Source of the DNA: an uncultured Gemmatimonadaceae bacterium
GTDB taxonomy: Bacteria > Gemmatimonadota > Gemmatimonadetes > Gemmatimonadales > Gemmatimonadaceae
Assembly (NCBI GenBank): GCA_963829055.1
Contig: CAWHHI010000011.1
Location: 128,001 to 192,000 of the forward strand
Length of the DNA stretch: 64,000 bases
Direction of reading: 5' to 3'
A program made the position numbers and the translations under genes. Position 1 is the first letter of the stretch. The number at the start of each line of letters is the position of its first letter. Positions 1 through 64,000 of the stretch are shown here, one piece after another. Under the pieces are notes generated by a model. That model did no database searches and was not told where the DNA came from. It saw nothing but the letters and a program-made list of their open reading frames with translations.

Positions 1-1481
1 CGTACGGCAGCTCGTGGTCGAAAGCGGATTACTCGGCGTCGCGGGGGGCGTGCTCGGTCTCGCGGTCGCCGGCGCGCTCATCAAGGTGCTCGTCGCGTAC
101 GCGCCGCCGCAGTTGCCGCGCATGGACGTGATCGGCGTTGCGGGCACGCCTGTCATCATCGCCATTGGGGTCACGCTCGCTGCCGTGCTTGTGTTCGGTG
201 TTCTGCCGTCATTGCTGGCGTCACGCGGCGACCTCGCGTCGCCGCTGCGGTATGACTCGCGCGCGGGCACCGAGACGCGCGCGCGCCGGCGCATGCGGCA
301 GGCGCTGGTCGCGTCACAGGTAGCGCTCGCGCTCGTCATGCTCGCCGGCGCGGCACTCCTGGGACGAAGCCTCGAGCGGCTTCAGGGGCTCTCGCTCGGG
401 TATGATCCGAACCATCTGTCGCTCATCTCGGTCGCCTTTCCGCCGAGCACGTACGCCGACTCGGCAGGGAAGATCGATCAGCCCCGGTTGAACGCGCTCG
501 GCGATCGGCTCGCGCCGGCCTATCGCGCGGTTCCCGGCGTGACGGCCGTGACGCAGATGCTCGTACCGCCCTTCCTCGGCACGGGGATCTTCGTCGGCCG
601 GCTGGACCTCGAGGGTCAGACCCCGGAAGAGATGAAAACCAATCCCGTGTACCCGATGGAAGCGGGCGGCGCTGACTACTTCCGGCTCTACGGCATTCCG
701 ATTCGGCGCGGTCGTGCGTTCACCGAGGCCGACGACGAAAAGGCCGAGAATGTCGCGGTCGTCAGCGAGTCCGCCGCGCGCCGTCTGTGGCCTAACGCGG
801 ATCCGATCGGCAAGCGCATTCACTTCTGGAGCGCCGATTCCACCGCGCTCCGCACGGTGGTAGGGGTGGCCGGCGACATGCACTATCGATCGCTGCGCGA
901 GTCGACGGCGGAGATCTACCTGCCGTGGAAGCAATCGTACTGGCAGGGATCGTTCGCGATCCGCACGACGGGCAGCCTCGCGTCCGTGCTCCCTGCCCTG
1001 CGGCGCGCGACGGCCGAAGTGAATCCGCAGTTGACGCTGTGGCAGGCCGACGCGATGGATGACCTGATCGCGAAACCACTGGCGCAGCCGCGCATGAGTG
1101 CGTTGCTGCTCGCGAGCTTCGCGTTCGTGTCGATGCTGCTCGCCGCGATCGGGCTGTATGGCGTGATGGCGGCTTCGGTTCGCGGCAGTATGCGCGAGCT
1201 CGGGGTGCGCTCAGCGTTAGGCGCCTCACCGGAACGCCTGCGGCGTGGCGTGCTCGCCCAGGCGCTGACGGTGACGGGAGCGGGGGCAGTGGTAGGAATC
1301 ATCGCGGCGCTGGCCGCGTCGCAGCTGCTGACGAAGTTGCTGTTCGAGGTGAGCCCGGTGGACCCGATCTCGATCGTTGGCTCGGCTGCTGCTGCTGCTC
1401 GTCGTGGCGCTCATCGCGGCGTACATCCCGGCCCGACACGCGACACGCGTCGATCCAGTGCAAGCATTGCGATCCGACTGA
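1..1481 (+). CDS. ADOP/MacB-family duplicated ABC permease, 3' part (starts before the window)
   Basis: FtsX-like TM blocks and family motifs (LVASQVALALVML, LLAAIGLYGVM, ELGVRSALGA). An indel in the GCT run near 1385-1400 shifts frame. The natural C-terminus IPARHATRVDPVQALRSD* ends at TGA 1479-1481. Confidence 0.85.
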
Positions 1482-1554
1482 TCGGCTTGCTGCGAGGACC
1501 TGGGTGTACCCGGCATCTCGACGCACACCCTTTGTTTTCAGTACCGAGGGGTCA

Positions 1555-1700
1555 GTCGTTAGTCATCAGTTTTCAGTCGGAGTCCGTCAGTTGGTAGTAA
1601 ACGCCGAGACATCGCAGACTGGCGGCTCGCCGCGCGAGGCTCGGCAGCCGTAGCCGGCGGATACGGGGACTGAAAACTGAAAACTATGACTGAGTGACTG
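1555..1700. repeat. Inverted element built from short tandem units (TCAGTTT.../...ACTGAAA)
   Basis: tcagttttcagtc at about 1566-1578 pairs with gactgaaaactgaaaact at about 1668-1685; intergenic between convergent genes. Confidence 0.55.
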
Positions 1701-1759
1701 ACCCACTTGGTACTGGCCATGCCGCCGCCGGATAGCCATAAAACGGGCGCTTGCACAAT

Positions 1760-1878
1760 GTCATTCCGAGCGAGCGAGAGCGAGTCGAGGAATCGCGATC
1801 GTCGCTGGTAGAGGGCTCTCTACCTGCGACGCCAGGGATTCCTCGACTCCGGCCCTTCGGCGCTCCGCTCGGAATGAC
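1760..1878. repeat. REP/REPIN-like palindromic element, family A (GTCATTCCGAGCG...CGCTCGGAATGAC)
   Basis: Terminal inverted repeats plus an inner GAGGAATC/GATTCCTC stem; close homolog at 43632-43740. Confidence 0.85.
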
Positions 1879-1883
1879 TGCCG

Positions 1884-2933
1884 CTACGCGACCGCTGCCG
1901 TTCTTCCTTCCCTAACGAGTGGCATCACCTGCTCCGCGAATCGCTCCATCTCCTCGAGCTGCGGACTGCACTGCAGCAGCAGCAGCGACACGCCCACCTG
2001 CTCGAGCTCGATGATCCGCTCCGCCACCTGCTCCGCCGTCCCCACGAGCCCAGCGCGCAGCCCGCGATTCGAAACGGAGTAGTCCTGCAAGCTCACCTGC
2101 TGCTCGAGCTTCGTGTGCGAGATCCAGTCCTGATAGTTCGCGTAGCCCGGTGAACCCGGCTCGACGTTCGTGATCCGTTCCAGCTCGCGCTTCGCCTCGG
2201 TCTCGGAATCACGCACGATCACGTAGCCCGCGAGCCCATACGTCATGGCCGGGAGACCGAGCTTCTCGCGACGAGCCGCCATGTCGGCGACCTTCGGCGC
2301 GACGCGGTCTGGCGGATCGCCGTGCATCACGTAGGCGTCACACGACCGCGAGATGAGCGACTTCGCCGCCTCCGATTCGCCTCCCGCATAGATCGTCGGT
2401 CGCGGCCGGCGAACCGGCTTCGGCTCGACGATGAGCTCACTCACGTTGTAGTACTTGCCCGCGTAATCGAACTTGGGCTGCTTCCACGCGCCGTCGATGA
2501 CGTCGAGCCACTCGGCCGTTCGTGCATAACGATCGTCGTGCTGATCGAACTGCACGCCGTAGCGGCGCGCCTCGTCGGACCACCACGAGCTGACGACGTT
2601 GAGCGCGAGCCGCCCGTTGCTGATGCGATCGATGTTCGCCGCGTGCTTCGCGAGAATCGCCGGCTGATGGAACGTCGGCCGCACGGCAACCATGAGCTCG
2701 AGCCGATGCGTGATGGCGGCGAGCGCCGCCGCGGTGGACCACGCGTCGAGCGCCGGCGCTTCAATGCCCTTGATGTCGTTCAGAAACAGCTCGGCGATGA
2801 GCGTGAGATCGAAGCCGATCTCTTCGCTGCGCCGAGCGAGGCGGCTCACGTACGCCCACGACGTGTCCATGCGCTCGTCAGGCACGTTGCGGAGCCAGCC
2901 GCCGAAGACGGGAAGCCAGTAGCCGTAGCGCAT
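1884..2933 (-). CDS. LLM-class flavin-dependent monooxygenase (SsuD/SfnG-like)
   Basis: 349 aa; MRYGYWLPVFGGW start, ARRSEEIGFDLTLIAE, GRLALNVVS, IYAGGES, GLVGTAEQVA typical of luciferase-like organosulfur oxygenases. Confidence 0.85.
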   Translation of the reverse strand: MRYGYWLPVFGGWLRNVPDERMDTSWAYVSRLARRSEEIGFDLTLIAELFLNDIKGIEAPALDAWSTAAALAAITHRLELMVAVRPTFHQPAILAKHAANIDRISNGRLALNVVSSWWSDEARRYGVQFDQHDDRYARTAEWLDVIDGAWKQPKFDYAGKYYNVSELIVEPKPVRRPRPTIYAGGESEAAKSLISRSCDAYVMHGDPPDRVAPKVADMAARREKLGLPAMTYGLAGYVIVRDSETEAKRELERITNVEPGSPGYANYQDWISHTKLEQQVSLQDYSVSNRGLRAGLVGTAEQVAERIIELEQVGVSLLLLQCSPQLEEMERFAEQVMPLVREGRTAAVA

Positions 2934-2936
2934 CGG

Positions 2937-4013
2937 TTACCGTCCTGCCGTTGCGCGACCGGCACGGCGGGAACTGGGAACCGGGAACTGGGAACCGGGC
3001 GCTGCTTGCTGCACGCCGCGTGCAGCCTCCTGTTCCCTGTTCCCCGTTCCCGGTTCCCCCCGTCGCGTTTCCAGATAGTCGACGAAATCGAGCCACGGAT
3101 CAAACCCCACGACGTTCACGGCATCCGCCACGAAATTCGACAGCGCGTTCACATCGTAGTAGTAGTGCTTCCCATCGCGGTCATCGACGAGGTATTCGAT
3201 GCCACCGATATCGAGCTTCGCCGCCTGCGCGATACGCTCCACCTCCGCGATGATCTCGGCCGACGGCGTCGTGCCCTCCACGCGCAGGCCCGTCTTCGGG
3301 GCGTCGATCGCGCAGGCGCCACGCACGAGCTCCACGCCGTTCGTCGTCTGACACGCGTCCGCCGGGCAGAGGTCGAACGAGCCGACCGCCGGGAACACGT
3401 TGATCGCGTACAGGTACCGGCCGCCTAACGTCTCAACGCGCGTGATGTGACCGTTGCGCAGCGGTGCCGACTCCTGCACCAGCGCTGTGCCGTCCACGCC
3501 GAGTGTCACACGGCCCGCTTCGACTTCCGCCGCGAGCGCTTCGGGGGTGTCGTATCGCACGATGCCGGCGCCGCTGCCGCCGACGTTCGCCTTCACGAGC
3601 ACCGGGAACCGCAGCTGGCTCGCCGCCGCCGGCGCCTGCGCCGCGTCGTTGATCACGATCGAGCGTGGATACGGAAGCCCGAGCTCCGTGAGCAGATCGA
3701 GCTGCGTCGCCTTCGAGATCTCGAGGCCGTAGACGTGCGAGCCATTCACGACGGGCACGCCGAGTCGCTCGAGATGCCGCAGCAGATGGAGCGTGTAGAA
3801 CGTCGTCTGACCGTGCGCGCGCAGGTACGCCGACGGGCTCGCGCGATTCACGACGAGCGAGTACGGCGCTTCGCGTTCTGACGGATCGAACTGATGCGAC
3901 GCAGCGTCGAGTCTGACGTATGGAATCCCGCGCCGTTCGAGCTCGGCAAATAGTGGGCGGAACCAGTCTGGGTGTTCGTGGAAAATGCCGATGGGAAGTG
4001 CAGCCGTGGACAT
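2937..4013 (-). CDS. ATP-grasp (RimK/glutathione synthetase-like) protein
   Basis: FPVLVKANVGGSGAGI, LVQE, GIEYL..YYDVNALSNF ATP-grasp motifs; CPADAC motif; ATG at 4013; C-terminus extended by a repeat insertion. Confidence 0.8.
   Translation of the reverse strand: MSTAALPIGIFHEHPDWFRPLFAELERRGIPYVRLDAASHQFDPSEREAPYSLVVNRASPSAYLRAHGQTTFYTLHLLRHLERLGVPVVNGSHVYGLEISKATQLDLLTELGLPYPRSIVINDAAQAPAAASQLRFPVLVKANVGGSGAGIVRYDTPEALAAEVEAGRVTLGVDGTALVQESAPLRNGHITRVETLGGRYLYAINVFPAVGSFDLCPADACQTTNGVELVRGACAIDAPKTGLRVEGTTPSAEIIAEVERIAQAAKLDIGGIEYLVDDRDGKHYYYDVNALSNFVADAVNVVGFDPWLDFVDYLETRRGEPGTGNREQEAARGVQQAAPGSQFPVPSSRRAGRATAGR
2969..3060. repeat. Heptamer-unit inverted repeat (GGGAAC[T/C])n...(GTTCCC[T/C/G])n inside the 3' end of the ATP-grasp ORF
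   Basis: Four GGGAAC units at 2969-2996 and four GTTCCC units at about 3032-3058. Confidence 0.75.
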
Positions 4014-4017
4014 GATA

Positions 4018-4593
4018 TCAACGCTCCGCGAGAGTAGGCGACGACGTCGCCGCCTGGTGAGGCTGGTGAATGCGCGCACTGAGGGTGATCGCCTCGGACG
4101 CCGCTACGTCTATCCGGGCAAGCAGGGATTGGTTCGGCACCCCATTCTCGAACGCCGAGTCGGTGCCGTAGATGGCGGTGGGCGTGATGACCGCGCCGAC
4201 GCTGGCGAACAGCGGACGCAGTCCGTGATCGATCACGAGTTGATGAGCCGGCGACCCGCCCGTGGCGATCGCGATCCCGGTCTTATCGACGAGCCCGTTG
4301 AGCGGCAGCAGGTCGAAGAAGACCTTGAGCAGCCCGCTGTACGTCGCGCGGTACACGGGCGTGCTCGCGACGACGATCGTCGCATCAGCAACTCGTGCAA
4401 GGGCTTCGTCGACCTCGCTGGAGCGACGCCGGCCGAGCAGCGCGTCGGCTGGCAGCGCGGCGAGGTCGACGAGAGCGGTCGTCGCGCCACGCTCGACGAG
4501 CGAGGCCAGCGTCCGCTCGAGGAGCGCACGCGATTTCGAGCGCGCCGCCGGGCTGCCCGAGATACCAATGGCGTTGATAGTTGTGGCGTTCAT
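4018..4593 (-). CDS. NAD(P)H-dependent FMN reductase (SsuE/MsuE-like)
   Basis: ISGSPAARSKS, ASTPVYRATYSGLLKVFFDLL, ATGGSPAH, LRPLF flavodoxin-fold motifs; alternative starts up to 4614. Confidence 0.88.
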   Translation of the reverse strand: MNATTINAIGISGSPAARSKSRALLERTLASLVERGATTALVDLAALPADALLGRRRSSEVDEALARVADATIVVASTPVYRATYSGLLKVFFDLLPLNGLVDKTGIAIATGGSPAHQLVIDHGLRPLFASVGAVITPTAIYGTDSAFENGVPNQSLLARIDVAASEAITLSARIHQPHQAATSSPTLAER

Positions 4594-4691
4594 GAGTCCC
4601 ATGCGTGCCTCCACTAGCGCCGCCGGGCGTCACGCGAATGAACCGCGATCGAAATCCGGTCGATCGCGGATGCGATCGCGTACGACACCGG

Positions 4692-4730
4692 AAAACGAAA
4701 AACGCCCGGGCTTGATGGGGCCGCCGGGCG
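4692..4730 (-). terminator. Intrinsic terminator/attenuator upstream of the sulfur operon
   Basis: Minus strand CGCCCGG-loop-CCGGGCG followed by TTTTTCGTTTT. Confidence 0.75.
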
Positions 4731-4739
4731 CGTCGCGTT

Positions 4740-4784
4740 TTAGCACATTGTTTTACGTGGCGGCAATAGGCGGCAAATCACCAC
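4740..4784 (-). CDS. Putative leader peptide (M)VICRLLPPRKTMC
   Basis: GTG-start 14-codon ORF between promoter and terminator, ending ATG TGC TAA. Confidence 0.45.
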   Translation of the reverse strand: MVICRLLPPRKTMC

Positions 4785-4806
4785 GAGCGCTTCAGTTGTG
4801 TTTGGA

Positions 4807-4835
4807 ACTCTATGACGACGTCGTCGCCGAGTCAA
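4807..4835 (-). promoter_or_regulatory. Sigma70-type promoter TTGACT-17-TAGAGT
   Basis: -35 at 4835-4830, -10 at 4812-4807, exact 17-bp spacer, in an AT-richer patch. Confidence 0.65.
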
Positions 4836-4890
4836 GCGCGCGGTGCGGTAGCGAAATTGTCTCGAATATGTGTGGGGGCCGCGCGCGTAA

Positions 4891-5145
4891 GCATCAAGAA
4901 CCCAGAGTGGGAACGGATGCCGCGGAAACAACTGATGGACTTTGCTGACCAGACGGATCGTTGCACCGAAAGCGCAAACAGAAGCAACGGAAAGAAAAAG
5001 AACAGACCTCGAGACGCCGTCGGCGGAACTCGAGGTCTGTTTATGACCGCCGAACCCACTTCATTCACCGCGATGATCTCCGACACCGCACCGGAGTCAA
5101 TCAGTCGTTTCCGAAGAATCCGTTCCCACTCTGGGTTCTTGATGC
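4891..5145. repeat. 255-bp fold-back element with 51-bp terminal inverted repeats and a central hairpin
   Basis: 4891-4918 is the exact reverse complement of 5118-5145; the match extends to 46/51 bp (4891-4941 vs 5095-5145). Confidence 0.85.
4991..5041 (-). terminator. Strong intrinsic terminator at the centre of the fold-back element
   Basis: 13-bp stem AACAGACCTCGAG (5001-5013) / CTCGAGGTCTGTT (5029-5041), followed on the minus strand by CTTTTTCTTT. Confidence 0.8.
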
Positions 5146-5174
5146 CTGCCGGAGCCTGCGAGCAGCCCGCAGCC

Positions 5175-5948
5175 TCAAGCCGGCGGCTTACCGAGATTCG
5201 TTAGGCGCTGCTTCACCCGCGGGTCGTTAGGCCGCTTCGTCAGCGCCGCCTGATACCGCGCGATCGCCTTCTCCTTGTCGCCCTTCTTCTCGTAGATGTC
5301 GCCGAGCTGGAAGTCGATGTCCGCCGAGTTCGCGTTGAACTCCTGATTCATCAACAACAGCGAGATGGCCGCATCCGCCTTCCCACGCTCCGCGAGCGAG
5401 CGCGAGACCGAGTTCACCGGACCTTCCGTGAAATCGTACCGCCCGTTGCCCATGTTCTCGCGCAGCTTCCGGTAGCGCGCAATGGCGGAGTCGGGCCCGA
5501 ACTTGTCCACCGCGTCCGCGATCACCGTCTCGATCGTGCCCGGAATCGGCGACCCGCGATGGCATGTCACACACTGGATGTTCACGCCCTCGTGCCGCTG
5601 CGGCAGCGACGCCAGCGTGATGCGGTTCAGCGTGTCGACCATCGCCAGCATGAAACGCGCTTTCTGCTTCTCGATCTTGTCGTCGAGCGCCGGACGCATA
5701 CGCGGCCGGCCACCCGGCTGGGCGGCGGGCTCCTCGACATGACAGTACGCGCAGTTCACGCCGAGCGCATACGTGAACCCACGCATGTACGTGAGCAGCG
5801 TGTCCCGCGGAATGTCCTTCGGGAAGAACTTGAGGTTCTCGGGCGGCGGCGGTTGCTGCCCGCCGCCCTGCGCGAGGGCGGGCACCGAGGCGGACACGAG
5901 CGCGGCTGCGGCGAGTAGTGATCGACGGACGACGAGACGGACCACCAT
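5175..5948 (-). CDS. Secreted diheme c-type cytochrome (reaction-centre cytochrome c-like domain) fused to C-terminal TPR
   Basis: Signal peptide; ENLKFF..MRGFTYALGVNCAYCH and CVTCHRG heme motifs; TPR-like tail (LGDIYEKKGDKEKAIARYQAAL). Confidence 0.8.
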   Translation of the reverse strand: MVVRLVVRRSLLAAAALVSASVPALAQGGGQQPPPPENLKFFPKDIPRDTLLTYMRGFTYALGVNCAYCHVEEPAAQPGGRPRMRPALDDKIEKQKARFMLAMVDTLNRITLASLPQRHEGVNIQCVTCHRGSPIPGTIETVIADAVDKFGPDSAIARYRKLRENMGNGRYDFTEGPVNSVSRSLAERGKADAAISLLLMNQEFNANSADIDFQLGDIYEKKGDKEKAIARYQAALTKRPNDPRVKQRLTNLGKPPA

Positions 5949-6105
5949 GAGAGACGACTCCTGGGTGCTGTCAGAAGAACTGGGACGAATCATTGCGGCA
6001 GGCATGATGGCGGCTGGCCCGGTCCTCGGCTAGATCGCGCCGACAGCCTTGCGGCGACGGGTAAGACGCGGGTGACGGCTCGACGTGGGCTCGGGCGCGC
6101 CACCT

Positions 6106-6748
6106 TCAGCGACGCATGAGCCGGAACGCGATGTTGCGCCCCATGCCACCGATCGCCATCGAGATCCACAGGATCGCGAGATGCTCGAGCTCCCGTGCGC
6201 GAATCAACGCGCCGGCGTCCACCGCATCGAAGCCGAGATCCGTCGCGAGCTGCGCCGTCTGTCGCTTGGCGCCCGCGTCGTCACCGGCATAGAACATCAC
6301 GCTGGGCACCCCGTCGTACACGGGATCGCGCATGTTCTCATAGCCGGTGGTGTTGAACGCCTTCACCACCTTCGCGTGCGGCACGAGTGCCTGAAGCTGC
6401 TCGGCGCCCGACGCTCCACCCTCGCCAGCGAGAAGCGTTAGGCCGCGGCCGATCGGGTTCGTCGCATCGATCAGCGTCACCCCGTCGAACGCCCCCGAGG
6501 CGGCGCCGGCGGCGAGCAACGCGTCGCGTGCCGCGTCCCAGGGCGTCGCGAGTACGACGACGTCCGCACCGCGCACGGACTCACTCAGCGGGGCCACTCG
6601 CACATTCGACGGGAGCGTCGTCGCTCCCTTTCACGTCGCCGCCGTCAGCGCCACGTCTCGAACCGAACGTCACATCGTGCCCGGCTGCGGCCCACCGCCT
6701 GCCGAGCGTCCCGCCGACGTTCCCGGCCCCGATCATCGTAATACGCAT
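6106..6748 (-). CDS. NADPH-dependent F420 reductase-family oxidoreductase (frameshift near 6590-6603)
   Basis: MRITMIGAGNVGGTLG Rossmann start in one frame; DVVVLATPW, IDATNP, VVKAFNT, DAGAL in the next. Confidence 0.85.
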
Positions 6749-6899
6749 AGTTCGCCGGACTCGTAGGGGTGCACACGGGTAGGCTAGCTGGGAGGCTAGC
6801 CGGCCATTGTCGCACTGGCAGGGCCCATCATACCACTCTACATTGGCGCTTGCCACGCTGATACCTCCCCGCGGTACGGTCCGCCCCTTCGGAGGCGCG

Positions 6900-9800
6900 T
6901 TGGAAGCTGCCAGACACCCAGGCTCCATTATCGCCAGTCGCTATACGTTAGAGCGCGAGCTCGGACGTGGCGGGATGGCAACGGTGTACCTCGCCCGCGA
7001 CAGCCGACACGACTCGCTCGTCGCGATCAAGATTCTGCATCCCGAATTCGCACCGTTGTTCGGCGGCGAGCGGTTCGCGCGCGAGATCCGCATCACGGCC
7101 GGACTGCAACACCCGAACGTCGTGCCGGTGCTCGACTCGGGGGACGCCGACGGCCTGCCCTTCTACGCCATGCCATTCGTCGACGGCGAGTCGCTGGCGA
7201 CGCGGTTACAGCGAGAGCATCAGCTCCCGATCAACGACGCGCTCGGCATTGCGGCTGAGGTCGCCGATGCGCTCGCCTACGCGCACGATCGCGGCTTCGT
7301 GCACCGCGACATCAAACCGCAGAACATCCTGCTGTCGAACGGCCACGCCGTGCTCGCGGACTTCGGCATCGCGCGCGCCATGGACGTCGCCAGCGGCGAG
7401 AACATCACCGAGTCGGGTGTCGCACTCGGTACGGCAATGTACATGAGCCCCGAACAGGGTTCGGGCGGAAAGGTCGACGGACGGAGCGACATCTACGCAC
7501 TCGGCTGCGTGTTGTACGAGATGCTGGCCGGCTCGGCGCCGTTCACGGGACCGACGTTGCAGACGGTGCTGGCGCGACACGCCGTCGATCCAGTGCCGCC
7601 GATCCGCACCGTTAGGCAGACGGTCGGTCCGGCGCTGGAGGAGCTGCTCGCGAGAACGCTGGCCAAAGTTCCCGCGGACCGCTTCTCGACGGCCCACGAG
7701 CTCAGGACCGCGATTGCCGGAGCAACCGCCGAGCAGGCGACGCTGCCGACGACGGCCGCCAGACGTGCATCGCCAACGCGCACGAACCGGCGGACCGCGA
7801 TCATGGCGGCGGTCGGCCTGGCAGTCGCGGCGATAGGCGTCTTGTCCTGGCGAGCGATCAGACCCGGCGCTGATGCTCTGGACCAGAATCGCATCGCGGT
7901 CTTTCCGCTGAGCCTACCCGCCGGATACACCGGCACCCGATCGTTAGGCGAGGACATCGCGACAATGATCGGCCATGCACTCGACGGAACCGGTCCGCTG
8001 CGCGCGGTGGATGGCTGGCGTCTGCTCGAGTCGCAGCCCGCCGCAGAACGCGTCTCGCCGGCGAACACTGTGCTGCGCACGCTCGCGCGCGAGCGTGGCT
8101 GCGCGTTCTACCTCGCGGGTAGCTTCGTTCAGCCCCCCGGTGATTCGCTGCGAGTGGTGCTTCGGCTGGTGGACGTGGCGAACGATTCGCTTGTGAAGAA
8201 GACGGAGGCGGTCGGCATTGCGGCGGATCCGTGGCGCGTCGGCGTTCGCGCCCTCAATCAGGTGCTGCCCACTCTCATACCCGCTGGCGCTGAGCGTGAG
8301 CTGGTCGCCGGTTGGCTCGACCGCGATCCTCAGGTGATCGCGACCTTCCTCCTTGGCGAGGCGGCGTTCCGTCGCGCGCGTCCAGCGGAAGCACTCGCGC
8401 GTTACCGCGATGCGCTGCGTTCCGACTCTACGTTCACGCTCGCGGCCGTGCGGGGCGCGCAAGCAGCAACGTGGGACCATCGACCGAGTGAGGCCGCGTC
8501 GCTGATCCAGGCGGCACTCGCGCAGCCCATGACTCCGCGTTATGCACACTTCGCTCGCGGCTACGCGGCGTACCTCCAGGGCAACGCCGACTCGGCCACC
8601 GCCGAGTTCCACGAGGTGCTGAAGGTCGATCCCGACATGGCGACGGCGTGGATGCAGCTCGGCGAGACGTACACGCATCTGCTGCCCGTGTCGGGCGACC
8701 CGACGCTCGCGGCGGACAGCGCATTCGCCGAGGCCATGCGCCTCGACCCGTCGGCGTCGCACATGTTGTTTCATCCGATCGAGATTCGGCTGCGCCGCGG
8801 CCAGACGCCCGAGGCCGCGCCGCTCATTCGCCAGTTCCTCGCTGCGGACCCCGACTCGACGCTCGCCGAGCAGATCCGGGTCATGGATGCGTGCGTGTCG
8901 CGTGGCCCCGAAAGCGTGGATTGGGCGAAAGCGATTGCCACTCGCCCGATGGCGGTGTTGTTCGCCGCACAGTCGCTCGCGGTGGCCGGCGCCCAGTTGC
9001 CGTGCGCAGCCGCCGCGTACACGGCCATTCGCGTCCACGAGACACCGGCGATGGCCGCCGCGGACCCGGTCGTCGACACGCGGCGCTGGACTGCGCTCGT
9101 GGGGCTGCAGGGCGTCCTGCTGGCTGAAGGACTCGCGGAACAAGCGGGTCTTCACGTCGACTCGGCGGTCGCACGCGGCGAGGGTGGCCATTCGGTGATG
9201 CTCATCGACGGTGCACTGTCGCCGGCTTTCGAGGCGCGTGCCGCGCAGGCGATGCGGAAATACGAGGCGCAGTGGGGACCGCGCTGCGAGCGCTGCACGT
9301 CCAACGACCGACTCTGGCAGCTCGGCGTCTGGGCGGGGCAGCAGCGAGACACCGCGTCGCTGCGCGCGTTGTCTGCCGCACTCAAGACGCGCGCGGATTC
9401 CACCGGAGCGCGGGGGGTGGCGCTCATGGCGCAAGCCACCGCGGCGCGTGCAGCACTCGCGCGCGGGGAGCTCGCGCCCGCAACGACGGCGCTCGAGGCC
9501 GTGCTGGCAACGCCCGTCGCGAGCGGCGGGGAACTATTATGGCGCGACGCGGAGGGCCGCGGCCCAGAGCGGCTGGCACTGGCGCGTGGGCTCATGCGGC
9601 AACGGCAGTTCAGACGCGCGATCGACGTTGCCGACGTGTTCGATTCGCCGGCGACGCAGACCTACGTCGCCTATCTCCCGGCCAGCCTCGAGCTGCGAGC
9701 TGCGGCTGCGGACTCGCTGGGAGACGCCTCGATCGTACCTCGCTATCGCGCGCGGATCGCGTCGCTCCGGGCGCTGGCGTCGGAAGCACCTCGGCCATAG
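6900..9800 (+). CDS. Membrane Ser/Thr protein kinase with C-terminal TolB-like/TPR region
   Basis: GRGGMA, VAIK, HRDIKPQN, DFG, YMSPEQ; TM segment AIMAAVGLAVAAIGVLSW; TPR-like helices; TTG start at 6900 after GGAGG. Confidence 0.92.
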   Translation: MEAARHPGSIIASRYTLERELGRGGMATVYLARDSRHDSLVAIKILHPEFAPLFGGERFAREIRITAGLQHPNVVPVLDSGDADGLPFYAMPFVDGESLATRLQREHQLPINDALGIAAEVADALAYAHDRGFVHRDIKPQNILLSNGHAVLADFGIARAMDVASGENITESGVALGTAMYMSPEQGSGGKVDGRSDIYALGCVLYEMLAGSAPFTGPTLQTVLARHAVDPVPPIRTVRQTVGPALEELLARTLAKVPADRFSTAHELRTAIAGATAEQATLPTTAARRASPTRTNRRTAIMAAVGLAVAAIGVLSWRAIRPGADALDQNRIAVFPLSLPAGYTGTRSLGEDIATMIGHALDGTGPLRAVDGWRLLESQPAAERVSPANTVLRTLARERGCAFYLAGSFVQPPGDSLRVVLRLVDVANDSLVKKTEAVGIAADPWRVGVRALNQVLPTLIPAGAERELVAGWLDRDPQVIATFLLGEAAFRRARPAEALARYRDALRSDSTFTLAAVRGAQAATWDHRPSEAASLIQAALAQPMTPRYAHFARGYAAYLQGNADSATAEFHEVLKVDPDMATAWMQLGETYTHLLPVSGDPTLAADSAFAEAMRLDPSASHMLFHPIEIRLRRGQTPEAAPLIRQFLAADPDSTLAEQIRVMDACVSRGPESVDWAKAIATRPMAVLFAAQSLAVAGAQLPCAAAAYTAIRVHETPAMAAADPVVDTRRWTALVGLQGVLLAEGLAEQAGLHVDSAVARGEGGHSVMLIDGALSPAFEARAAQAMRKYEAQWGPRCERCTSNDRLWQLGVWAGQQRDTASLRALSAALKTRADSTGARGVALMAQATAARAALARGELAPATTALEAVLATPVASGGELLWRDAEGRGPERLALARGLMRQRQFRRAIDVADVFDSPATQTYVAYLPASLELRAAAADSLGDASIVPRYRARIASLRALASEAPRP

Positions 9801-9868
9801 GAATCGCAGTCAGTACAGGAGTTGGTGGGCAGTAGCGAATGCAGGTTTCCATTCCTCGTGAGGAACAC

Positions 9869-10162
9869 ATGATCGATCCACAACAGGACCCGTTAGGCAC
9901 TGCGGCAAGCACACGCGAAGGACCGTCCGCACCACCGGCCAAGGGCGGCGATGGCCGCGAAGGCCCGTCCGCGCCGCCGATCGGCGGCGGCGAGGGACGC
10001 GAGGGGCCGTCCGCACCGCCGCTCAAGGGCGGGGAGGGACGCGAAGGCCCGTCCGCACCACCACTCAAGGGCGGCGAGGGGCGCGAGGGCCCATCGGCCC
10101 CGCCCATCGGCGGTGGTGAAGGACGTGGCGGGCCGCCGTCGCCGCCGCCGCGCACCACCTAA
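9869..10162 (+). CDS. 97-aa Pro/Gly-rich peptide with tandem 14-aa repeats REGPSAPPxxGG[DE]G
   Basis: GAGG RBS; five 42-bp units (9914-10123) plus one degenerate unit; differences in the REGPSAPP core are synonymous. Confidence 0.75.
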   Translation: MIDPQQDPLGTAASTREGPSAPPAKGGDGREGPSAPPIGGGEGREGPSAPPLKGGEGREGPSAPPLKGGEGREGPSAPPIGGGEGRGGPPSPPPRTT

Positions 10163-10242
10163 CGCACGGATTCCCGGGTTGCTCGCGTCGCACCACGTGC
10201 GGCGACGCGAGCGCCCCTGCCACTCATCGACCACTCCGTCCC

Positions 10243-12333
10243 ATGACCACCGAATCGACTGCTGCGCCATCCGGTGCGAAGCGCGCCCTGCTCATCGGCG
10301 TGGACCAGTACCAGTCGCCGAAGATCCCGAAGCTCCAGGGGTGCGTGAACGACGCTGGTCTCATGCGGACCATCCTGCTCGAGCAGTTCGGCGTTCCAGA
10401 GGCAAACCTGACGCTGCTCACGGATGAGCGGGCCACGCGCGATGCGATTCTCGCCGCGTTCGACAAGCTCGTCGCCGACACGGGTGCCGACGACGTCGTG
10501 GTGTTCTACTACGCGGGTCATGGCTCGCAGATGACCGACCGCGAGGGTGACGAGGCGAGTGGGCTCGACAACACGATCATGCCGGTCGATAGTGAAGGCT
10601 GGTCGGGGATCAACCGCGACATCACCGACGACGAGATCCATCTCCGTCTCGTCGCGTTAGGTAAGAAGACGTCGTACATCACGCTCATCGTGGACGCGTG
10701 CCACTCGGCCACCATCACGCGTGATGCCTTCGGTGTGATGTCCCGCGGGGTGCAGGCGGACACGCGTCCCGTGTCGGAGCTGCCACCGTCGCCCATACCG
10801 CAGGCGGCCACGCGCTCGGCGTCCGGCGTGCGGAGCGAGAGTGGTCCGAGCGGCTGGATGCCACTCGCCGATCAGTACGTGCTGATCGCCGGCTGCCGCG
10901 ATGAGGAGACGTCGTTCGAGTATCGTCCACCCGAAGGAGACGGAAAGCTCGTACACGGCGCGCTCACGTACTTCCTGTCGCAGGAGCTCGGCCGCGCCAC
11001 GCCCGGCACGAGCTACCGCGACGTGTTCGAACGCGCGGCAGCTCGCGTCACCGCGAACAACGCCAGGCAGCATCCGCAGATGGAAGGGCGCGTCGATCGC
11101 GCACTGTTCGGCGTCGCCGATCTGCAGCCGATGCATTTTACGCGCGTGGTCTCACGAACCGGCGACACGGTGACGCTGGCCGCCGGCGCCGCCCAGGGGA
11201 TGACGGTGGGATCCGTGTGGGCGGTGTACCCGCAGGGCACCAAGCACACCGAAGGCGCCTCCGAGCTCGGGACGGTCGAGATCACCCAGGTGGGCGGCGT
11301 GAGAGCCAGCGCGCGCGTGACCTCGGAAACGACCCCGAATGCGATCGCGAGCGACACACGCGCGGTGGAGCGCGTGCACGCCTACGGCACGATGCGCATG
11401 CGGGTGCAGCTCGCGCCTAACGTGGCTGCCGCTGAAGCGCGCGGTGTGGCGCAGGCCAGGTCGCTGCGTGAAGCGCTGGCCGAATCGCGCCTCATCGAGG
11501 TCGTGGGCGCCGACGATGCCACCGCCGCCGCACGCATTTATCTCGTCGAGCCGCGCGCGGCCGCTGGGCCTGACGATCCGGTTCCACAGCTCGGCCCCGT
11601 CAGCGTTGCCGTGTGGGCCGTGGTCACGACGGACGGCCAGCTGCAGATGCCGCCCAAGCCGCTCGACGCGTTCGCGGAGGTGGGTGAGAATCTCGAGACG
11701 CTCGCCCGGTGCCGGCAGGCGCTCGACCTCGAGAACCCGAGCCCGACGAGCACACTCCGCGGCAAGTTCGAGCTCGAGCTGCTGCGTCGCGGTGCCGACG
11801 GCAAGTGGGTGGTCGCGCAGCCCGAAGTCGCCGGTGGTCTGCCGGTGTTCACTGACGGCGACGACATCGCGTTCGAGATCAAGAGCCGGCACGACGTCAA
11901 CGCGTTCGTGAGCCTCCTCGATTTCAGTCCGACTGGCGCCATCTCCCTCGTCTTCCCGGCGCCTAACGCCACCGATCAGATCACGCCCACGGTACGGTTC
12001 CAGATCGGGACGCGCGGTGGTGACGACGACTTCGCGGTGTCGTTCCCGTCGGGCTACCCTTATTCGGGTGGTTCGACGACTGCCCCGACGGACGCGCTCG
12101 AGACAGTAAAGCTGTTCGTGACGACGGCGCAGGCGGACTTCAAGTTCCTCGAGCAGCGCGGCGTCCGTGGCGTCGGCCAGTCTCCTGGTGGCGCGCTGCA
12201 ACTGCTGTGGGAGACGGCGGCCGGCATGGGGTCAATGCGCGACATCGGGCGTAAATCGGTGCCCGTGGACACCGAGGACTGGACGACGGTCGTGAAGCCG
12301 TTCACAGTGCGCCGCAAGCCGGCCGGCGCCTAA
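10243..12333 (+). CDS. Caspase-family (C14, metacaspase/orthocaspase-like) protease with C-terminal DUF4384-like domain
   Basis: KRALLIGVDQY, LQGCVNDA, YAGHG (catalytic His), DACHS (catalytic Cys), HGALT, QHPQ; beta-rich C-terminal domain (GDDIAFEI..SLVFP..ETVKLF). Confidence 0.9.
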   Translation: MTTESTAAPSGAKRALLIGVDQYQSPKIPKLQGCVNDAGLMRTILLEQFGVPEANLTLLTDERATRDAILAAFDKLVADTGADDVVVFYYAGHGSQMTDREGDEASGLDNTIMPVDSEGWSGINRDITDDEIHLRLVALGKKTSYITLIVDACHSATITRDAFGVMSRGVQADTRPVSELPPSPIPQAATRSASGVRSESGPSGWMPLADQYVLIAGCRDEETSFEYRPPEGDGKLVHGALTYFLSQELGRATPGTSYRDVFERAAARVTANNARQHPQMEGRVDRALFGVADLQPMHFTRVVSRTGDTVTLAAGAAQGMTVGSVWAVYPQGTKHTEGASELGTVEITQVGGVRASARVTSETTPNAIASDTRAVERVHAYGTMRMRVQLAPNVAAAEARGVAQARSLREALAESRLIEVVGADDATAAARIYLVEPRAAAGPDDPVPQLGPVSVAVWAVVTTDGQLQMPPKPLDAFAEVGENLETLARCRQALDLENPSPTSTLRGKFELELLRRGADGKWVVAQPEVAGGLPVFTDGDDIAFEIKSRHDVNAFVSLLDFSPTGAISLVFPAPNATDQITPTVRFQIGTRGGDDDFAVSFPSGYPYSGGSTTAPTDALETVKLFVTTAQADFKFLEQRGVRGVGQSPGGALQLLWETAAGMGSMRDIGRKSVPVDTEDWTTVVKPFTVRRKPAGA

Positions 12334-12371
12334 CGACGGTCTCGCGTCGTCCCGAGGAGCGCCAGCGGGCT

Positions 12372-12490
12372 GTCATCCCGAGCGTCAGCGAGGGACCTTC
12401 TGTGAATGTAATCGTGGCCAGATCCGGCCACGATGACCTTACGAGAAGGTCCCTCGCTGCGCTCGGGTGCCGCTGGCTCCTCGGGATGAC
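12372..12490. repeat. REP/REPIN-like element, family B (GTCATCCCGAG...AGGGACCTT...AAGGTCCCT...CTCGGGATGAC)
   Basis: Nested inverted repeats between convergent genes; homologs at 21597-21717 and about 56785-56895. Confidence 0.8.
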
Positions 12491-12498
12491 GATGACAA

Positions 12499-15400
12499 TC
12501 AGCGCGTGCACCGTTGCGGGGGTCGTGACCCCGCCGGAGCGTCGACGATCCAGCGGTCGATCGATTCCTTCGAGTACGCGACCGCGCAGGCGCGCGCCAG
12601 CCACGCTTCCGGGTCCGTCAGGATGCGTACGATCTGTCCCGCTGCGTTCACCGCCAGCAACGCGCGACCGCTGTCGCCGAACGTGAGCCCCACCGCCTGA
12701 CCCTGCCCCGTTTCGATCTCCCCGATGATGTCGCCGCGCGCCACATCGCCGAGCGTCACCACGCCGTCCGTGTCGATCGCAAACAGGCGCCCATCGGGCG
12801 AGAGCGCGAACACATCGGGAGGCGGCCCCGATTTCCAGCGAAAGCGTGACGTCGGCTCGTGCCTGCCGCGCGTCCAGAACTGCACCATGAGGCCGTCGAG
12901 CGCCGCGACCACACTACCGTCCGCGCTCGTGCCCAACCCGGCGTACACTCCGATACCACTCAGTGAATCACGGACCCGCCTGGTCGCGAGATCCCACACC
13001 AGAATCGAAAACTGCGGTCCCTGCGTGACGAGCAGGTCTCCGCGCGGACTGAATTCCACCGGCGCGGGAAGGTTCGAATCCCAGAACTTGGGGCCGTTGT
13101 CGATGCCCGCGCGGAGAGTGTCCGCGGTCCTCGCGGCGAGATCCGCTACCACGACGGTGCGCGTACCCGGCAACGCGTACGCGACGCGTGCGGTCGATGC
13201 ATCCACCGCCACGGCAGCGTCCTTCGGGCTACCGACCAGCCGGTCCGGTGCGTCGCCGGCACCCTGAAACACGTACGCCGGCCCGCCGTCGCCATCGCTC
13301 GAGCCAGCGACGAGGAGACCGCCCGATGCACCGATGTACACATCCTGGCCGACGATGCGCCGGCGCGCCGCGCGGTCGTAGACGGCGCCGCGAACAGCGG
13401 GCGACGCGGTGATATCCCACACCGCGAGCTCGCCCCCAAACCCCCGTTGCGTCACCGCGAGCCTTCCATCCTTCGTTAGGCTCGTCACTTTCGTGGCCGT
13501 GTCGATGGGTAGCGCCGAGCGACGTATCAGTGCGCTATCGGCAAGATCCCAGACGTGAACGGTGCCCTCCAACGTGAGCGTCGCGATGCGGCCGCGCGTT
13601 CCGCTCACCACCAACACGTCGGGGATGTCGCCCGCCCCGTGCAGCGTGAGCGATGGCGCTCCCGGGTCCAGAGGCTGACTCGCGTCCAGGGGGCGCTCGA
13701 ACACGCGAACCTCGCCGTTCGGCGCAGCCGCCACCAGCGCCGCGTCGCGCTCCGTGAACGCCACGTCGCTGAACGTGACGCCAGTCATGAGACGTGCAGG
13801 CCGGTTCGACCGCAGCGGCCATAACGCGAGCGTATCTCCGGACGTCATGCGACCCGAGATGACCAGCGTGGAATTGTCGCGACTCACGGCGACGCCGGGT
13901 GGGAGAAAGCGAGAGCCGCCGCGCACGGTCCGCACCAGTTTCCCCGTCGCGACGTCCCAGACGCTGGTGCGCCCATTGTCCGCCATCGTGACCACGAGCG
14001 AGCCGTCCGTGCTGAACGCCGCTGGGAACGGCGGACTCGTGTGCCCGACGAGACGACTGCGCGAGCGCCCTGTCTCGAGGTCGAACAAGACCACGTCGTT
14101 GCCCTCGCCAACGGCAACCACGTGGCGCCCGTCGGCCGTTGGCGGTCCCACCCGCCAGGCGAGCGATTCCGGCCAGCTGGTGCCTGCCACGGGTGTCTCG
14201 CCTAACGACAGCGACAGCGAGTCGGACACCGCGGCCGCAATCGCCGCGGCCTTCGTCTTCTTCGCCTCGCGCAGCTCGGCTTCGCTCCACCGGCGCACCG
14301 GGACCTCACCCAGCTTTCGCCCCGTGGCCGCGTCCCACACGCGGAGCGTCGCGACGTCCGACGTCGAGTCACCCGAGACCGAGCTATACGTCATTCCGCT
14401 CGCGTCGAGAGTGACGGCGTTGCGATTCACCTCGGCCGGAAACGCCGTCTGCCGCGTTTCTACTCCGGTCGCGACGTCCATCGTGTAGATGCCATCGGGC
14501 CCCACGAGGAGCGCCCGCTCGCCATCGGGAGCAAACACCAGCTTCGTTCCGCCAGTGGAGGTCACGCGTACCAGCGTTGGGTCGCGCGCGAGCTGCGTGA
14601 ACAGCGCGCGCCGCGCCTCGAACGTCGGCGACTGCTGGTACGACGCGACGGCGTAGAGGAAGCCCAGGTCGCGTTGTTCCGGATCTGCTGACGATGCCCG
14701 CGCGCCCCACTCGCGCGACGTGCTGTCGGCGAGCCGAGCCTGCGATTGCCGATACAGAATCCAGCTGCCGACGCCGAACGCCGCGATGAGCGCGGCCGCG
14801 GCGATCGCACCGCGAACGACCCACGCGCGACGACGTCGTGCCCGATCGCGTTCGACGCGACTCGCCGCGACGAGCGCCCGCTCCTCGTCGTTCCACGCAC
14901 GCATCCCGCTCTCGCCAGTCTCGACCACGGCCAGGTCCGCCGCATCGAGTGGAATCCCGACGTGGCCATCTTTCCACTCGGCCGACCGCCCATCGAGCAC
15001 GCGCTTCGCCCTCGGCCCTGGCAGATCGGAGCGATCGAAGCGGTCGCGGACGATTGGCGCGAGTGTATCGTGGGCGAGGCGCGCCGTCGGATCCGCGAGC
15101 GGTGCACCGGTATCGTCGGTGTCGCGCACGACCAGGAGAAACAGTCGCGCGCACATCGCGCGAAGCCCGGGCGCCGTCTCGTTCGCGTGCGGATAGCGCT
15201 TGCTCTCTTCGCTGGCCGAGTGCTCGTCGGACGTCGCCTTGGGCGTCGTATAGAAGCGGAGGAATTCGAGCGCGAGACCGGAATCGACCGCCGCGGCATT
15301 CCAGGTGCGGAGCGCCTCCAACTGCTGCGTCACGAAGCCGTCGAGCTGCTTCGCTTTCGCGCGCACCGTTTCGTACAGCGCGGCGTCGAAGCGGACGACG

Positions 15401-17143
15401 TTCGCGGGACTGCCCTTCCGAGGCGCATCGGCCCACAGCTCCGCGAGCAGGATCTGCAGCAGCGGCGCGACGTGCGACGCGCGATTCGCGAGCAGATCGT
15501 CGGCGATCACGACGTCGAGCCCAGCCTCGAGCTCGAGACGCGTTGGCATTCGTCGCGCGGGAACGCGCGTTGGTCCGGTGATCGCCTCCAGCACGCCGCC
15601 GCGTGTGAGCTGCTCCAGGCGATGCTCGGTGCGAGCAACGCGGTGCGCCTCGAGCGCGCCCTTCACTTCCGACAGCCACTCCTTCCGGAATCCGAGTACG
15701 AGTCGCCCACGTGGGCGCGTCGCAGGCGTCGCGAAGAGATTCGCGATGGCGGCGGCGAACGCGTCGAGCTCACGCGCGCCGCTGCCTGCCGCGACGCGTC
15801 CCGCATCCTCGCTCGTGTACGCCTCCTCGAGCTGGTCGACGACGACGAACAGCGGTCGCCCACACTGCGCCTCGACGGCCCGCCACCGCTCGGCCACGGC
15901 CTCCGCGTCCGTCGCACGAGTGGCCTCGACGCCGAGCGTCGTGGCGAGTGTGCCGAGCAACCCGAGCGCGCGGTCGCGAGGCGCGTAGCGGACTTCGTGA
16001 GTACTCGTTAGGCGCGGCAGCAGCCCGGCGTCGAGCAGCGACGACTTGCCGACACCGGTCGCGCCGTACAGCAGCACCACTGACTCGGACGCCGCGCTCG
16101 TGACCTTGTCGTACAGCTCGCGAATGTCCTTGCCGCGTCCGAAGAACAGCTCCGCGTGCTTGCGGCTGAACGGACGCAGGTGTCTGAACGGCTCGGTGAG
16201 CGGCTCGTCGGTTTCCGGTAGCGTCGGCAGGCCGAACAGCGGATTTCCCGCAGCTTCGGGGAGCGCCCATGGACCGACCGTCTCCTCCGCGCCGCGCCGG
16301 AAGTAGAGGTCCCATGGCCAGCGTCCGTCGTCGGTCGTGACCGCGCTCTTCCGGCCAATGTCGCGGCTGCCTGACGATTCCGGCGCTGGTTGCACCACCT
16401 GCGACGCTGCGTCCGCGGAGGCGTGCATCGAGTCCGCCGTCGAGCCGCGGGCTGACCGCTCCGTGCTTGAAGCGAACGCCTGACGCGGCCTCGTCGTACG
16501 CGCGCTTGATGCCCGCCCCGCTTCCGAGTCCCTGATACAGCAGCACCGCGAACTGATGCGCGATCGCATCCTCGACGCTCCGCGACGTCGCCACCACGGC
16601 ACCAACGCCGGCGTCGCGGAGCGCGTCGACGTGCGCCTGTGTTGCGCACGCGTTGAGCACGACGAGCTGCAGCCCACGCTGACAGCCGAGGAACGCGGCG
16701 AGACCACTGGCATCGGCGACGGCCGTGGTGCCATCGGCGGTTTCGAACAACAACCCTTCTGGCCCGGCATGTCCCGCGAAGTGCAGAACGCCGATCCGGT
16801 CGCGATACGCGTCGTTCTGAAAGACGCGCATCACCTGCTCCGGCGTCGCATCCGGCAGCGTAACGACCTCGCAGATGCCGCCGCTCTGTGCCTCGCCGAG
16901 CGCCGCGACGATGTCGTTGAGCTCGAGGCTCAAGCTCCGGAGATGCCGCGCCCCCACAGCCTCGTTCGCGGTCGCGACGAGAATGACGGGCGCTCGACGC
17001 TCTACCGGTGCTGCGGTGGACGTCGACGCGTCGAGTGTCGGAGACGCGGGAGCGACGGTGTCTATGGGTTCCTTACGCTGGGAGCGGACAGGATACGTTA
17101 GCGCGGGCTGCTGCGTGCCGGAAGCGTCCGCCACTCCAGGCAC
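12499..17143 (-). CDS. CHAT protease - nSTAND-type NTPase - TM - WD40 beta-propeller protein (NLR-like); frameshift near 16450
   Basis: N-terminal frame has HFAGH and LNAC (CHAT dyad). Main frame has PFRHLRPF..FFGR, Walker A GATGVGKSS, Walker B VVDQLEE, PLLQ, a TM helix and many WD repeats. Start is uncertain. Confidence 0.85.
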
Positions 17144-17166
17144 TCATACCGATCTGATTTCTGGAA

Positions 17167-17474
17167 CAGCAGGACAGGACGGCCAGGATGGGCTGGATGA
17201 CGGCAACTGCAACTACAACTACATGACAGGATTGGCAGGATGGACAGGATTGAACAGAGGCTCCGTGTCGCGCCCAACGCCCCTCCCGCAACGAGCCCAG
17301 TATGAGGGGAACGGCCGCTCGGGACGCCACTCGCCCTGAGATGTGTTCCTTCATTCGTTAGGCCCCGGCGACACGCGCCCCGACGCCGAGGCGGTCATCT
17401 TCTCAATCCTGCCAATCCTGGCCATCCTGTCTTGCGGTTGCCGTTCCGCGGTTGCCGTTCCTGTCAATCCTGTC
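17167..17474. repeat. CAGGAT-type repeat family C (CAGGATTGGCAGGAT / ATCCTGCCAATCCTG)
   Basis: Left-arm units at 17167-17250, complementary units at 17405-17474; same family at 21748-21836 and 56947-57037. Confidence 0.7.
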
Positions 17475-17489
17475 ACCGCTGCAGTTGTC

Positions 17490-19875
17490 CTACTGGCTCA
17501 CCCCACGCGAGTCACTCACCGGCAAGTGCTCGCGCAGATATCGCGTGAGCAGCGAATACAGGTGCAACGACGTCCCCTCCCCTTCGCAGATGCAGTGCGT
17601 GCGGTTCGGGTAGGCCATCATGGTGAACGGCTTGTTCGCCTTCACCAGCGCGTTGACGAGCGCTTCCGTGTTCTGATAGTGCACGTTGTCGTCGCCGCTC
17701 CCGTGCACGACCAGCAGGTCTCCCTTGAGTTGATCCGCGAACGTCACCGGTGAGCCGTTCTTGTAGCCCTCCGGATTTTCCTGCGGCAGCCCGACGTACC
17801 GCTCCTGATAGATCGTGTCGTAGTAGTGAAGGTCGGTCACGGGCGAGACCGCCATGCCCATCTTGTACACATCGGGCGTGCGGAACATGACGTTGAGCGT
17901 CGTCGCTCCGCCGCCGCTCCAGCCCCATACCGCGAGCCGCTGCGGATCCACGAACGGCCACTTCCCGATCGCGCGCGCGGCCGCTGCCTGATCGCCGCCA
18001 TTCAATACGCCCATCCTGTTGTAGATGGACTTCCGCCACTCGCGCCCGCGCGGCGCCGGCGTGCCGCGATTGTCGACGCTCATGACGATGTACCCCATCT
18101 GCGACAGCATGAGATGCCACAGATACGTGCCACCGCCCCACGAGTCCACGACCGTCTGCGACGCGGGCTCGCCATACACGTGGAACAGCACCGGATATTT
18201 CTTCGTCTGATCGAAGCCGGGCGGCTTGATCATCCATCCGTCGAGCTGCACGCCGCCGCCGATGTCCACGCGGAAGAATTCGCGCGGGCCCTGCTCGAGT
18301 CCGGCGAGCTTCGCTCGGAGCGCCGCGTTGTCCTGCAGCACTCGAACGCGACGGTGATCGGGGAGCGTGATGATCTCGACCGTCGGCGGGGCGCCGAACG
18401 ACGACCACGTGTGCACCGCATAACGCCCGTTAGGCGAGAGGAGATACGCGTGCGTTCCCGGCTGGTCGGCTGGGGTGACGCGCGTCGTGACACCCGGCTT
18501 CTTGAGCGACGTCCGATACAGGTAGAGCTGCGTCGGGTTCTGCGGCGACGCGTAGTGATAGAGATACTCGCCCGTCGCATCCGGGCCTAACACGGCAAGC
18601 GCGCCGAACGCGGACGCCGGATGTGAGACGTCCATCGCGTCCGCACTGAGCGGCGTGACGGTCGCGCCGTCGCGCGTGACGCCGTACATGCGCCGCCAGC
18701 CGCTGCGCTCGCTCATCCAGACGAACCGACGGTCGGCGTCGATCCAGCGCACGTCACTCACCACATCCACCCACGCCGAGTCACGCTCGGTGAGCACGGT
18801 GCGGACGGCGCCTGTGCTCGCGTTGGCGAGCAGCACATCGATCTGGTTCTGACGCCGGTTGAGTCGCTGGATCAGTAATTCGCTCGAGTTCTTGTCACCC
18901 GCCCAATCCATGCGCGCGAGGTACTGATTACGCGGGTCTCCATCGATGGCGAGCCATCGTGTCGCGCCGCCGGCAGCCGGGATGACGCCGATGCGGCCGG
19001 CGGAGTTCGTGGTGCCCGCTTTCGGGTACTGCACCGGATTCACGAACGAGTACAGCGAGTCGGTGTCGTCGATGAGATTGAAGTTCTTCACCCCGCTCGC
19101 GTCGAGCTGCCAGAACGCGATCGACTTGCCGTCCGGGCTCCAGCGGAAGCCGTCGCGAAGGCTCAGCTCCTCCTCGTATACCCAGTCGAACGTGCCGTTG
19201 ATGATCGTCCGCGACCCGTCGCGCGTCAGGCGCGTGATGGCACCGCTGGCGACGTCCTCGACGTAGAGGTCGTTCTGGCGCACATACGCGACGCGTCCGC
19301 CGTCGGGGGAGAACTTGGCGAACATGAGCGTGGACGCCGGCGCGTCGCCGCCGAGCTTGCGAAGGCCACGAGTGCCGAGGTCGAGCACCCAGTAGTCGCC
19401 GCGGGTGTTCTGCCGCCAGACCTTCTCCGACGCGGTGAAGACGAGGAGTCGCTTCCTGTCCGACGACCAGTCGTAGTCTTCGACGTCGAGCGGCGCGGCC
19501 GCCCCGTTAGGCGTGAGCCACGTCGTGGGCACGATGACGTCGCGCGCGCCCGTCCTGCGCATTGAACCGCGCCAGCTCAGCCGCCCCGGGCTGCTGCGGA
19601 TTTCCCTGGAGCGCGACGTACGTCGAGTCATTCAGCCACCGAAGCTGCCCGGCGCCACGCGCGGCGAACTCGCCGGACGCGAAGATGCGCTCGAGCGTGA
19701 GACGGCTCGGGCTCGACGAAGCCGGCGGTGTGGCCTGGGCGCCGGCGTGGGCAGACGCAATCAGCGCGATGGGGGCGATCAGAAGGGCACCAGCCAGCGC
19801 GGCGCCTCGAATGCGTGTGGGACACGGGCCGTATTTCCAATGCTCGGGTGAGACCGCGCCCACATCATCGGGCAC
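17490..19875 (-). CDS. S9B dipeptidyl peptidase IV-like secreted peptidase (frameshift near 19560)
   Basis: DWVYEEE, YPKAG, GWSGGG nucleophile, DDNVH, catalytic His; signal peptide and LTLERIF in the upstream frame; start approximate. Confidence 0.92.
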
Positions 19876-20079
19876 GGTCTCTCATATGGTAGCCGCCGGC
19901 CCCACGCGTCTCAACGGCAATGATGCCAGTCGCTCGTGAGCACGCACGCCGATCAGACAACGCGCGACCCGTCCGCGCCGCGACTGACCCCTCGATTTCC
20001 GCGACCCGCCACAAGAGCGTACTGCGCCTCGCCCGTGAGACACAGATTGCCGGCTCAATTCCCAATGACCGGAGCTGTC

Positions 20080-21595
20080 ATGCCCTTGCCTCGCCTCCTG
20101 CGCCCTGCCGGCGCTGCCGCCTTCGCATTCGCCACGACGGGCGCGTTTCTCCCGATGCCGGCGTCTTCCCTCCGCCTTCCGCCATCCGCCCTCCGACTTC
20201 CGTCGGCGCCTTCGGCGCCGCTCGACACCGCCATCGCCCGCATGGGCGGCGAGGAGACGCTGCGGCGGATCGAGCGCGTGCGCTTCGAGATGATGACCCT
20301 GTGGCAGCGGCTCACGTTCGAGAACCGACCGTCCGATCTCATCGGCACGTACGAGCTGCACAGCGATCTCCGCAACTACACGCTCGGCGCGTGGCGCAAC
20401 ACGCGGCGGTTCGTCAGCGGCCCGACGTTGCGCGAGATGACCGACATCGTGCAGAAGGACGCCGGCATCCGGCGCATCCCGAACCCGGACGGGACATTCG
20501 CCCCCTGGGCGCCGATCAACATCGCCTACATCGACGAACGCAAGGAGATCTTCGCGTTCGCGCCCGAGCGCCTGCTTCTGGCCGCGCGCGCGGCGAGCGA
20601 TCTGCGAGCGTTGTCCGACACGACCATCGCGGGACTGCCTCACGCGCGGGTGGCGGCGACCATCGATGGCTTCCCGACGACGATTTTCCTGCGCCGGAAC
20701 GACGGCTTCCTCGCGATGGCCCGCTATCATGCCGCCCAGCCTAACGACTTCGGGCTCGCGCCGTGGGGCGACATGGAAGTCGAGATGTGGTACTCCCGAT
20801 GGGGGAAATACCCGATGCCTGGCACGAACGGCGTCGGCTACCCATCTCAATGGGACGTCCGACGCGTCGGACACATGTACAAGCGCGTCACGGTGCTCGC
20901 CGCGACGTTCGATGCCGCGGCACCGGCCGACTCGTTCGCGATCTCCGACTCGCTGCGTACGGTCTTTGCCAGCAGCAGCGCCAGCCGGCCGATGTGGGAC
21001 CTTCCCATGGATTCGGCGAAGATCATCGAGCCGCGACTGGCGCGCTTCGGCAACATCGGCCAGGCGCAGACCGCCGTGAAGCTGGGCTCGCAGTGGCTCT
21101 TGCTCGAGGGGACAGGCGTCCCGCAGCGCAACGAGACCGACCTCCAGTGGCTCACGTCCGCCGATGCGGGTTCGTCGGTCGCGGGCTTGCTGATCACCGT
21201 ACCTAACGCGGGCCGCGGTGGCGCCGCGTGGTTCGCGAGCCACAAGCTGCCGGTGTACGTCGCGCCCGGTGCCGCCAGCGCAACGGCAGCGACACTCGCC
21301 AACTGGAAGCAGCCGCGCACGGCCGCGACGGTCGTCACGAAGCCGCAGTGGCTGCGGATCGGCGCGGATTCGCTCTGGCTCGAGACGCATCGACTATCCG
21401 GACTACGCCGGCGCACTGGTCGCGTACGTGCCGTCGATGCGCTGGGTGTACAGCGGCCTGGCGGCGTCGCCGCTCAACCTCGACCTGCTCGCCGCTCGCA
21501 TCCGCGAACGCGGCTGGACGGTGGACCGTATCGGCTCAGCCCGTTCCCTCGACGCAGCCTGTGCCCGGCAGAACCGCGTCGCGTTAGGCGACTAG
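20080..21595 (+). CDS. Secreted hypothetical protein with a degenerate metallo-beta-lactamase-like C-terminus (frameshift near 21385)
   Basis: GGAG RBS, signal peptide, AIARMGGEETLRRI; C-terminus continues in frame 21218-21595 (LVAYVPSMRWVY). The fold assignment is tentative. Confidence 0.55.
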
Positions 21596-21596
21596 G

Positions 21597-21836
21597 GTCA
21601 TCCCGAGCCTCAGCGAGGGACCTTGCGTGATGTCATGAGCTGGTCCGGCCACGAGTATTTCACAGAAGGTCTCTCGTCATGCACCCGTCTGCGGCGGTCC
21701 GCGCTCCTCGGGATGACACGGCATACGACTACAACAAAAAACAGCAGACAGGATTGCAGGATGGACAGGATTGGACAGCACACGGGAGTTCCTGCGTCGC
21801 GAGCGCTTCAAATCCTGCAATCCTGCCAATCCTGTC
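21597..21836. repeat. Composite repeat: family B element (21597-21717) followed by family C element (21748-21836)
   Basis: GTCATCCCGAG...CTCGGGATGAC, then CAGGATTGCAGGAT...ATCCTGCAATCCTG. Confidence 0.8.
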
Positions 21837-22036
21837 TCTGGTCGTGACCGATCACCGCCACCAGTACCTCACAAGAGATCCCTCGCTGACGCTTCGCGGA
21901 TCGGGATCGAGCGCTCCTCTAACGCGCCGGACCTGAAACCTGACACCTCCCGCTGAGTGACTGACGCGCTTGGAACTGGCCAAGCCCTGCCGCGATGTCG
22001 ACAGCCCCACCACCTTGAGCCACATGGCAGCGAGGC

Positions 22037-23387
22037 ATGGTCATGGCATACGTGCCGTCGTGCCGCTTTCTTTACGCGGATGACCATATCCAGCCGGAAT
22101 TCGAGCGACATCGAACGGCTCTCCCAGCGAGGCGACAACTGACGCCGGGAACGCCGCTCACCAATGGGTCTGCCACTATCCAGCCTCCGGCGTCGGGGTG
22201 GCGGGACGACGGACGCGGGTTCGTTGGAACGCGCCCGAAATGGTCGCTCATCATCCTCGCGTGGCTCGTTCCTTCGGCGATCGCAATGCTTCAGGCGACC
22301 GCCGGCTACGCGCTGCGCGGTGAGCTGGGCAAGGACTGGCCGTGGGTGCTGATGCAATTCCCGCGGTCGATGACGTGGGCGCTGTTCACGCCCCTCATCT
22401 TCGCTGCCGCGAATCGATTTCCGTTTCGACGCGACCGCCTCGCGGCGTCGGTGTGGATGCACGTGCTGATCGCGATGGGCATCTCGGCGCTCATCGAGGT
22501 CGTCTGGCTGCAGCTTAGCCTCGCTGCTGCAGTCGTACATCGAGCCCGAGATGATGGAACGCGTTCGGTCCAACTGGGCCGAAGTCTACGCAACGGCTGT
22601 GCTGAGTCGCGTCGTTAGCGGCGCGTTCACGTACGCCGCCGTGCTCGGCGTGGCGACGACGCTCGCGTATCACCGCCGCTTCCGTGAGCGAGAGCTCCGC
22701 ACCGCCCAGCTCGAGGCCCAGCTGGCGCTCGCCCAGGTGCAGGCACTCAAGATGCAGGTGCACCCGCACTTTCTCTTCAACACGCTGCACGCCATCACCG
22801 TGCTCATTCGCGAGGATCCGACCGCGGCGACACGCGTCGTGACCCGTCTCGGCGACCTGTTGCGCCTAACGCTGTCGCGCGCCACCACCACGCAGGTCAG
22901 CTTCCGACGCGAGCTCGAGATCCTCACCCTGTACCTCGAGATCGAGCGCACGCGCTTTCAGGATCGGCTCGAGATCTCCTACGATGTGCAGCCCGCCACG
23001 CTCGGCGCACTCGTCCCGGATCTCATTCTCCAGCCGCTCGTCGAGAACGCGATCCGGCACGGCGTCAGCCCTAACGCCGGCATCGGCCGGATCGAGGTTC
23101 GGTCACGACACGATGGTCAATCGCTCGTGCTCGAGATTCGCGACAACGGAATGGGGCTACCACAGGGTCAGCCGCTCCGCGAAGGCATTGGCCTCTCGAC
23201 GACCAAGGCGCGACTCGAGCGGCTGTACGGGACACGACAGGAGCTCGAGCTCGCGAATCTGCCCGAGGGTGGATGCGTTGCTCGCATTCGGATCCCGTTC
23301 CAGCCCGCGAGCGACGACCGGCCCGATGGGCTGGCCGACGTGGGGAACCTGGCACCCGTGTCATCATCGGCGGCGGCCGGTCGGTGA
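22037..23387 (+). CDS. LytS/YehU-type sensor histidine kinase (frameshift near 22530-22550)
   Basis: N-terminal TM helices; QVHPHFLFNTLH, LQPLVENAIRHG, DNGMG, GIGL; start approximate. Confidence 0.9.
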
Positions 23388-24163
23388 CTGATCCCGTGAC
23401 CGACGTTCGCGTGGTAGTGGCGGACGACGAGCCACTCGTCCGACGAGGGCTCCGCACGTTCATCGCCGCCGAGAAGGGTCTGACGTTCGTGGGCGAGGCG
23501 CGAAATGGGCCGGAAGCCGTCGCGCTGATTCGGGCGGAACGGCCGGACCTCGTCTTCCTGGACGTCCAGATGCCGGAGCTCGACGGCTTCGGTGTGCTCG
23601 AGACGCTCGAGGGCGAGCCGCTCCCAGCCGTGGTCTTCGTGACCGCGTATGACGAGTACGCGATCCGCGCGTTCGACGTCCACGCCGTGGACTACCTGCT
23701 CAAGCCGTTCGACGAAGAGCGCTTTCGCGTCGCCCTGGGTCGCGTGCGCTCCCGCCTCGGCGAGCGTCGGAGTACGTCACTCGATCAGCGGCTCGAAGCC
23801 GTCCTCACTGAGCTGCGGGGGCGCGAGCAGTACACGGACCGACTGCTGGTGAAGTCCGACGGCCGGGTGACCGTGCTCCAGGTCGACGAAGTCGACTGGA
23901 TCGAGGCAGCGGACAACTACGCGCGTGTTCACACGGCGCGCGGGCGGTATCTGGTGCGCGAGCCCATCAAGACGCTCGAGCGGAAGCTCAACCCGCGCCA
24001 ATTCGCCCGCGTCCACCGCTCGGCCATCGTGAACCTGGCCCGTGTTCGTGAGCTTCAGCCAATGTTTGGCGGCGAGTATGTCATTATCCTTTCCACGGGC
24101 GCCAAACTGACGCTAAGTCGGGGCTACCGCGACGCGTTCCGCAACGCACTTGGCAATGAGTAG
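23384..24163 (+). CDS. LytTR-family response regulator
   Basis: VADDEP, FLDVQMP, TAY, YLLKP; LytTR WIEAADNY, FARVHRSAIVN; GTGA overlap with the kinase stop. Confidence 0.93.
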   Translation: MTDPVTDVRVVVADDEPLVRRGLRTFIAAEKGLTFVGEARNGPEAVALIRAERPDLVFLDVQMPELDGFGVLETLEGEPLPAVVFVTAYDEYAIRAFDVHAVDYLLKPFDEERFRVALGRVRSRLGERRSTSLDQRLEAVLTELRGREQYTDRLLVKSDGRVTVLQVDEVDWIEAADNYARVHTARGRYLVREPIKTLERKLNPRQFARVHRSAIVNLARVRELQPMFGGEYVIILSTGAKLTLSRGYRDAFRNALGNE

Positions 24164-24278
24164 TAGGTCCGACTCGCGTCGTGCGTGAACGCGGAGCAGG
24201 TTGTGGAGTACGCTCGTTACCCGAGGAAGCAGCAGCGACCTTCGGTGCCGATGTAGCATTCCTCCCTTTTCATCGCTA

Positions 24279-25583
24279 ATGGCTGGATTCCGTTCGCCGC
24301 TCGACGCTTACCGCGAGGACCTGTCGCGCGCCGGTGATCGCAAGCGTTTCGCCACAGGCGATGAATTCTGGATCCTCCTCGCGACCGGCCTTCGTCGCGT
24401 TGTGCAGGAGCCACACGTCCGCCGGCCGGCCGCCGCGCGGCGGCTCGCGAACATCCTGTTGACGTTCGGCAAGGAGCTCGCGAAGTGCCCGGCACCGACG
24501 ATCGAGATCGGCGAAGCCGGGCCCGCGGTGGTCGTCGAACGGGCCGCGGCCGTGGCCGACGCGCTGGCGCGGTTTCCCGAGGCCGACGACGCGGGGCTTC
24601 TCGTTAGGCACGTCTGCGCGGCAGCCGCCGATGCCGAGGAGGCCGGCGCGGTGGGGCTCGCGCGCGAGATCGTCACCGACCTTCGGGTGCTGTCGTCGCA
24701 CGCACAGCCGCTGGATCGCGGTCTCGTGCTCATGCAGTTGGCGCGCATCGCCCGCACGCTCGGGGAGCTCGACGCCACGCTCGATCTCCTGCGAGCTGTC
24801 GGCGACCTGGGACGCGCGACCGGCACGCGTGAGCTCGAAGTGCGTGAAGCGGTAGGTGAAGGGGTGTTGGCGCACACGCGCGGGAATCATCCGGAGGCGC
24901 GTCGCCTGTTCGAGACGGCGCTCGCGGGCGCATCCGAGTTGGGGCTGGTGGATGTCATCGGATTGGCGCACCAGGGCCTCCTGATTATCTGCGCCAGCGC
25001 CGGCGAGTTCGACCTCGCGCTCCACCACGGCTGGAATGCCCTGAGCGCTGCGCGCACGGAAGGAACTCGCGAAGCCGAGGCGCTGGGCAACCTCGCGGAG
25101 CTCTGCGCGAAGGCGGGCTACCACGACGCCGCGTTAGGTGGCTTCGCCCTGGCGCTCACCCGCACGGCCGCACCGCGCATACGCCTGCCGGCGCTGGCCG
25201 GCGTCGCGACCGCCGCCGGCCGGCTTGGCGACGCGCCGCGGCTGCGCATGGCTGACGAGGCAATCGCCCGGGAGGCCAATGACGCGTTCCCGTACGAGAC
25301 GGCGGGCGCCTGGCTCGCGCTCGCGCGCGCGAAGCGCGCCCTGGGGGACGCCGCGGGGGGCGATGCGGCAGCGAAGAAGGCCGCCGTCATCGCGCACGCG
25401 CACGGGTTTTTCGAGATCGCCCACTACCTGCATCAGGATGCCCAGCCCGCGCCGGCACCCCTCGCCGAACCGGCGCTTCAGGTCATTCGCTCACTGACAG
25501 CGTGGTCCGGCGACAATGCTGCCGATCTCGTGCTTAGCTACACGTCCACGGACGACTCCAGTCACACACGTCATCGGGATTAG
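24279..25583 (+). CDS. All-helical TPR-like protein, no signal peptide or enzymatic motif
   Basis: Repeated TPR-like helices (LARIARTLGELDAT, GVLAHTRGNHPEAR, LGNLAELCAKAGYHDAA). Confidence 0.7.
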   Translation: MAGFRSPLDAYREDLSRAGDRKRFATGDEFWILLATGLRRVVQEPHVRRPAAARRLANILLTFGKELAKCPAPTIEIGEAGPAVVVERAAAVADALARFPEADDAGLLVRHVCAAAADAEEAGAVGLAREIVTDLRVLSSHAQPLDRGLVLMQLARIARTLGELDATLDLLRAVGDLGRATGTRELEVREAVGEGVLAHTRGNHPEARRLFETALAGASELGLVDVIGLAHQGLLIICASAGEFDLALHHGWNALSAARTEGTREAEALGNLAELCAKAGYHDAALGGFALALTRTAAPRIRLPALAGVATAAGRLGDAPRLRMADEAIAREANDAFPYETAGAWLALARAKRALGDAAGGDAAAKKAAVIAHAHGFFEIAHYLHQDAQPAPAPLAEPALQVIRSLTAWSGDNAADLVLSYTSTDDSSHTRHRD

Positions 25584-25716
25584 CCTTCACGGGGGCTGCT
25601 TTCACAGCGGTTGCTGCCGACTTAGCTGACTCTGTGGGAGCGGTGGGATTCTGCGAGCAGGCCCCCAGGACCGAGGCGGCGGTGACCAGCATGACCAGAC
25701 GGATCGTGCGAGACAT
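25534..25716 (-). CDS. 60-aa lipopeptide MSRTIRLVMLVTAASVLGA|CSQNPTAP...DDVCDWSRPWTCS
   Basis: GGAG RBS, ATG at 25716, basic N-region, hydrophobic core, lipobox LGAC, C-terminal Cys pair. Confidence 0.75.
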   Translation of the reverse strand: MSRTIRLVMLVTAASVLGACSQNPTAPTESAKSAATAVKAAPVKANPDDVCDWSRPWTCS

Positions 25717-25812
25717 TGATAGCTCCGTATTGTTGGAGCGCCATCGATACGACCGCCGGCGACGTCGAACGGACATCGCCGGGGGCGATCTCATACACGG
25801 GGGGGCGTTTCG

Positions 25813-26622
25813 TTGACGGCCCCCCTGCGCGTCGTCGCTCTGGTGGTCGGCGCGAAGTGCCGAGCGCGAATCCGCGGCGGCGTTGTGGGGCGGGCCGACG
25901 TCCGATTCTGTGACCTCCGCGGCGAGCTGGTTCCTCTAGCGGCGACGGCGCACGCGAGCTGTGTGATCGCCGAGCCTCGCGATCGCGCGGGGGAAGACGT
26001 GAGTCCGGCGGTCAGCGCCCTGCGCGCCGGCATGCCGTCGGTCCCGGTAATCGCCTACTTCGCCGACGACCACGTGAGCTCGGGTGACATCCTCGCGATG
26101 GCCCGTGCGGGCGTGCATGACCTCGTCCGTGCCGGCTTCGATGACGTGAGCGGCGCGCTGCGGACTGTGCTCGCGAGCGCGACCGCGGCCTGCGCGGCGG
26201 CGGCGGTGCGCGACGAGCTCGAGCGCGTGATTCCGAGCGAGGCCTGGCTGTTCGTGTCCTACTGCCTGGCGCGGGCGAACGCGCCCATCTCCATCCGCTC
26301 GGCCGCGGATGCGCTCGCGCTCGACCGGCGGACGCTCGTTCGCCGATTGGAACGAGCCGGACTGCCTGGCCCACGCCGCATTGCCGGCTGGTGCCGTGTG
26401 ATCGTCGCGGTGCGACTGTTGGACGAGCCGATCTACACGCTCGAACAGGTAGCCCTCCGCCTCGACTTTCCGTCCGGAACGGCACTGCGCAACATGCTCA
26501 TTCGCTACACCGGTCTCGGACCGCGCGAGCTCCGCGAGAACGGTGGCGTGCGATGCGCGCTGCACCTGTTCAAGCGCGAGCTCGGCGCGTGTGTCGGCGC
26601 GCCCGCGTGTCCGCCGGCCTGA
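25813..26622 (+). CDS. AraC-family regulator with degenerate receiver-like N-terminal domain
   Basis: C-terminal AraC HTH (AADALALDRRTLVRRL..TLEQVALRLDFPSGTALRNMLIRYTGLGP); N-terminal alpha/beta domain without a canonical phospho-Asp. Confidence 0.82.
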   Translation: MTAPLRVVALVVGAKCRARIRGGVVGRADVRFCDLRGELVPLAATAHASCVIAEPRDRAGEDVSPAVSALRAGMPSVPVIAYFADDHVSSGDILAMARAGVHDLVRAGFDDVSGALRTVLASATAACAAAAVRDELERVIPSEAWLFVSYCLARANAPISIRSAADALALDRRTLVRRLERAGLPGPRRIAGWCRVIVAVRLLDEPIYTLEQVALRLDFPSGTALRNMLIRYTGLGPRELRENGGVRCALHLFKRELGACVGAPACPPA

Positions 26623-26679
26623 GGCCTGATGGCGCGGTGGCTCGATGCGCCGTTAGTGCGGCGTGCATCTGATGCGACG

Positions 26680-27467
26680 TCACCGCGTCCAGATGATCAC
26701 CGTGCATCCCGGCGCGAGCCCGGGGAACGCCGTCGCCGAGAACTCCACCGGCGTCGTTGCGGCGCCTGCGTAGACCTCGATCGCCTCGATCTCGGCCGGC
26801 GAGATCCAGTCGAGCCTCAGGTCGCGCCGGATCGGCTCACTTCGGCGACCGCCGCAACGGCGCACCGATCTTGTCCGGCGGGACCATCGCGCCGTCAACG
26901 TAGATCGTAGCGTTACTGGCGCACGTCGCTGATCCGCCCGCCACGGTCCTTGATCAGATCACTGATCTGCTGCGGTTGGCGTCGCTCGATCTCGTCCCGC
27001 GTTATGAACGATGATCGAGACGCCGCACTCGTCCGCATGCGCTCCGCGAATCCCGCCATCTTGCCCCGGTATCGCTCCTCCCGCGCCTTGACGGTCACCT
27101 CCGCGAGTTGGAGCGCCAGGACATGCATCTCGATCCGCATGGTGACCGTGTCTTGGGCGGCCATGTCGACGCTCACCGACCGCGGGCCGAAGCCGAGCCT
27201 CGTCGCGCGCAGCAGGTAGCTGCCAGGATCGAAGGCGAACCGGAACGCACCCAGGCTATCGCTGCGCGCCAGGCGCGTCGTGCCTAACACGCGGACTTCC
27301 ACGTTCGGAACGGGAAGTCCCGTGGACGGCTCGACAACGACACCGATGAGAGTGCCACGACCCTGTGCGAGCACCCCTCGCGGGCTCGCCACGATGACTG
27401 CTCCCGCAAGAGCGATCGATGCGAACGCGGCTCGGACAGCGCGGGCCAGGCAGTCGGCCACCGTCAT
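26680..27467 (-). CDS. Secreted carboxypeptidase-regulatory-like domain plus TonB plug-like domain protein (frameshifted)
   Basis: GTLIGVV..LPVPNVEV..SDSLGAF..RLGF; FITRDEIE; IEAIEVY..VIIWTR terminus; no beta-barrel. Confidence 0.75.
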
Positions 27468-27660
27468 GCGACTCTCCTGTCGGCGATGGGTCAGCCTCTC
27501 ACCAGTGGATGATAACGGCGGCTGCGCGCCCGCGCCGTCCCCCGCGTTGGACGGTCGCATAACGATCGGCATGCGTTGGCGGCACCGTGCTACGCTGGTG
27601 CAAGACGGCCGGTGTGCACGCACCCATCCTTGGGTCGAATCGTCCCAGGGAGATCTATCC

Positions 27661-28125
27661 ATGCACGCTGTGCCAGGACACCCCACCGTACCGGCCACCG
27701 CGCCGGTGCGCACGCGACCACTCCGCATCGACGCCAATACAGACGCTCCACCCCTACCGGACTCTGTGAGCGGCGCCCCCGACGTCGTCCTCGTCAAGTC
27801 CGGCTTCAAACAGGTCGCCATCCACATTCACGAGATCACGTTCGCCGAGGCCGCCCGGAACTACGTACTCGTGCACCTCGAGAGTGGTGCGGTGATCAAG
27901 AGTCGTGTCCCGATCGAGCGGCTCGCGGAGCACCTCGGAACTGCGCGATTCCTGCGCATCCATCGCGGACGCCTGGTCAACGTCGAGCGCATCCGCGCGG
28001 TCACGCCGCTCACGGGCGGACGGCTCCGCCTGGCACTTCTCGACGGAGCGACCATTCTGGTCGCGCGCGACAGGCGTCGTGCAGTGCTCGCCGAGCTCAC
28101 CGCATTGGCGGCGCGCGGCGCTTGA
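27661..28125 (+). CDS. Stand-alone LytTR DNA-binding domain protein
   Basis: FAEAARNYV, FLRIHRGRLVN, VARDR; no receiver domain. Confidence 0.8.
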   Translation: MHAVPGHPTVPATAPVRTRPLRIDANTDAPPLPDSVSGAPDVVLVKSGFKQVAIHIHEITFAEAARNYVLVHLESGAVIKSRVPIERLAEHLGTARFLRIHRGRLVNVERIRAVTPLTGGRLRLALLDGATILVARDRRRAVLAELTALAARGA

Positions 28126-28350
28126 CCCGCGCGCCCCTCGGCAGCGCGTCCGGACCACGTTAGGCATGCAGATCCTCGCCGGCGGTTCGTCACGCCCGTC
28201 CGCCGGCCCGGCCCATAGAGGGACGGCCCGTCCGAACGGCGCGTCCCACACCTGCTAATCTCCGCTTATCCCGTCGGGTTTGGCACTCGCTGGTCCCGGT
28301 ACTTTCTTCGGTGCACGTGCCGAGACGAACCCGAGCCATCCAGGCGGCCA

Positions 28351-29180
28351 ATGTCGATGCGTGCGGCGACCCCCGACGAGGCGGTACTGCGACGAACCGC
28401 GGACCTGACCCGCGGCCGCGTGCGCCTCGTCGAGCACAACTGGCCAGGCGATGTCAGTACGCCTGGCGAGCATCGCGACGCCGCGCACATTCTGCTTTCT
28501 CGCGCACGGCGCCATCGAGGAACGTCGTCCCCATTCGACCGTGTGGCGCGTTGCCCCGAGCGTGCGCGTCTCGCCCCCTGGCGATGAGCACGCGTGCTGC
28601 TACGGCAACGTCGGCGGGCGATGCCTCGTCATCGAGCCGATGGCGTTGCTCGGCGGCGATGACGGCGTGCCGTCGCCGAACGAGCCGACGATCGTTCAGG
28701 ATCATCGCATCGTCGAGCTGGCCGCGCGCGTGTACACGGAGTTGCGCGCTGACTCTCCACACTCCGTGTCGGGGCTCGTGATCGAGAGCATCGCACTCGA
28801 GGTGCTCGCGCAAAGTGCCCGGTGGGAACGACCGCGTGCCGATCGTCGGCCGCCGGCGTGGCTCGCGCAACTGCAGGACTATCTCGCGAGCGATCTCGCG
28901 AGTCGTGCCCGACCTGGTGACACTGGCGGCGATCGCTGGCGTGCACCGCGTGCACGTCGCGCGCGCGTTCCGCGATCATCTCGGCTGCACGGTGGGCGAT
29001 TACGTCCGCCGGCTTCGCGTCCGCTGTGCGTGCGAGCTGCTCACCGCGACGGCCGTCCCACTCACCGACGTCGCGATGCGTGCCGGCTTCTTCGATCAGA
29101 GCCACATGACGCGCGTCGTGAAGCGATTCCTCGGCGTCACGCCGGCATCGCTGCGTCGCGCGACTGGTCGGTGCGAGTGA
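28351..29180 (+). CDS. AraC-family regulator with cupin-like N-terminus (two frameshifts)
   Basis: LAAIAGVHRVHVARAFR, AGFFDQSHMTR; pieces lie in three frames. Confidence 0.8.
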
Positions 29181-29199
29181 AACCGAACGGCTGTTAGGA

Positions 29200-29413
29200 G
29201 GGACTGGGGACTCGGGACTGGAACTGCGGCTGGTTGCTGGGTGGTCGTGCTGGCTGCTGGGTGATGCTGGGTGCGGTTGCGCGCAGCGAGCAGCACTTGG
29301 TGTCCTGGGCGCTAATAGCAGCAGCGGGCAGCGTGCGGCCGCAGCATGCAGCCGGCGGCAGGTGTGCCCAGCGTGCAGCCGCTCCAGTCTCCAATCCCCA
29401 GTCCCCAGTCCCC
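29200..29413. repeat. Heptamer-unit inverted repeat (GGGACT..)n...(AGTCCCC)n
   Basis: Left arm at about 29200-29226, right arm at about 29384-29413, enclosing GCTG/CAGC-rich units. Confidence 0.65.
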
Positions 29414-29454
29414 GTCCTTGGTTGCCTAACAACGCACCGACTGCAGCGCTCCGA

Positions 29455-29808
29455 CTAGACCCGCTCGTCCACCGCGTCCGGAATGGGCACGAGCATGCGA
29501 GCCCCGTCGGGGCGCTGCGGCTCAGGCTCGGCGTCCAGGCCATGCAGTCGGCGCCAGTAGGCCCGGAGCACGGCGCCGGCCATCTCGTCGCCCTGGGCGA
29601 ACCCACGTGCCGTGAACCACCGTGTGAGCGGAGCGTCTTCCCGCCACAATCCCAGCACGTTGCGAATGGCGAGTCCCAAGCCCCAATGCTCACGATCGAG
29701 CCCCGACTCATCGAGGGAGCGGAGGTACTGTTTGGTGGCGGCGGGAATCAGCGTGTCCAGCGAGTCCAACGCATCGGCGAACGTCGCCGGCCAATTCTGA
29801 CCGGTCAT
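29455..29808 (-). CDS. Hypothetical protein (DUF6794-like)
   Basis: HWGLGLAIRNVLGLW...DEMAGAVLRAYWRRL pattern; overlaps the upstream ORF by ATGA. Confidence 0.6.
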   Translation of the reverse strand: MTGQNWPATFADALDSLDTLIPAATKQYLRSLDESGLDREHWGLGLAIRNVLGLWREDAPLTRWFTARGFAQGDEMAGAVLRAYWRRLHGLDAEPEPQRPDGARMLVPIPDAVDERV

Positions 29809-30044
29809 CCGATCGCGGCGATCGACTTGGCCTCTGCCGAGCCGCCGCCGAAGGACGGGGGAGTCTCGACCTGGCCCTGGACGGGAAGCGCCTCCGACCG
29901 CGCGCGCAGCGCCCGCTCGAGGACCCGCCGTTCGAGCGGGTGCATGGGCGTCGCGGCAATGCGGTTCACGACGGCAGAGAGTCCAGCCTCGCTGTCGACT
30001 CTCGCGATGGCATTGACCAGTTCGAAATACAGCGAAGCGTTCAT
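29805..30044 (-). CDS. Small helical hypothetical protein
   Basis: 79-aa ORF with typical codon usage, translationally coupled to the downstream gene. Confidence 0.5.
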   Translation of the reverse strand: MNASLYFELVNAIARVDSEAGLSAVVNRIAATPMHPLERRVLERALRARSEALPVQGQVETPPSFGGGSAEAKSIAAIG

Positions 30045-30316
30045 AACGCGCTCGTGACTATGTTGGGTGTAGCGACCGATTGCCGCCGCACTTCGCAATC
30101 ACCGCGCCGAGGCCGGTACGTCCCTGATATGAGGCCGGTTAGGCGGCCAACCCGGCGTTTGCCGCACCCGCACTCCCACACACGTGCGCGAATCTCGTCT
30201 AACCGCGCCTAAACGCGCCAGCTTTGGCGCGTGCGCCACATAGTGCTGCACGGAAGCGCCACAAATGTTAGGCGCTCGACCGCTCGGCTCATCGGGTCGA
30301 CGCAGCACACGGATCA

Positions 30317-31276
30317 CTATCGAGGGTCGAGATACAGCTCCGCCTTGAACACGATCACTGCATCGCGACCGATCCGGACGCGCACTGGCACGTCGCCCTC
30401 GATGTCCACCTCGACGTGCACCACGCCGCGTCTGCCAACGCTCGCGCCCTGGGTCGAGAGGAATCGGAAGCCACGGCCGTCATGCTGCACCAGCCGGTGC
30501 TGCACCAGGTAGGCACCGAGCGGCCCGTTCCCGTTCCCCGTCACCGGATCCTCCGCGACGCCAATCGCGGGCGCGAACATGCGGCAGCTCGTGAGGAGAC
30601 GATCGTCACCGGTATCGAACGTGAAAACGTGATACCCGTTGCACGCGATGTCACGGCTCAATGCCGCGAGCGCCGCCATGTCCGGCGAGAGCCCGAACAG
30701 CGTCGCCCGGTCGCGAAGACCGACGATCACCTTCCCGTGCCCCGCCGCGGCAACCTGCACCGGGGCGTTAGGCAACAGCGCGCCGGCGGTCACGCCCAGT
30801 GCCGCCAGGAGCCGCGCCACATGCGCGTCCCGGAGCGGAGGCTCGAAGGTCGGCGGCGCCAGCGTCAACGTCACCTGGTAGTCTCCGCCATCGCGGGTGA
30901 GCGCGACCGGGAGGTCTCCCGCCCTGCCACGTTGTACCACCGTGCCAGCGGGGACCCCGCCAACCACCGCGCGCGTGTAATGCGCCGCGATCGTGGCGTG
31001 CCCGCAGAGAGGCACCTCGGTTTTCGGCGTGAAGTAGCGGATGCGCACGTCGTGCCCCGGACCGTCAGCCGGAAACAGAAACGCCGTCTCGGGATTCCCG
31101 AGCTCGAACGCGATATGCTGCATCTCCGCGTCCGAGAGGTCCGATGCGTCGAGCACGACGCCGGCGGGGTTGCCCGTGAAGCGGTCCTTCGTGAACGCGT
31201 CCACCTGGTAGACGGTCACCGCGCGACGACCGAGCGAGGAGCGCATGGGAGCAACCAGCGTCGTGCTGTCCGCCAC
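30317..31276 (-). CDS. PhzF-family isomerase
   Basis: QVDAFT..GNPAGVV, ETAF, EVPLCGHAT, EDPVTG. Confidence 0.93.
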   Translation of the reverse strand: MADSTTLVAPMRSSLGRRAVTVYQVDAFTKDRFTGNPAGVVLDASDLSDAEMQHIAFELGNPETAFLFPADGPGHDVRIRYFTPKTEVPLCGHATIAAHYTRAVVGGVPAGTVVQRGRAGDLPVALTRDGGDYQVTLTLAPPTFEPPLRDAHVARLLAALGVTAGALLPNAPVQVAAAGHGKVIVGLRDRATLFGLSPDMAALAALSRDIACNGYHVFTFDTGDDRLLTSCRMFAPAIGVAEDPVTGNGNGPLGAYLVQHRLVQHDGRGFRFLSTQGASVGRRGVVHVEVDIEGDVPVRVRIGRDAVIVFKAELYLDPR

Positions 31277-31283
31277 GCAGCGA

Positions 31284-31748
31284 TCAGCGCGAGAATCGAA
31301 GGTCGAGTCGAACCGTGTCCGGCGCGACGCCGTCGGTGACCGCGCGGAATCGCGTGACGAGCGTCGTGGTATCGCGCCAGACCGGATCGCCCGAGCGCGT
31401 GCTCAATACGACGAGACACATTGGCGCCGCCAAGGCGGTGACACGGAGGTCGGACACGAACAGGCCGTCGCGTGGCGGCTGAACGGACCAGTAACCCAGG
31501 AGCTTATCCCCGGTGCAGCCGAATTCACCGCCCGGTTTGCCGTTGAAGAGCACCTGTATGGTGACGATCGCGTTCGCGATCGGGGCACCCGACGCCGTTC
31601 CAGCGCGCCCGATGACCACGAGTGCCTGCTCGCGTGCCTGCTCGGCGGACGTCACCGAGGCGTGCCCGTCGCCGCCACACGCGGTGAGTGCCACGGCACC
31701 GATGAGCGCACACCCAACGGACATGGCTCGGACATTGACGTTAGGCAT
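31284..31748 (-). CDS. Hypothetical lipoprotein
   Basis: Lipobox LTAC after a hydrophobic stretch; start overlaps the stop of the sensor kinase. Confidence 0.55.
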   Translation of the reverse strand: MPNVNVRAMSVGCALIGAVALTACGGDGHASVTSAEQAREQALVVIGRAGTASGAPIANAIVTIQVLFNGKPGGEFGCTGDKLLGYWSVQPPRDGLFVSDLRVTALAAPMCLVVLSTRSGDPVWRDTTTLVTRFRAVTDGVAPDTVRLDLRFSR

Positions 31749-33807
31749 CCCGTCTCCCCCTACTGCGCTCGATGCGGTCGCGAACGGCCGTGGCCAACGC
31801 GTCCAGTGTGAATGGCTTCTGAATCGACACGATCCCGGGCCCGCCAAGCCCCCGTCGCGAGATCTCCTCCGCGCTGTACGCGGACATGAAGAGGATCGGG
31901 ACATTGATCCCCTCCGCCGCCATGCGCGCCGCGAGCTGCTGGCCGTTGACGTTCGGCATCACCAGATCGGAGAGCACGAGGGCCACCTTGCCCGCGTTGG
32001 CCAGGAGATAGTCCAGCGCCACGGCGCCGTTAGGCGCCTGTTGCACGACGTATCCGACGGCCTGCAGCGCCCGCGCGGTGATCGCCCGGACCATGCCTTC
32101 GTCTTCGACGACGAGCACGCATTCGCCCTGCCCGCGCGCCGTCGGGGCGACGCCCTCCTCCACCGCGGGATCGGCGTCGACGAACGGCAGGTACACAGCG
32201 ATGGCCGTTCCCGCGTTGATGCCGCTCTCGATCGTCACGTAGCCGCCCGACTGACGCACGATGCCATACACCATCGACAGTCCCAACCCCGTGCCCTGCC
32301 CGAGCGGCTTGGTCGTGAAGAACGGCTCGAACGCGCGCGCGACGGTCTCCGGCGACATGCCCGTCCCATCATCACGAACCGTGATCCGGACGAACGGGCC
32401 GGGCTCGACCTCATCGATCCGGTGCGCGGCCAGCGTCGTCCGACGCACCTGCACGCGCTCGGCGTGTACCGTCACGACGCCGTTCGTGTGCGTCGCATCG
32501 CGCGCGTTCGCGATCAGGTTGATGAGCACCTGCTCGAACTGACTCCGGTCCGCGATTGCGCGGAGCGCGATCGGCGACGTCCCAATGTCCAGCCGTCGGT
32601 CCGAGCCCAGCATCCGCCGCAACACCGGCGCGAGATCGGCGATGACCGCGTCGATGTCCACGACCGCGGGCTGCAGCACCTGGCGCCGGCTGAACGCGAG
32701 CAGGTGCCGCGTCACCTGCGCGGCCCGACCGCCGGCCTTCACCATCTCCTCGACGTCCGCCCGCTGCGGATGGTCCGCGCCTAACGCCGCGAGCACGAGC
32801 TCACCGAATCCCAGCACCGCCGACATCATGTTGTTGACTTCGTGCGCCATGCCGCCGGCCATCTCACCGACAGCCTGGAGGCGCTGCGCCTCACGGAGCT
32901 TCTGGTCAGCCTGCACGTGATCGTGAATGTCGGTGGTGGACGCAAGCCACTTCTCGCCACCGTCCACGCCATCCTGGATTCTGAGTACCGTCGTCAGGAC
33001 CGTGCGCCACTCGCCGTCATACCGGCAAAGCCGGTGCTCGATCTCGAACTGCTCGACGTGATCGCGCACGGCCGCCAGCCACTCGGCCTTCACGCGCTCG
33101 CGGTCATCGTCGTGGAGCAGTTGCTGCCATCCGTCGCCGTGCAGCGCCTCCGCATCGCGACCCGAGAAGGCAGTCCAGCGCGCGTTGCAATAGTCGACGA
33201 ACCCGGCCCCGTGTGCCGTACAGATGAGCTGCGGCACGGCGTCCGCCAGCGTGCGGTATCGCTTCTCGCTTGCCGTTAGGCGGAGGTTCGCATCGATCGC
33301 CTCGGTGCGCAGGAACGTCTCCGCTTCGAGCCTGCTATCGCGATCGCGAAGCTGCTCGTCACTGGTGCTCCGCTCGTCGTTGACCGCTTGCTTGAGGCGG
33401 ATGACTTCGGTGACATCCTCGACCGAGTGAATGAGATAGGCAACCTCGCCATCAGGGCCGAACACGGGCGAATTCAGTGGGCTCCAGTGTCGTTCCTCGA
33501 ACGCGCCGTTCGGCCGGCGGATGTCGTACTTCTGCACGGGCATGCGATCGGGGCGGCGGGTCTCGAGCGCGCGCAGCAGTGACGCGCGAAGGTTGCGGAC
33601 CCCGTCAGCAGCCGGATCGTCAGGGTTGTCCGGGAAGATCTCGAACAGGCCACGGCCCAGGATCTGATCGCGCGCGGTCATGGTCGCGGCGAGGTACGCG
33701 TCAGAGACGCCGAGGATCCGGAGGTTCGGCGCGAGCAGGAGAAAATTTCCGGGCGCGCCATTGAAGACGGTGTGGTAGTCGGGTCGCGCTGGGTCGTCTG
33801 GTGCCAT
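31741..33807 (-). CDS. PAS-PAS hybrid sensor histidine kinase/receiver
   Basis: Two PAS domains; AHEVNN H-box, NLIANARDA, DDGTGM, FFTTK, GTGLGL; C-terminal receiver (VVEDE, SDLVMP, QKPF). Confidence 0.93.
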   Translation of the reverse strand: MAPDDPARPDYHTVFNGAPGNFLLLAPNLRILGVSDAYLAATMTARDQILGRGLFEIFPDNPDDPAADGVRNLRASLLRALETRRPDRMPVQKYDIRRPNGAFEERHWSPLNSPVFGPDGEVAYLIHSVEDVTEVIRLKQAVNDERSTSDEQLRDRDSRLEAETFLRTEAIDANLRLTASEKRYRTLADAVPQLICTAHGAGFVDYCNARWTAFSGRDAEALHGDGWQQLLHDDDRERVKAEWLAAVRDHVEQFEIEHRLCRYDGEWRTVLTTVLRIQDGVDGGEKWLASTTDIHDHVQADQKLREAQRLQAVGEMAGGMAHEVNNMMSAVLGFGELVLAALGADHPQRADVEEMVKAGGRAAQVTRHLLAFSRRQVLQPAVVDIDAVIADLAPVLRRMLGSDRRLDIGTSPIALRAIADRSQFEQVLINLIANARDATHTNGVVTVHAERVQVRRTTLAAHRIDEVEPGPFVRITVRDDGTGMSPETVARAFEPFFTTKPLGQGTGLGLSMVYGIVRQSGGYVTIESGINAGTAIAVYLPFVDADPAVEEGVAPTARGQGECVLVVEDEGMVRAITARALQAVGYVVQQAPNGAVALDYLLANAGKVALVLSDLVMPNVNGQQLAARMAAEGINVPILFMSAYSAEEISRRGLGGPGIVSIQKPFTLDALATAVRDRIERSRGRRDA

Positions 33808-33955
33808 GACCTCGAGCTCGTTCTGCGGCAGCTTCGCCGGCCGTGCAGGCGAGATGGTACCTCGAAGCTGCGCTCGCCCGAGCGCTACTCAGGCAATGTA
33901 GGTGGCGGCCGGCCACCGCCACCAGACGTTGCGAGCTCGATTCACATGCGCACGA

Positions 33956-34822
33956 CTATTTCGCTGGTGTCATCTCGCGCAGCGTCAGGGCGAGCGACCC
34001 GAGGACCGGCACATGGCTGCGGAGCATCACGAGCGTGCGCGCCGAGTCGTCGGTGAAGTACACCTCGGCGTTGCCGCCCTGCCCGAACAGGCCGCTCGCG
34101 TTGGTGATCGTCGGCTGGACGACGATCGTCTCGAACGTGCCGGCGGGCACCGTGATCGTCCGCTTGCCGACGACGCGGATGATCACGTCACGGCCCGACT
34201 TGAAGTAGCGAGGGATCGTATCCACGTCCCCGACGCGGAGCGGCAGCGTGCGGACGTAGAACAGGAACGACACGTCATCGAGCGGCTCGTCGGTCGAGAG
34301 CGAGTCGACACGACCGCTGAGCGTCTCCCGATACGTCCCCTGCTCCGGCGCGATCTCGTAGCGCCGCTGGCGCGTGTGGCGGAGCTCCTTCTGATTCTGC
34401 TCGAAGCGCCGCGAGACGAACTGCTGCGGGTCGAACCACGAGTCGAATCGGTCGTCGACCTTGGCGAACAAGAGCCCGCCCTTCACCTGCAGCGAGGCGT
34501 GCACTGTATTCCGGCCATCGATTTCTTCCTGACCAATGACCTGAAACGAGCCGGTGCCTACCTGGTGCCCGCGAAGCTCCACGTCGTACACCCCGCGCTC
34601 ACCCATGGCCACGCGATACCCGGAAGCGCTCGCCTTCGGGGCGGAGCTGGCGGCGCTCGGAGTGATCTCAGCGGCCGGGGTCGTGATGCCAGTGCGCGTC
34701 GTGAACGCCTGTGCCTGGGCAACTCCAGCTGATGGCGAGACCAGACCGGCAGCGGCCGCGAGAACGCCAACCAAAGCGAGCCTTACGCGGTCGGTGCGGG
34801 TTGTCGTGGTCGTGGATGTCAT
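33956..34822 (-). CDS. DUF3108-like secreted protein
   Basis: Signal peptide; GERGVYDV, PLDDVSFLFYVR, ITVPAGTF, VYFTDD. Confidence 0.75.
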   Translation of the reverse strand: MTSTTTTTRTDRVRLALVGVLAAAAGLVSPSAGVAQAQAFTTRTGITTPAAEITPSAASSAPKASASGYRVAMGERGVYDVELRGHQVGTGSFQVIGQEEIDGRNTVHASLQVKGGLLFAKVDDRFDSWFDPQQFVSRRFEQNQKELRHTRQRRYEIAPEQGTYRETLSGRVDSLSTDEPLDDVSFLFYVRTLPLRVGDVDTIPRYFKSGRDVIIRVVGKRTITVPAGTFETIVVQPTITNASGLFGQGGNAEVYFTDDSARTLVMLRSHVPVLGSLALTLREMTPAK

Positions 34823-35338
34823 GGTCCTGTCTCCGGTCGAATCGTTGCGACGGGAGCCCGCATTCTCGCGATCAGCCGCGTGAATCGTCGCTCCACTAGT
34901 ACGTCGAAACACGGTCGGCCGGATCGACACGACTTCGCGCGGCGCGCGAGAAAATGTTGTCGGGAGCATTGGATTGCGTCGCATCATAGACCCTCGGTAG
35001 AACGCTCCGCCTGGCGACGGCTGCCCGTTGGCTGCCGCTATTCCGGTGAGCGATTGTACGAGGGGGATGCTACCGAGCGCCCTGGCATAGACCGTCAAGG
35101 CGCCCGTCAAGCCGCTGCGGCGCAACCGCTTGCGGCGAATCACGCGAGTGCCCGCGTGGGGGCGGAACCGCCTTCTCGTTTACTCCGTCACGAGAATGGC
35201 CACGTTTGTGCGTGCGCAGCGGCGGTGCCAATTCTGCCCGTCCAGGTGGATGTCATCGTGCGTCATCGCGTGCCGCGCGGTCGCGTGCAACGGCGCACGT
35301 CGAGGCGGGCACCGCCCCCGGAATTTGGAGGTCTACAC

Positions 35339-36206
35339 ATGCTCCCTCGACGATTCGTACTCGCGCTCGCCGGCCTTGTCCCGATCGTTCAGCGGCTGCG
35401 CACCCGATCAAGCGGTCGCGCCGCTCGCGACGCCAAGCACGCCCAGCGCCATCGTGTTCGGCACGCCCGACGTCACCAACACCTACAGCAACGTCGCCGC
35501 GTTCATTGTCCGCGCACCTGATGGTCGCCTGTTCCCGGTATGCACGGGCACGCTCATCGAGCCGACCGTGGTGCTCACGGCGGCTCATTGTACGTCGTAT
35601 GTGGAGAACGTCCTGGTACCGCGCGGCTATACGGTGTACGTGAGCTTCAGCAACCTGATCTCCTTTGGGTCGCTGACCAACGCTGCCACGACGGCCTCGC
35701 TGATCGCCGTCACGGACATGATCACGAACCCCGACTACAGCCAGCGCCAGAGCGACGTCGGCGATCTCGGCCTCCTGATCCTCGCCCAGGCACCCGCCGG
35801 AATCACCCCCGCGACGCTGCCGACGCTCGGTCTGCTCGACCAGCTTGCGGAACAGAACGGTCTCAAGGGTGCGAGCTTCACGGTCGCGGGGTACGGCGTG
35901 CAGGACCGCGTGGTCGGCGGCGGCCAGCCATCGTTCACGGACGCGAACCCACTCTACCGGGGTTACGCGATCGAGAGCTTCCTCGCGCTCAACAAGGGCT
36001 ACCTGCGGCTCTCTCAGAACCCGGCGACGGGCGACGCCGGAGCCTGCTACGGCGACTCGGGCGGCCCGAACTTCCTGTCGGTGAACGGGCAGCAGATCCT
36101 CGTCGCGGTCACCGTCACGGGCGATGCGGTCTGCCGCGCGACCAATGTCGTGTACCGCCTCGACACGGTGTCGGCACAGACGTTCCTCGCGGCGTACCTG
36201 CCGTGA
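35339..36206 (+). CDS. Trypsin-like (S1) serine protease, probably a lipoprotein (frameshift near 35390)
   Basis: GGAG RBS; IVFG mature N-terminus, CTGTLI, TAAHC, DLGLL, GDSGGP triad. Confidence 0.9.
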
Positions 36207-36299
36207 TTGCCGACGCTGCCTAACGCGCGTCTTCGCGAGACGGCGGCGCAACGTGGTTCACTCACGTTGCGCCGCCGTCTCGTGTCTACCCAGGAACGC

Positions 36300-36800
36300 T
36301 CAGCTCTTGCGACGAAACTCCACGCTGAACTGCTCCTTCCAGCCAGTGTCGGTTTTCGCGCTCGAGACCGCGCGATAGCCGTCAGCACGCCGAGTCCACA
36401 CGGCCGTCATCTCCTGGATGCCCTTGGCGGTCGGCAGGCGTGCCGGGAACAGAATGTCGTCGCCCTGTCGTTTCACGGTGCCGTCGATCATCAGCCCTTC
36501 GACGCTCACGTAGCGCCACGAGATTTCCTTCGTGGCTGGGTTCCAGCCATACAGCGTCTCGCCCTCGTACACATTGCTGCCATCCGCGCCGCGCACGACG
36601 TGATGGTCGCGAATGAACTTCCGACCGTACTTCCACTCGAAGCAGTGTTCGTCCGTCGTCTTGCCGTCGGCGAACGTGCCCACCCAACAATTGCCGACCA
36701 GGAATTCGAGCGGCGAGAAGTCGGCGGCGGCCGGTTGCTGTGCACCGAGACCCGTACCGCCGAGCAGCCCGCACATGACCAACACGACAGCGCGCTTCAT
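36300..36800 (-). CDS. Secreted beta-barrel hypothetical protein
   Basis: Signal peptide; FSPLEFLVGNCWVG lipocalin/DUF1579-like start. Confidence 0.65.
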   Translation of the reverse strand: MKRAVVLVMCGLLGGTGLGAQQPAAADFSPLEFLVGNCWVGTFADGKTTDEHCFEWKYGRKFIRDHHVVRGADGSNVYEGETLYGWNPATKEISWRYVSVEGLMIDGTVKRQGDDILFPARLPTAKGIQEMTAVWTRRADGYRAVSSAKTDTGWKEQFSVEFRRKS

Positions 36801-36831
36801 GCTTCGATCTCACAGGTGAGGTTGACGATAT

Positions 36832-37548
36832 CTAGCTCACCGAGGTGCTTTGCTGGAGACGCGTCAGCGTCCACATGAAGCGCCGGATCTTCGCATAGGC
36901 TTTCATCGAGACGCCGGCGTATCGGCGAAATGACACCGCGAGATGTTTGCGGCTCACATCGAGTTGCTCGTGGAGCGAGGCGACACGCAGGTTGCCGTGC
37001 GCCTGCTCGATGCGCTCGGCCGCAATGCGCACGAACTCCGGCACTGCCTCGCCGTTTGCGCGCTGTGTGCGGAGGAACGTCTCGAGCGCCTCGAACCGAT
37101 TCGCGACCGTCGTCGCGGACAGCGCTCGCTCGCGCAACGCATCGCCGCCCGACTCGATGAACGTGTCGAGATCGACGATCCGATTCACCGACTCGACGAC
37201 CCGACGTCCTAGCAGAGCGACGGCGCCGAGGGCGTGCAATCGCGCGGAGAGGAGATGAGTGCCCGCGAGCGATTCGATGATGATGGCGTGCTCGTGCAGG
37301 CCGGAGAACCAGGCTCGCTCCCATACGCCTTGACCCGTCGCGCTGAGCACGCGGTGCGGTGGGCCGAGGTTGATCATCACCTCGACCGCACCGTTAGGCA
37401 GCAGCGTCTCGCGGAACGCGCTCAGCGCGCCCTCGACTTCCCAGTACTCCAGCACGAGCCCGCGAAGATCATCCGCGGGCTCCGCCCGACTCAGCCGCCA
37501 CGCGCCGGGTGCGGCCGAGAACTGGAATTCCTGCGTTGGACCTGGCAC
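36832..37548 (-). pseudogene. AraC-family regulator (DUF6597-type N-terminus), truncated before the second HTH
   Basis: EYWE..ETLLPNGAVEVMINLG; first HTH present; stops at STSVS* and no GYxDQSH motif follows before the next gene. Confidence 0.65.
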
Positions 37549-37866
37549 GGCGCGGAAAATAGCCCGCGCCAGTGCTTCACATGCAACTCGGCACCTTGCT
37601 CTTCCCCGCAGGTGGCGCGATCGCTGATCGCCACGCGCCTTCAGGCGACCGCGTTAGGCACGGGTCAGTGTCAACTCGCCGGCTGTCGATCGGCGCCTAA
37701 CGTGTACGCGCCGACCCACGGACGCGCGCTACTTCCCCGTCGACCGGCGCGAAACGGTTGTGCTCGCCAATATGCGGTACCGCCAGTCCGACGCGTGCGC
37801 ACCACTCTTGCTACTGGATGCTGCTGCGGGGGCGCACATCGGGCCCGCGCCGAGCCGGGAGGCACA

Positions 37867-38220
37867 ATGCGAATGACGAAACGGGACAAGAGCGACGCGA
37901 CGCGATCGGCGACCGAACGGCGGAAGCGATATCAGCCCGCCGCGATCTACCATCTGGCCGATTCGCTGCGCCGCCAGGGCATCGACCTGGCGACGCGATC
38001 AGGACCCTGGCGCGCGGTCGAGCGCGCACTGCAGAGGCCGGGTCGCAACCGCGTTCCCGTCATTCCGATCGTCACCAACGGACTGGCGCAGGTCATGGTC
38101 GACACCATGGAGCACGCTCGTGACCTGGCCGGCCTCCTCAACTGGTGCGGTGTCGATGATCTGGACCCGGTGCCCGATCTCGTCCCGCCGCCATCGCTGA
38201 AGCTTCAGCTCGCCACGTAG
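37867..38220 (+). CDS. Hypothetical protein
   Basis: GGAGG RBS; 117-aa ORF with coding-like composition. Confidence 0.6.
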   Translation: MRMTKRDKSDATRSATERRKRYQPAAIYHLADSLRRQGIDLATRSGPWRAVERALQRPGRNRVPVIPIVTNGLAQVMVDTMEHARDLAGLLNWCGVDDLDPVPDLVPPPSLKLQLAT

Positions 38221-38236
38221 CGCGTGAGTCGACTCG

Positions 38237-39937
38237 TTAGGGCGTGACGACCACGCCTGAGGTGCGACGCGTGAGCTCCGCGATGTCCACCCCCGGGTCC
38301 TTGCCGCCTCGTCCCTTCGCCTTGTACGGCGAGGTCGGACCCAGCGAGTAGTCGGCTCCGAGTCCGATCGCCGCGACGGTGCGCGGGTACCAGTTGGTCG
38401 CCGGGTAGAGTTTGGAGAACTGCCCTTCGACGCCACCGATGACGTTGCGCTCGAACGACCACGAGCGGTCGCCCGCCATCGCGGTGAACCCCGCACTGTG
38501 CAACTGCCCCCCGTCGTAGTTGACGGCGTAGCCCCCAGGCGCGGTAAACACGTTGTCCGAGATCGCGATGTTACGCGCCGCGCCCCCGGCGTACGCGAAG
38601 GCGAACACCAGCCCGCCGGAGCCGGGCGCGTGGACGAACGTGTTGTGCGAGAGCGTCACGTCGCGGAGCGGATGCGTCCACAGGTTGAGCGCGCCGCGAC
38701 CCTCGGCCCCGATCTGCGCGAAGAGATTGTTCTCGACCGTCACACGCTGCACCCAGACGTTGGTCCGTACCTGCCCGGACTCGTCGTAGGCCTGGAGGTT
38801 CAGCGCGATCGGCGCGTTCCGGACGATGTTCCACTCGAACGTCACGTCGCTCGTGCCCTCCCAGAGGCAGGAGCCGCAGGAGTCCTGCGACGACTTGAAG
38901 ACGATCGCCGATTCCTGCCCGGCGGGCCACGTGTTCTCGAACACGTTCCCCTCGTACAGCACGCGGCGCGCGTTCTTGAGTTCCGTCAGGTTCTTGACCG
39001 TCCACTTTCCGCGCCACGCCGGGTCCTTCGCGACGTGGTTCCGGCGGATGGTGATGTCCGACGGCGAGAGGTTCGCGATGCCCGGATCGGCGCCGCCAAA
39101 CATGATGTTCTCGCCGGCGCCGCCCAGGAAGTTGTTCTCGATGAGGTAAGGCCCGGGCCCGTTCCACCCCTCGATCGCCTGCGAGTCCGAGCCTAACGCG
39201 TGGCACTCGCTGAACCAGGAGTTGATGACGATGGTGTTCGCCGAGTTGAGGGCGAGGCACCGGGTGGAGTTGAGCGTCGGCGAGCCGTGGATGTAGACGC
39301 GGTCGAGAATGATGTCCCGAGGCACCGCCGCGAGCGTCGTCTGCGTTTGCCCCGCCGGCTTGTCACCGCCATCTCCGAGCCACACGAGCCCGTACTGCAT
39401 CGACGTGACCGGGAGCGTGCCAGTGACTTCGATACCGACCAGGCGCCACCCACACGTCGGGTTCTTGGTCCGGAGCGCTGGTTCGTGATTCGGCGTGATG
39501 AGCTTCGGGAGCGCAGCCGCCGCGCGCGGCGTTAGGCGCTCACCCTCCGGCGTCGTGAGGCCCGCGCCGACGATCGTCACCCAACCGGTGCAGGACCTGG
39601 CGGGAAGGGTAAAATTGCCGCGAAATGTCCCGCTGAGGATGAGGCTGTCACCCGCGACGGCCTTGTTGAGCGCGGCCTGCAGGTTCTGCGGCGCCGAGAC
39701 GCGCTTCGTCGCACTGGACTTTGGCACGGTGAGGGCCGGCACGGCGCGCGGCCGCTCGGCACGCGCGGGATCCGCTGAGCCCACGGTGCCTGGTACCGAC
39801 GCCGAATCGTTGCGCGCCTGGGCCGCGAACTGCTCGGCGACCTTCACAGCGGGGCCAGTGTCGGACGCGGTGTTCTGCGCACCGAGCGGGGCCGCAATGA
39901 GGGCGAGCGAGAGAGCCAATCGGAGACAGAGCGGCAT
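38237..39937 (-). CDS. Secreted right-handed beta-helix (pectin lyase-like) protein
   Basis: Signal peptide; LQAALNKAVAGD, repeated I.NN.F turns, GENIMFGG, ELKNARRV. Confidence 0.8.
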   Translation of the reverse strand: MPLCLRLALSLALIAAPLGAQNTASDTGPAVKVAEQFAAQARNDSASVPGTVGSADPARAERPRAVPALTVPKSSATKRVSAPQNLQAALNKAVAGDSLILSGTFRGNFTLPARSCTGWVTIVGAGLTTPEGERLTPRAAAALPKLITPNHEPALRTKNPTCGWRLVGIEVTGTLPVTSMQYGLVWLGDGGDKPAGQTQTTLAAVPRDIILDRVYIHGSPTLNSTRCLALNSANTIVINSWFSECHALGSDSQAIEGWNGPGPYLIENNFLGGAGENIMFGGADPGIANLSPSDITIRRNHVAKDPAWRGKWTVKNLTELKNARRVLYEGNVFENTWPAGQESAIVFKSSQDSCGSCLWEGTSDVTFEWNIVRNAPIALNLQAYDESGQVRTNVWVQRVTVENNLFAQIGAEGRGALNLWTHPLRDVTLSHNTFVHAPGSGGLVFAFAYAGGAARNIAISDNVFTAPGGYAVNYDGGQLHSAGFTAMAGDRSWSFERNVIGGVEGQFSKLYPATNWYPRTVAAIGLGADYSLGPTSPYKAKGRGGKDPGVDIAELTRRTSGVVVTP

Positions 39938-40123
39938 TGTTCGGCACCTTGCGAACTCGGGCGTGGAGCGTCGTCGACAGGTCGGCCGGCCAGTGCCAGT
40001 CAACCGCCGCGACGAGGAAGACGCGCACGCGACGCTTCGGTCTGGTGCACACAATGAACGATGGCGTCCAGTAGCGCTCGGAGGGGAGGGCGATTTCGAG
40101 GAAGTGATAGAGCCAGTACCCCA

Positions 40124-41812
40124 TCACCTCGCCGGCAGCCGTTGATACGAAACATCCTCCCCTGATCGTACTTCGCTACGTCGCTCCCGTTCCGTCCGAC
40201 CGTTCACTTCCAGCAACCACACCTTCCGATCGCGGAAATACTCGATCAGCCGCGCGTTCTTCGCGGCGCCGAGGTCATGCGCCCACACGACGTCGGCCCG
40301 GTCGATGTCGGCCCCGTTTCGCACCCACTCGTCGTGGAAGTTGTGGCCCGGCCCATATCGTACGATCACGAGGTCCTTCCCAGCTTCGGACCGCAGCTGG
40401 CGCTCGATATCGGCCCGGCGGCGCGCCCACTGCGACCATTCCGGCGTCGCGCCCGTCGTCAGTGTGCGCACAAGCGGGACTCCGAGCTTCGCGAGTTGAG
40501 ACGCCGTCCAGAATGCGAGGACGAAGGCGACGACGTACTCCCCGACGGCAAAGCGGCCGAGGCGCAGCCCTCGGCACCACACGAGGCAGCTGAAATAGAG
40601 AACGATGAACAGCGCGGTTGCCGGTGCCGCGTAGTGCAGCTGGTACCACGACGAGAGTGTGAGTCCCGTGAGAACCACACAGAGACAGACGAGGGCCAGT
40701 CGCATCCACCGGTCGCGGAGCACAATCGGCAGCACGAGGAGTGGAGCGAGAAGCCACACCTGAAGGAAGAACGAGAACGTGGCCTTCAACCGCGCTGCGC
40801 TTCGCGACGCGTATCCCGCCGGTGAGCGAAGCGAGTCGGCGCTCGCCAACTCCCATTGCTGATACTGTCGCATGAGCGTGTCGCTCGACAATGGAAGATC
40901 TCGTCGCTTTTGCCAGACGAAATCAGGTCCGCGACCGTACTCGTCGTGATACGCCAGATACGGGAACTGGGTCGCCCGCCCGGTGACCGCGTGGTTGTAG
41001 CGGAGCATGAACGCAGCAGCGACGACGATGACAGCGGCCACTGGCAGAACCACGGATCGGATTCGGCGTCGCGGGCTCAAGTCCCTTCCTCGGACGAGCC
41101 GCCAGAGCACGACGACCGCGACCGGCGCACAGAGGAGCGCGCCCTCGTACGGTCTGCTGTTGGCGAGCAGCGCAGCGCCGAGGGTCATGAGAACGGCGTC
41201 GCGCGCCCGCGCCGTCTCGACCACGCGGCGTGCGCCGCCGAGCACGAGCGCACCGCCTAACGCTGCCACGGAACCGCCCCAGTACTGGAAGGTCCAGTAG
41301 GTAGAGGCGAGCCTCATCGCGAGAGCCAGCGCGCCAGCGAGCGCCCACGTCGGGCCGACCCACGCCCGCAGCATCCAGTAGACCGCGGCGCACATGAGCG
41401 CGAACGAGAGCCACACGCCGACGATCGGCTTTCCGGCCAGGGTGATGCCGAGCGAGATCGCCATGGCCTGTGCAGGCGGATACTTCGACGCGTAGGTCGG
41501 GTGCTGCAACACGTGGAACGTCTGAAGGTGCTCGGCCATCGGGTGCGGCGGGTTGGTCAGCCGGCCCGCTGCGAACGTCTCGGCGCCGAGCAGATAGCTG
41601 CCCTCGTCGTGGATGACGGGCTCGGGAAAGCCGACACCGGCGGCGCCCGCGACGGCCAGCAGGAACGCGGTAACGAAGACCAGAGCGAGCGAGACCCACG
41701 GCCGGCCCGCGAGCGCGGCGTTCCATCGACGCACCCGCTCGATCATGCGGCCCACAGCCGAAAAGACCCAGGACATGCGCGAAGCGAAGCTCATCAGTCG
41801 GGTTGCCGCCAT
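40124..41812 (-). CDS. Multi-pass membrane protein, GT-C (ArnT/PMT-like) glycosyltransferase candidate
   Basis: TM1 followed by IHDEGSY acidic motif, SKYPP, many TM helices, soluble C-terminal domain. Confidence 0.7.
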   Translation of the reverse strand: MAATRLMSFASRMSWVFSAVGRMIERVRRWNAALAGRPWVSLALVFVTAFLLAVAGAAGVGFPEPVIHDEGSYLLGAETFAAGRLTNPPHPMAEHLQTFHVLQHPTYASKYPPAQAMAISLGITLAGKPIVGVWLSFALMCAAVYWMLRAWVGPTWALAGALALAMRLASTYWTFQYWGGSVAALGGALVLGGARRVVETARARDAVLMTLGAALLANSRPYEGALLCAPVAVVVLWRLVRGRDLSPRRRIRSVVLPVAAVIVVAAAFMLRYNHAVTGRATQFPYLAYHDEYGRGPDFVWQKRRDLPLSSDTLMRQYQQWELASADSLRSPAGYASRSAARLKATFSFFLQVWLLAPLLVLPIVLRDRWMRLALVCLCVVLTGLTLSSWYQLHYAAPATALFIVLYFSCLVWCRGLRLGRFAVGEYVVAFVLAFWTASQLAKLGVPLVRTLTTGATPEWSQWARRRADIERQLRSEAGKDLVIVRYGPGHNFHDEWVRNGADIDRADVVWAHDLGAAKNARLIEYFRDRKVWLLEVNGRTERERRSEVRSGEDVSYQRLPAR

Positions 41813-41938
41813 CCATCGGTGGGAGGGGCCGCCTCGCGCGCACCTCGATCTGCGCTCAAGTTATTCGCGAGGAACGTAGCGTCGCGGCCATGACCGCATG
41901 GAGCTACTCGTTATCCCCCTTTCCGGCAACAGCGCCTT

Positions 41939-43555
41939 CTGAACACGCAAGCCACCACCGCGCCACGCGCGATCCTCGTACTCGCCGCCGCTATCGCGCT
42001 TACGCTCCTCGCGCCGCAGCTCGACTTCGTGCCGATATGGGACGGGTGGGCGTACGCCGAGTGTGCGGTCGACGTGGCGACGAATCGATTTGCCCTGTAT
42101 TTCCTCCGCTGCTACGACCATCCCGCGTACGTGTACTCGGGGTTTCTCGGCGCCGCTCAGTTGCTCGACGTTGGCAACCCCGTTCTGCTGTTCGTCGTCA
42201 ACGCCCTGGTTCTCGCCGCGGCAACCGTCGGGTTTCACAGGTTGATGCGTCGGGCATTCCCAGGAGAGGGCCACGAGACCGACATCGCGCTCCTGACCTC
42301 GGCGTTTCTCCTGCAGCCCGCGTTTCTCGCGTCGGTGATCCAACCGGGGCTCGACCTTCCGGTGCTGGCGGGCACGGTCTGGTGCACGGTGCTGATCCTC
42401 GAGCGTCGCTGGTTCTGGTGCGCCGCCGTGGGAATGGCCGCGGCCTTCTCGAAGGAGACCGGCCTCCTCGTCTACGGCGTGCTGCTCGGCTGCAGCGTCG
42501 TATGGTTGCTCGCGCGTACGCCAGGACCGCTCTCGACCAGGCTCCGGGCCCTGATCCCGCTCGCGCCGACTATCGTGCCGATCGTTGCCTATGCCGGCTA
42601 CGTGCTCGTGTTCAGTATCTTCCGCGCCGGACAATCGCCGGTGTGGAACACCGGTGGTAAGCTGCCGTTCGTCGTGAAGCTGATCACGACCCGGATGGAT
42701 CCCGCCACCGCGAGCTATCTTGCGATGCTGTTCGTGCTCAACTTCGCCTGGGTTCCGTCTGCCTGGGTTGCGGCGGACGCCGCGGTCGGCCTGCTTGGCC
42801 TCGCGCGACGTCGATCGGCCCGAGGCCTGCCGGGCGCGGATCGGGCAGTGATCGGATTCCTCACGCTGGCGGCAGTCGCCACGCTCATCACGCTCACGCG
42901 GTTCGTCACGTACAGCAACGTCAGGTATCTGATGGCGGGAACCGCGCTGCTGCTCGGCGTCGGATACGTCGCGCTCGTCCGGCTACACCTGCGATCCGAC
43001 GTTAGGCGCGTGGTGTTGGGAATGTATGCCGCACTGCTCGCCGTGTCGGCGATACGAACCGTGGACCCGGTGTCGCGATGGCTCTGGGGAACGTTCCCGT
43101 TCGGCTCCCACCAGATGCTGGATATGACGAGCATCACGGGAGAATGCTGTGGCGCGGGCCGGGATCAGTTGGTGTACTCGCTCGAGTTCACGCGACTTCA
43201 CGACCTCACCGACAGTGTCGTGACGACGCTCCTTCGCGATACGGCGACGGTCATCGGCGTCCCGTCGGGCATGCGGTATCTCACCGTCGGTCGGATCGAC
43301 CGTACGGCGTGGAAGAGAACACTCCGGCGTGAGGGAGCGTTCGAACCGAAGGTCATGACCGGGCCGGCGGTCGGCATTGGGGAACCGCCGCGGTCCTTGC
43401 TCTACATTGCCATGCCTAACGCCAAGGACTCTACCTCGCTCGCGGACCTTTCCAGTCTCTACGACGTCGCACCCGAGCGCCGGTTCGAGGCCAGCGGCTA
43501 TTCTGTCTCCGCGTACCAGATGACGCTGAAGAGCGGCGTCCGGGGGGCGCCCTGA
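41939..43555 (+). CDS. Multi-pass membrane protein, GT-C (ArnT/PMT-like) candidate
   Basis: TM1 then IWDGWAY, DHP, FSKETG, VRYL; frame is open upstream of 42029, start uncertain. Confidence 0.65.
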   Translation: MNTQATTAPRAILVLAAAIALTLLAPQLDFVPIWDGWAYAECAVDVATNRFALYFLRCYDHPAYVYSGFLGAAQLLDVGNPVLLFVVNALVLAAATVGFHRLMRRAFPGEGHETDIALLTSAFLLQPAFLASVIQPGLDLPVLAGTVWCTVLILERRWFWCAAVGMAAAFSKETGLLVYGVLLGCSVVWLLARTPGPLSTRLRALIPLAPTIVPIVAYAGYVLVFSIFRAGQSPVWNTGGKLPFVVKLITTRMDPATASYLAMLFVLNFAWVPSAWVAADAAVGLLGLARRRSARGLPGADRAVIGFLTLAAVATLITLTRFVTYSNVRYLMAGTALLLGVGYVALVRLHLRSDVRRVVLGMYAALLAVSAIRTVDPVSRWLWGTFPFGSHQMLDMTSITGECCGAGRDQLVYSLEFTRLHDLTDSVVTTLLRDTATVIGVPSGMRYLTVGRIDRTAWKRTLRREGAFEPKVMTGPAVGIGEPPRSLLYIAMPNAKDSTSLADLSSLYDVAPERRFEASGYSVSAYQMTLKSGVRGAP

Positions 43556-43572
43556 GTGAACCAGCGGTGTTC

Positions 43573-43740
43573 GTCATTCCGAGCGGAGCCTTGTCATTCC
43601 GAGCGAGCGACAGCGAGTCGAGGAATCGATTGTCATTCCGAGCGAAGTCGAGGAATCGCGCTCGTCCCGATAGAGGGACTCCTCTGCCCGTATGATCGCG
43701 ATTCCTCGACTGCGGCCTGACGGCCTCCGCTCGGAATGAC
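43573..43740. repeat. Family A REP-like element with triplicated left arm
   Basis: GTCATTCCGAGCG at 43573, 43593 and 43632; single right arm ending GGAATGAC at 43740. Confidence 0.85.
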
Positions 43741-43761
43741 AATCAGCGAATCGCTCGTCGC

Positions 43762-44546
43762 CTAACGCGATGACGGTACGCGCTCTCTCAGCAAGCGGGC
43801 GATCTCCCGGAAATACCGAAAGGACAACCCCGCCTGGCCGAGGTGGAAGGTGAGCGGGCGCCGCAATACCGAGGTGAAGCTCGTGGCCAGAAGCCGGGTT
43901 ACTCCTTCGTCCGCGTAGACATCCAGGATGAGCCGGAGGGTCTCGGCGAGCTTCTCGGGGGCGGTTCGGAGCAGGCAGGTGGCGAGCAGCGCTCGCACGT
44001 CGTCGGCACGTCGCCAGACCATCGGGCGACTCGAATCATGAATGGTCTCGAAGTCGAACCAGTGGGCGACTCCGCGCCTCGAGGTCGACCATCACGTTCT
44101 CGGCCATGGCGTCGCCGTGGGTAAATCCCCGGGCGATGGAACTCGGCGAGGGCGACGACCGCCAGTTCGATGGCCCTCTTCCGGACCGACTCCTCGAGCT
44201 CCGGATCCTCCAGCAGCGTCGCCAGCGTCTTTCCCGCGAGGCGAGGCAGGACGAGCGTCCCGTCGGCGTCGATCCGAATCGACAGTCCCGTGGAGGCTCC
44301 GGTAGAGCTGGCGCTCGCGCTCCTCCCACTCCCGCTGCGGGAGGACTCGCACGCCGGTATCCAGGAGCCTGACGAGCGGACCACCCAACCAGACCAGGAG
44401 AGGCGCGTAGAACAGGCGGTGACTTTCGCACCTGAAGCTCGCCGTCCTGGTAGACGATCCGAGCCTTCGAGTACCTCCCGGACCGGAGCAGCCGCCCCAG
44501 AGCCAGGCACAGGAGCGAAGTAGGCACGCTCCGCCAGCTCCCGCAC
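43762..44546 (-). CDS. Kinase-like/phosphotransferase-fold protein (several frameshifts)
   Basis: HGDAMAENVMVD followed by WFDFET (catalytic and metal-binding loops), split over frames. Confidence 0.55.
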
Positions 44547-44552
44547 GGCCGC

Positions 44553-44916
44553 TCAGTCCCCGGAGAGCAAGCAGGCGACACCGATGATGATCAGAACCAT
44601 GCCCACGACGTGCAGGCGACGAAGCTGTTCGCCGAAGACGTAGACGCTCGCCAGCGGGACGAGCACGTAGGTGAGGCTGGACAGCAGGTAGGCCCTCGAC
44701 AACGGGGCGACGCGGAGAACGTAGAGCCAGCACACCGTCGACGCGGCCCAGGCGACGATCCCCGACGAGGACACGCACGTCTCGGGCGGCGGCAAGCAGG
44801 AACTCGAGGCGGCCGAGCCCGGCGAGGTGCTGGGCGCCGGACTTCAGAAAGAGCTGTCCCGTCGCCGAGAACGCCACCGCACCCAGGATCAGGACCATCG
44901 TCTTTCCTTGCATCAT
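44553..44916 (-). CDS. SMR/EamA small transporter (ArnE/F-like flippase), frameshifted
   Basis: SATGQLFLK; WLYVLRVAPLSRAY..LTYVLV..FGEQL..GMVLIIIGV. Confidence 0.75.
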
Positions 44917-45687
44917 CGATTGCCTGCCTCGTGTCGAATCCGATCGGTGAGCGAGGTGCGCGCCCAGGGGAAGAGGACCACCGAGACCCACTTCAGGAAT
45001 GTTCGAACGTATCCGAACGGCTGGAGCTCCATTCGCCGGCTGGACGTGCGCGCGGTGAGGCTTCGATCGTAGAGGAAGCGCTCACGGTGGTACCGATAGG
45101 CCGCCCCGGTCAGCGGCCACTCTTCGGCGATCGCCAGGACTCGTTGAAGGGGCCGTAGCTCTCGAAGTGCGCCCGGTCGCAGCTCATGAACGCCGGCATC
45201 GACTTGGCCCTCGCCAGGGGGAGGCGTCGCGCCAGCCCCCAGAAGGTCCACCAGAGCCCACGCTCGGATCCCGGGCTCCCGGGAGGCGAGCCGATAGAGC
45301 ACCAGGCACCTGCCCTCGTCCTCGTGGAGCTCCAGGATGCGGTCGACGGCGTTCTCCGGAACGATGGTGTCCGCGTCGACGAAGCAGAGCACCCGCCCGG
45401 AGCTGGCCGCGGCCCCGACGTTGCGCGCCGCGGCGCAGGTCCGGCCGACGCAAGGGACCAGTCGCACGCCGACGTCATCGAGCGAAGGTGCCCACGATGG
45501 CCGCAGTGGCGTCCTCGCTCCCGTCGTCTGCCACGATGACCTCGAAGGAGGTATCCGGGAGCCAGAGATCGTTCCGCGAGACGCCCGAAGCCCGAGCCAC
45601 ACTCGCGAGAATGGCCTCCAGGACCTCGCCGATCAGCGCCTCCTCGTTTCGCGCCGGGATCACGAAGGAGAGACGACGCTCAGTCAT
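44913..45687 (-). CDS. Glycosyltransferase family 2 (frameshifted)
   Basis: SFVIPARNEE, VIVADDGSED, ARNVGA, FVDAD, TSSRR. Confidence 0.85.
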
Positions 45688-46300
45688 CGCGCTCCAGGCA
45701 TCCACCCGGCGACGACGAGCGAGCGGCCGGGCAGCACCGGCCGCTCGCGCCGCGACCGGATCCGCAGCCCGGCCGCCACCACGTCCCGCTCGAAGCTCCT
45801 GGGCGGTATAGAAGCGCCGCGTATGCATGGTGAACTTCGCGTTCGGCGGGACGTAGCCGAGGAGCTTCGAAACGTGGAATGCCACGATCGTCCAGAGGAA
45901 CTCGCGGACGCGAAGCCACGCGTAACCGAGGCGACTCGAATGAAGGGACTGCACCAGGATGATGGGTCCCCGGGTGACGCGAGCCGCTTCGGCCAGCACA
46001 GCCGGCCGGGTCGTTCGGGTAGGCGAGCATGAAGAAGAGAAGCGCGGCCGAGAACGTTCCCTCCTCGAACGGAAGGACCCCGTCGGCGATCAGGACCGGT
46101 GGCGGTCCCACGACATGCATGTCGCTCACGTCGGCGGTGACCACCTCGAGTCCCAGCTCCCGCTCCAACCGGGCCGAGAGGTGTCCGGTCCCCGAGCCGA
46201 GGTCCAGCACGGGCCCTTCGGTCGGCAGCCAGGCACCCACCTGCTCCATCAGCTGGCGGGCTCGCCGTTCCATGACGGCGTCAAACATCGACTTCAACAT
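45684..46300 (-). CDS. Class I SAM-dependent methyltransferase (frameshifted)
   Basis: VLDLGSGTG, LPFEEGTF, LAEAARVT. Confidence 0.8.
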
Positions 46301-47004
46301 CACTCGCCTCGAGCAACCCCGCCAGTGTGCTCGGTTCGTATCCGGTCTCGAGGAGCTCGCGCGGTGAGCCGAAGGATCTTCGGCCAGAAGCCCCGCTCCA
46401 GATCTCTGGGGTGAATCGCCAGCGTCGGGACTCCACGATCCAGGGACTGAGACAGCCACCCGATCCCGTGGCCGAGGTGCCCGAGCCAGCCCCAGCGACC
46501 ACAGTCCCAGGTCCAGGTCGCCAGGGGAATCTTTCGCCCGGCTCGTCGACTCGAGGGAGAAAAAGCCCAGGACGTATTCCAGTCCCAGGGTGTTGCCGCC
46601 TAACGCGCGCACGTGTCCCGCCTGCCAGGCCGGTGCGAGGAACCCCCGCGCTGGCTCGCCGAAGACCTCGGTGAAGACACGCTGTCCGCGCTCGACGAGT
46701 GCGTCGGGTTTCTTCCGCGTCCAGGCCGTTCATCTCGTCGCTGCCCTCGGTGAGCAACGTGGTCGGCCCCCAGCCTCGCCGACGTCGATGGAAGTAGCCG
46801 TGCAGGAGCAGCTCGTCGGAGGCCTCCTGGACGAGCTGGCAGTAGTCGGGATGCGCCGCCAGTGGCCACTCGCCGTGCCAGTTGGGGACCACACCGAAGC
46901 GAGAGACGACGCCCGACCAGCGGCGCGAGGTCCCGGATCATCACCCGGGTCTCCCGGGCGTAGGCCGGAGTGGCGTCGTGGATACAGACGAGGAAGGGCC
47001 GCAT
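46281..47004 (-). CDS. DUF2334 / polysaccharide deacetylase-fold protein (frameshifted)
   Basis: VCIHDATP, VVPNWHG, LLHGYFH, GFLAPAW, AIHP motifs across frames. Confidence 0.7.
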
Positions 47005-47059
47005 TCGCTGGCACGCGCGACGACGCACGCATGAACGTGCGTTGTCGCATCAGCCTTCC

Positions 47060-47273
47060 GCCTCAACGCCTCCGTCGGGTGCTGCCACTTGTTGACCGCT
47101 TCGAAGTAGAGCGTGCCTAACGTGATCGCCACCGCGATCGCCACCGTACCGACCAGGGTGAGCCCCGGATACCGCGCCAGAATGCGGACCCCGACCTTGA
47201 AGTCCAGCCAGGAGAATCGGGTCTGCGCCAGTGAGGCGGTGGAGGCGCGGCTACGAACGGAGAGCTTCGGCAT
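47060..47273 (-). pseudogene. 5' remnant of an ADOP-type ABC permease
   Basis: FSWLDFKVGVRILARYPGLTLVGTVAIAVAI is the typical N-terminus; similarity ends after about 65 aa. Confidence 0.7.
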
Positions 47274-47291
47274 GAGTCAGGCGGTGTAGGA

Positions 47292-47448
47292 CAAGTACTT
47301 TGCAAAACAGAGTAACTGTCGCGTTAGGACGGGTCAAGCCCGATCGAAGTCACAACGCGCCTGCCTCCTCGCGGTTTCGTTTGCCTCGTTGCGCCCGAGC
47401 AGAGCTCCGCATCGGTGCGCTCAACTTGGCACTGCAAAGTACTTGACA
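47292..47448. promoter_or_regulatory. Divergent promoter region with two operator-like sites
   Basis: CAAGTACTTTGCA (47292-47304) and TGCAAAGTACTTG (47433-47445) are exact reverse complements; minus-strand TTGACC-17-TACTCT (47337-47309); TTGACA at 47443. Confidence 0.6.
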
Positions 47449-47602
47449 TTCAAGAGGTGACCGCCTAAATCGCGCATCATCACACGCCCAGCGGCCTCGG
47501 GATGCGACCCGATCCGTAGGCCCGCGGCCTAACGACCGCACCGCAGCGGGCAGTATCACTGCGCCCACACGCCGGACCCGTCCATTCCCAACCTCGTGGA
47601 TC

Positions 47603-48515
47603 GTGCAACTCGTCATTCGCGACCTATCGAAGACCTATGCCAATGGCACTCGAGCGTTGAACCACGTCTCGCTCGACGTCCCACCCGGGATGTTCGGCCT
47701 CCTCGGCCGGAATGGCGCCGGCAAGTCCACGCTCATGCGGATCATCGCCACGCTGCAGGAGCCGGACGAAGGGTCGGTCCGGCTCGGCGACATTGATGTC
47801 ATTCGTCAGCGGGAGCGCGTACGCGAGACGCTCGGCTACCTGCCGCAGTCGTTCGGGTTCCACCCGAAGGTCAGCGCAGAGCGGCTGCTCGATCATTTCG
47901 CGGTGCTGAAAGGCCTCATCGAGCACGGGCGTTAGGCGCGACGTCGTCGATTCCCTGCTCCGCCGGACCAACCTGTGGGATGTGCGGACGCAGAGGCTCG
48001 GCACCTTCTCCGGCGGCATGCGGCAGCGCTTCGGCGTCGCCGTCGCCTTGCTAGGCAGCCCGAAGCTGATCATCGTCGACGAGCCGACGGCGGGGCTGGA
48101 TCCGGAAGAGCGCGTCCGCTTCCTGAATCTGCTGAGCGAGATCGGCGAGGACAGCGCGGTCATCCTGTCGACGCACATCGTCGAGGACGTCGAGGAGCTG
48201 TGCACCCGCCTCGCGATCATCGATCGCGGCGAAATCCTGCTGGAGTCGGAACCGATGCGCGCGATCGCGGAATTGCGGGGCCGCATCTGGCGCCGGAGTG
48301 TGAGCCGGGACGAGCTGGCCGCGCTCGAGCAGGAGCTCCCGGTGATCTCCACCAAGCTGTTCGCGGGGCGGACGGTCGCGCACGTCTACGCCGACACCTC
48401 GCCGGGAGCGGCGTTCGAGGCCGTCGAGCCGGACATGAAGGACGTCTACTTCAGCGTCATGGCCGGGCACCATGGACGTCGGGCGCCAGCATCGCAGACA
48501 CGGGTGGCGTCGTGA
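47603..48515 (+). CDS. ABC transporter ATP-binding protein, copy 1 (frameshift near 47930)
   Basis: GRNGAGKST, FSGGMRQR, VDEP, STH. Confidence 0.92.
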
Positions 48516-51500
48516 GATTTGGGGAAGTCTTCCGATACGAATTCGGGTACCGCATGCGAAGCGCCTCGACGTGGGGCTATGCGGTGTTCCTGTTCCTCAT
48601 CATCGTCTGGGGCACCCTTGCCACCGCCGACGGCGGCGCGGTCAATGCCAACGCGCCGATACAAGTCGCCCAGGCCACGGTGCTGTTCGGCGGGTTATTC
48701 GGTCTGGCGGTCTCCGCGGCGCTCTTCGGTGATGCCGCAATCCGCGACGTCGCGGTCGGCATGGATCAGCTCCTCTTCACCACACGACTCCGCAAAGCCG
48801 AGTTCCTCGGCGGCCGTTTCCTCGCCGCGCTGGCGGTCAACGCCATCGTCGTCCTCGCCCTGCCGCTGGGACACATGGTCGTCGACAGCGACACCGTTGG
48901 TGGGCTCGGAGCCGCTCGGCCCCTTCCGCCTGGCCGCGTATGTCCAACCGTTGCTGCTGTTCTCGTGGCCCAACCTCATCCTGGCAGGCGCGATCCTGTT
49001 CGCCATCGGGGCGCTGGCCCGGCACGTGGTTCCGGTGTACCTCGCGGCGATCGGCATCCTCATCGGGTACGTGACGGCCGCCAATTACTGGACTGGTGTC
49101 GACAACCCGCTACTGTCCGCGTTAGGCGACCCACTCGGCATCAATGCGCTGTTGGCGATGAATCAATACTGGACACCGGCCAACAAGAACGCCCAGCTCA
49201 TCGGCTTCCCGACATTGATGTTGCTGAACCGCGTTCTCTGGGTGGCGGTCGCGGCGGCCGTGTTCGCTCTGCTCCACCGGACATTCCGGTTCGCACACAC
49301 GAGTGAAGGCGGTCGTCGGCGCAAAGGCGTGGACGCGGTGGCAGCTGCCCCGTCGGAGCGGCACTCGCTGGTGGCGATTCCAAGAGCTGTCGGAACCTTC
49401 GGACTCCGCACCCGGCTGTGGCAGACGTTCGCGATCGCGCGTCGCACGTTAGGCGACGTCGTCGCCGGCCGCGCATCGCGAGTGATGCTGCTTGGCGCAG
49501 CCGGGTGCGTCGTGCTCATGGGCTGGAACGTGACCGAGACCGTCTTCGAGACCACAACGTGGCCGGTCACGCATCTCGTCGCCGGAAGGGTCATCTCCGA
49601 TCGCGTCGCGATCATCCCCTGGCTGATCATCGTTCTCTTCGCGGGTGAGCTCGTGTGGAAGGAGCGCGAGGTCGGGACGGCCGAAATCGCCGACGCCGTG
49701 CCCGTGCCCGATGGCCTCGTGGTGCTCGGGCGCTTTCTGGCGCTCGTCGCGATAATCGCGGCCGTGCTCGCGTCGCTCATGATCGGCGGCGTCCTCATGC
49801 AGGCGCTGCAGGGCTATTACCACTTCGAGCTCGGCCTCTACGCGCGCATCCTTTTCGGCTTCACGTTCGCCGATTGCGTGCTCCTCGGTGCGCTCGCCAT
49901 GACGGTGCACGTGCTCGTGAACCACAAGTACGTTGGCCACATCGTCGCGCTGTCGGCATGCGTGTTCACGAAGGTCGCGCCGGCCTTTGGTTTCCAGCAC
50001 CACCTGCTGGTCTACAACACCGATCCGCACTGGACGTACTCGGACATGAGCGGCTTCGGTCCGTTCACCGGTCCGTTCGTGTGGTTCAAGCTCTATTGGG
50101 CGGCGTGGGCACTTCTGCTCGGGGTGCTCGCGGTCCTGTTCTGGGTGCGCGGTCGCGAGCCCGGAGTGCGCCGTCGCTTCGCCATGGCGCGTGCGCGGTT
50201 CATCGGGCCCGTCGCGCGAGCGGCCGCGGTGGCGATGGTGCTCATCCTGGGGCTCGGTGGATTCGTTTTCTACAACACGAACATCCTGAACGAGTATCGC
50301 ACGCGGAATGAGACCGGGGCGCCGCAGGCCGAGTACGAGAAGCGCTACGCGCGTTTCGAGAAGACGCCGCAGCCGACGATCACGGACGCGACGCTGCGTG
50401 TGGAGATTTATCCCGATGAACCCGCCGCCGATGTGCGCGGCACTTATGTGCTCACGAACAAGACCATACACGAGATCGATTCGGTACACGTGTTCGCCGA
50501 TCCGAACGTCGAGGCGCGTTCGTTCTCGCTCGACCGCCCGGCCAAGCCTGTGCTCACGGATGCGAAGGCCGGGTATCGGATCTTCGCGCTGGAGCGGGCG
50601 CTCCAGCCGGGCGACTCGCTGCGGCTCACGTTCGATGTGCGCCTCGGTCAGCGCGGCTTTCCGAACGGCGGATCACAGACCGACGTAGTTCGCAACGGCA
50701 CGTACTTCGACCGACGCCGGCTGCCGTTCATCGGGTACCAGCCGATGTTCGAGCTGTCCGGCAACGAGGCACGGAAGCGCTTCGGTCTCGCGCCCCAGCC
50801 GCCACTGCCCGGGCCTAACGACGTCGAGGCCCGACAGTACCGCGGGCAGGTGCGCGGCGAGGATCGCGTCCACGTCGAGGCGACGATCGGCACCGCCATC
50901 GACCAGACGCCGATCACGACGGGCGTGCTGCGCCGAAGCTGGACGGAGAAAGGCAGGCGCTACGTCCAGTACGAAACCGAAGGTCCCGTCTCGTTCGCCG
51001 GCCCGATCTTCTCCGGTCGGTATGCCGTGCTCGAGGACCGGTGGACTCCGTCGACGGGCGCGGGACAGTCTGTCTCACTCGAGATCTTCCATCACCCGTC
51101 CCACGGCAAGGGTGCGGACCCGATGATGCGAGCGATGAAGGCATCGCTCGACTACTACACGAAGAGTTACGGGCCGTACCCCTTCCGCCAGCTACGCATC
51201 GTCGAAATACCGCCGTACTCGACGTTCGGCCACGCGGACCCAGGCACGATCGCGTTCTCCGAGGACGCGTTCTTCGGTCGAATCAAGGAAGGAGAGCTCG
51301 ACCACATTTTCTACGGGGCCTCGCACGAGATCGGGCATCAGTGGCAGGTGAGCGACGCCGTCGTGCGCGGTATCGGATACCTGAGCGAATCGTTCGCGAA
51401 CTACAGCGCAGTGATGGTGACCGAGAAGACCTACGGTCTGGAGGCAGCTCGCCGAGCCTACGGCTTTCACATGGAGCGCTATCTCGTCGGGCGGGCGGAG

Positions 51501-52121
51501 CAGTCGCGCGAGGTCCCGGTGCTCGACGTCGAGCGGCAGACCTACATCATGTACCGCAAGGGCGCGATCGCGCTCCTCACGCTGCGCGACTTCCTCGGCG
51601 AAGACGCAGTGAACACGGCGCTGCGGCGATATCTCGAGAAGTACCGCAATGCCGGGCCGCCGTATCCGACGGCGCTCGATCAGTATGCCGAGCTGCGTGC
51701 CGTCACACCCGACTCGCTTCGGTATCTCCTCACGGATCTCTTCGAGACGGTCACGCTCTGGGACGTGAAGACCGAACGCGCGTCCGTGCAGCCGACGGGC
51801 ACCGGTGCCTATCAGGTCACGCTCGACGTCGTCGCGAAGAAGATGAGGGCCGACAGCGTCGGTACGGAGACCGAGGTGCCGATGAACGACCTCGTCGAGA
51901 TCGGTGTCTTCGCGCCCGGCAAGGACGATGGCCTGGGCGAGCCGCTCTACCTAACGCGGCACCGTATCCGGAGCGGCAAGCAGACGATCGTGGTCACCGT
52001 ACCTCGGCAGCCGTCGCGCGCGGGCATCGATCCCTATCGCAAGCTGATCGACCGTCAGCGGGAGGACAACGTGGCCGATGTCGAACCCGGAGCGACGGCC
52101 GCGCCCCGCACTCGTCCTTGA
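48512..52121 (+). CDS. ABC-2 permease fused to M1 aminopeptidase domain, copy 1 (frameshift near 48880)
   Basis: About 12-13 TM helices, then a soluble domain with HEIGHQW..ESFANYS and YRKG. Confidence 0.88.
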
Positions 52122-52146
52122 TCCGTCCCTACCTCCGCCTTTTCGT

Positions 52147-53095
52147 ATGCAGCCGATGGAACTGAACATCGAGTCCGTGTCCAAGACGTATTCCAACGGC
52201 GTGCAGGCGCTGAAGGACGTGACGCTCACCATTCCGGCGGGCATGTACGGCCTGCTCGGGCCTAACGGTGCCGGCAAGTCCACGCTGATGCGCATCCTGG
52301 CCACGCTGCAGGAGGCGGACAGCGGAAGCGTGACGTTAGGTGACCCTTCGCAAGGCTCGGGGCAGCGAATCGACGTGCTGCGCCAGAAGGACGAGGTGCG
52401 GCAGGACACTCGGCTACCTGCCGCAGGAGTTCGGCGTCTATCCGAAGGTGAGCGCCGAGGAGCTGCTCGATCACTTCGCGCTGCTCAAGGGCATCGCCGA
52501 GCGACGCGCGCGCAAGGAGGTCGTCGAGGCGCTGCTCCAGCAGGTGAACCTGTGGGAGGTCCGCAAGCAGAAGCTGGGCGGCTACTCGGGCGGCATGCGG
52601 CAGCGCTTCGGCGTCGCCGTCGCGTTGTTAGGCAACCCGAAGCTCATGATCGTGGACGAGCCCACGGCCGGACTCGATCCCGGCCGAGCGCGTGCGCTTC
52701 CTCAACCTGCTGAGCGAGCTGGGCGAGAACAGCGTCGTCCTCCTCTCCACGCACATTGTCGAGGACGTGAGTGAGCTGTGCACGCGCATGGCCATCATCG
52801 ACCGAGGGCGAGATCCTGCTCGAGGCCGAGCCGCTGCGCGCGGTCGCGGACCTGCGTGGGCGGATCTGGCGCCGCGTGATCTCGAAGGCCGGAGCTGCCG
52901 CAGCTGGAGCGGGAGCACGCGGTGATCTCGACCAAGCTGCTCGCCGGACGCACGGTCGTGCGCGTCTACAGCGACGCGGCGCCCGGCGCCGGCTTCGAGC
53001 CCGCGGAGCCGGACCTCGAGGATGTCTACTTCAGCACGATGGCGGGCCAGCATCGGCCGGCGCCGCGACGGCCGGAGCCGGCGGCGACGCGATGA
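52147..53095 (+). CDS. ABC transporter ATP-binding protein, copy 2 (frameshifted)
   Basis: GPNGAGKST, YSGGMRQR, VDEP, STH, PDLEDVYF. Confidence 0.88.
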
Positions 53096-56000
53096 AGCTC
53101 TGGGGGATTTTTCGCTTCGAGCTCGCTTACCAGCTACGCCGTCCCTGGCCCTGGCTCGCCATGGTCGTCCTGCGTCGTATTCGCGTTCTTCGTCGACGAG
53201 GGTAGCCATCGTCCCCGTCACGCTTCCCCAGGACTTCATTCTCAACTCGCCCTTCATCATCGCGGCCGTCTCTGTGTTCAGCTGCCAGATCTGGCTGCTG
53301 GTGGCGCTCGGCCGTGGCCGGTGAGGCGGCTGCGCGGGACGTGCACACCGGGATGCATCCGCTCATGTACACGAGCCCGTCAGCAAGGCCGAGTACCTGG
53401 GCGGGCGATTCCTCGCCGCCTTCGTGCTCAATGCGTTGATCCTGCTCGGCGTGCAGGTCGGCAGTCTTCTCGCCGTCTACGCGCCGGGCGTCGAATCCCG
53501 CGATCGTCGGTCCGTTCCGGCCGGCGGCGTATCTCGCGGCCTACGCGTTCATTGCGCTGCCTAACGCGCTCATCGCGACGACGGTCCAGTTCTCGGCGGC
53601 GCTGCTGAGCGGCCGGCCCATGGCGAGCTACGTCGGCAGCATGGGCCTCTTCTTCCTCTCGTATCCCGGTGACGTTCTTCCTGTACGTCTCGCGGATTGG
53701 GACAGCCGGAGCTCGCACTGCTGGCGGACCCGATCGGCGTCTTCGCCATCATGAACGAGATGATGTCGAAGTGGACGATCGTCGAGAAGAACGTTCGCAT
53801 GTTCACGCTGGAGGGGCCGATGCTCGTGGAATCGGCTGCTCTGGCTCGGCATCTCGCTCGCGACGCTCGCGTTCGTTTATCGGCGCTTTCGCTTTGCGCA
53901 CCGTACCGCTGTCGACCCGTCGACTGGCTTCGCTCGCGTCAGGGCAGCAGTCGCTGTGATCGCCGACGCCAGCGAGGGCCGACGCCGCGCGGATCGCCAC
54001 GTCGCCCGCGCGCATCGCGATCGCCGTCCCGCGACGGTGCGTCAGTCGTTCGGCTTCGCGACGCAGCTGCGCCAGACGCTCTCGATTGCCTCGTCGTCGT
54101 TCTGGATGATCGCGAAGAGCCTGGCCGGGCTCTTCCTGCTGGTGGTCTTCCCGATGTTCGTGGTGCTGGTGCTGATGATCGAGCTGCAGACACTGGGGCG
54201 TCCCACTGCTGCCGCGGACGTGGTTACCTCGTGTCCAAGTACCTGACGGCGACCGCTCACGCAGGCCGCTCGACTTCCGGGTCATCATCCCGCTCCTCAT
54301 CATCTTCTTCGCCGGCGAGCTGGTCTGGCGGGAACGCGATGCGCGGCTCAGCGAAAACGTCGACGCGACGCCGGTGCCGGAATGGGTGCTCTTCCTCGGC
54401 AAGTTCCTCGGACTCGGCCTGGTGCTCGCCGCGTTGATGGCGAGCCTGACTGCTCGTCGGAATGATCGCCCAGGTCGATCATGGGCTATCACGACTTCGC
54501 AGATCGGCCAGTACGTGCAGATCCTGTTCGGGCTTCAGCTCCCCGAGTATCTGCTCTTCGCCGCGCTCGCCTTCACCGTGCACGCGGTGGTGAACCAGAA
54601 GTATCTCGGCCATGCTGGTGGCACTCATCGCGTATTTCCTGATCATGTTTTCGCGCGCGTGCTCGGCATCGAGCACAACCTGCTCGTCTACGGGGCGAGT
54701 CCCGCGTGGTCCTTCACGGACATGCGCGGCTTCGGCGCGACGCTCGGTCCCTGGGCCTGGTTCAAGCTCTACTGGGCAGCGTGGGCGCTGCTGCTCGCGG
54801 TGGCGGCGCGGCTGCTCTGGGTGCGTGGGAAGGAGTCCGGTTTCGGAACGCGGCTGCGCATCGCGCGGCTTCGCTTCAACGCGATCGACGGCCGGAGTCG
54901 CCGCGATGGCGGTCGGGCTCATCCTCACCGCTCGGCGGCTTCATCTTCTACAACACGAATGTGCTCAACGAGTACATCACGAACGACGAGCTGGTGCGAA
55001 CGCCGCGCCGACTACGAGCGGCTGTACGGGAAGTACGAGGGCATTCCGCAGCCGTAGCGTATCGGCGACGAATCTGCGCATCGAGATCCATCCCGCGCGG
55101 AGAGCGGCGACGATCCACGGCAGCTACCGCCTCGTCAACCGCAGCGCGGTGCCGATCGACTCCGTTCATCTGGAGCCGGCTTTCTACGTCGACACGCGCG
55201 TGACGTTCGATCGCGCGTTCAGCCAGGTGGTCGCGGACGACGAAGCTCGGTCACGACATCTACGCGCTGAAGGAGCCGCTCCAGCCCGGCGATTCGCTGA
55301 CGCTCAACTTCGACGTGCAGTTCGAGCCACGTGGTTTCCGCAACGGTGGCCTCGCGCAACAGCGGAGCGGGCATGGCGATCGTCGAGAACGGCACCTACT
55401 TCACGAGCGGGGCACTGCCGGTCATCGGCTACCAGCCGCTTCGCGAGCTCTGGAGTGCAGACGATCGGCGCAAGCACGGCTTGCCGCGGCAGGTCACTCT
55501 CCCCGCGCCTGCCGACATCGATCCGAGCGTGGCCGCGGGCGCTGCCGCCACATTCGAAGCAATCGTCGGCACCGACGGCGATCAGGTAGCGGTTGCGCCG
55601 GGCGAGCTGCGTCGCACGTGGAGCGATGGCGGGCGCCGCTACTTCCAGTATGTCAGCGACGTTCCGATCAACGGCATGGACGTCTTCTTCTCCGCCGACT
55701 ACGCGGTGCATCGCGAACGATGGAACGAGCGAGTCGACGTCCAGGTCTTCCTTCACCCGGGACACACGAAGCACCTCGAGCGCCTGCTCCGCAGCGTACG
55801 AGCGTCTCTGGACTACTACTCGGCGCAGTTCGGTCCCTATCCGTATCGCTTCCTGCAGATCGTCGAGCAGCCCGGCAACTTCCTCGGCATGGGCGTCGAC
55901 GGAAGCGGCGTCGTCACTGGAGGCGAGGGCTTCTTCCTGCTGGATCCGCAGGGCGACGGGTTCGACGCGATCTTCGAGATCGTGGCGCACGAGATGGGGC

Positions 56001-56776
56001 ACCAGTGGTGGGGCATGCAGCTCAAGCCCGCATTTGCCGAGGGCGGCGGCGTCATCTCCGAGAGCCTCGCGTGGTACTCCGCGATGCAGCTCGTGAAGAA
56101 CGTGAAGGGCCGGGAAGCGCTGCGGCGGTTCATGAGCTTCATGCGCGAGCCGAACCCGTGGCCGCAGATCCGCACGGGACTTCCGCTGCTCCGCGCGATG
56201 GATCCCTGGGCCAACTACCGCAAAGGCCCATACGCGATGCACGCACTCAGCGAGTACGTGGGCGAGGCCCGGGTGAACGGGGCGCTTCGCACGCTGGTGG
56301 AGAAGAAGGCGTCGTCCCTGGCCACGACGCTCGACATGTACCGGGAGCTTCAGGCGGTCACGCCGGACTCGCTCAAACCGCTGCTGCACGACCTCTTCGA
56401 GGTGAACACGTTCTGGACGTTCGATACGAAGCAGGCCACGGCGGTGCAGACCGACAACAGGCACGTGGCAAGTGACGTTCGACGTCGAGGCGCGAAAGGT
56501 CGTCGTCGACAGCGCCGGCAAGGAAACGGAGGTGCCGATGAATGAATGGGTGGAGATTCGGGATCTTCGCCGACGCCGAGGCCGGGCGAGATCGCTCGGC
56601 ACAGCCGCTGTACGTGCAGAAGCATCGCGATCCGCTCCGGCAGGCAGACGATCACGGTGATCGTGCCTGACAAGCCCGCGCGCGGCGGCATCGACCCGTA
56701 CAACCTGCTGGACTGGGAGGAGGGCGACAACATCGAGGAGGTGACCGTCCAATCGCCGTCGAAAAAAACGAACTGA
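53092..56776 (+). CDS. ABC-2 permease fused to M1 aminopeptidase domain, copy 2 (many frameshifts)
   Basis: Colinear with copy 1 (WFKLYWAAWALLL, YGPYP-like); HEMGHQWW..ESLAWYS; GIDPYNLL terminus. Confidence 0.85.
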
Positions 56777-56784
56777 GTGGCCTC

Positions 56785-57037
56785 GGTATCCCGAGCGCCA
56801 GCGCTGTCATCCAGAGCACCAGCGAAGCACCAGCGAGGGATCTTCCATGATGTACTCATGGCCGGACTAGCGGCGATGAGATCAAAGAAGGTCTTGATAC
56901 ACGCAATCCGCTGAGCCAACGAGACAAAAGCAAACAACAGCTGAGACAGGATTGGCAGGATTGGCAGGATTAATGGGATGCCTCAGGGACGGTCGCGATC
57001 CGCCCACCGGCAATCCTGTCAATCCTGCAATCCTGTC
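56785..57037. repeat. Composite repeat: degenerate family B element plus family C element
   Basis: GTCATCCAGAGC..AGCGAGGGATCTTC..AAGAAGGTC, then CAGGATTGGCAGGATTGGCAGGAT...ATCCTGTCAATCCTGCAATCCTG. Confidence 0.75.
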
Positions 57038-57118
57038 CTTTTGTCGTTGCTGTTTGTACTCGTGCCTCGCCTGCCATACGGACTGGCGACACACGCGCGC
57101 GCATATCAGCTTGAGCGC

Positions 57119-59389
57119 ATGCGCCCTCTCATTTCTGCAGCCCTCGCCCTCGGCACGCTCGCCTTCGTTCCCACCGCACCGGAACCGACGCCACTCCGCG
57201 GCTTCACCGCGCAGTCATCGCGCGTAGAGCGCGAGTGGGAGACGAAATTCCGCGCAATCCCGGACCCGGTGAGACTGCGCGACATGATGCAACGCCTCTC
57301 CGCGCGGCCGCATCACGTGGGATCCCCGTACGACAAACAAAACGCCGAATGGATTCGCGACCAGTACGCGAGCTTTGGCTGGGACGCGAAAATCGAGACG
57401 TTCAATGTCCTGTTCCCCACCCCCACGCTGCGCGTGTTGGAGATGGTCGCGCCGACGACGTACAAGGCGGTGTTGCAGGAGCCGACCGTCACAGGCGATC
57501 CAACATCCTCCCAGCACGCGGAACAGCTCCCGACGTACAACGCGTATTCCGTTGACGGCGATGTCACCGGTCCACTGGTGTTCGTCAACTACGGCATACC
57601 CGCCGACTACGAGGAGCTCGAGCGGCGCGGCATCTCCGTGAAAGGCGCGATCGTGATCGCGAAGTACGGCGGCTCGTGGCGCGGCATCAAGCCCAAGGTC
57701 GCGGCGGAGCACGGCGCGATCGGCTGCCTCATCTACTCCGATCCGGCCGATGATGGCTACGCCGGCGGCGCCGTGTTCCCCGCGGGACCGATGCGCCCGC
57801 CGCAGGGCGTGCAGCGCGGCAGCGTCGCCGACATGCCGACGTACCCCGGCGACCCGCTCACACCCGGTGTGGGCGCGACGAAGGATGCCAAGCGACTGCC
57901 CATCGCCCAGGCGCCGACACTCACGAAGATTCCGGTGCTGCCCATCTCGTACGGCGACGCTCAGCCAATGCTCGCGGCACTGACGGGACCACTGGTGCCA
58001 GCGCAGTGGCGCGGCGGCCTTCCGATCACGTATCGCTTCGGCCCGGGCGCCGCGCGCGTGCACCTCAAGCTCAAGTTCGACTTCGGCCTCAAGACGCTGT
58101 ACGACGTCATCGCGCGACTGCCCGGCACCACCGAAGCCGACGAGTGGGTCATTCGCGGCAACCACCACGACGCGTGGGTGAACGGCGCCGAAGACCCGAT
58201 CTCGGGACAGGTGGCCGAGCTCGAGGAAGCCCGCGCGTTAGGTGAGCTGTACAAGCAGGGCTGGCGTCCGAAACGCACCATCATCTACGCCTCGTGGGAC
58301 GGCGAGGAGCCCGGGCTGCTCGGCTCCACTGAATGGGCGGAGGCGCACGCGGATTCGCTCGTCGCGCACGCGGTCGCGTACCTCAACAGCGATACCAACG
58401 GCCGCGGCTACCTGGGCGTCGAGGGATCGCACTCGCTCGAGTCGTTCATCAACGGCGTCGAGAAGGACATCGTCGATCCGGAGTCGAACGTCAGTTCGTG
58501 GAAGCGGAACCAGGCCGCGGCGGTGCTCCGGGGGAATGACGAGGCGCGCGCCGGCGACGATCTGCGGATCGGCGCGTTAGGCTCCGGTTCGGACTACACG
58601 CCGTTTCTGCAGCATCTCGGCATCGCGTCGATGAACCTCGGCTACGGTGGCGAGGACGACGGCGGCATCTACCACTCCATCTACGACGACTTCTACTGGT
58701 ACACGCACTTCAGCGACTCGACGTTCGTCTACGGCCGCGCGCTGGCGCAGGCCGTCGGGACGACGGTGATGCGACTCGCCGACGCCGACGTGCTGCCGTT
58801 CGTGTTCACCAACCTCGCGGCCACGACGCATCGCTACGTCGATGACCTCCAGCAGCTCCGCGATGCCCGGGCGAAGGCCATCACGGAGGAGCGACAGCGC
58901 GCGACCGACAGCGTGTACGCCATCGTGCGCGACCCTCGTGATCCCGTGGGGCCGCCGCGTCTGCACACGCCGCCGCCGCGCTTCGATTTTGCTCCGTTGC
59001 TCGACGCGCAGGACTCGCTCTCGGCGGCGGCGACACGCTTCGAGAAGGCGTATGCCGCCTGGCGCGACGGCGGAGACGCGGCACAGGGCGCGGCTCGGGC
59101 GGGTGACGGTGCGTCGGCAGACCTCTCGGCGGTGAACCATCGCCTGATGCGAGCGGAGCGTGTGCTCATGCTCCGCGAGGGCCTCAAGAACCGGCCGTGG
59201 TTCAGGCATTCGCTCTACGCACCGGGGTTCTACACTGGCTACGGCGTGAAGACGATGCCGGGGATTCGTGAGGCGATCGAGCAGGGAGAGTGGAGCGACG
59301 TGAACGGCGAGATCGGACGGGTCGCCGAAGCGCTTACCGCGGAAGCTGCGCTGTTGAAGGAGGCAGCGGCTTTGCTCCAGTCGCGATGA
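57119..59389 (+). CDS. M28 glutamate carboxypeptidase II-like peptidase with PA and transferrin-receptor dimerisation domains
   Basis: Signal peptide; VNYG, YSDPADD, GNHHDAW, GAEDP, WDGEE, GSDY, YHSIYD, RPWFRH. Confidence 0.93.
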   Translation: MRPLISAALALGTLAFVPTAPEPTPLRGFTAQSSRVEREWETKFRAIPDPVRLRDMMQRLSARPHHVGSPYDKQNAEWIRDQYASFGWDAKIETFNVLFPTPTLRVLEMVAPTTYKAVLQEPTVTGDPTSSQHAEQLPTYNAYSVDGDVTGPLVFVNYGIPADYEELERRGISVKGAIVIAKYGGSWRGIKPKVAAEHGAIGCLIYSDPADDGYAGGAVFPAGPMRPPQGVQRGSVADMPTYPGDPLTPGVGATKDAKRLPIAQAPTLTKIPVLPISYGDAQPMLAALTGPLVPAQWRGGLPITYRFGPGAARVHLKLKFDFGLKTLYDVIARLPGTTEADEWVIRGNHHDAWVNGAEDPISGQVAELEEARALGELYKQGWRPKRTIIYASWDGEEPGLLGSTEWAEAHADSLVAHAVAYLNSDTNGRGYLGVEGSHSLESFINGVEKDIVDPESNVSSWKRNQAAAVLRGNDEARAGDDLRIGALGSGSDYTPFLQHLGIASMNLGYGGEDDGGIYHSIYDDFYWYTHFSDSTFVYGRALAQAVGTTVMRLADADVLPFVFTNLAATTHRYVDDLQQLRDARAKAITEERQRATDSVYAIVRDPRDPVGPPRLHTPPPRFDFAPLLDAQDSLSAAATRFEKAYAAWRDGGDAAQGAARAGDGASADLSAVNHRLMRAERVLMLREGLKNRPWFRHSLYAPGFYTGYGVKTMPGIREAIEQGEWSDVNGEIGRVAEALTAEAALLKEAAALLQSR

Positions 59390-59437
59390 TGATCATCATT
59401 GCGACGCGGGCGATGGGATGCGCGTCGACAACCGACG

Positions 59438-59548
59438 TCATGTACGCGGCAGCACCTTGATGGCGCGTCGCTCGTCCATCGCACGGTATCCCTCAGCTAC
59501 CTGCTCGAGCGGCAGCGTTAGGTCGAACACCTTGCCCGGATCTATCAT
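59438..59548 (-). pseudogene. 3' remnant of a zinc-dependent alcohol dehydrogenase-family gene
   Basis: Translates as IDPGKVFDLTLPLEQVAEGYRAMDERRAIKVL, a characteristic C-terminus; no upstream part before the next gene. Confidence 0.75.
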
Positions 59549-59585
59549 CCCGTCGGGTCACCACACGACCGGACAGGAGGTTTCC

Positions 59586-60854
59586 ATGATTACCCGGATC
59601 GCTTCCGCCGTGGCCCTGTGCAGCGCCGTGGCGTTCGTCGCCCGAAAGCCGACGCCGAACCCGCCTCTCGTGGCGGAACAGCTGCTCGACAGTCTCGTCG
59701 CTGCGAACGCGCGACCGCTATCGATCGACCGCGGGCGGCTTCAGGGGGCCGGCGCGGAGTGGCTCCTCTCGCAGGCGGCTCACGCGCAGTTCCTGGCCAT
59801 CGGGGAGGAGCACAACGTCGTCGAGATTCCGGAGCTCGTCACCGCACTGCTGACTGACCTCGAACCGCGTGCGGGATACCGGTATGTCGCGTTGGAGCAG
59901 GACCCCGTCGCCATGCGAGCGGCATCCGTCCCGCCGATGCGCGGCCGCGCCGACTCGCTGGTCGCCTATGCCCGTCGATACCCACACGCGTTCACATTCG
60001 TGAGCGATCAGGAGTTGGCGATGGTCGCCGATGTCGGCCACGTCTCGAAGGGCGGCGGCAACCCTGTCTGGGGACTCGACCAGTCGTTCGGTGTCGACCC
60101 ACGCGCTCGACCGCCTGCGCGCCATCAGCCACGGCGCGACACCGCGCAGGCGACCGCCCTCCTGCGTGCCTACCGCGACACCGCGTCGGCGAAGGAGCAG
60201 GTGCGCGATCTCGAGAAGTACCACTACATGTCGGCCGCCAAATCGGAGGACTTCGCGCGACTCGGCGAGGCGTTCCGGGATCGTTCCGGGGAGCGAAGCC
60301 GCGTTCATCATCGAGAACCTCGTCGTGTCCGACCGCATATACCGCTACTATCGTGAGCGGCGCAGCTACGAGAACGGCTACGAGCGTGAGGAGTTCATGA
60401 AGCAACGCTTCATGGATGAATACCGTCGAGCCGAAACGGCAGACCGGACGGCCCCAAGGTGATCCTGAAGTTCGGCCATCGGCACCTCTACCGCGGCGTC
60501 GGACCGAGCCATCTCCAAACGTTAGGCAACTTCGTGTCGGAGCTCGCGCGGGTGAACGGCGGCCAGAGCTTTCACATGTCTCGGTACACGCGCACAACCC
60601 CGCTGACGGTTTTCGCTCGCTCGCCACGTGGCCGGATTCCTTTCCGGACCCGCTCATCGCCCGTCACCTGCCGACCGATGCGTGGACGATCGTCGACCTC
60701 CGTCCGCTCCGCGCGAACGATCGGCGAATCGCCGCCGCGCTACGGTCCGATCAGCGCGATCAGTTCGCGCGTTGTCTTCGGATTCGACGCGGCGCTGTAC
60801 GTTGGCGGCATGCGGCCGGCAACGTACGTACATAGTCCAGGGGTGGCGTACTGA
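59586..60854 (+). CDS. Secreted protein, erythromycin esterase/ChaN-like fold (frameshifted)
   Basis: AGGAGG RBS; signal peptide; FLAIGEEH, VALEQ, VWGLDQ, REEFMK, KFGHRH. Confidence 0.6.
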
Positions 60855-60900
60855 CGTTGCTACACTCTACTTCGTGCTTCTTCACCGACAACGGAGCTCC

Positions 60901-61290
60901 ATGACCCATTCTCCCGTCATTGCGGCTGATCTCCCATTGCCCGTCGGCCCGTACTCGCCAGGCATGCAGTTCGCAGCGACTCATCTTCGTGTCGGGCCAG
61001 GGCGCGACCGATCCGGCGACGGGTCGGCTCGCGGGTTCCGACGCGGCCACACGAACACCGCGCAGTGTCTCCGGAACGTACAGACGATCCTGCGTGCCGC
61101 GGGCTCCGATCTGCAGTACGTGCTCCGCTGCGGCGTCTTTCTCGTGGACATGGCCGAGTTCCCGGAGATGAACGGGGTCTACGCGCGCACGTTCGGCGAT
61201 CATCGCCCGGCCCGCACCACCGTCGAAGTCTCGAAGCTTCCGAGCGAAGGATTGCGCGTGGAGATCGACTGCATCGCGTACCGGCCGTAG
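60901..61290 (+). CDS. RidA/YjgF-family enamine deaminase (compensating frameshifts)
   Basis: PVGPYS, IFVSGQ, VFLVDMAEFPEMNGVY, PARTTV, VEIDCIA. Confidence 0.88.
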   Translation: MTHSPVIAADLPLPVGPYSPGMQFAATHLRVGPGRDRSGDGSARGFRRGHTNTAQCLRNVQTILRAAGSDLQYVLRCGVFLVDMAEFPEMNGVYARTFGDHRPARTTVEVSKLPSEGLRVEIDCIAYRP

Positions 61291-61445
61291 CGCGATGCAC
61301 ATCGTGAGTCAGGGAGGTGGGAGACCGTCACCTCAGATCGAAACACTCTGCTTCTTGGAATTGGTGGCGGGACAGTAGCAGAGCCGAGCGTGCCGCGATG
61401 CCTTCACGGTAGTGCTCACCGTGCCAGGGCGCGTCGTTAGGCGAT

Positions 61446-64000
61446 TCAACACGGGCGGCACTCCGTCGGCGGCTTTGACGTCCCAGGCCATGGGCCCGAC
61501 GGTGGGTGCGCAGCCTCAGGCCCTGGGGCGCGGCGGCAGAGGCCACGGTCGCGCCTGTGGACAAGCCGCCATGCCGAGGCCGCGTATCGCGGCGCGGTAG
61601 GCCGGTCGGACCACAGCGGATCGACGAGTGGGTTGCAGCCGGGAACGACGACCGTCGAGGGAAGCATGCGGAACAACCGGCGCTGACCGGCGCGCGTCGT
61701 GACCAGGCGCAGGAGCGGCGCGCGGTCTCCGAGCAGGAGGTCCGCGAACGCCGCTAGGGCGCCACCGGAGGATCGTCGCCGGCCACGAGCGCCGACCGCA
61801 TCCGTTTCACATCGCCCCAGCGGCCAGCGGCAGCGTACGCGAACAGCAGTCTCACCCGCAGGGAGATCGCGGGAGAGCCGAACGCCGCAGCTCCAGCGTC
61901 CGCACCGCGCTGTCCGGCTGACCGCCGAACGCTTGGGCGAGCCCGAGGCTGGATCGCCAGCGGGAATGTGGAGTCGATCGCCAGGACGCGGCGCGCCTCG
62001 TCCTCCGCCTCGAGAACCGACGCGCGTCGATGAGCGCCGCCGCCAGCAGGTCCCGGCCGACGGCGCCAGCGGGTCGAGTCGCGTCGCCTGCGTCACGCTC
62101 GACGATAGCGTCGTCCGTCGCCCAATCGCCTGAGCATGACGCCGAACGAGTGGTGCGCGTACTGGTTCGACGGCTCGCACGCGGAGCGCGGCGCGATAGT
62201 GCGCCTCCGCCTCAGGGAAGCGGAAGTCGCGGCCGAGAGCGAGCGCCGTGGCGAGCTGCACGTCGGCGAGCGTCGAGTCGAGCGTCAGCGCACTGCCGCG
62301 CGCTCGCCTCGACCAGCGGCGTCGTCGAGTCCGGAGGGTCCGGCGACGTAGACGCCGAGCACGTTGTAGGCGAACGCGAGTGAAACGCGCGTACGCGCGG
62401 GCGAAGGTCGGGTCGCGCGCGATGGCCTGCTGGAAGTACGACGATGGAGCGGGAGACGTTCTTGGCCCCGCGCGCCGTGCCAGTGGTAGCGCCCCTCGAG
62501 GTACAGCTCGTACGCTTCCCCGTCGCTTCGTGCCGCGCCCGACGTCGACCGACATTTCGGGCTCCGCGCCGCGATCCGGTGCCGCGGGTCGCGGGCCCCG
62601 AGAGCGCTAGCGCCGGCACCAGCGCGCAACGACCGCGCGCGTCAGCGAGTCCTGGACGGCGAAGACGTCGCCGGAGCTGACTCTCGTAGACGCTGTCCCA
62701 GAGCACGGTGCCGTCGCGCGGTGCTGACGAGCTGCGTGTTCACGCGGAGGCGGTCGCCCGACGCGGCGCACGGTGCGCGCTGACGAACGCGCTCGACGCC
62801 GAGCGCGCGGCCGATCTCCTGCGCGGTCAGCCGATCTTCCCCTTGAACGCGTAGCTGGACTGTGCGACCCGCGATGCGCAGTCCTGGAAGACCGGGAGCG
62901 CGTGGGCCAGCTCATTCGGTCAGCCCGTCGCTGAAGATAGTCGTGGCGTCGCTCGAGAGCCGCTCGTGTTCGCGAACGGCAGCACGGCCAGCAGTGCGAT
63001 GGAGCGTGCACCGTCGACGCTCGGCCGCGAGCGGCGACTCACGCGGGCGTCAGTTCGGTGCCGTTGCCAGATACACGATGCGCGCCGGCTGCTCACGACG
63101 CGACACGAACGGCCGCGAGCAACGAGCGCGAGCGCCGCCAAGTCCGCGTGACGTGTCGGCCCGACGCCGGACTGACCGCGGATTGACGGAGGCGACGCCG
63201 TTACGGCGATCCAACACACGCAACGACTTCGTCCAGCGCTCTGCGGTCGCTCTTGCGGATCGCTTCGCGAGCAGCCGCCCTACCAGATCACCGAGCGCGC
63301 TCGGAACGTCCGGCCGACGCTGCGCGACGCGGCGCTGGCATCTCGGTCAGATGCGCTGCGGCGAGCGCTTGCGCGGTGCGTCCCGCTGAACGGGTGACTT
63401 CCCGCGAGCATTTCGTACGCGATGACGCCAAGCGCGTAGAGGTCCGCGCGGTGGTTCATTGTCGTGTCGCCGAGCGCTTGCTCCGGCGCCATGTACGCCG
63501 GCGTGCCGAGCGCGACGCCGGTTCCCGTGAGCGTTGCCGACTTCCCCGGATCTCCTTCGGTGGCGGCGGCGACCGCCTTCGCGATGCCGAAGTCCGCGAC
63601 GACCGCGTGGCCGCCGGACAGAAGCACGTTCTCCGGCTTCAGGTCGCGGTGCACGACGCCGTGACCATGCGCGTACGCCAGCGCGTCCGCGAGCTCACGG
63701 AGCAGGCGCACCGCTTCCGAGATCGGAAGGGCACCATTGCGCGCCAGGCGAGCACGGAGCGTCTCGCCGTCGACGTACGGCATGACGTAGTAGAGACGAC
63801 CGTCCGATCTCGCCGGAGTCGTAGACGCTCAGCACGTGCGGGTGCGTGAGCCGCGCAGCGACGCGGATCTCCCGCAGGAACCGCTCGGCGCCCATGGATG
63901 CGACCGTCGGCTCGAGGACCTTTACCGCAACGTCGGCGCTCATGGCGCAGGTCGCGCGCGAGATAGACCGTCGCCATGCCGCCGCGTCCGAGCTCGCGGC
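61446..64000 (-). CDS. Ser/Thr kinase with TolB-like/TPR C-terminus; starts beyond the window, heavily frameshifted
   Basis: [58 protein letters not shown] fragments; end approximate. Confidence 0.8.

Follow-up and report, generated by a model that had tools for sequence, protein, structure and literature searches.

Gene content and organization of the locus

Within the window (the whole 64,000-nucleotide stretch analyzed here, from a soil bacterium of the Gemmatimonadota), three + strand genes separated by intergenic gaps of 68 and 80 bp encode a receptor-type Ser/Thr kinase (6900..9800), a small repeat peptide (9869..10162) and a caspase (10243..12333). A fourth gene (12499..17143, − strand), encoding a CHAT-nSTAND1-TM-WD40 protein, is convergent to the caspase gene. 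All four neighboring genes named in a preliminary description of this DNA are real: the coordinates of the three + strand genes, the gaps and the catalytic motifs were verified, and Pfam assigned Pkinase and TPR, Peptidase_C14 (with weak DUF4384), CHAT, nSTAND1 and beta-propeller domains. They lie in an accessory island (approximately 6040..17500), an insertion of roughly 11.5 kb that contains no further large gene. The flanking genes are ∼250 bp apart in congeners G401 and G402, where the site is empty, while in G404 and G405 it is occupied by other DNA. The caspase was not found in any of the five congeners holding the flanking gene, and the island is thus patchy. A small NADP-oxidoreductase gene lies at its left end. 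The space between the caspase and CHAT genes is filled by a palindromic repeat (12334..12498; 363 blastn matches in the genome and high contig depth), which we take to be REP-like and which sits where relatives carry a hydrolase gene. A promoter and terminator scan of the locus gave results at chance level. That description recognized no named system, and PADLOC likewise found no full component set of any named defense system, returning only generic kinase-domain and caspase-domain matches.

The kinase (966 aa) has a Hanks-type domain (aa 15 to 266) with intact VAIK, HRD and DFG motifs, a single hydrophobic segment at about aa 298 to 320, and an ectodomain consisting of a small alpha/beta domain followed by a long TPR solenoid in which two Cys residues are invariant. 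Its TTG start agrees with the N termini of close homologues. Intact motifs, one transmembrane segment (present in 100 of 107 full-length homologues) and a C-terminal sensor domain characterize Hanks-type receptor kinases, which bears out the original reading of a membrane Ser/Thr kinase-TPR protein; family knowledge predicts that the kinase faces inward and the TPR domain outward. The ectodomain Cys pair is invariant in 33/33 homologues, and the polar residues R171 and E269 of the TPR part are invariant too. The best match of the ectodomain model (pLDDT, 92) is the peptide-binding TPR clamp of PEX5 (Z score, 19.6; rmsd, 4.2; 208 aligned residues), a fold similarity that by itself shows no function, and the ectodomain also matches the CadC periplasmic domain; a search of the ESM Atlas returned generic TPR clusters only. 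Complex prediction for the ectodomain with peptide residues 45 to 76 gave a score of 0.01, which is uninformative for or against binding. The assembly contains 84 kinase-domain loci, and kinase-domain paralogues were among the matches listed in a DNA search of 40 relatives, of which the unpublished genome G157 supports none of our claims. No kinase output gene was conserved among the loci examined.

The repeat ORF encodes a 97-aa precursor-like peptide in which a short leader precedes five 14-aa units (R|EGPSAPP-x-x-GG-E/D-G); a sixth unit is degenerate. The units are specified by a 42-bp tandem array (9913..10125, + strand; repeat finding gave period 42 and multiples). Pairwise differences among the five 42-bp units number 14, 10 and 72 at codon positions 1, 2 and 3, with 62 synonymous versus 18 nonsynonymous codon differences. 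The ORF is coding, as this codon-position bias shows, and a GAGGA sequence lies upstream of its ATG. The peptide has no signal peptide (maximum hydropathy, −0.54) and no usable match in Pfam, PADLOC, NCBIfam or the ESM Atlas. A protein search with the peptide over 401 genomes recovered only two true kinase neighbors (G162 and G138), the other nine matches being low-complexity noise as judged by their genomic places; homologous peptides were therefore identified by position, and peptide classes were assigned by eye.

The caspase (696 aa; PF00656 E value, 1.9e−30) is a metacaspase-like C14 protease with a C-terminal part made of beta-rich domains, including the weak DUF4384. The intact His/Cys dyad reported previously was found (His93 and Cys153) and, together with Cys34, Asp37 and Asp151, is invariant in 34/34 homologues. 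These last three residues are the motif equivalents of the S1 pocket residues Cys92, Asp95 and Asp211 of TbMCA2 (PMC4357240) and align with the Yca1 and AtMC4 motifs. A dyad in a C14 fold and an acidic S1 pocket, the latter mapped by motif, agree with a C14B metacaspase-like protein or orthocaspase. The best matches in both sequence and fold are fungal and plant metacaspases (AtMC4 at the top of the fold matches, with AtMC9 and Yca1), and family knowledge predicts cleavage after Arg. Candidate Ca2+ ligands D109/D116, D129 and D130 are conserved; at the fourth ligand position of a four-Asp site (Cys+7) the protein has Arg160, with Asp161 at +8. Arg160 and Arg168 are invariant in the p20-p10 linker, and conserved xR-D/G motifs occur in the linkers (R160, R168, R642 and R666). 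Six distant caspases (25 to 36% identity) were seen in viral contigs.

The CHAT-nSTAND1-TM-WD40 protein is a single ORF in close strains; read in that way, the window's copy would comprise about 1,550 aa. Its start codon is uncertain, with a GTG at 17143 that lacks a clear ribosome-binding site. The predicted domains and the HFAGH and LNAC motifs of the CHAT part hold, as does the NLR-like effector-STAND-repeat architecture (nSTAND1 E value, 2e−33; Walker A, GATGVGKS; beta-propeller; one hydrophobic segment after the STAND domain). The continuous frame implied by the preliminary description does not: CHAT and nSTAND1-TM-WD40 are split by a break at about 16455 to 16476. Relative to short-read contigs there is an extra base at 16455, two sets of contigs (X1 and X3) having one base fewer, while a third (X9) spans the place with no deletion listed; contigs of run X2 do not cover it. 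In a 98% identical contig (L128), CHAT reads through STAND-WD40 in one frame, and CHAT and STAND share one ORF in relatives G356 and L097. The indel is probably an assembly error, this being the likeliest cause because 19 of the 84 kinase-domain loci of the assembly are frameshifted.

Conservation and linkage

As judged by gene order, the conserved core is three genes, encoding the kinase-TM-TPR protein, the repeat peptide and the caspase, and this order recurs in two families of Gemmatimonadota. The earlier expectation that four genes would be syntenic across genomes thus holds for these three and fails for the window's CHAT-STAND-WD40 gene, which lies outside the conserved set. Its only close relative in 390 other genomes is in G356, where nothing closely homologous to the caspase or the kinase ectodomain of the window occurs in the surrounding 20 kb, and among 13 repeat-plus-caspase loci with at least 4.8 kb of downstream sequence, CHAT-STAND-WD40 was seen only in the window and in L130. 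The usual fourth component, overlooked at first, is a DUF7379 alpha/beta-hydrolase (9 of the same 13 loci). Caspase homologues usually carry this hydrolase, and a CHAT gene of one architecture or another is often nearby. The hydrolase has been lost in the window's lineage, and the CHAT-STAND-WD40 gene, though within the same island, is one interchangeable occupant of the CHAT slot. Compared with solved structures, the hydrolase matched only a lipase, at an E value of 0.17.

A small Pro-rich ORF follows this kinase subfamily at 66 of 96 nonredundant loci by a fixed rule and at 83 of 96 by eye, the other 13 having no partner ORF; the same rule gave 0/13 and 1/31 for control long kinases. The partner is always 3′ of the kinase gene, with or without a caspase. 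In one clade it is a tandem array of 11- to 14-residue units delimited by Arg, and the commonest Arg-to-Arg fragment is 11 to 14 aa long in 32 of 37 repeat peptides despite sequence divergence. These 37 peptides contain 223 Arg sites, 204 of them with E, D or G at P1′ and 166 with G at P2′. After cutting at Arg in silico, the last Pro is 2 to 7 residues from the new C terminus in 35/36 repeat peptides, and in nonrepeat partners the last PP is 0 to 6 residues from the natural C terminus (33 of 39). None of 39 repeat peptides carries an export signal, and a periplasmic receptor could therefore be reached only by lysis or an unknown route. Five nonrepeat partners have signal, lipoprotein-like or TM N termini (L078, L079 and L195 by pattern; L180 and L199 by eye), which would put the Pro tail on the ectodomain side. 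Two other roles for the peptide were rejected: a polyproline stalling leader, since PPP is absent from several arrays and the partner keeps its place after the kinase regardless of what comes next, and an amyloid motif, against which composition is the criterion, the peptide being Gly/Pro rich.

A caspase gene lies directly 3′ of the Arg-repeat ORF at 26 of 34 scorable loci (21/29 when only kinase-baited loci are counted) versus 2 of 49 other loci. This contrast may be a single historical event, because repeat type and caspase linkage are mostly confined to one clade and give only five independent pairs (sign test, median P of 0.25; FastTree tree, 7 of 100 rows left out as short); Fisher's test (P of 2e−12) was set aside because kin are not independent. 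Eight of the 34 repeat loci lack an adjacent caspase; no C14 match was found in G153 (94% complete), and G138 and G190 have other C14 genes 4 to 7 kb away.

Comparison with known systems

Beyond the comparators below, the kinase/peptide/caspase arrangement was not found in the literature searched. The plant AtMC4-PROPEP1/Pep1-PEPR and ZmMC9-Prozip1 pathways, in the parts of the source consulted (PMC13157962), offer an Arg-specific clan CD protease, an unstructured signal-less precursor, a membrane Ser/Thr receptor kinase and release on damage. The plant receptor has an LRR ectodomain, in contrast to the alpha/beta and TPR ectodomain here, and here the precursor is a tandem array, the genes are clustered, and neither peptide nor ectodomain is homologous. 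The likeness is one of analogy, not of membership.

The SAVED-CHAT/PCaspase/PCi/PCk/PCc-sigma cluster of Haliangium ochraceum likewise combines CHAT, a caspase-like protease, a Ser/Thr kinase and a small protein, and CHAT cleaves and so activates the caspase, according to the portions consulted (10.1101/2023.06.23.546230). Our island, however, shows no SAVED, sigma factor, CRISPR or cyclase gene, and neither Pfam nor PADLOC matched a SAVED sensor, sigma factor or cOA source on the four proteins. In addition, CHAT here is fused to STAND-TM-WD40 or TM-Ig, the kinase has TM and TPR regions, and the small protein is built as a repeat array.

RRNPP(A) systems, as the consulted sections describe them (PMC11343458), also place a small propeptide gene after the gene of a TPR receptor, and where propeptides are tandemly duplicated, several pheromone copies are cut from a single precursor. 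Those systems are known from Bacillota; their receptors are intracellular and of 250 to 500 aa, unlike the 966-aa membrane kinase, and their propeptides are secreted, signal bearing and matured by extracellular proteases, whereas the peptide here is signal-less and has the gene of a cytoplasmic caspase next to its own. In the passages seen of Kaur et al. 2020 (PMC7159879), the caspase of VMAP ternary systems is always paired with an alpha/beta-hydrolase, and in those of Kaur et al. 2021 (PMC8195603) nSTAND1 occurs with peptidase effectors; a kinase-peptide pair appears in neither set of passages, and “Gemmatimonad” is absent from both main texts. The island has no MoxR-vWA, VMAP or EACC1 gene, and the model NF047832 reached 50.8 bits against a cutoff of 140.

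Proposed mechanism and alternatives

Our main reading, to which we give a probability of roughly 0.45, is that cleavage by the caspase turns the precursor into multiple peptides; once released by cell damage, these would act on the kinase by binding its periplasmic TPR domain, much as in MC4-PROPEP1-PEPR signaling. The kinase and the small downstream protein would form a receptor-ligand pair widespread in Gemmatimonadota, with a Gly-then-polyPro motif a few residues from the C terminus as the common feature of the ligand. One clade would have multiplied this motif into Arg-delimited tandem units and gained, directly 3′, a metacaspase specific for Arg, drawn from a caspase/(hydrolase)/CHAT conflict module that is phylum-spanning. 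Under threat, the caspase would be activated by a membrane CHAT neighbor, by Ca2+ or by self-cleavage at a conserved linker Arg; that the window's own CHAT-STAND-WD40 protein is the initiator is a tentative suggestion. The active caspase would cut the cytoplasmic precursor after each Arg, yielding five or six near-identical 12- to 14-mers, and would free the hydrolase where one is present. The signal-less peptides might then leave on damage or lysis, bind the TPR domain on sister cells and switch on kinase phosphorylation. The genes and their conserved order, the geometry of the repeats, the catalytic and pocket residues, the predicted folds and the island status are observed; peptide cleavage, binding, release by lysis, a CHAT initiator and a defense role of the set are what we infer.

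The small protein could instead act like an antitoxin that silences the cytoplasmic kinase domain until the caspase shreds it at its Arg sites, leaving a toxic kinase and abortive infection. This is unlikely, although it would need no export (0/39 repeat peptides with a signal), would explain why a partner gene invariably follows the kinase and comes close to the role guessed for PCk, which was uncloneable and probably toxic in the portions consulted of 10.1101/2023.06.23.546230. The signal, lipoprotein-like or TM N termini of the five nonrepeat partners argue against it, as does the way in which the partner tracks the ectodomain family rather than kinase domains generally (controls, 0/13 and 1/31); a strict antitoxin, moreover, should not permit 13 partnerless loci among 96. 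Antitoxins autoregulate via DNA, and Lys-rich, histone-H1-like partner variants (seven clusters; NCBIfam match below the cutoff) could do likewise. A little less likely again, two independent modules may merely share the island, the kinase with an unprocessed multivalent peptide ligand and a caspase/hydrolase/CHAT conflict module captured once alongside. The caspase subfamily does occur without kinase or peptide (27/27 loci outside named Gemmatimonadota and 2/10 inside), the repeat peptides occur without an adjacent caspase at 8/34 loci, and the linkage is not phylogenetically independent; yet order and short gaps are kept across two families at 38 to 51% ectodomain identity, and Arg is the sole constant residue of the divergent units, beside an Arg-type protease.

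It is improbable that the threshold for caspase activation is set by the repeat peptide, acting as a decoy substrate or as an inhibitor. The peptide gene lies directly 5′ of the caspase gene and offers five or six Arg sites, the caspase linkers carry conserved xR-D/G motifs, and PCi, in the same partly consulted source (10.1101/2023.06.23.546230), both inhibits and is cut by PCaspase. PCi is predicted there to be folded and CI-2-like, however, whereas the repeat peptide is Gly/Pro rich and unfolded, and the peptide gene is found behind the kinase gene also where no caspase is present, with nonrepeat relatives keeping the Pro motif at caspase-free loci. Finally, we regard as very improbable that the kinase modifies the peptide at Ser/Thr-Pro, as a phospho-acceptor scaffold or a RiPP precursor: Ser or Thr precedes Pro or Ala-Pro in many units, including those of the window, but the arrays of L083, L122, L152 and L153 have neither residue, no modifying or export genes were found at the loci examined, and lanthipeptide synthetase models match the kinase domain only, far below the cutoff.

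Extended further than the main reading, the set could be a cytokine-like danger signal: in a cell that is under threat or dying, the metacaspase would process a gene-encoded precursor to several identical peptides, and sister cells would be warned by these through a membrane Ser/Thr receptor kinase, lineage-specific sequences serving as kin-specific channels. We hold this extension to be doubtful.

Implications

To our knowledge, no substrate is known for most caspase homologues of bacteria, and no bacterial Ser/Thr receptor kinase is known to have a gene-encoded peptide ligand; a literature search for such ligands found none. Here a single operon supplies candidates for the protease, its substrate, the cut site and the receptor, and dozens of natural sequence variants make cognate versus noncognate comparisons with 12- to 14-mers possible. 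The locus also offers a first way into the large expansion of kinase-TPR proteins in Gemmatimonadota. By analogy, the gene set resembles plant wound-peptide signaling and may be its bacterial counterpart. If the danger-signal reading is true, it would be part of a larger, undescribed family of kinase/Pro-tail-peptide pairs and would be a functional parallel, built from bacterial parts, of plant phytocytokine and animal caspase-1/IL-1 signaling, and protease-released warning peptides would not be a eukaryotic invention.

Gene Order and the Accessory Island

The genes for the receptor kinase (positions 6900 to 9800; Pfam kinase and TPR matches), the 97-aa repeat peptide (9869 to 10162) and the caspase (10243 to 12333; Peptidase_C14 and a weak DUF4384 match) share one orientation and are separated by 68 and 80 bp; the spacing and the main domains agree with the preliminary description. 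The five 42-bp units of the repeat ORF differ 14, 10, and 72 times at codon positions 1, 2, and 3, respectively, indicating constraint at the protein level. Close caspase homologues (46 to 59% identity) were found in 7 other genomes after a search of 401 genomes of the phylum. The proposed neighborhood holds for the core trio, as the order kinase-repeat peptide-caspase recurs in five of the seven (G119, G172, G096, G162, and G377); in G316 a family kinase is present in divergent orientation, and the G352 locus is truncated by its contig start. A caspase search of GTDB gave 37 loci; the kinase ectodomain lies upstream in 8 of the 10 with Gemmatimonadota titles and in none of the other 27. Relatives bearing names are Gemmatimonadota.

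The convergent CHAT-nSTAND1-TM-WD40 gene (12499 to 17143, minus strand) had been proposed as a fourth member of the set. This did not hold: its STAND protein has one close relative among 390 other genomes, with no close caspase or ectodomain homologue beside it. The CHAT, nSTAND1, and beta-propeller domains were recovered by Pfam, but the gene, described as encoding one protein, is split in the source assembly (G000; 20 contigs, 7.8 Mb), where the window spans positions 128001 to 192000 of contig C11. The extra base at 16455 is probably an assembly error. It is missing from the contigs of two sequencing runs (X1 and X3) and not listed as missing for X9, while X2 has no coverage; a 98% identical contig (L128) runs uninterrupted from CHAT to STAND, the two form a single ORF in genome G356 and in locus L097, and 19 of 84 kinase loci in the source assembly carry frameshifts. 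In total, 84 loci with a kinase domain were counted in that assembly, alongside 12 matches to CHAT and 3 to C14. Two ABC-permease/M1-peptidase-like genes (47900 to 56800; labeled by eye) are spread over several frames, which fits its indel rate.

All four genes lie within one accessory insertion of ∼11.5 kb, since genes from either side (5175 to 5883 and 17518 onward) lie ∼250 bp apart in G401 and G402; other DNA occupies the site in G404 and G405. A flanking dipeptidyl-peptidase gene is present in all five congeners searched (completeness, 83 to 92%), in which no caspase was found and ectodomain matches were distant (111 to 146 bits). The shared insertion supports grouping the four genes and does not imply joint arrival or joint function. 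The island's left end carries an F420-dependent NADP oxidoreductase-like gene (6106 to 6780, minus strand), which is split near 6620, where one base is missing in three runs. Two abundant intergenic repeats, at 12334 to 12498 (363 blastn matches in the genome) and 17190 to 17470 (133 matches), bracket the STAND gene.

Two Modules Meet at the Caspase

Caspase neighborhoods inside and outside Gemmatimonadota resolve into two modules, a phylum-spanning caspase/(hydrolase)/CHAT module and a kinase/peptide module seen, among named loci, only in Gemmatimonadota. The 27 caspase loci with other titles include 14 with a CHAT match and 4 with a STAND match, and in L097 (Calditrichia) a caspase is followed in the same direction by a window-type CHAT-STAND gene. 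Many caspase homologues have a DUF7379 alpha/beta-hydrolase, fused or adjacent, followed by a CHAT-TM protein of another architecture. Among 13 repeat-plus-caspase loci with at least 4.8 kb of downstream sequence, the hydrolase is present in 9, a CHAT match within 9 kb in 6, and a convergent STAND gene only in the window and L130, where a decayed hydrolase remnant sits between caspase and STAND gene.

Related arrangements occur elsewhere. A second caspase locus of the source genome (L031:10607-19411; G000:C3:570606-579410) encodes a caspase-DUF7379 protein (1,168 aa), a short ORF, and a 1,613-aa caspase-TIR-WD40 protein, and the sole paralogue of the window CHAT and STAND lies in consecutive WD40, CHAT, and nSTAND1 genes (L032:5986-11299; G000:C20, ∼28 to 33 kb). 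Multi-caspase clusters beyond Gemmatimonadota (L097:7476-13954, L101:3158-15248, L098, and L103, from Calditrichia, Chloroflexota, and Rhodothermales) have CHAT, hydrolase, or STAND genes alongside. Past the hydrolase in G172, a short ORF (L025:12650-12961) starts like the N terminus of a window-type CHAT and is perhaps a remnant.

The Kinase-Peptide Family

We pooled 116 kinase loci (30, 6, and 80, the last being the best 80 of 183 matches) into 100 clusters at 90% ectodomain identity, 96 with downstream sequence. By eye, a small co-oriented partner follows the kinase in 83 of the 96 and is absent in 13; 39 partners are Arg-delimited tandem repeats, 34 are helical, mostly with a Pro-rich tail, 7 are Lys/Arg-rich and histone-like with a Pro tail, and 3 are otherwise Pro rich. 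A fixed rule (ATG within 125 nt of the kinase, 30 to 230 aa, last 30 aa Pro rich) identified partners at 66 of 96 family loci; for other long kinases it did so at 0 of 13 within the fetched loci and at 1 of 31 from the source genome. Arginine is the constant residue of the repeat peptides, followed by Glu, Asp, or Gly at 204 of 223 sites in 37 peptides; fragments of 11 to 14 aa are the commonest in 32 of these (e.g., EGAPPPPPGGGR, DPQPKPIEAIDR, and EGGTAPPDKGR).

Histone-H1-like partners with a Pro tail occur at L138, L139, L140, L149, L150, and L159, and are combined with Arg repeats and a caspase at L090 and L179. Partners at L079, L180, L199, L078, and L195 look exported (lipoprotein-like, signal, or TM N termini), have the same Pro tail, and form a class of their own. 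L155 has no peptide; the different ORF 59 nt after its kinase resembles a SIR2/TIR-associated defense protein.

The caspase is metacaspase-like in sequence and predicted fold: the closest solved structures by sequence are fungal Mca1 and AtMC4 (E, ∼1e-20), and the closest folds to its model are AtMC4 and AtMC9. All 34 homologues retain His93, Cys153, Cys34, Asp37, and Asp151; by motif these correspond to catalytic and S1 positions of TbMCA2 (PMC4357240), which predicts Arg/Lys specificity. Candidate processing sites are Arg160 and Arg168 (34 of 34 homologues) and Arg642 and Arg666 (30 to 31), all of which the model places inside or next to loops predicted with low confidence. The modeled kinase ectodomain (pLDDT 92) combines a small alpha/beta domain with a TPR solenoid; the CadC periplasmic domain is among its Foldseek matches, and VIA-align ranks highest the domain with which PEX5 binds C-terminal peptides (Z, 19.6). 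Its two cysteines are invariant (33 of 33), and a hydrophobic segment follows the kinase domain in 100 of 107 full-length homologues. These features are compatible with a putative periplasmic peptide sensor.

A Possible Peptide Alarm and Its Alternatives

We tentatively favor, with a probability of roughly 0.45, a protease-matured peptide alarm read by the receptor kinase, in which cleavage and every later step are inferred. Cutting after Arg would release 5 to 6 ligands per array, and repeats and an Arg protease would occur together because one precursor gives these ligands only once cleaved. The Pro motif of non-repeat partners stops 0 to 6 residues short of the C terminus in 33 of 39, and predicted cuts in the arrays would leave the last Pro 2 to 7 residues from the new C terminus in 35 of 36. 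Export-type N termini occur in five non-repeat partners versus none of 39 repeat peptides, so repeat-form ligands would reach the receptor only after damage or lysis, which would suit an alarm.

The caspase follows the repeat gene at 26 of the 34 repeat loci that could be scored (21 of 29 among those baited with the kinase) versus 2 of 49 others. In a FastTree phylogeny of 93 ectodomains, both traits fall largely in one clade, leaving five independent pairs (median P, 0.25); the association, though long conserved, lacks statistical replication. Three repeat loci with no caspase alongside could be checked across the whole genome: two have other C14 genes 4 to 7 kb away, and the assembly of the third contains none. 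An antitoxin-like peptide is unlikely, it is quite unlikely that kinase/peptide and caspase are only neighbors, and a decoy role for the repeat peptide is improbable. That the peptide is a phospho-substrate of the adjacent kinase is highly improbable, and four repeat arrays contain neither Ser nor Thr. A role for the window CHAT-STAND-WD40 protein as starter of the cascade is conceivable but doubtful: CHAT neighbors recur and SAVED-CHAT, which activates PCaspase, offers a precedent (10.1101/2023.06.23.546230), but the gene is convergent and not conserved.

Relation to Known Systems

By analogy, the peptide alarm would work most like plant AtMC4-PROPEP1-PEPR (PMC13157962). It also resembles RRNPP pairs with duplicated pheromones (PMC11343458 and PMC10075063) but does not belong with them, as receptor type and secretion differ. 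Caspase-hydrolase pairing (PMC7159879) and nSTAND1 effectors (PMC8195603) are already known. A PADLOC search, advised in the preliminary description, returned generic domain matches and no named system, as did NCBIfam. The open literature searched mentions neither the kinase-peptide pair nor the three-gene module; subscription papers or the supplements of compared papers could hold such loci. The module is real and conserved and apparently undescribed, and it apparently represents protease-matured peptide signaling or a caspase conflict cascade in a new form.

Follow-up and report, generated by a model that had tools for sequence, protein, structure and literature searches.

What is the function of a short open reading frame (ORF) of near-identical 14-residue repeats that lies between a gene for a predicted receptor kinase and a gene for a metacaspase, in a window of 64,000 nucleotides from an uncultured Gemmatimonadaceae bacterium, and do the three genes belong together? 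The features that bear on this question are as follows (positions within the window; basis in parentheses).

6900–9800, + strand: Hanks-type Ser/Thr kinase with one transmembrane (TM) helix, a small α/β domain, and a long TPR superhelix; predicted receptor (Pfam, motifs, hydropathy)
7794–7850, + strand: predicted TM helix of the kinase, with the more basic flank on its N side (hydropathy, charge count in relatives)
7923–9797, + strand: predicted periplasmic domain, consisting of an α/β head and a TPR superhelix, with two invariant Cys residues (AlphaFold2, Foldseek, alignment)
9860–9864, + strand: Shine–Dalgarno-like GAGGA of the peptide gene (sequence; similar sites in relatives)
9869–10162, + strand: leaderless repeat peptide gene; predicted multi-core precursor (translation, repeat scan, codon comparison, relatives)
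9914–10123, + strand: five 42-nt units with one Arg each (codon comparison)
10243–12333, + strand: metacaspase (C14, p20 and p10-like part) with a C-terminal DUF4384-like domain and no TM helix (Pfam, alignment, hydropathy)
12238–12258, + strand: Arg-Asp motif (residues 666–672) in a low-confidence loop of the caspase; possible processing site (sequence, model)
12499–17143, − strand: CHAT, nSTAND1, and WD40 gene; associated, outside the core three genes (Pfam, coding score)

Translation of 9869–10162 on the + strand gives 97 residues, of which the first 15 form a leader; five units of 14 residues and a degenerate sixth follow. This layout, already described in the sequence-only reading, was confirmed by the translation and by Tandem Repeats Finder, in which the ORF is the strongest array of the window (period 42; score, 234, versus 50–71 for the remaining arrays). 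The units start with their Arg codons at 9914, 9956, 9998, 10040, and 10082, and a sixth Arg (codon at 10124) begins the degenerate unit. The earlier claim of selection on the peptide is borne out by the codon differences between the five units, of which 62 are synonymous and 18 non-synonymous in pairwise comparison; 72 of the 96 base differences fall on the third codon position (14/10/72 by position). Three of the four bases that distinguish the peptide gene of a near-identical strain (L105) are silent. The absence of a signal peptide also held, as the translation contains no hydrophobic leader. The spacing between GAGGA and the ATG is only 4 nt, and an in-frame ATG at 9839 provides a second possible start. 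A promoter and terminator scan around the ORF gave nothing exceeding chance. The peptide matched no family in Pfam or NCBIfam and none of the 7985 candidates scored in a protein search; ESM Atlas holds the sequence itself with no look-alike, and no second copy of the repeat core was found in the own genome.

Silent variation alone cannot choose the strand, because an antisense frame (9610–10158) uses the same wobble positions and is likewise repetitive. The + strand is favored since all 20 peptides compared have an ATG and a purine-rich Shine–Dalgarno-like stretch on the sense strand, whereas the antisense frame has no start common to the relatives and overlaps the kinase gene at this locus by 190 nt. 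Both this antisense ORF and an Arg-rich overlapping ORF (9951–10427) were rejected as shadows, their starts and stops not being common to the relatives. Small shares of the stretch are present in 12 soil RNA runs, eight of which were examined by contig; part of the peptide ORF is covered by contigs of 96–99% identity in runs X1, X2, and X6, and the pieces in X7, X9, X10, and X11 fall on the kinase or the caspase, these matches being contigs that are possibly DNA-derived and thus not proof of transcription.

Relatives were sought from the peptide, the kinase, and the caspase in turn. A degenerate two-unit repeat pattern searched against metagenomes gave seven matches, one of them in a strain of the window's own species. 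Homologues lacking the kinase or the caspase, named in the sequence-only reading as an observation that would tell against it, did not occur among them: all seven lie directly behind the same kinase, and the caspase is the next gene in all four stretches with enough DNA. In the kinase-first search, the outer domain was compared with 401 genomes of the phylum and found at 65 places in 57 genomes; 60 loci were taken, 59 of them with a kinase match. Behind these 59 kinases stand ten Arg-repeat peptides, 40 other small genes, and, at nine loci (two at contig ends and one broken), nothing recognizable. A C14 gene adjoins seven of the ten Arg-repeat loci and lies within 9 kb at two more, the last being undecidable, and none was found near the 40 kinases with another small gene (0/40 within 1–8 kb of flanking DNA). 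Most of these 40 caspase-less peptides consist of a helical body and a single Gly/Pro-rich tail, three are Pro repeats, and body and tail form separate ORFs in four loci. By eye, a TM segment or a lipobox stands at the start of ~11 of the 40, which would place the tail outside the cytoplasm.

The caspase-first search covered the best 80 of 170 relatives, including four repeat loci already counted and four without upstream DNA. Among these best 80, a peptide stands between the two genes in 28/28 loci with a kinase upstream, in 9/9 with an exported-type TPR-CHAT protein, and in 5/5 with a divergent membrane TPR gene; three further loci have a peptide at the contig edge, and 30 others have none within ~1.2 kb on the upstream side, the side covered. 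These 30 include L182, L189, and L192, where the TPR-CHAT protein has neither signal nor TM helix. As judged from these comparisons, the peptide ORF is real, under selection, and part of a conserved three-gene unit.

The helical proteins with a Gly/Pro-rich tail make up a large, unnamed family (L092:7236–7484, L096:8821–9009, L097:8583–8759, and ~35 more loci), some members of which are lipoproteins or bear a TM segment, and some of which have Lys-rich N-termini. A small helical gene of the single-tail kind (L095:11992–12339) lies 3 kb from the G366 kinase without adjoining it.

The genes flanking the peptide gene carry the domains previously noted, namely Pkinase and TPR upstream and Peptidase_C14 and DUF4384 downstream. 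The nearest PDB matches of the downstream protein are fungal and plant metacaspases, and its best relatives come from Gemmatimonadota. The catalytic dyad (His93/Cys153) and two S1 residues (Asp37 and Asp151) are invariant in 8/8 caspases and align with Yca1 and AtMC4; the S1 Ser position seems to be Ala in 7/8 by our own alignment mapping. Asp103, Asp129, Asp130, and Asp161, also invariant in the eight, are predicted Ca2+ positions, which we take to be ligands by correspondence with TbMCA2. A p10-like region is present: PF00656 covers residues 13–283, and a second, weak stretch aligns with AtMC4 326–403. In non-metazoan caspase homologues, two Asp and one Ser are reported to bind a basic P1 residue in the S1 pocket (PMC9626678, accessible part), and metacaspases as a class are described as calcium-dependent in the corresponding part of PMC8283722. 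The downstream gene keeps, by alignment, the catalytic motifs of metacaspases, and its product is predicted to cut after Arg or Lys in a Ca2+-dependent manner. The orthocaspase MaOC1 is reported to cut an antitoxin (PMC7935541).

The structure model of the caspase is poor (pLDDT 65.8, from eight sequences) and was used only for the low-confidence loop at residues 632–677. All seven residues of the Arg-Asp motif in this loop recur unchanged in the linker of the adjoining CHAT/STAND gene. An Arg-Asp string is likewise common to caspase and neighbor in 4/17 other pairs (L085, L090, L170, and L176); a crude control that accepts any shared 6-mer, and so is not motif-specific, gave 6/17 for own pairs and 21/272 for cross pairs. 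It is possible that such locus-specific strings are common processing sites of a protease cascade. The CHAT ORF (15770–17143) and the nSTAND1-WD40 ORF (12499–16770), both on the − strand, overlap, with a switch of the coding-score frame near 16480–16400, and are probably one gene split by a frameshift or an assembly error. The own genome holds two further, distant C14-containing genes in tandem (C3:570597–579407; open frames of 1171 and 1643 residues). PADLOC returned only domain-level matches (PD-T4-6 kinase domain, caspase, and SAVED_CHAT) and no whole-system set.

The upstream gene, which ends 68 nt before the peptide ATG and starts at either TTG 6900 or ATG 6975, encodes a kinase domain (Pfam Pkinase, E = 8e-46) with intact Gly loop, HRD, and DFG motifs, followed by TPR. 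Its TM helix has a hydropathy of 2.04, and a helix of at least 1.5 is found in 51 of 57 full-length kinase relatives. The kinase is predicted to be inside and the TPR part in the periplasm, because the flank of the helix on the N side is mostly the more basic one (N side in 42 of the 57 relatives, equal in eight, C side in seven). AlphaFold2 modeled the outer domain as an α/β head and a long helical repeat (pLDDT 93.6, pTM 0.92), for which Foldseek retrieved from the PDB only generic TPR proteins, with a TM-score of at most 0.30. The head gave a weak match to the TolB N-terminal domain (TIGR02800, E = 1.6e-4), far below the cut-off, and Pfam found no CHAT domain in the kinase protein. Cys324 and Cys361 of the outer domain are invariant in 56 sequences. 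The own genome holds 185 kinase candidates, and also one close relative of this kinase. Complex prediction for the outer domain (618 residues) and three peptide units gave 0.01 against a mark of 0.32, in a series in which the controls did not fold.

Across the peptides, the units range from 7 to ~14 residues, vary between lineages, and are alike within one gene. Pro is common in them, and no single ligand motif is common to all, because the units of G336a have no Pro and those of G395 little. The most constant feature is the single Arg of each unit, which usually precedes Glu, Asp, or Gly; by exception, Pro takes this place in L212 and L226 and Thr does so in most L171/L172 units, and L215 lacks such an Arg site. 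Counted by eye with near-copies merged and without a statistical test, an Arg followed by one of these three residues in the Gly/Pro part occurs in 33/33 peptides of caspase-linked kinases versus 4–5 of the 40 caspase-less ones. The Pro repeats without a caspase (G412b and G289) have no Arg in their units, and the repeats in G212 and G164a are paired with more distant C14 proteins. Wherever the peptide is present, it tracks an exported TPR protein, and its Arg sites track the caspase. A FastTree built from 80 outer domains unites the 33 caspase-linked kinases in one clade (support, 99), whose two caspase-less kinases also lack the peptide; G336a was omitted as incomplete and falls outside the clade in another FastTree. 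The Arg–caspase association has few independent origins within the phylum, because the caspase-linked kinases are essentially one clade. In the early branches of the clade (L170, L193, and L163/L166), the peptide has a helical body, and its tail is preceded by one or two Arg sites. With the root of the tree not established, a plausible history would start from a tail on a helical carrier, to which a caspase and an Arg site were added before the carrier was lost and the core multiplied.

Taken together, we tentatively propose, at a little under an even chance, that the peptide gene encodes a leaderless multi-core ligand precursor; the metacaspase would cut it, and upon envelope damage the kinase would sense the products in the periplasm. 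The scheme, in which we infer translation, topology, cleavage and its calcium dependence, binding, damage as the trigger, and the sign of the response, would run as follows. Cleavage of the precursor by the adjoining metacaspase behind every Arg would liberate Gly/Pro peptides of 14 residues, which would bind to the predicted periplasmic TPR domain of the upstream kinase and thereby switch the cytoplasmic kinase domain. Neither precursor nor protease carries an export signal, and the receptor domain is predicted to lie outside, so that contact would require a breach of the inner membrane or lysis of a cell; calcium flowing into such a damaged cell would simultaneously activate the protease. 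With precursor and enzyme predicted to be cytoplasmic, the receptor domain predicted to be periplasmic, and the calcium dependence of metacaspases as a class, envelope damage would thus both activate the enzyme and let its products reach the receptor. The unit would therefore signal that the cell itself or a clonal neighbor is damaged; its repeats would amplify the signal, and kin specificity would come from the lineage-specific cores. No export route is conserved for the peptide, and a 1.3-kDa peptide exceeds what general porins pass; action from cell to cell would therefore need damage or some importer. The sequence-only reading had suggested a multi-core precursor cleaved after Arg, and the comparison supports this, since Arg is the most constant residue and linked to the caspase, which keeps both S1 Asp residues.

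The strongest competitor, which we regard as unlikely, has the repeat protein act uncut, as a multivalent ligand that clusters the receptor kinases, with the metacaspase ending or tuning the signal by its cut. Receptor kinases are usually switched by clustering, and most of the 40 caspase-less relatives have either a helical body bearing the Pro-rich tail or Arg-free repeats, so that the kinase family appears to work without cleavage; the single-tail helical relatives, probably oligomeric, may cluster receptors likewise. Valency is less easily reconciled with the repeat genes that stop right after an Arg, which suggest that the product is a unit with a free C-terminal Arg, and the single-site forms (L170, L179, and L193) match the release of a tail better than a loss of valency.

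The peptide might also serve the protease rather than the receptor, as a decoy substrate or threshold-setting inhibitor that takes up the basal activity of the metacaspase and restrains a CHAT/STAND protease cascade. The many Arg-acidic sites along a disordered chain would suit this role, as would the Arg-Asp motifs common to the caspase and the adjoining CHAT proteins, and the CHAT, STAND-WD40, and Trypco1 neighbors indicate a protease cascade of the conflict type. Such a peptide should follow the caspase, but it tracks the exported TPR proteins instead, being absent upstream of 30 caspase loci and kept by 40 kinases that have no caspase. The decoy offered by the sequence-only reading therefore appears less likely than a ligand, because the kinase is predicted to be a receptor that crosses the membrane once and has a large outer TPR domain, and because the peptide is kept behind it even without the caspase, and we consider the decoy rather improbable.

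The same reading had pointed to the Ser of the repeat as a possible target of the kinase. A phosphorylation substrate or cytoplasmic scaffold, whose phosphorylation gates cleavage or the control of the caspase, would agree with the Ser or Thr found a few residues past the Arg in most units and with the predicted cytoplasmic location of both proteins. This possibility is weakened to the point of being very improbable by the units without any Ser or Thr in at least six loci (G179, G336a, L147, L148, L157, and L216), and by the same kind of peptide standing beside TPR proteins without a kinase. There is scarcely any likelihood of a multi-core RiPP precursor of a modified natural product, or of a functionless leftover repeat, given that, apart from the multi-core layout and an ATP-grasp gene 6 kb upstream on the opposite strand (2937–4079; rejected as a partner because it is not recurrent beside the relatives), the annotated neighborhoods show no recurrent modifying enzyme or exporter, the leader is not conserved, the silent-site bias is strong, and conservation is wide. 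The lanthipeptide synthetase models matched, within the window, the kinase domain only and far below cut-off.

Beyond the phylum, a peptide and a related caspase accompany other exported TPR proteins. At nine loci (eight acidobacterial and one unclassified), a TPR-CHAT gene is followed by a gene for an acidic or Pro-rich peptide of 45–59 residues; the N-terminus is signal-like in five of the nine TPR-CHAT proteins, and the loci examined have ECF sigma or zinc-finger anti-sigma-like genes ahead of the TPR-CHAT gene. The order in the acidobacterial operon (L194, L198, L201, L200, L204, L206, and L215) is ECF sigma, zinc-finger anti-sigma-like protein, exported TPR-CHAT protein, acidic peptide, and metacaspase. 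In some of these operons a small exported protein precedes the metacaspase. In gammaproteobacteria, a divergent membrane TPR gene is accompanied by a peptide at five loci, and at one more the peptide lies at the contig edge; 7-residue repeats ending in Arg precede the metacaspase (L207, L212, L220, L223, L224, and L226). The last unit equals a cleavage product, because these repeat genes stop directly after the Arg of the unit in 5/5 cases. The gammaproteobacterial membrane TPR gene has no recognized output domain, and CHAT or trypsin genes lie downstream at several loci. To judge from these arrangements, the three-gene unit has analogues in at least three phyla. A wider reading, possible but in our view more doubtful than not, is that of a widespread cytokine-like alarm of Gram-negative bacteria, in which a Ca2+-activated metacaspase would process a leaderless multi-core precursor for periplasmic TPR receptors of the same cell or its kin, and in which the Ser/Thr kinase, the TPR-CHAT protein with ECF sigma, and the membrane TPR protein would be interchangeable as receptors.

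The closest functional parallel is found in plants, where PEPR1/2 are the receptor kinases of the Pep system. As in PROPEP1/AtMC4/Pep1, the precursor at this locus is leaderless and has Arg before the putative active peptide, and an Arg-specific cytoplasmic metacaspase and a Ser/Thr receptor kinase reading the peptide across the membrane are all predicted here. The differences are that the present unit is bacterial and contained in one operon, has a TPR instead of an LRR outer domain, and carries many cores per precursor; no sequence kinship of peptide or outer domain was found, and the likeness is one of analogy except for the folds of protease and kinase. The accessible part of a recent report (10.1101/2025.06.11.659102) describes Ca2+-activated AtMC4 freeing Pep1 from leaderless PROPEP1, and ZmMC9 freeing Zip1 fragments from PROZIP1.

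In tandem near-identical cores parted by basic sites, the peptide resembles the precursors of yeast α-factor, cut by Kex2, and of fungal KEPs, which differ in being eukaryotic, secreted through the ER, and cut at dibasic sites by a subtilisin-type enzyme. RRNPP systems (Rap/Phr, PlcR, NprR, and AimR) combine cytoplasmic TPR receptors with precursors that have a signal peptide. They share with the present unit a TPR receptor gene adjoining the gene of its processed peptide, and lineage-specific peptides; the receptor here is instead a predicted membrane kinase, with the TM helix between kinase and TPR in 51/57 relatives, and the precursor is leaderless and multi-core, accompanied by a metacaspase, with no hydrophobic leader seen by eye in the caspase-linked peptides.

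DdvA of the DdvA/DdvS pair in Myxococcus xanthus is, like our kinase, a single-pass protein with a large periplasmic TPR region, whose signal is called elusive, a phage or a periplasmic protein being proposed (PMC11506125, accessible part). As far as that part describes the system, a further likeness lies in the acidobacterial relatives, in which genes for ECF sigma, a zinc-finger anti-sigma-like protein, and an exported TPR-CHAT protein are paired with peptide and metacaspase. The unit in the window differs in having a kinase output, neither an anti-sigma domain nor an outer CHAT domain, and a peptide and C14 metacaspase in the operon. The acidobacterial form suggests that periplasmic TPR-CHAT sensors such as DdvA, as presented there, could sense host-made peptides. 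The caspase/CHAT/nSTAND1/Trypco conflict systems of multicellular bacteria (10.1101/2023.09.22.558884) have the same accessory domains that flank many of our loci, and the accessible part of that report describes no repeat peptide or TPR receptor kinase among them. On the features compared, the unit is no member of the Pep/PEPR, RRNPP, DdvA, or RiPP families. No description of a kinase–peptide–metacaspase unit was found in the open-access literature (PMC and bioRxiv; listings and the beginnings of abstracts), and the unit is apparently undescribed.

To our knowledge, few natural substrates of bacterial metacaspases have been established, and we know of no ligand for the many TPR receptor kinases of Gemmatimonadota. 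If the wider reading of a cytokine-like alarm holds, it would supply both, and the alarm would be a convergent bacterial counterpart of the PROPEP/metacaspase/receptor-kinase wound signaling of plants. Candidate protease, substrate, and receptor lie in one operon and come in dozens of natural variants with differing cores, so that cleavage, binding, and cognate specificity are testable with three purified parts. Among these variants, some Arg-repeat peptides are fused N- or C-terminally to long Lys/Ala-rich histone-like segments (L107:5566–6219, L174:4830–5830, and L165). In another genome (G164; L088:3905–8485), genes for an exported TPR protein and for a membrane protein with a TIR domain come after the repeat peptide, then a short C14 gene and, farther along, Trypco1.

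What the first reader, a model, noticed from the sequence alone, without database searches (positions are those of the whole stretch)
12238..16365. Identical heptapeptide RDIGRKS in two unrelated neighbouring proteases
Seen: the caspase C-terminus reads GSMRDIGRKSVPVDTEDW (12238-12258, +). The linker between CHAT and STAND in the convergent gene reads SGSRDIGRKSAVTTDDGRW (16365-16345, -). The codons differ (CGC GAC ATC GGG CGT AAA TCG vs CGC GAC ATT GGC CGG AAG AGC), so this is not a recent DNA copy. Both sit in likely flexible loops and are followed by acidic residues and a Trp. Inference: a shared, co-evolved cleavage or docking site, for example Arg-specific cutting at R|DIG that releases the CHAT domain and processes the caspase tail. 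This is the best internal evidence that the two genes are functionally linked.
Basis: partly seen in the sequence, partly recalled or inferred. Interest (0 to 1): 0.85.

Follow-up and report, generated by a model that had tools for sequence, protein, structure and literature searches.

The report
Shared cut-site motif in two proteases
Two neighbouring caspase-type protease genes carry the same short arginine-aspartate motif in floppy surface loops, and in other bacteria the two copies change together, which points to a specific site where one protease probably cuts the other in a cell-death or immunity cascade.

Summary
RDIGRKS stands at 12238-12258 (+) and 16345-16365 (-), with the codons quoted, and nowhere else in the six-frame translation of the 7.78-Mb genome.

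On its own the identity is weak evidence:
- BLASTP gives E = 1.5 for the motif match.
- About 0.3 such neighbour 7-mer matches are expected per window.
- The free positions do not co-vary among the closest orthologous pairs.

The wider family changes the picture.
- The Arg is invariant in 67 of 67 caspase homologues.
- Both copies lie in AlphaFold loops with pLDDT under 50, just before the last strand of their domain.
- 28 of 41 well-flanked genome loci of this caspase family hold a CHAT protease gene, against about 3% expected.
- In several separate lineages the caspase motif and a motif in the neighbouring CHAT protein share a lineage-specific sequence: RDGAME, RDIVMA, GRDAIR, RDARR, RDMQV. 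At least 6 of 8 residues match in 4 of 39 true pairs, against 5 of 1482 mismatched pairs.

Best reading: a protease recognition or cleavage site that links a sensor-fused CHAT protease (CHAT-nSTAND1-WD40) to a metacaspase-like executioner, as in the SAVED-CHAT/PCaspase cascade.

- The CHAT copy lies inside the CHAT fold, not in an inter-domain linker.
- The window's CHAT-STAND gene carries one extra base at 16452.

The parts
10243..12333 (+). Gene for a 696-aa metacaspase-like (Peptidase C14) protein. It has a middle beta-barrel and a C-terminal Ig-like, DUF4384-like beta-sandwich (P0003).
   Evidence: ORF, translation. Pfam Peptidase_C14 E = 1.9e-30 over residues 13-283; DUF4384 scores 21.7 bits, below the cut-off of 27. 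AF2 model mean pLDDT 84.2. Metacaspase 4 matches at Z 24.5; the C-terminal part 503-696 resembles macroglobulin/Ig-like sandwiches at Z about 8.
10279..11091 (+). C14 protease domain. Catalytic His93 (10519-10521) and Cys153 (10699-10701). The loop after the Cys holds the invariant R160, D161 and R168 (S-R-G).
   Evidence: H93, C153, R160, D161 and R168 are invariant in the 67-sequence alignment A1. Residues 162-167 have pLDDT under 50. PDB sequence matches are metacaspases Yca1, CaMca1, AtMC4 and TbMCA2. Coordinates.
12238..12258 (+). Caspase-side motif RDIGRKS (residues 666-672). The Arg is invariant.
   Evidence: R666 in 67/67 sequences, D/E at 667 in 51/67, I/V/A at 668 in 57/67, T at 665 in 40/67. 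Residues 665-668 have pLDDT under 50 and lie between helix 651-659 and strands 672-674 and 680-690.
12280..12312 (+). Last beta-strand of the C-terminal sandwich (WTTVVKPFTVR). W680 is invariant.
   Evidence: Strand 680-690; the 10-residue block 681-690 has mean pLDDT 91. W680 in 67/67.
12499..17143 (-). Convergent gene for CHAT-nSTAND1-(probable TM helix)-WD40 protein. It is a single 1547-aa protein in a 99%-identical relative (P0128) but is split into two frames in the window.
   Evidence: ORFs and translations. GC3 switches frame at about 16470-16400. P0128 is intact. Pfam CHAT, nSTAND1 and WD40 propellers.
16452..16452 (-). One extra base (G on the minus strand) that shifts the frame 87 bases upstream of the motif. 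Either an assembly error or a very recent mutation.
   Evidence: Absent from L015 and L012. Scored as 'left out' at 16452 or 16455 in contigs of runs X1, X2 and X5, i.e. 3 of 3 DNA runs laid.
16300..17026 (-). CHAT protease domain: His at 16769-16771, Cys at 16646-16648, long flexible loop, last strand WDLYF at 16300-16314.
   Evidence: Pfam CHAT 51.7 bits against a cut-off of 24. His and Cys are invariant in A2, 68 sequences. AF2 model of the intact relative has pLDDT 81.8, with helix 172-192, low-confidence stretches 196-205 and 218-229, and strand 237-241. Coordinates.
16345..16365 (-). CHAT-side motif RDIGRKS, inside the loop before the last CHAT strand.
   Evidence: It is residues 220-226 of P0248, within the pLDDT<50 stretch 218-229. 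Orthologues read RDITRK, RDIKRK (twice), RDIVRK, RAIVRK and RDIGRQ. Strain variants in public runs change it only synonymously, at 16357 and 16336.
15205..16191 (-). nSTAND1 NTPase domain, with Walker A GATGVGKS at 16042-16065.
   Evidence: Pfam nSTAND1 E = 2e-33, 117 bits against a cut-off of 27.1. Coordinates.
14752..14826 (-). A 25-residue hydrophobic stretch after an Arg-rich run; probably a transmembrane helix between the NTPase and the WD40 part.
   Evidence: Read directly from the translation. No membrane predictor was available.
12571..14136 (-). WD40 beta-propeller region, the presumed sensor.
   Evidence: Several WD40 propeller families match from residue 879 onward. Coordinates.
6807..9800 (+). 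Context: a Ser/Thr protein kinase with TPR repeats, directly upstream of the caspase gene on the same strand.
   Evidence: Pfam Pkinase E = 8.3e-46, plus TPR families.

Best explanation
RDIGRKS is the local version of a short Arg-Asp recognition motif. Across many bacteria it is shared between a CHAT protease and the metacaspase-like (C14) protease encoded beside it. In this window the CHAT domain is the N-terminal effector of an nSTAND1 NTPase, followed by a probable membrane helix and a WD40 sensor. The C14 protein carries the motif in an exposed loop of its C-terminal beta-sandwich.

The most likely mechanism is a two-protease cascade of the SAVED-CHAT/PCaspase kind. Once the sensor is triggered, the CHAT protease cuts the neighbouring caspase after the invariant Arg (R666|D667) and so changes its activity. 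The matching copy in the CHAT protein's own loop would be either an auto-processing site or a pseudo-substrate that occupies the active site until activation.

Shown here: the presence of the motif, its conservation, its placement in predicted disordered loops, the gene association, and the lineage-specific matching of the two copies.

Inferred: that the motif is cut, that the cut follows the Arg, that CHAT is the cutting enzyme, and what the cut does.
For: 1. Selection on the caspase copy. R666 and W680 are invariant in 67 of 67 homologues at 47-84% identity, in an otherwise variable stretch. A distant paralogue in the same genome reads DTREF...ADWVT at the matching place.

2. Selection on the CHAT copy. 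R[DA]IxR[KQ] is kept in 7 of 7 orthologues that cover the loop, behind an upstream insert of variable length. Strain variants show only synonymous changes in and beside the motif.

3. Accessibility. Both copies fall in pLDDT<50 loops, 12-14 residues before a confident terminal strand.

4. Gene linkage.
- All 6 close-orthologue metagenome loci with downstream DNA carry the convergent STAND gene.
- 28 of 41 species-representative genome loci with at least 4 kb on both sides hold a CHAT ORF.
- The expectation from the 10 CHAT-like ORFs in this 7.78-Mb genome is about 0.03 per 22 kb.
- The CHAT gene is often on the same strand and abutting or overlapping the caspase gene.

5. Co-variation.
- L145 and L149: caspase TRDGAMEG, CHAT SRDGAMET.
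- L095: TRDIVMAP and RRDIVMAS.
- L111, L105 and L031: GRDAIRSR and GRDAIRVT.
- L115: TRDARRNQ and LRDARRPQ.
- L117: TRDMQVTV and ARDMQVHT.
- 8 of 43 pairs reach a within-partner shuffle p of 0.02 or less.
- After removing duplicate motifs, 4 of 39 true pairs match in at least 6 of 8 residues, against 5 of 1482 mismatched pairs (binomial P about 1e-5). For at least 5 of 8 the figures are 10 of 39 against 7.4% (P = 4e-4).
- In 11 of the 14 loci checked, the best non-self match among all six-frame ORFs of at least 100 aa lies in the CHAT ORF, in L104 tied at 5 of 8 with another ORF; in L148, L150 and L018 no ORF reached 5 of 8.

6. Precedent.
- Csx29 (CHAT) cuts Csx30 in a beta-hairpin of its C-terminal beta-barrel, and some Csx30 C-terminal domains are DUF4384 (10.1101/2022.08.17.504292, passages read).
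- A sensor-linked caspase-like protease cuts a hydrolase zymogen at conserved R|G sites (10.1101/2025.11.14.688446, passages read).
- A bacterial defence caspase has a strict P1 Arg (10.1101/2024.10.24.620036, passages read).
Against: 1. Nothing here shows cleavage.

2. In the window's own clade the free position of the motif does not co-vary between partners: G/G, K/G, K/T, T/V, K/V. Three of these pairings rest only on equal contig lengths.

3. 29 of 39 de-duplicated pairs score 4 of 8 or less, which is no better than mismatched pairs.

4. Profile-level similarity is weak.
- hhalign of the caspase tail against the CHAT loop does pick the motif as best local match, but at P = 0.011 and probability 3.7%.
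- An HMM of the tails of 51 distant caspases does not place the CHAT ORF among its top 25 genome hits.
- Close-clade HMMs rank the partner 277th and 47th.

5. Each family has an Arg in that loop even where the other partner is not seen. Many caspase loci have no CHAT within 10 kb (13 of 41). 35 of 114 CHAT-nSTAND1 proteins carry R[DE][ILVA] in the loop without any information on a caspase partner.

6. In most co-varying pairs the CHAT-side copy lies N-terminal to the CHAT domain, not in the last loop as in the window. The window's arrangement is therefore a positional variant.

7. The genes are convergent here, so they are not co-transcribed.

8. Related genomes are not independent, so the P values overstate the case.
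Confidence: 0.48

Rival explanations
1. The site is the same but the direction is reversed. The metacaspase-like C14 enzyme, predicted to cut after Arg, makes the cuts: it processes its own C-terminal loop and the loop of the CHAT protein. That would act as feedback on, or activation of, the sensor protease.
For: The C14 domain's nearest solved relatives are metacaspases by sequence and by fold (Z 24.5). Orthocaspases cut after basic residues (PMC6426788, abstract). Bacterial defence caspases have a strict P1 Arg (10.1101/2024.10.24.620036, passages). The Arg is invariant in the caspase family even in the 13 of 41 loci with no CHAT within 10 kb, as expected of a self-processing site. A second invariant Arg (S-R168-G) sits beside a disordered loop just after the catalytic Cys, the classic maturation position.
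Against: The characterised bacterial caspases of this kind are promiscuous (10.1101/2024.10.24.620036; 10.1101/2023.06.23.546230). That fits poorly with matching over P1' to P5'. In the one tested cascade the CHAT enzyme is the specific upstream protease.
Confidence: 0.2
2. The motif is a non-catalytic docking or assembly element. Both loops would bind the same groove, for example the WD40 propeller or the body of the partner protease, or they would pair with each other. The motif would bring the two proteins together without being cut.
For: The matching extends over 5-6 residues on the primed side, which is more typical of a binding motif than of simple P1 specificity. Adaptor logic is established for these conflict systems, as effector-associated domains (PMC8195603, passages).
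Against: An invariant Arg followed by Asp, Glu or Gly in a disordered loop beside Arg-specific caspase-fold proteases fits a scissile site more simply. No effector-associated domain was found in either protein at E up to 0.01. In the non-STAND CHAT partners there is no WD40 domain, yet the motif still co-varies.
Confidence: 0.15
3. The two loops are independent, family-intrinsic features, and their resemblance in this genome is largely coincidence. Each would have a structural or regulatory role of its own, with no functional cross-talk through the motif.
For: BLASTP E = 1.5. About 0.3 neighbour 7-mer matches are expected per window. There is no co-variation at the free position within the clade. 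The profile tests are weak. Most family pairs show no match above background (29 of 39).
Against: Lineage-specific 6-of-8 matches recur in at least five separate motif versions, always between gene neighbours. The caspase-CHAT association is strong (28 of 41 against about 3%). An extended pattern derived from the pair occurs only in these two of 8739 ORFs in the genome; that pattern was defined after the fact, so this is descriptive only.
Confidence: 0.12
4. Short-tract gene conversion or a common origin of the two segments: the motif was copied as DNA from one gene into the other.
For: In L095 and in L145/L149 the six motif codons are 17 of 18 and 16 of 18 bases identical.
Against: In the window the codons differ at 6 of 21 bases. 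Other pairs share only 8-14 of 18 bases. The flanking residues are unrelated. Strong codon bias in these G+C-rich genomes by itself predicts near-identical codons for identical residues. The motif also sits in non-homologous places in different CHAT architectures.
Confidence: 0.03

Closest known systems
SAVED-CHAT / PCaspase proteolytic cascade of the Haliangium ochraceum type III-B CRISPR-CBASS locus (Steens et al., bioRxiv 10.1101/2023.06.23.546230; abstract, section 5 and passages read)
   Same: A CHAT protease fused to a sensor domain is encoded near a C14 'prokaryotic caspase'. The CHAT enzyme specifically cleaves and activates the caspase, which then degrades many proteins. A Ser/Thr kinase gene belongs to that cluster, and one lies next to the caspase here.
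   Different: The sensor here is an nSTAND1 NTPase with WD40 repeats, not a cyclic-nucleotide-binding SAVED domain; no SAVED family was among the Pfam hits. The caspase here has an added beta-barrel and a DUF4384-like sandwich. The preprint passages I read give no cleavage sites, so whether PCaspase carries a comparable motif is unknown. No CRISPR or CBASS link was looked for here.
Type III-E Craspase: the TPR-CHAT protease Csx29 cutting Csx30 (Kato et al., bioRxiv 10.1101/2022.08.17.504292; passages read)
   Same: A CHAT protease cuts its dedicated partner at one site in a hairpin of a C-terminal beta-rich domain. In some Csx30 orthologues that domain is DUF4384, the family weakly matched by the caspase's C-terminal domain here.
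   Different: The P1 residue is Met in Csx30 (AVGM|KKDK), whereas an invariant Arg stands here. Activation is RNA-guided. The substrate is a sigma-factor regulator, not a second protease.
Protease-effector defence modules with sensor-fused caspase-like proteases (bioRxiv 10.1101/2025.11.14.688446; passages read)
   Same: Caspase-like proteases linked to STAND or beta-transducin sensors activate a neighbouring latent effector by site-specific cuts. The alpha/beta-hydrolase effector is cut at conserved R|G sites. Long forms of the present caspase family are fused to a DUF7379 hydrolase, preceded by a conserved PA[ST]RGLVG.
   Different: The effectors studied there are hydrolases, Pepco and EACC1, not a second caspase-fold protease. 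A copy of the site inside the protease protein itself is not described in the passages I read.
Metacaspases and orthocaspases (family C14B: AtMC4, AtMC9, Yca1, TbMCA2)
   Same: The fold and catalytic dyad match (Z 24.5 to AtMC4; sequence matches). These enzymes cut after basic residues and mature by cuts in exposed loops (PMC6426788, abstract; the rest is established knowledge).
   Different: No eukaryote-type calcium-dependent regulation can be inferred. The C-terminal beta-barrel and sandwich domains, and the pairing with a CHAT gene, are not features of the characterised members.
Apaf-1 / caspase-9 / caspase-3 (apoptosome; established knowledge, recalled)
   Same: A STAND NTPase with WD40 repeats controls an initiator caspase-fold protease, which cuts an executioner caspase-fold protease at a defined loop site.
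   Different: The initiator protease is fused to the NTPase here rather than recruited through CARD domains. The specificity is for Arg, not Asp. The likeness is one of logic only, and no homology of the arrangement is claimed.

Membership tests
Peptidase C14 (metacaspase/orthocaspase type) | Caspase fold with a catalytic His-Cys dyad | tested here: met
   Pfam PF00656 E = 1.9e-30, 106.7 bits against a cut-off of 21.4. H93 and C153 are invariant in 67 sequences. Fold match to AtMC4: Z 24.5, rmsd 3.5 over 258 residues.
Peptidase C14 (metacaspase/orthocaspase type) | Cleavage after Arg or Lys, with an acidic S1 pocket | not testable with these tools
   The GCVND and DACHS motifs align with GCINDA and DSCHSG of Yca1 and CaMca1, and D37 and D151 are invariant. 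That these residues form the S1 pocket is recalled from the TbMCA2 literature and comes from no call. Specificity needs an assay.
CHAT domain (PF12770) | Profile match above the curated cut-off, with the His and Cys dyad | tested here: met
   51.7 bits against a cut-off of 24. The His of HFAGHAG and the Cys of LNACAT are invariant in 68 sequences. The model is a caspase-like alpha/beta fold with pLDDT 81.8.
nSTAND1 NTPase (PF20703) | Profile match and a P-loop | tested here: met
   117 bits against a cut-off of 27.1 over residues 194-522. Walker A GATGVGKS was read in the translation.
DUF4384 (PF14326) | Profile match above the curated cut-off | tested here: inconclusive
   The window protein scores 21.7 bits against a cut-off of 27. 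Several close homologues carry a precomputed PF14326 hit. The model shows an Ig-like sandwich with only middling matches, Z about 8.
SAVED-CHAT/PCaspase cascade | A sensor-fused CHAT protease encoded next to a C14 caspase | tested here: met
   The association holds in 28 of 41 well-flanked loci.
SAVED-CHAT/PCaspase cascade | A SAVED sensor domain activated by a cyclic oligonucleotide | tested here: not met
   No SAVED family was found among the Pfam hits at E up to 0.01. The sensor part is nSTAND1 plus WD40. This system therefore works like that cascade at most; it is not a member of it.
SAVED-CHAT/PCaspase cascade | CHAT cleaves and activates the caspase | not testable with these tools
   Needs biochemistry.
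Effector-associated-domain (EAD) adaptor systems (Kaur et al., PMC8195603) | A homotypic adaptor domain shared by the NTPase protein and the effector protein | tested here: not met
   No EAD, Death-like or TRADD-N family was found in P0003, P0004 or P0005 at E up to 0.01. What the two proteins share is a 7-residue loop motif, not a folded domain.

The most novel reading that the evidence does not exclude
CHAT-caspase gene pairs carry private, lineage-specific cleavage codes: an invariant Arg followed by 4-5 co-evolving primed-side residues. These codes would insulate the several paralogous protease cascades within one cell from each other.

In the STAND-fused form, the copy of the code inside the CHAT domain's own last loop would be a securin-like pseudo-substrate latch. 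Oligomerisation of the NTPase would displace the latch, and the CHAT 'initiator' would then cut the 'executioner' metacaspase at R666. That would make this a bacterial counterpart of the apoptosome cascade with a readable, re-programmable address label.
Probability: 0.22. Interest if true: 0.85.

Novelty: new variant of a known kind. Interest (0 to 1): 0.68.

Why it matters
Sensor-linked caspase-like proteases are now known to drive bacterial immunity and cell death. For most of them neither the substrate nor the cut site is known.

This work gives a concrete, residue-level prediction for a widespread two-protease module, CHAT plus C14-DUF4384. The module is seen in Gemmatimonadota, Acidobacteriota, Chloroflexota, Rhodothermales, cyanobacteria and one archaeal MAG. 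The prediction is a cut after the invariant Arg, 14 residues before the conserved Trp of the caspase's last strand, and at the matching site in the CHAT protein.

The motif differs between lineages but matches within pairs. Swapping motifs between systems is therefore a direct test of specificity, and could yield orthogonal protease switches.

The STAND-WD40-CHAT form beside an executioner-type caspase also makes the often-drawn parallel with the apoptosome experimentally approachable in bacteria.

Tried and rejected
1. Complex prediction with the full caspase (alignment A1) and CHAT residues 8-300 (alignment A2). The verdict was 'no answer': scores 0.14 and 0.01 against a mark of 0.32, and the controls were not run. 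This is evidence neither for nor against binding.

2. Deep homology of the two motif segments. hhalign of sub-profiles gives P = 0.011 and probability 3.7%. HMMs of the motif region, built without the window's proteins, do not single out the partner in the genome. Common descent of the segments was rejected as the explanation.

3. Enrichment of Arg-Gly in the linkers of long-form caspases: 2.83 per linker against 2.45 in shuffles, so no enrichment. Only the position-specific PA[ST]RGLVG is notable.

4. My first loop scan of CHAT proteins for R-x-hydrophobic picked up helix residues and was too noisy. Only its strict-pattern counts are used.

5. Same-genus and same-family relatives. Only 1 of 60 related genomes (G024, 49% identity) holds a close homologue, on a 3.1-kb contig with no room for a partner gene.

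6. The earlier-findings index holds nothing for this genome.

7. One RNA-library contig (run X18) covers 16232-16392. Contigs cannot show transcription, so no claim of expression is made.

8. The fold search did not single out a known fold for the C-terminal sandwich beyond generic Ig/macroglobulin-like matches at Z about 8. The model is long, and that domain was not searched alone.

9. No paper describing a shared or co-varying motif between CHAT and C14 neighbours turned up in these searches: nSTAND/CHAT/caspase/EAD, DUF4384, CHAT domain/protease cascade/anti-phage/caspase-like, DUF7379 (no paper at all), PCaspase/SAVED-CHAT. Supplements of the bioRxiv preprints are closed and may hold cleavage-site data.

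Full report
**1. The observation**

Window 12238-12258 (+) reads RDIGRKS inside GSMRDIGRKSVPVDTEDW. Window 16365-16345 (-) reads RDIGRKS inside GSRDIGRKSAVTTDDGRW. The codons are the ones quoted. In the six-frame translation of the whole 7.78-Mb assembly (20 contigs) the heptapeptide occurs only at these two places, about 4 kb apart.

**2. The genes**

ORF 10243-12333 (+) encodes a 696-aa protein with a Peptidase_C14 domain (E = 1.9e-30) and a sub-threshold DUF4384 match. An AlphaFold2 model built on 67 homologues has pLDDT 84. It shows three parts:
- a metacaspase fold (AtMC4 Z 24.5, AtMC9 Z 24.2, Yca1 Z 19.3);
- a small beta-barrel at residues 297-379;
- an Ig/macroglobulin-like sandwich at about 503-690.

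The sequence-level PDB matches are all metacaspases.

The convergent gene is a CHAT-nSTAND1-WD40 protein. In the window it is split into two frames. The CHAT domain lies in ORF 15770-17143 and the rest in ORF 12499-16770, and third-position G+C switches frame near 16470-16400. A 99%-identical protein from a metagenome (P0128, 1547 aa) is one intact fusion.

A DNA alignment shows one extra base in the window at 16452, compared with two independent 99% contigs. Contigs of three of three DNA runs laid on the stretch also lack it. The break is therefore either an assembly error or a very recent mutation. I read the gene as one protein.

A 25-residue hydrophobic stretch between the NTPase and the WD40 part looks like a membrane helix. 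This is read by eye only.

**3. Where the motifs sit**

In the caspase model, residues 665-668 (MRDI) have pLDDT under 50. They lie between helix 651-659 and the last two strands, 672-674 and 680-690 (WTTVVKPFTVR).

In the model of the intact CHAT region (P0248, pLDDT 82) the motif is residues 220-226. It falls inside a pLDDT<50 stretch (218-229) of a long loop, between helix 172-192 and the last, very confident strand 237-241 (WDLYF).

So the CHAT-side copy is inside the CHAT fold, not in a linker to the STAND module. A cut there would nick the domain, as in caspase maturation, rather than release it. Both copies share the same small-scale context: helix, floppy loop, R-D-I, acidic residues, Trp, terminal strand.

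**4. Is the identity more than chance?**

Taken by itself, barely.
- BLASTP gives E = 1.5 for this match.
- In a crude gene set of this genome, 27 neighbour pairs share exactly one non-repetitive 7-mer, roughly 0.3 per window.
- hhalign of the caspase-tail profile against the CHAT-loop profile does pick the motif as its best local alignment, but only at P = 0.011 and probability 3.7%.
- Motif HMMs built without the window's own proteins rank the partner 277th and 47th among the scored matches of a search of 23,655 ORFs. One built from 51 distant caspases does not place it in the top 25.
- An extended degenerate pattern matches only these two of 8739 ORFs, against about 0.2 in shuffles. That pattern was drawn from the pair itself, so the count is descriptive only.

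**5. Conservation**

In 67 caspase homologues (47-84% identity) R666 and W680 are invariant. The consensus is T-R-[DE]-[IVA] ... P-V ... [ED]-D-W-T-T. A 34%-identical paralogue on contig 3 reads DTREF...ADWVT at the corresponding place.

In the seven CHAT-STAND orthologues that cover the loop, the motif reads RDIGRK, RDITRK, RDIKRK (twice), RDIVRK, RAIVRK and RDIGRQ. It follows a low-complexity insert whose length varies from about 10 to 50 residues.

In the wider CHAT-nSTAND1 family an Arg is common at this place (consensus G..xR..Y ... DRWPW). The basic pair R-K after it occurs only in the six clade members matching the strict pattern, out of 114 proteins.

Strain variants in public runs change the motif region only synonymously.

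**6. Co-variation in the closest pairs**

There is none at the free position.

| Pair | Caspase | CHAT |
|---|---|---|
| Window, L012 and L015 | G | G |
| L018 | RDIKRK | RDIGRQ |
| P0018 / P0129 | K | T |
| P0015 / P0132 | T | V |
| P0023 / P0133 | K | V |

The last three pairings are inferred only from equal contig lengths. The perfect 7 of 7 in this genome is therefore partly luck, resting on a shared core R-D-I-x-R-K.

**7. Gene association**

All six close-orthologue metagenome loci with downstream DNA carry the convergent STAND gene (L012, L015, L027, L018, L014, L026). Beyond that clade the STAND partner disappears, but another kind of CHAT gene takes its place.

Pfam confirmed CHAT proteins next to the caspase in L025, L048, L047, L030 and L023. 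I then used local HMMs; they hit all five of these ORFs, though the wider HMM was itself built from them. With them, 28 of 41 species-representative genome loci with at least 4 kb on both sides hold a CHAT ORF (43 of all 79 loci). The expectation from the 10 CHAT-like ORFs in this genome is about 0.03 per 22 kb.

Many of these CHAT genes lie on the same strand and abut or overlap the caspase gene (L145, L149, L095, L117). By their record titles the loci come from Gemmatimonadota, Acidobacteriota, Chloroflexota, Rhodothermales, cyanobacteria and one Methanoperedenaceae MAG.

**8. Co-variation across the family**

This is the decisive result. For each locus I took the caspase 8-mer from P2 to P6' around the conserved Arg. 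I then looked for the best ungapped, Arg-anchored match in the neighbouring CHAT ORF(s).

| Locus | Caspase | CHAT |
|---|---|---|
| L145, L149 | TRDGAMEG | SRDGAMET |
| L095 | TRDIVMAP | RRDIVMAS |
| L111, L105, L031 | GRDAIRSR | GRDAIRVT |
| L115 | TRDARRNQ | LRDARRPQ |
| L117 | TRDMQVTV | ARDMQVHT |
| L109 | TREARRNR | TRDARRTA |
| L143 | RRDLRTQE | RRDLRVSF |

- 8 of 43 pairs beat 98% of shuffles of their own partner.
- After dropping loci with identical caspase 8-mers (39 left), 4 true pairs match in at least 6 of 8 residues, against 5 of 1482 mismatched pairings (binomial P about 1e-5). For at least 5 of 8 the figures are 10 of 39 against 7.4% (P = 4e-4).
- An earlier, rougher version gave a true mean of 3.91, against 3.53 ± 0.09 in 200 permutations.
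- In 11 of the 14 loci checked, the best non-self match among all six-frame ORFs of at least 100 aa is in the CHAT ORF, in L104 tied at 5 of 8 with another ORF; in L148, L150 and L018 no ORF reached 5 of 8.
- The motif codons share 8-17 of 18 bases and the flanks are unrelated, so DNA copying is unlikely.

Against this reading:
- 29 of 39 pairs score 4 or less, no better than background.
- Related genomes are not independent, so the P values are too optimistic.
- In these partners the motif lies N-terminal to the CHAT domain: about 10-25 residues before it in one architecture and about 80-120 before it in another. It is not in the last loop as in the window.

**9. Mechanism**

The C14 domain belongs to the Arg/Lys-specific branch of the caspase fold. 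The evidence is its metacaspase matches, the statement that orthocaspases cut after basic residues (PMC6426788, abstract), and the strict P1 Arg of a bacterial defence caspase (10.1101/2024.10.24.620036, passages).

A CHAT protease that specifically cuts and activates a neighbouring C14 caspase has been demonstrated (10.1101/2023.06.23.546230, abstract and section 5). So has a CHAT protease that cuts a hairpin in a C-terminal beta-domain which in some orthologues is DUF4384 (10.1101/2022.08.17.504292, passages). So have sensor-linked caspase-like proteases that cut effectors at conserved R|G sites (10.1101/2025.11.14.688446, passages).

The simplest account of the facts is a shared scissile or recognition site. 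Those facts are an invariant Arg in exposed loops, residues after it that are lineage-specific yet matched between partners, and obligate-looking gene pairing. I favour CHAT as the specific upstream enzyme, with its own copy acting as an auto-processing or pseudo-substrate site. The reverse direction and a pure docking role remain open.

The complex prediction gave no answer.

**10. Comparison and novelty**

The two-protease logic is known from SAVED-CHAT/PCaspase, and protease-effector modules on STAND sensors are known. The following appear to be new:
- the pairing of a STAND-WD40-fused CHAT with a C14-DUF4384 protein;
- the breadth of the CHAT plus C14-DUF4384 module;
- above all, a co-varying motif present in both partners, which names the likely site.

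My searches found no paper describing such a motif.

Two earlier notes of this scan, on other genomes, describe similar shared Arg motifs around CHAT and caspase-like proteases. I treat them as leads of the same kind, not as support.

**Verdict.** I class the finding as a new variant of a known kind, with interest 0.68.

Noticed in passing
window 16452 (minus strand): A single extra base splits the CHAT-STAND gene into two frames. It is absent from two 99%-identical metagenome contigs and from contigs of 3 of 3 DNA runs laid. It is probably an assembly error or a very recent frameshift.
   Followed up: yes
window 6807-9800 (+): A Ser/Thr protein kinase with TPR repeats lies directly upstream of the caspase gene. 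The experimentally studied SAVED-CHAT/PCaspase cluster also contains a kinase (PCk), and locus L025 has a kinase nearby.
   Followed up: partly
window 14752-14826 (-): A 25-residue hydrophobic stretch after an Arg-rich run, between the nSTAND1 and WD40 parts, looks like a transmembrane helix. If so, the WD40 sensor would lie outside the cytoplasm. It was read by eye; no predictor was available.
   Followed up: no
caspase homologues P0024-P0127 (long forms); L023:2206-3531: 64 of the 120 caspase homologues listed are about 1150-1200 aa and are fused to a DUF7379 alpha/beta-hydrolase. In L023 that hydrolase is a separate gene. A conserved PA[ST]RGLVG precedes it, recalling the R|G activation sites reported for hydrolase zymogens. 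Arg-Gly is not enriched overall (2.83 against 2.45 per linker).
   Followed up: partly
window 10720-10746 (+), caspase residues 160-168: The loop just after the catalytic Cys holds the invariant R160-D161 (ITRDAFG) and S-R168-G, beside a pLDDT<50 stretch (162-167). These are candidate self-maturation sites at the classic p20/p10 position.
   Followed up: partly
G000 contig C20:30297-32219 (+): A second N-terminal CHAT protein in the same genome has PMRDIRAK...GERIPW in the equivalent loop. No caspase gene was looked for beside it.
   Followed up: no
L115:6005-9913 (+) and L104:5118-7196 (+): ORFs flanking the caspase carry the local motif version near their N-termini (ERDARRSS, TRDVRRRV). They may be third carriers or substrates of the same code.
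   Followed up: no
L113:7437-9509 (+): A Calditrichia member of the caspase family has Lys where the others have the invariant Arg (GIKSQ...KDYWTT). Its STAND-type CHAT neighbour shows no matching motif.
   Followed up: partly
L032:11985-14144, L048:5183-8560, L041:8583-12476: A second C14 caspase gene directly follows the first in several loci, so some modules hold three caspase-fold proteases.
   Followed up: no
window 17490-19631 (-): A dipeptidyl-peptidase IV / prolyl oligopeptidase (S9) gene lies next to the CHAT-STAND gene. There is no evidence of a link.
   Followed up: no
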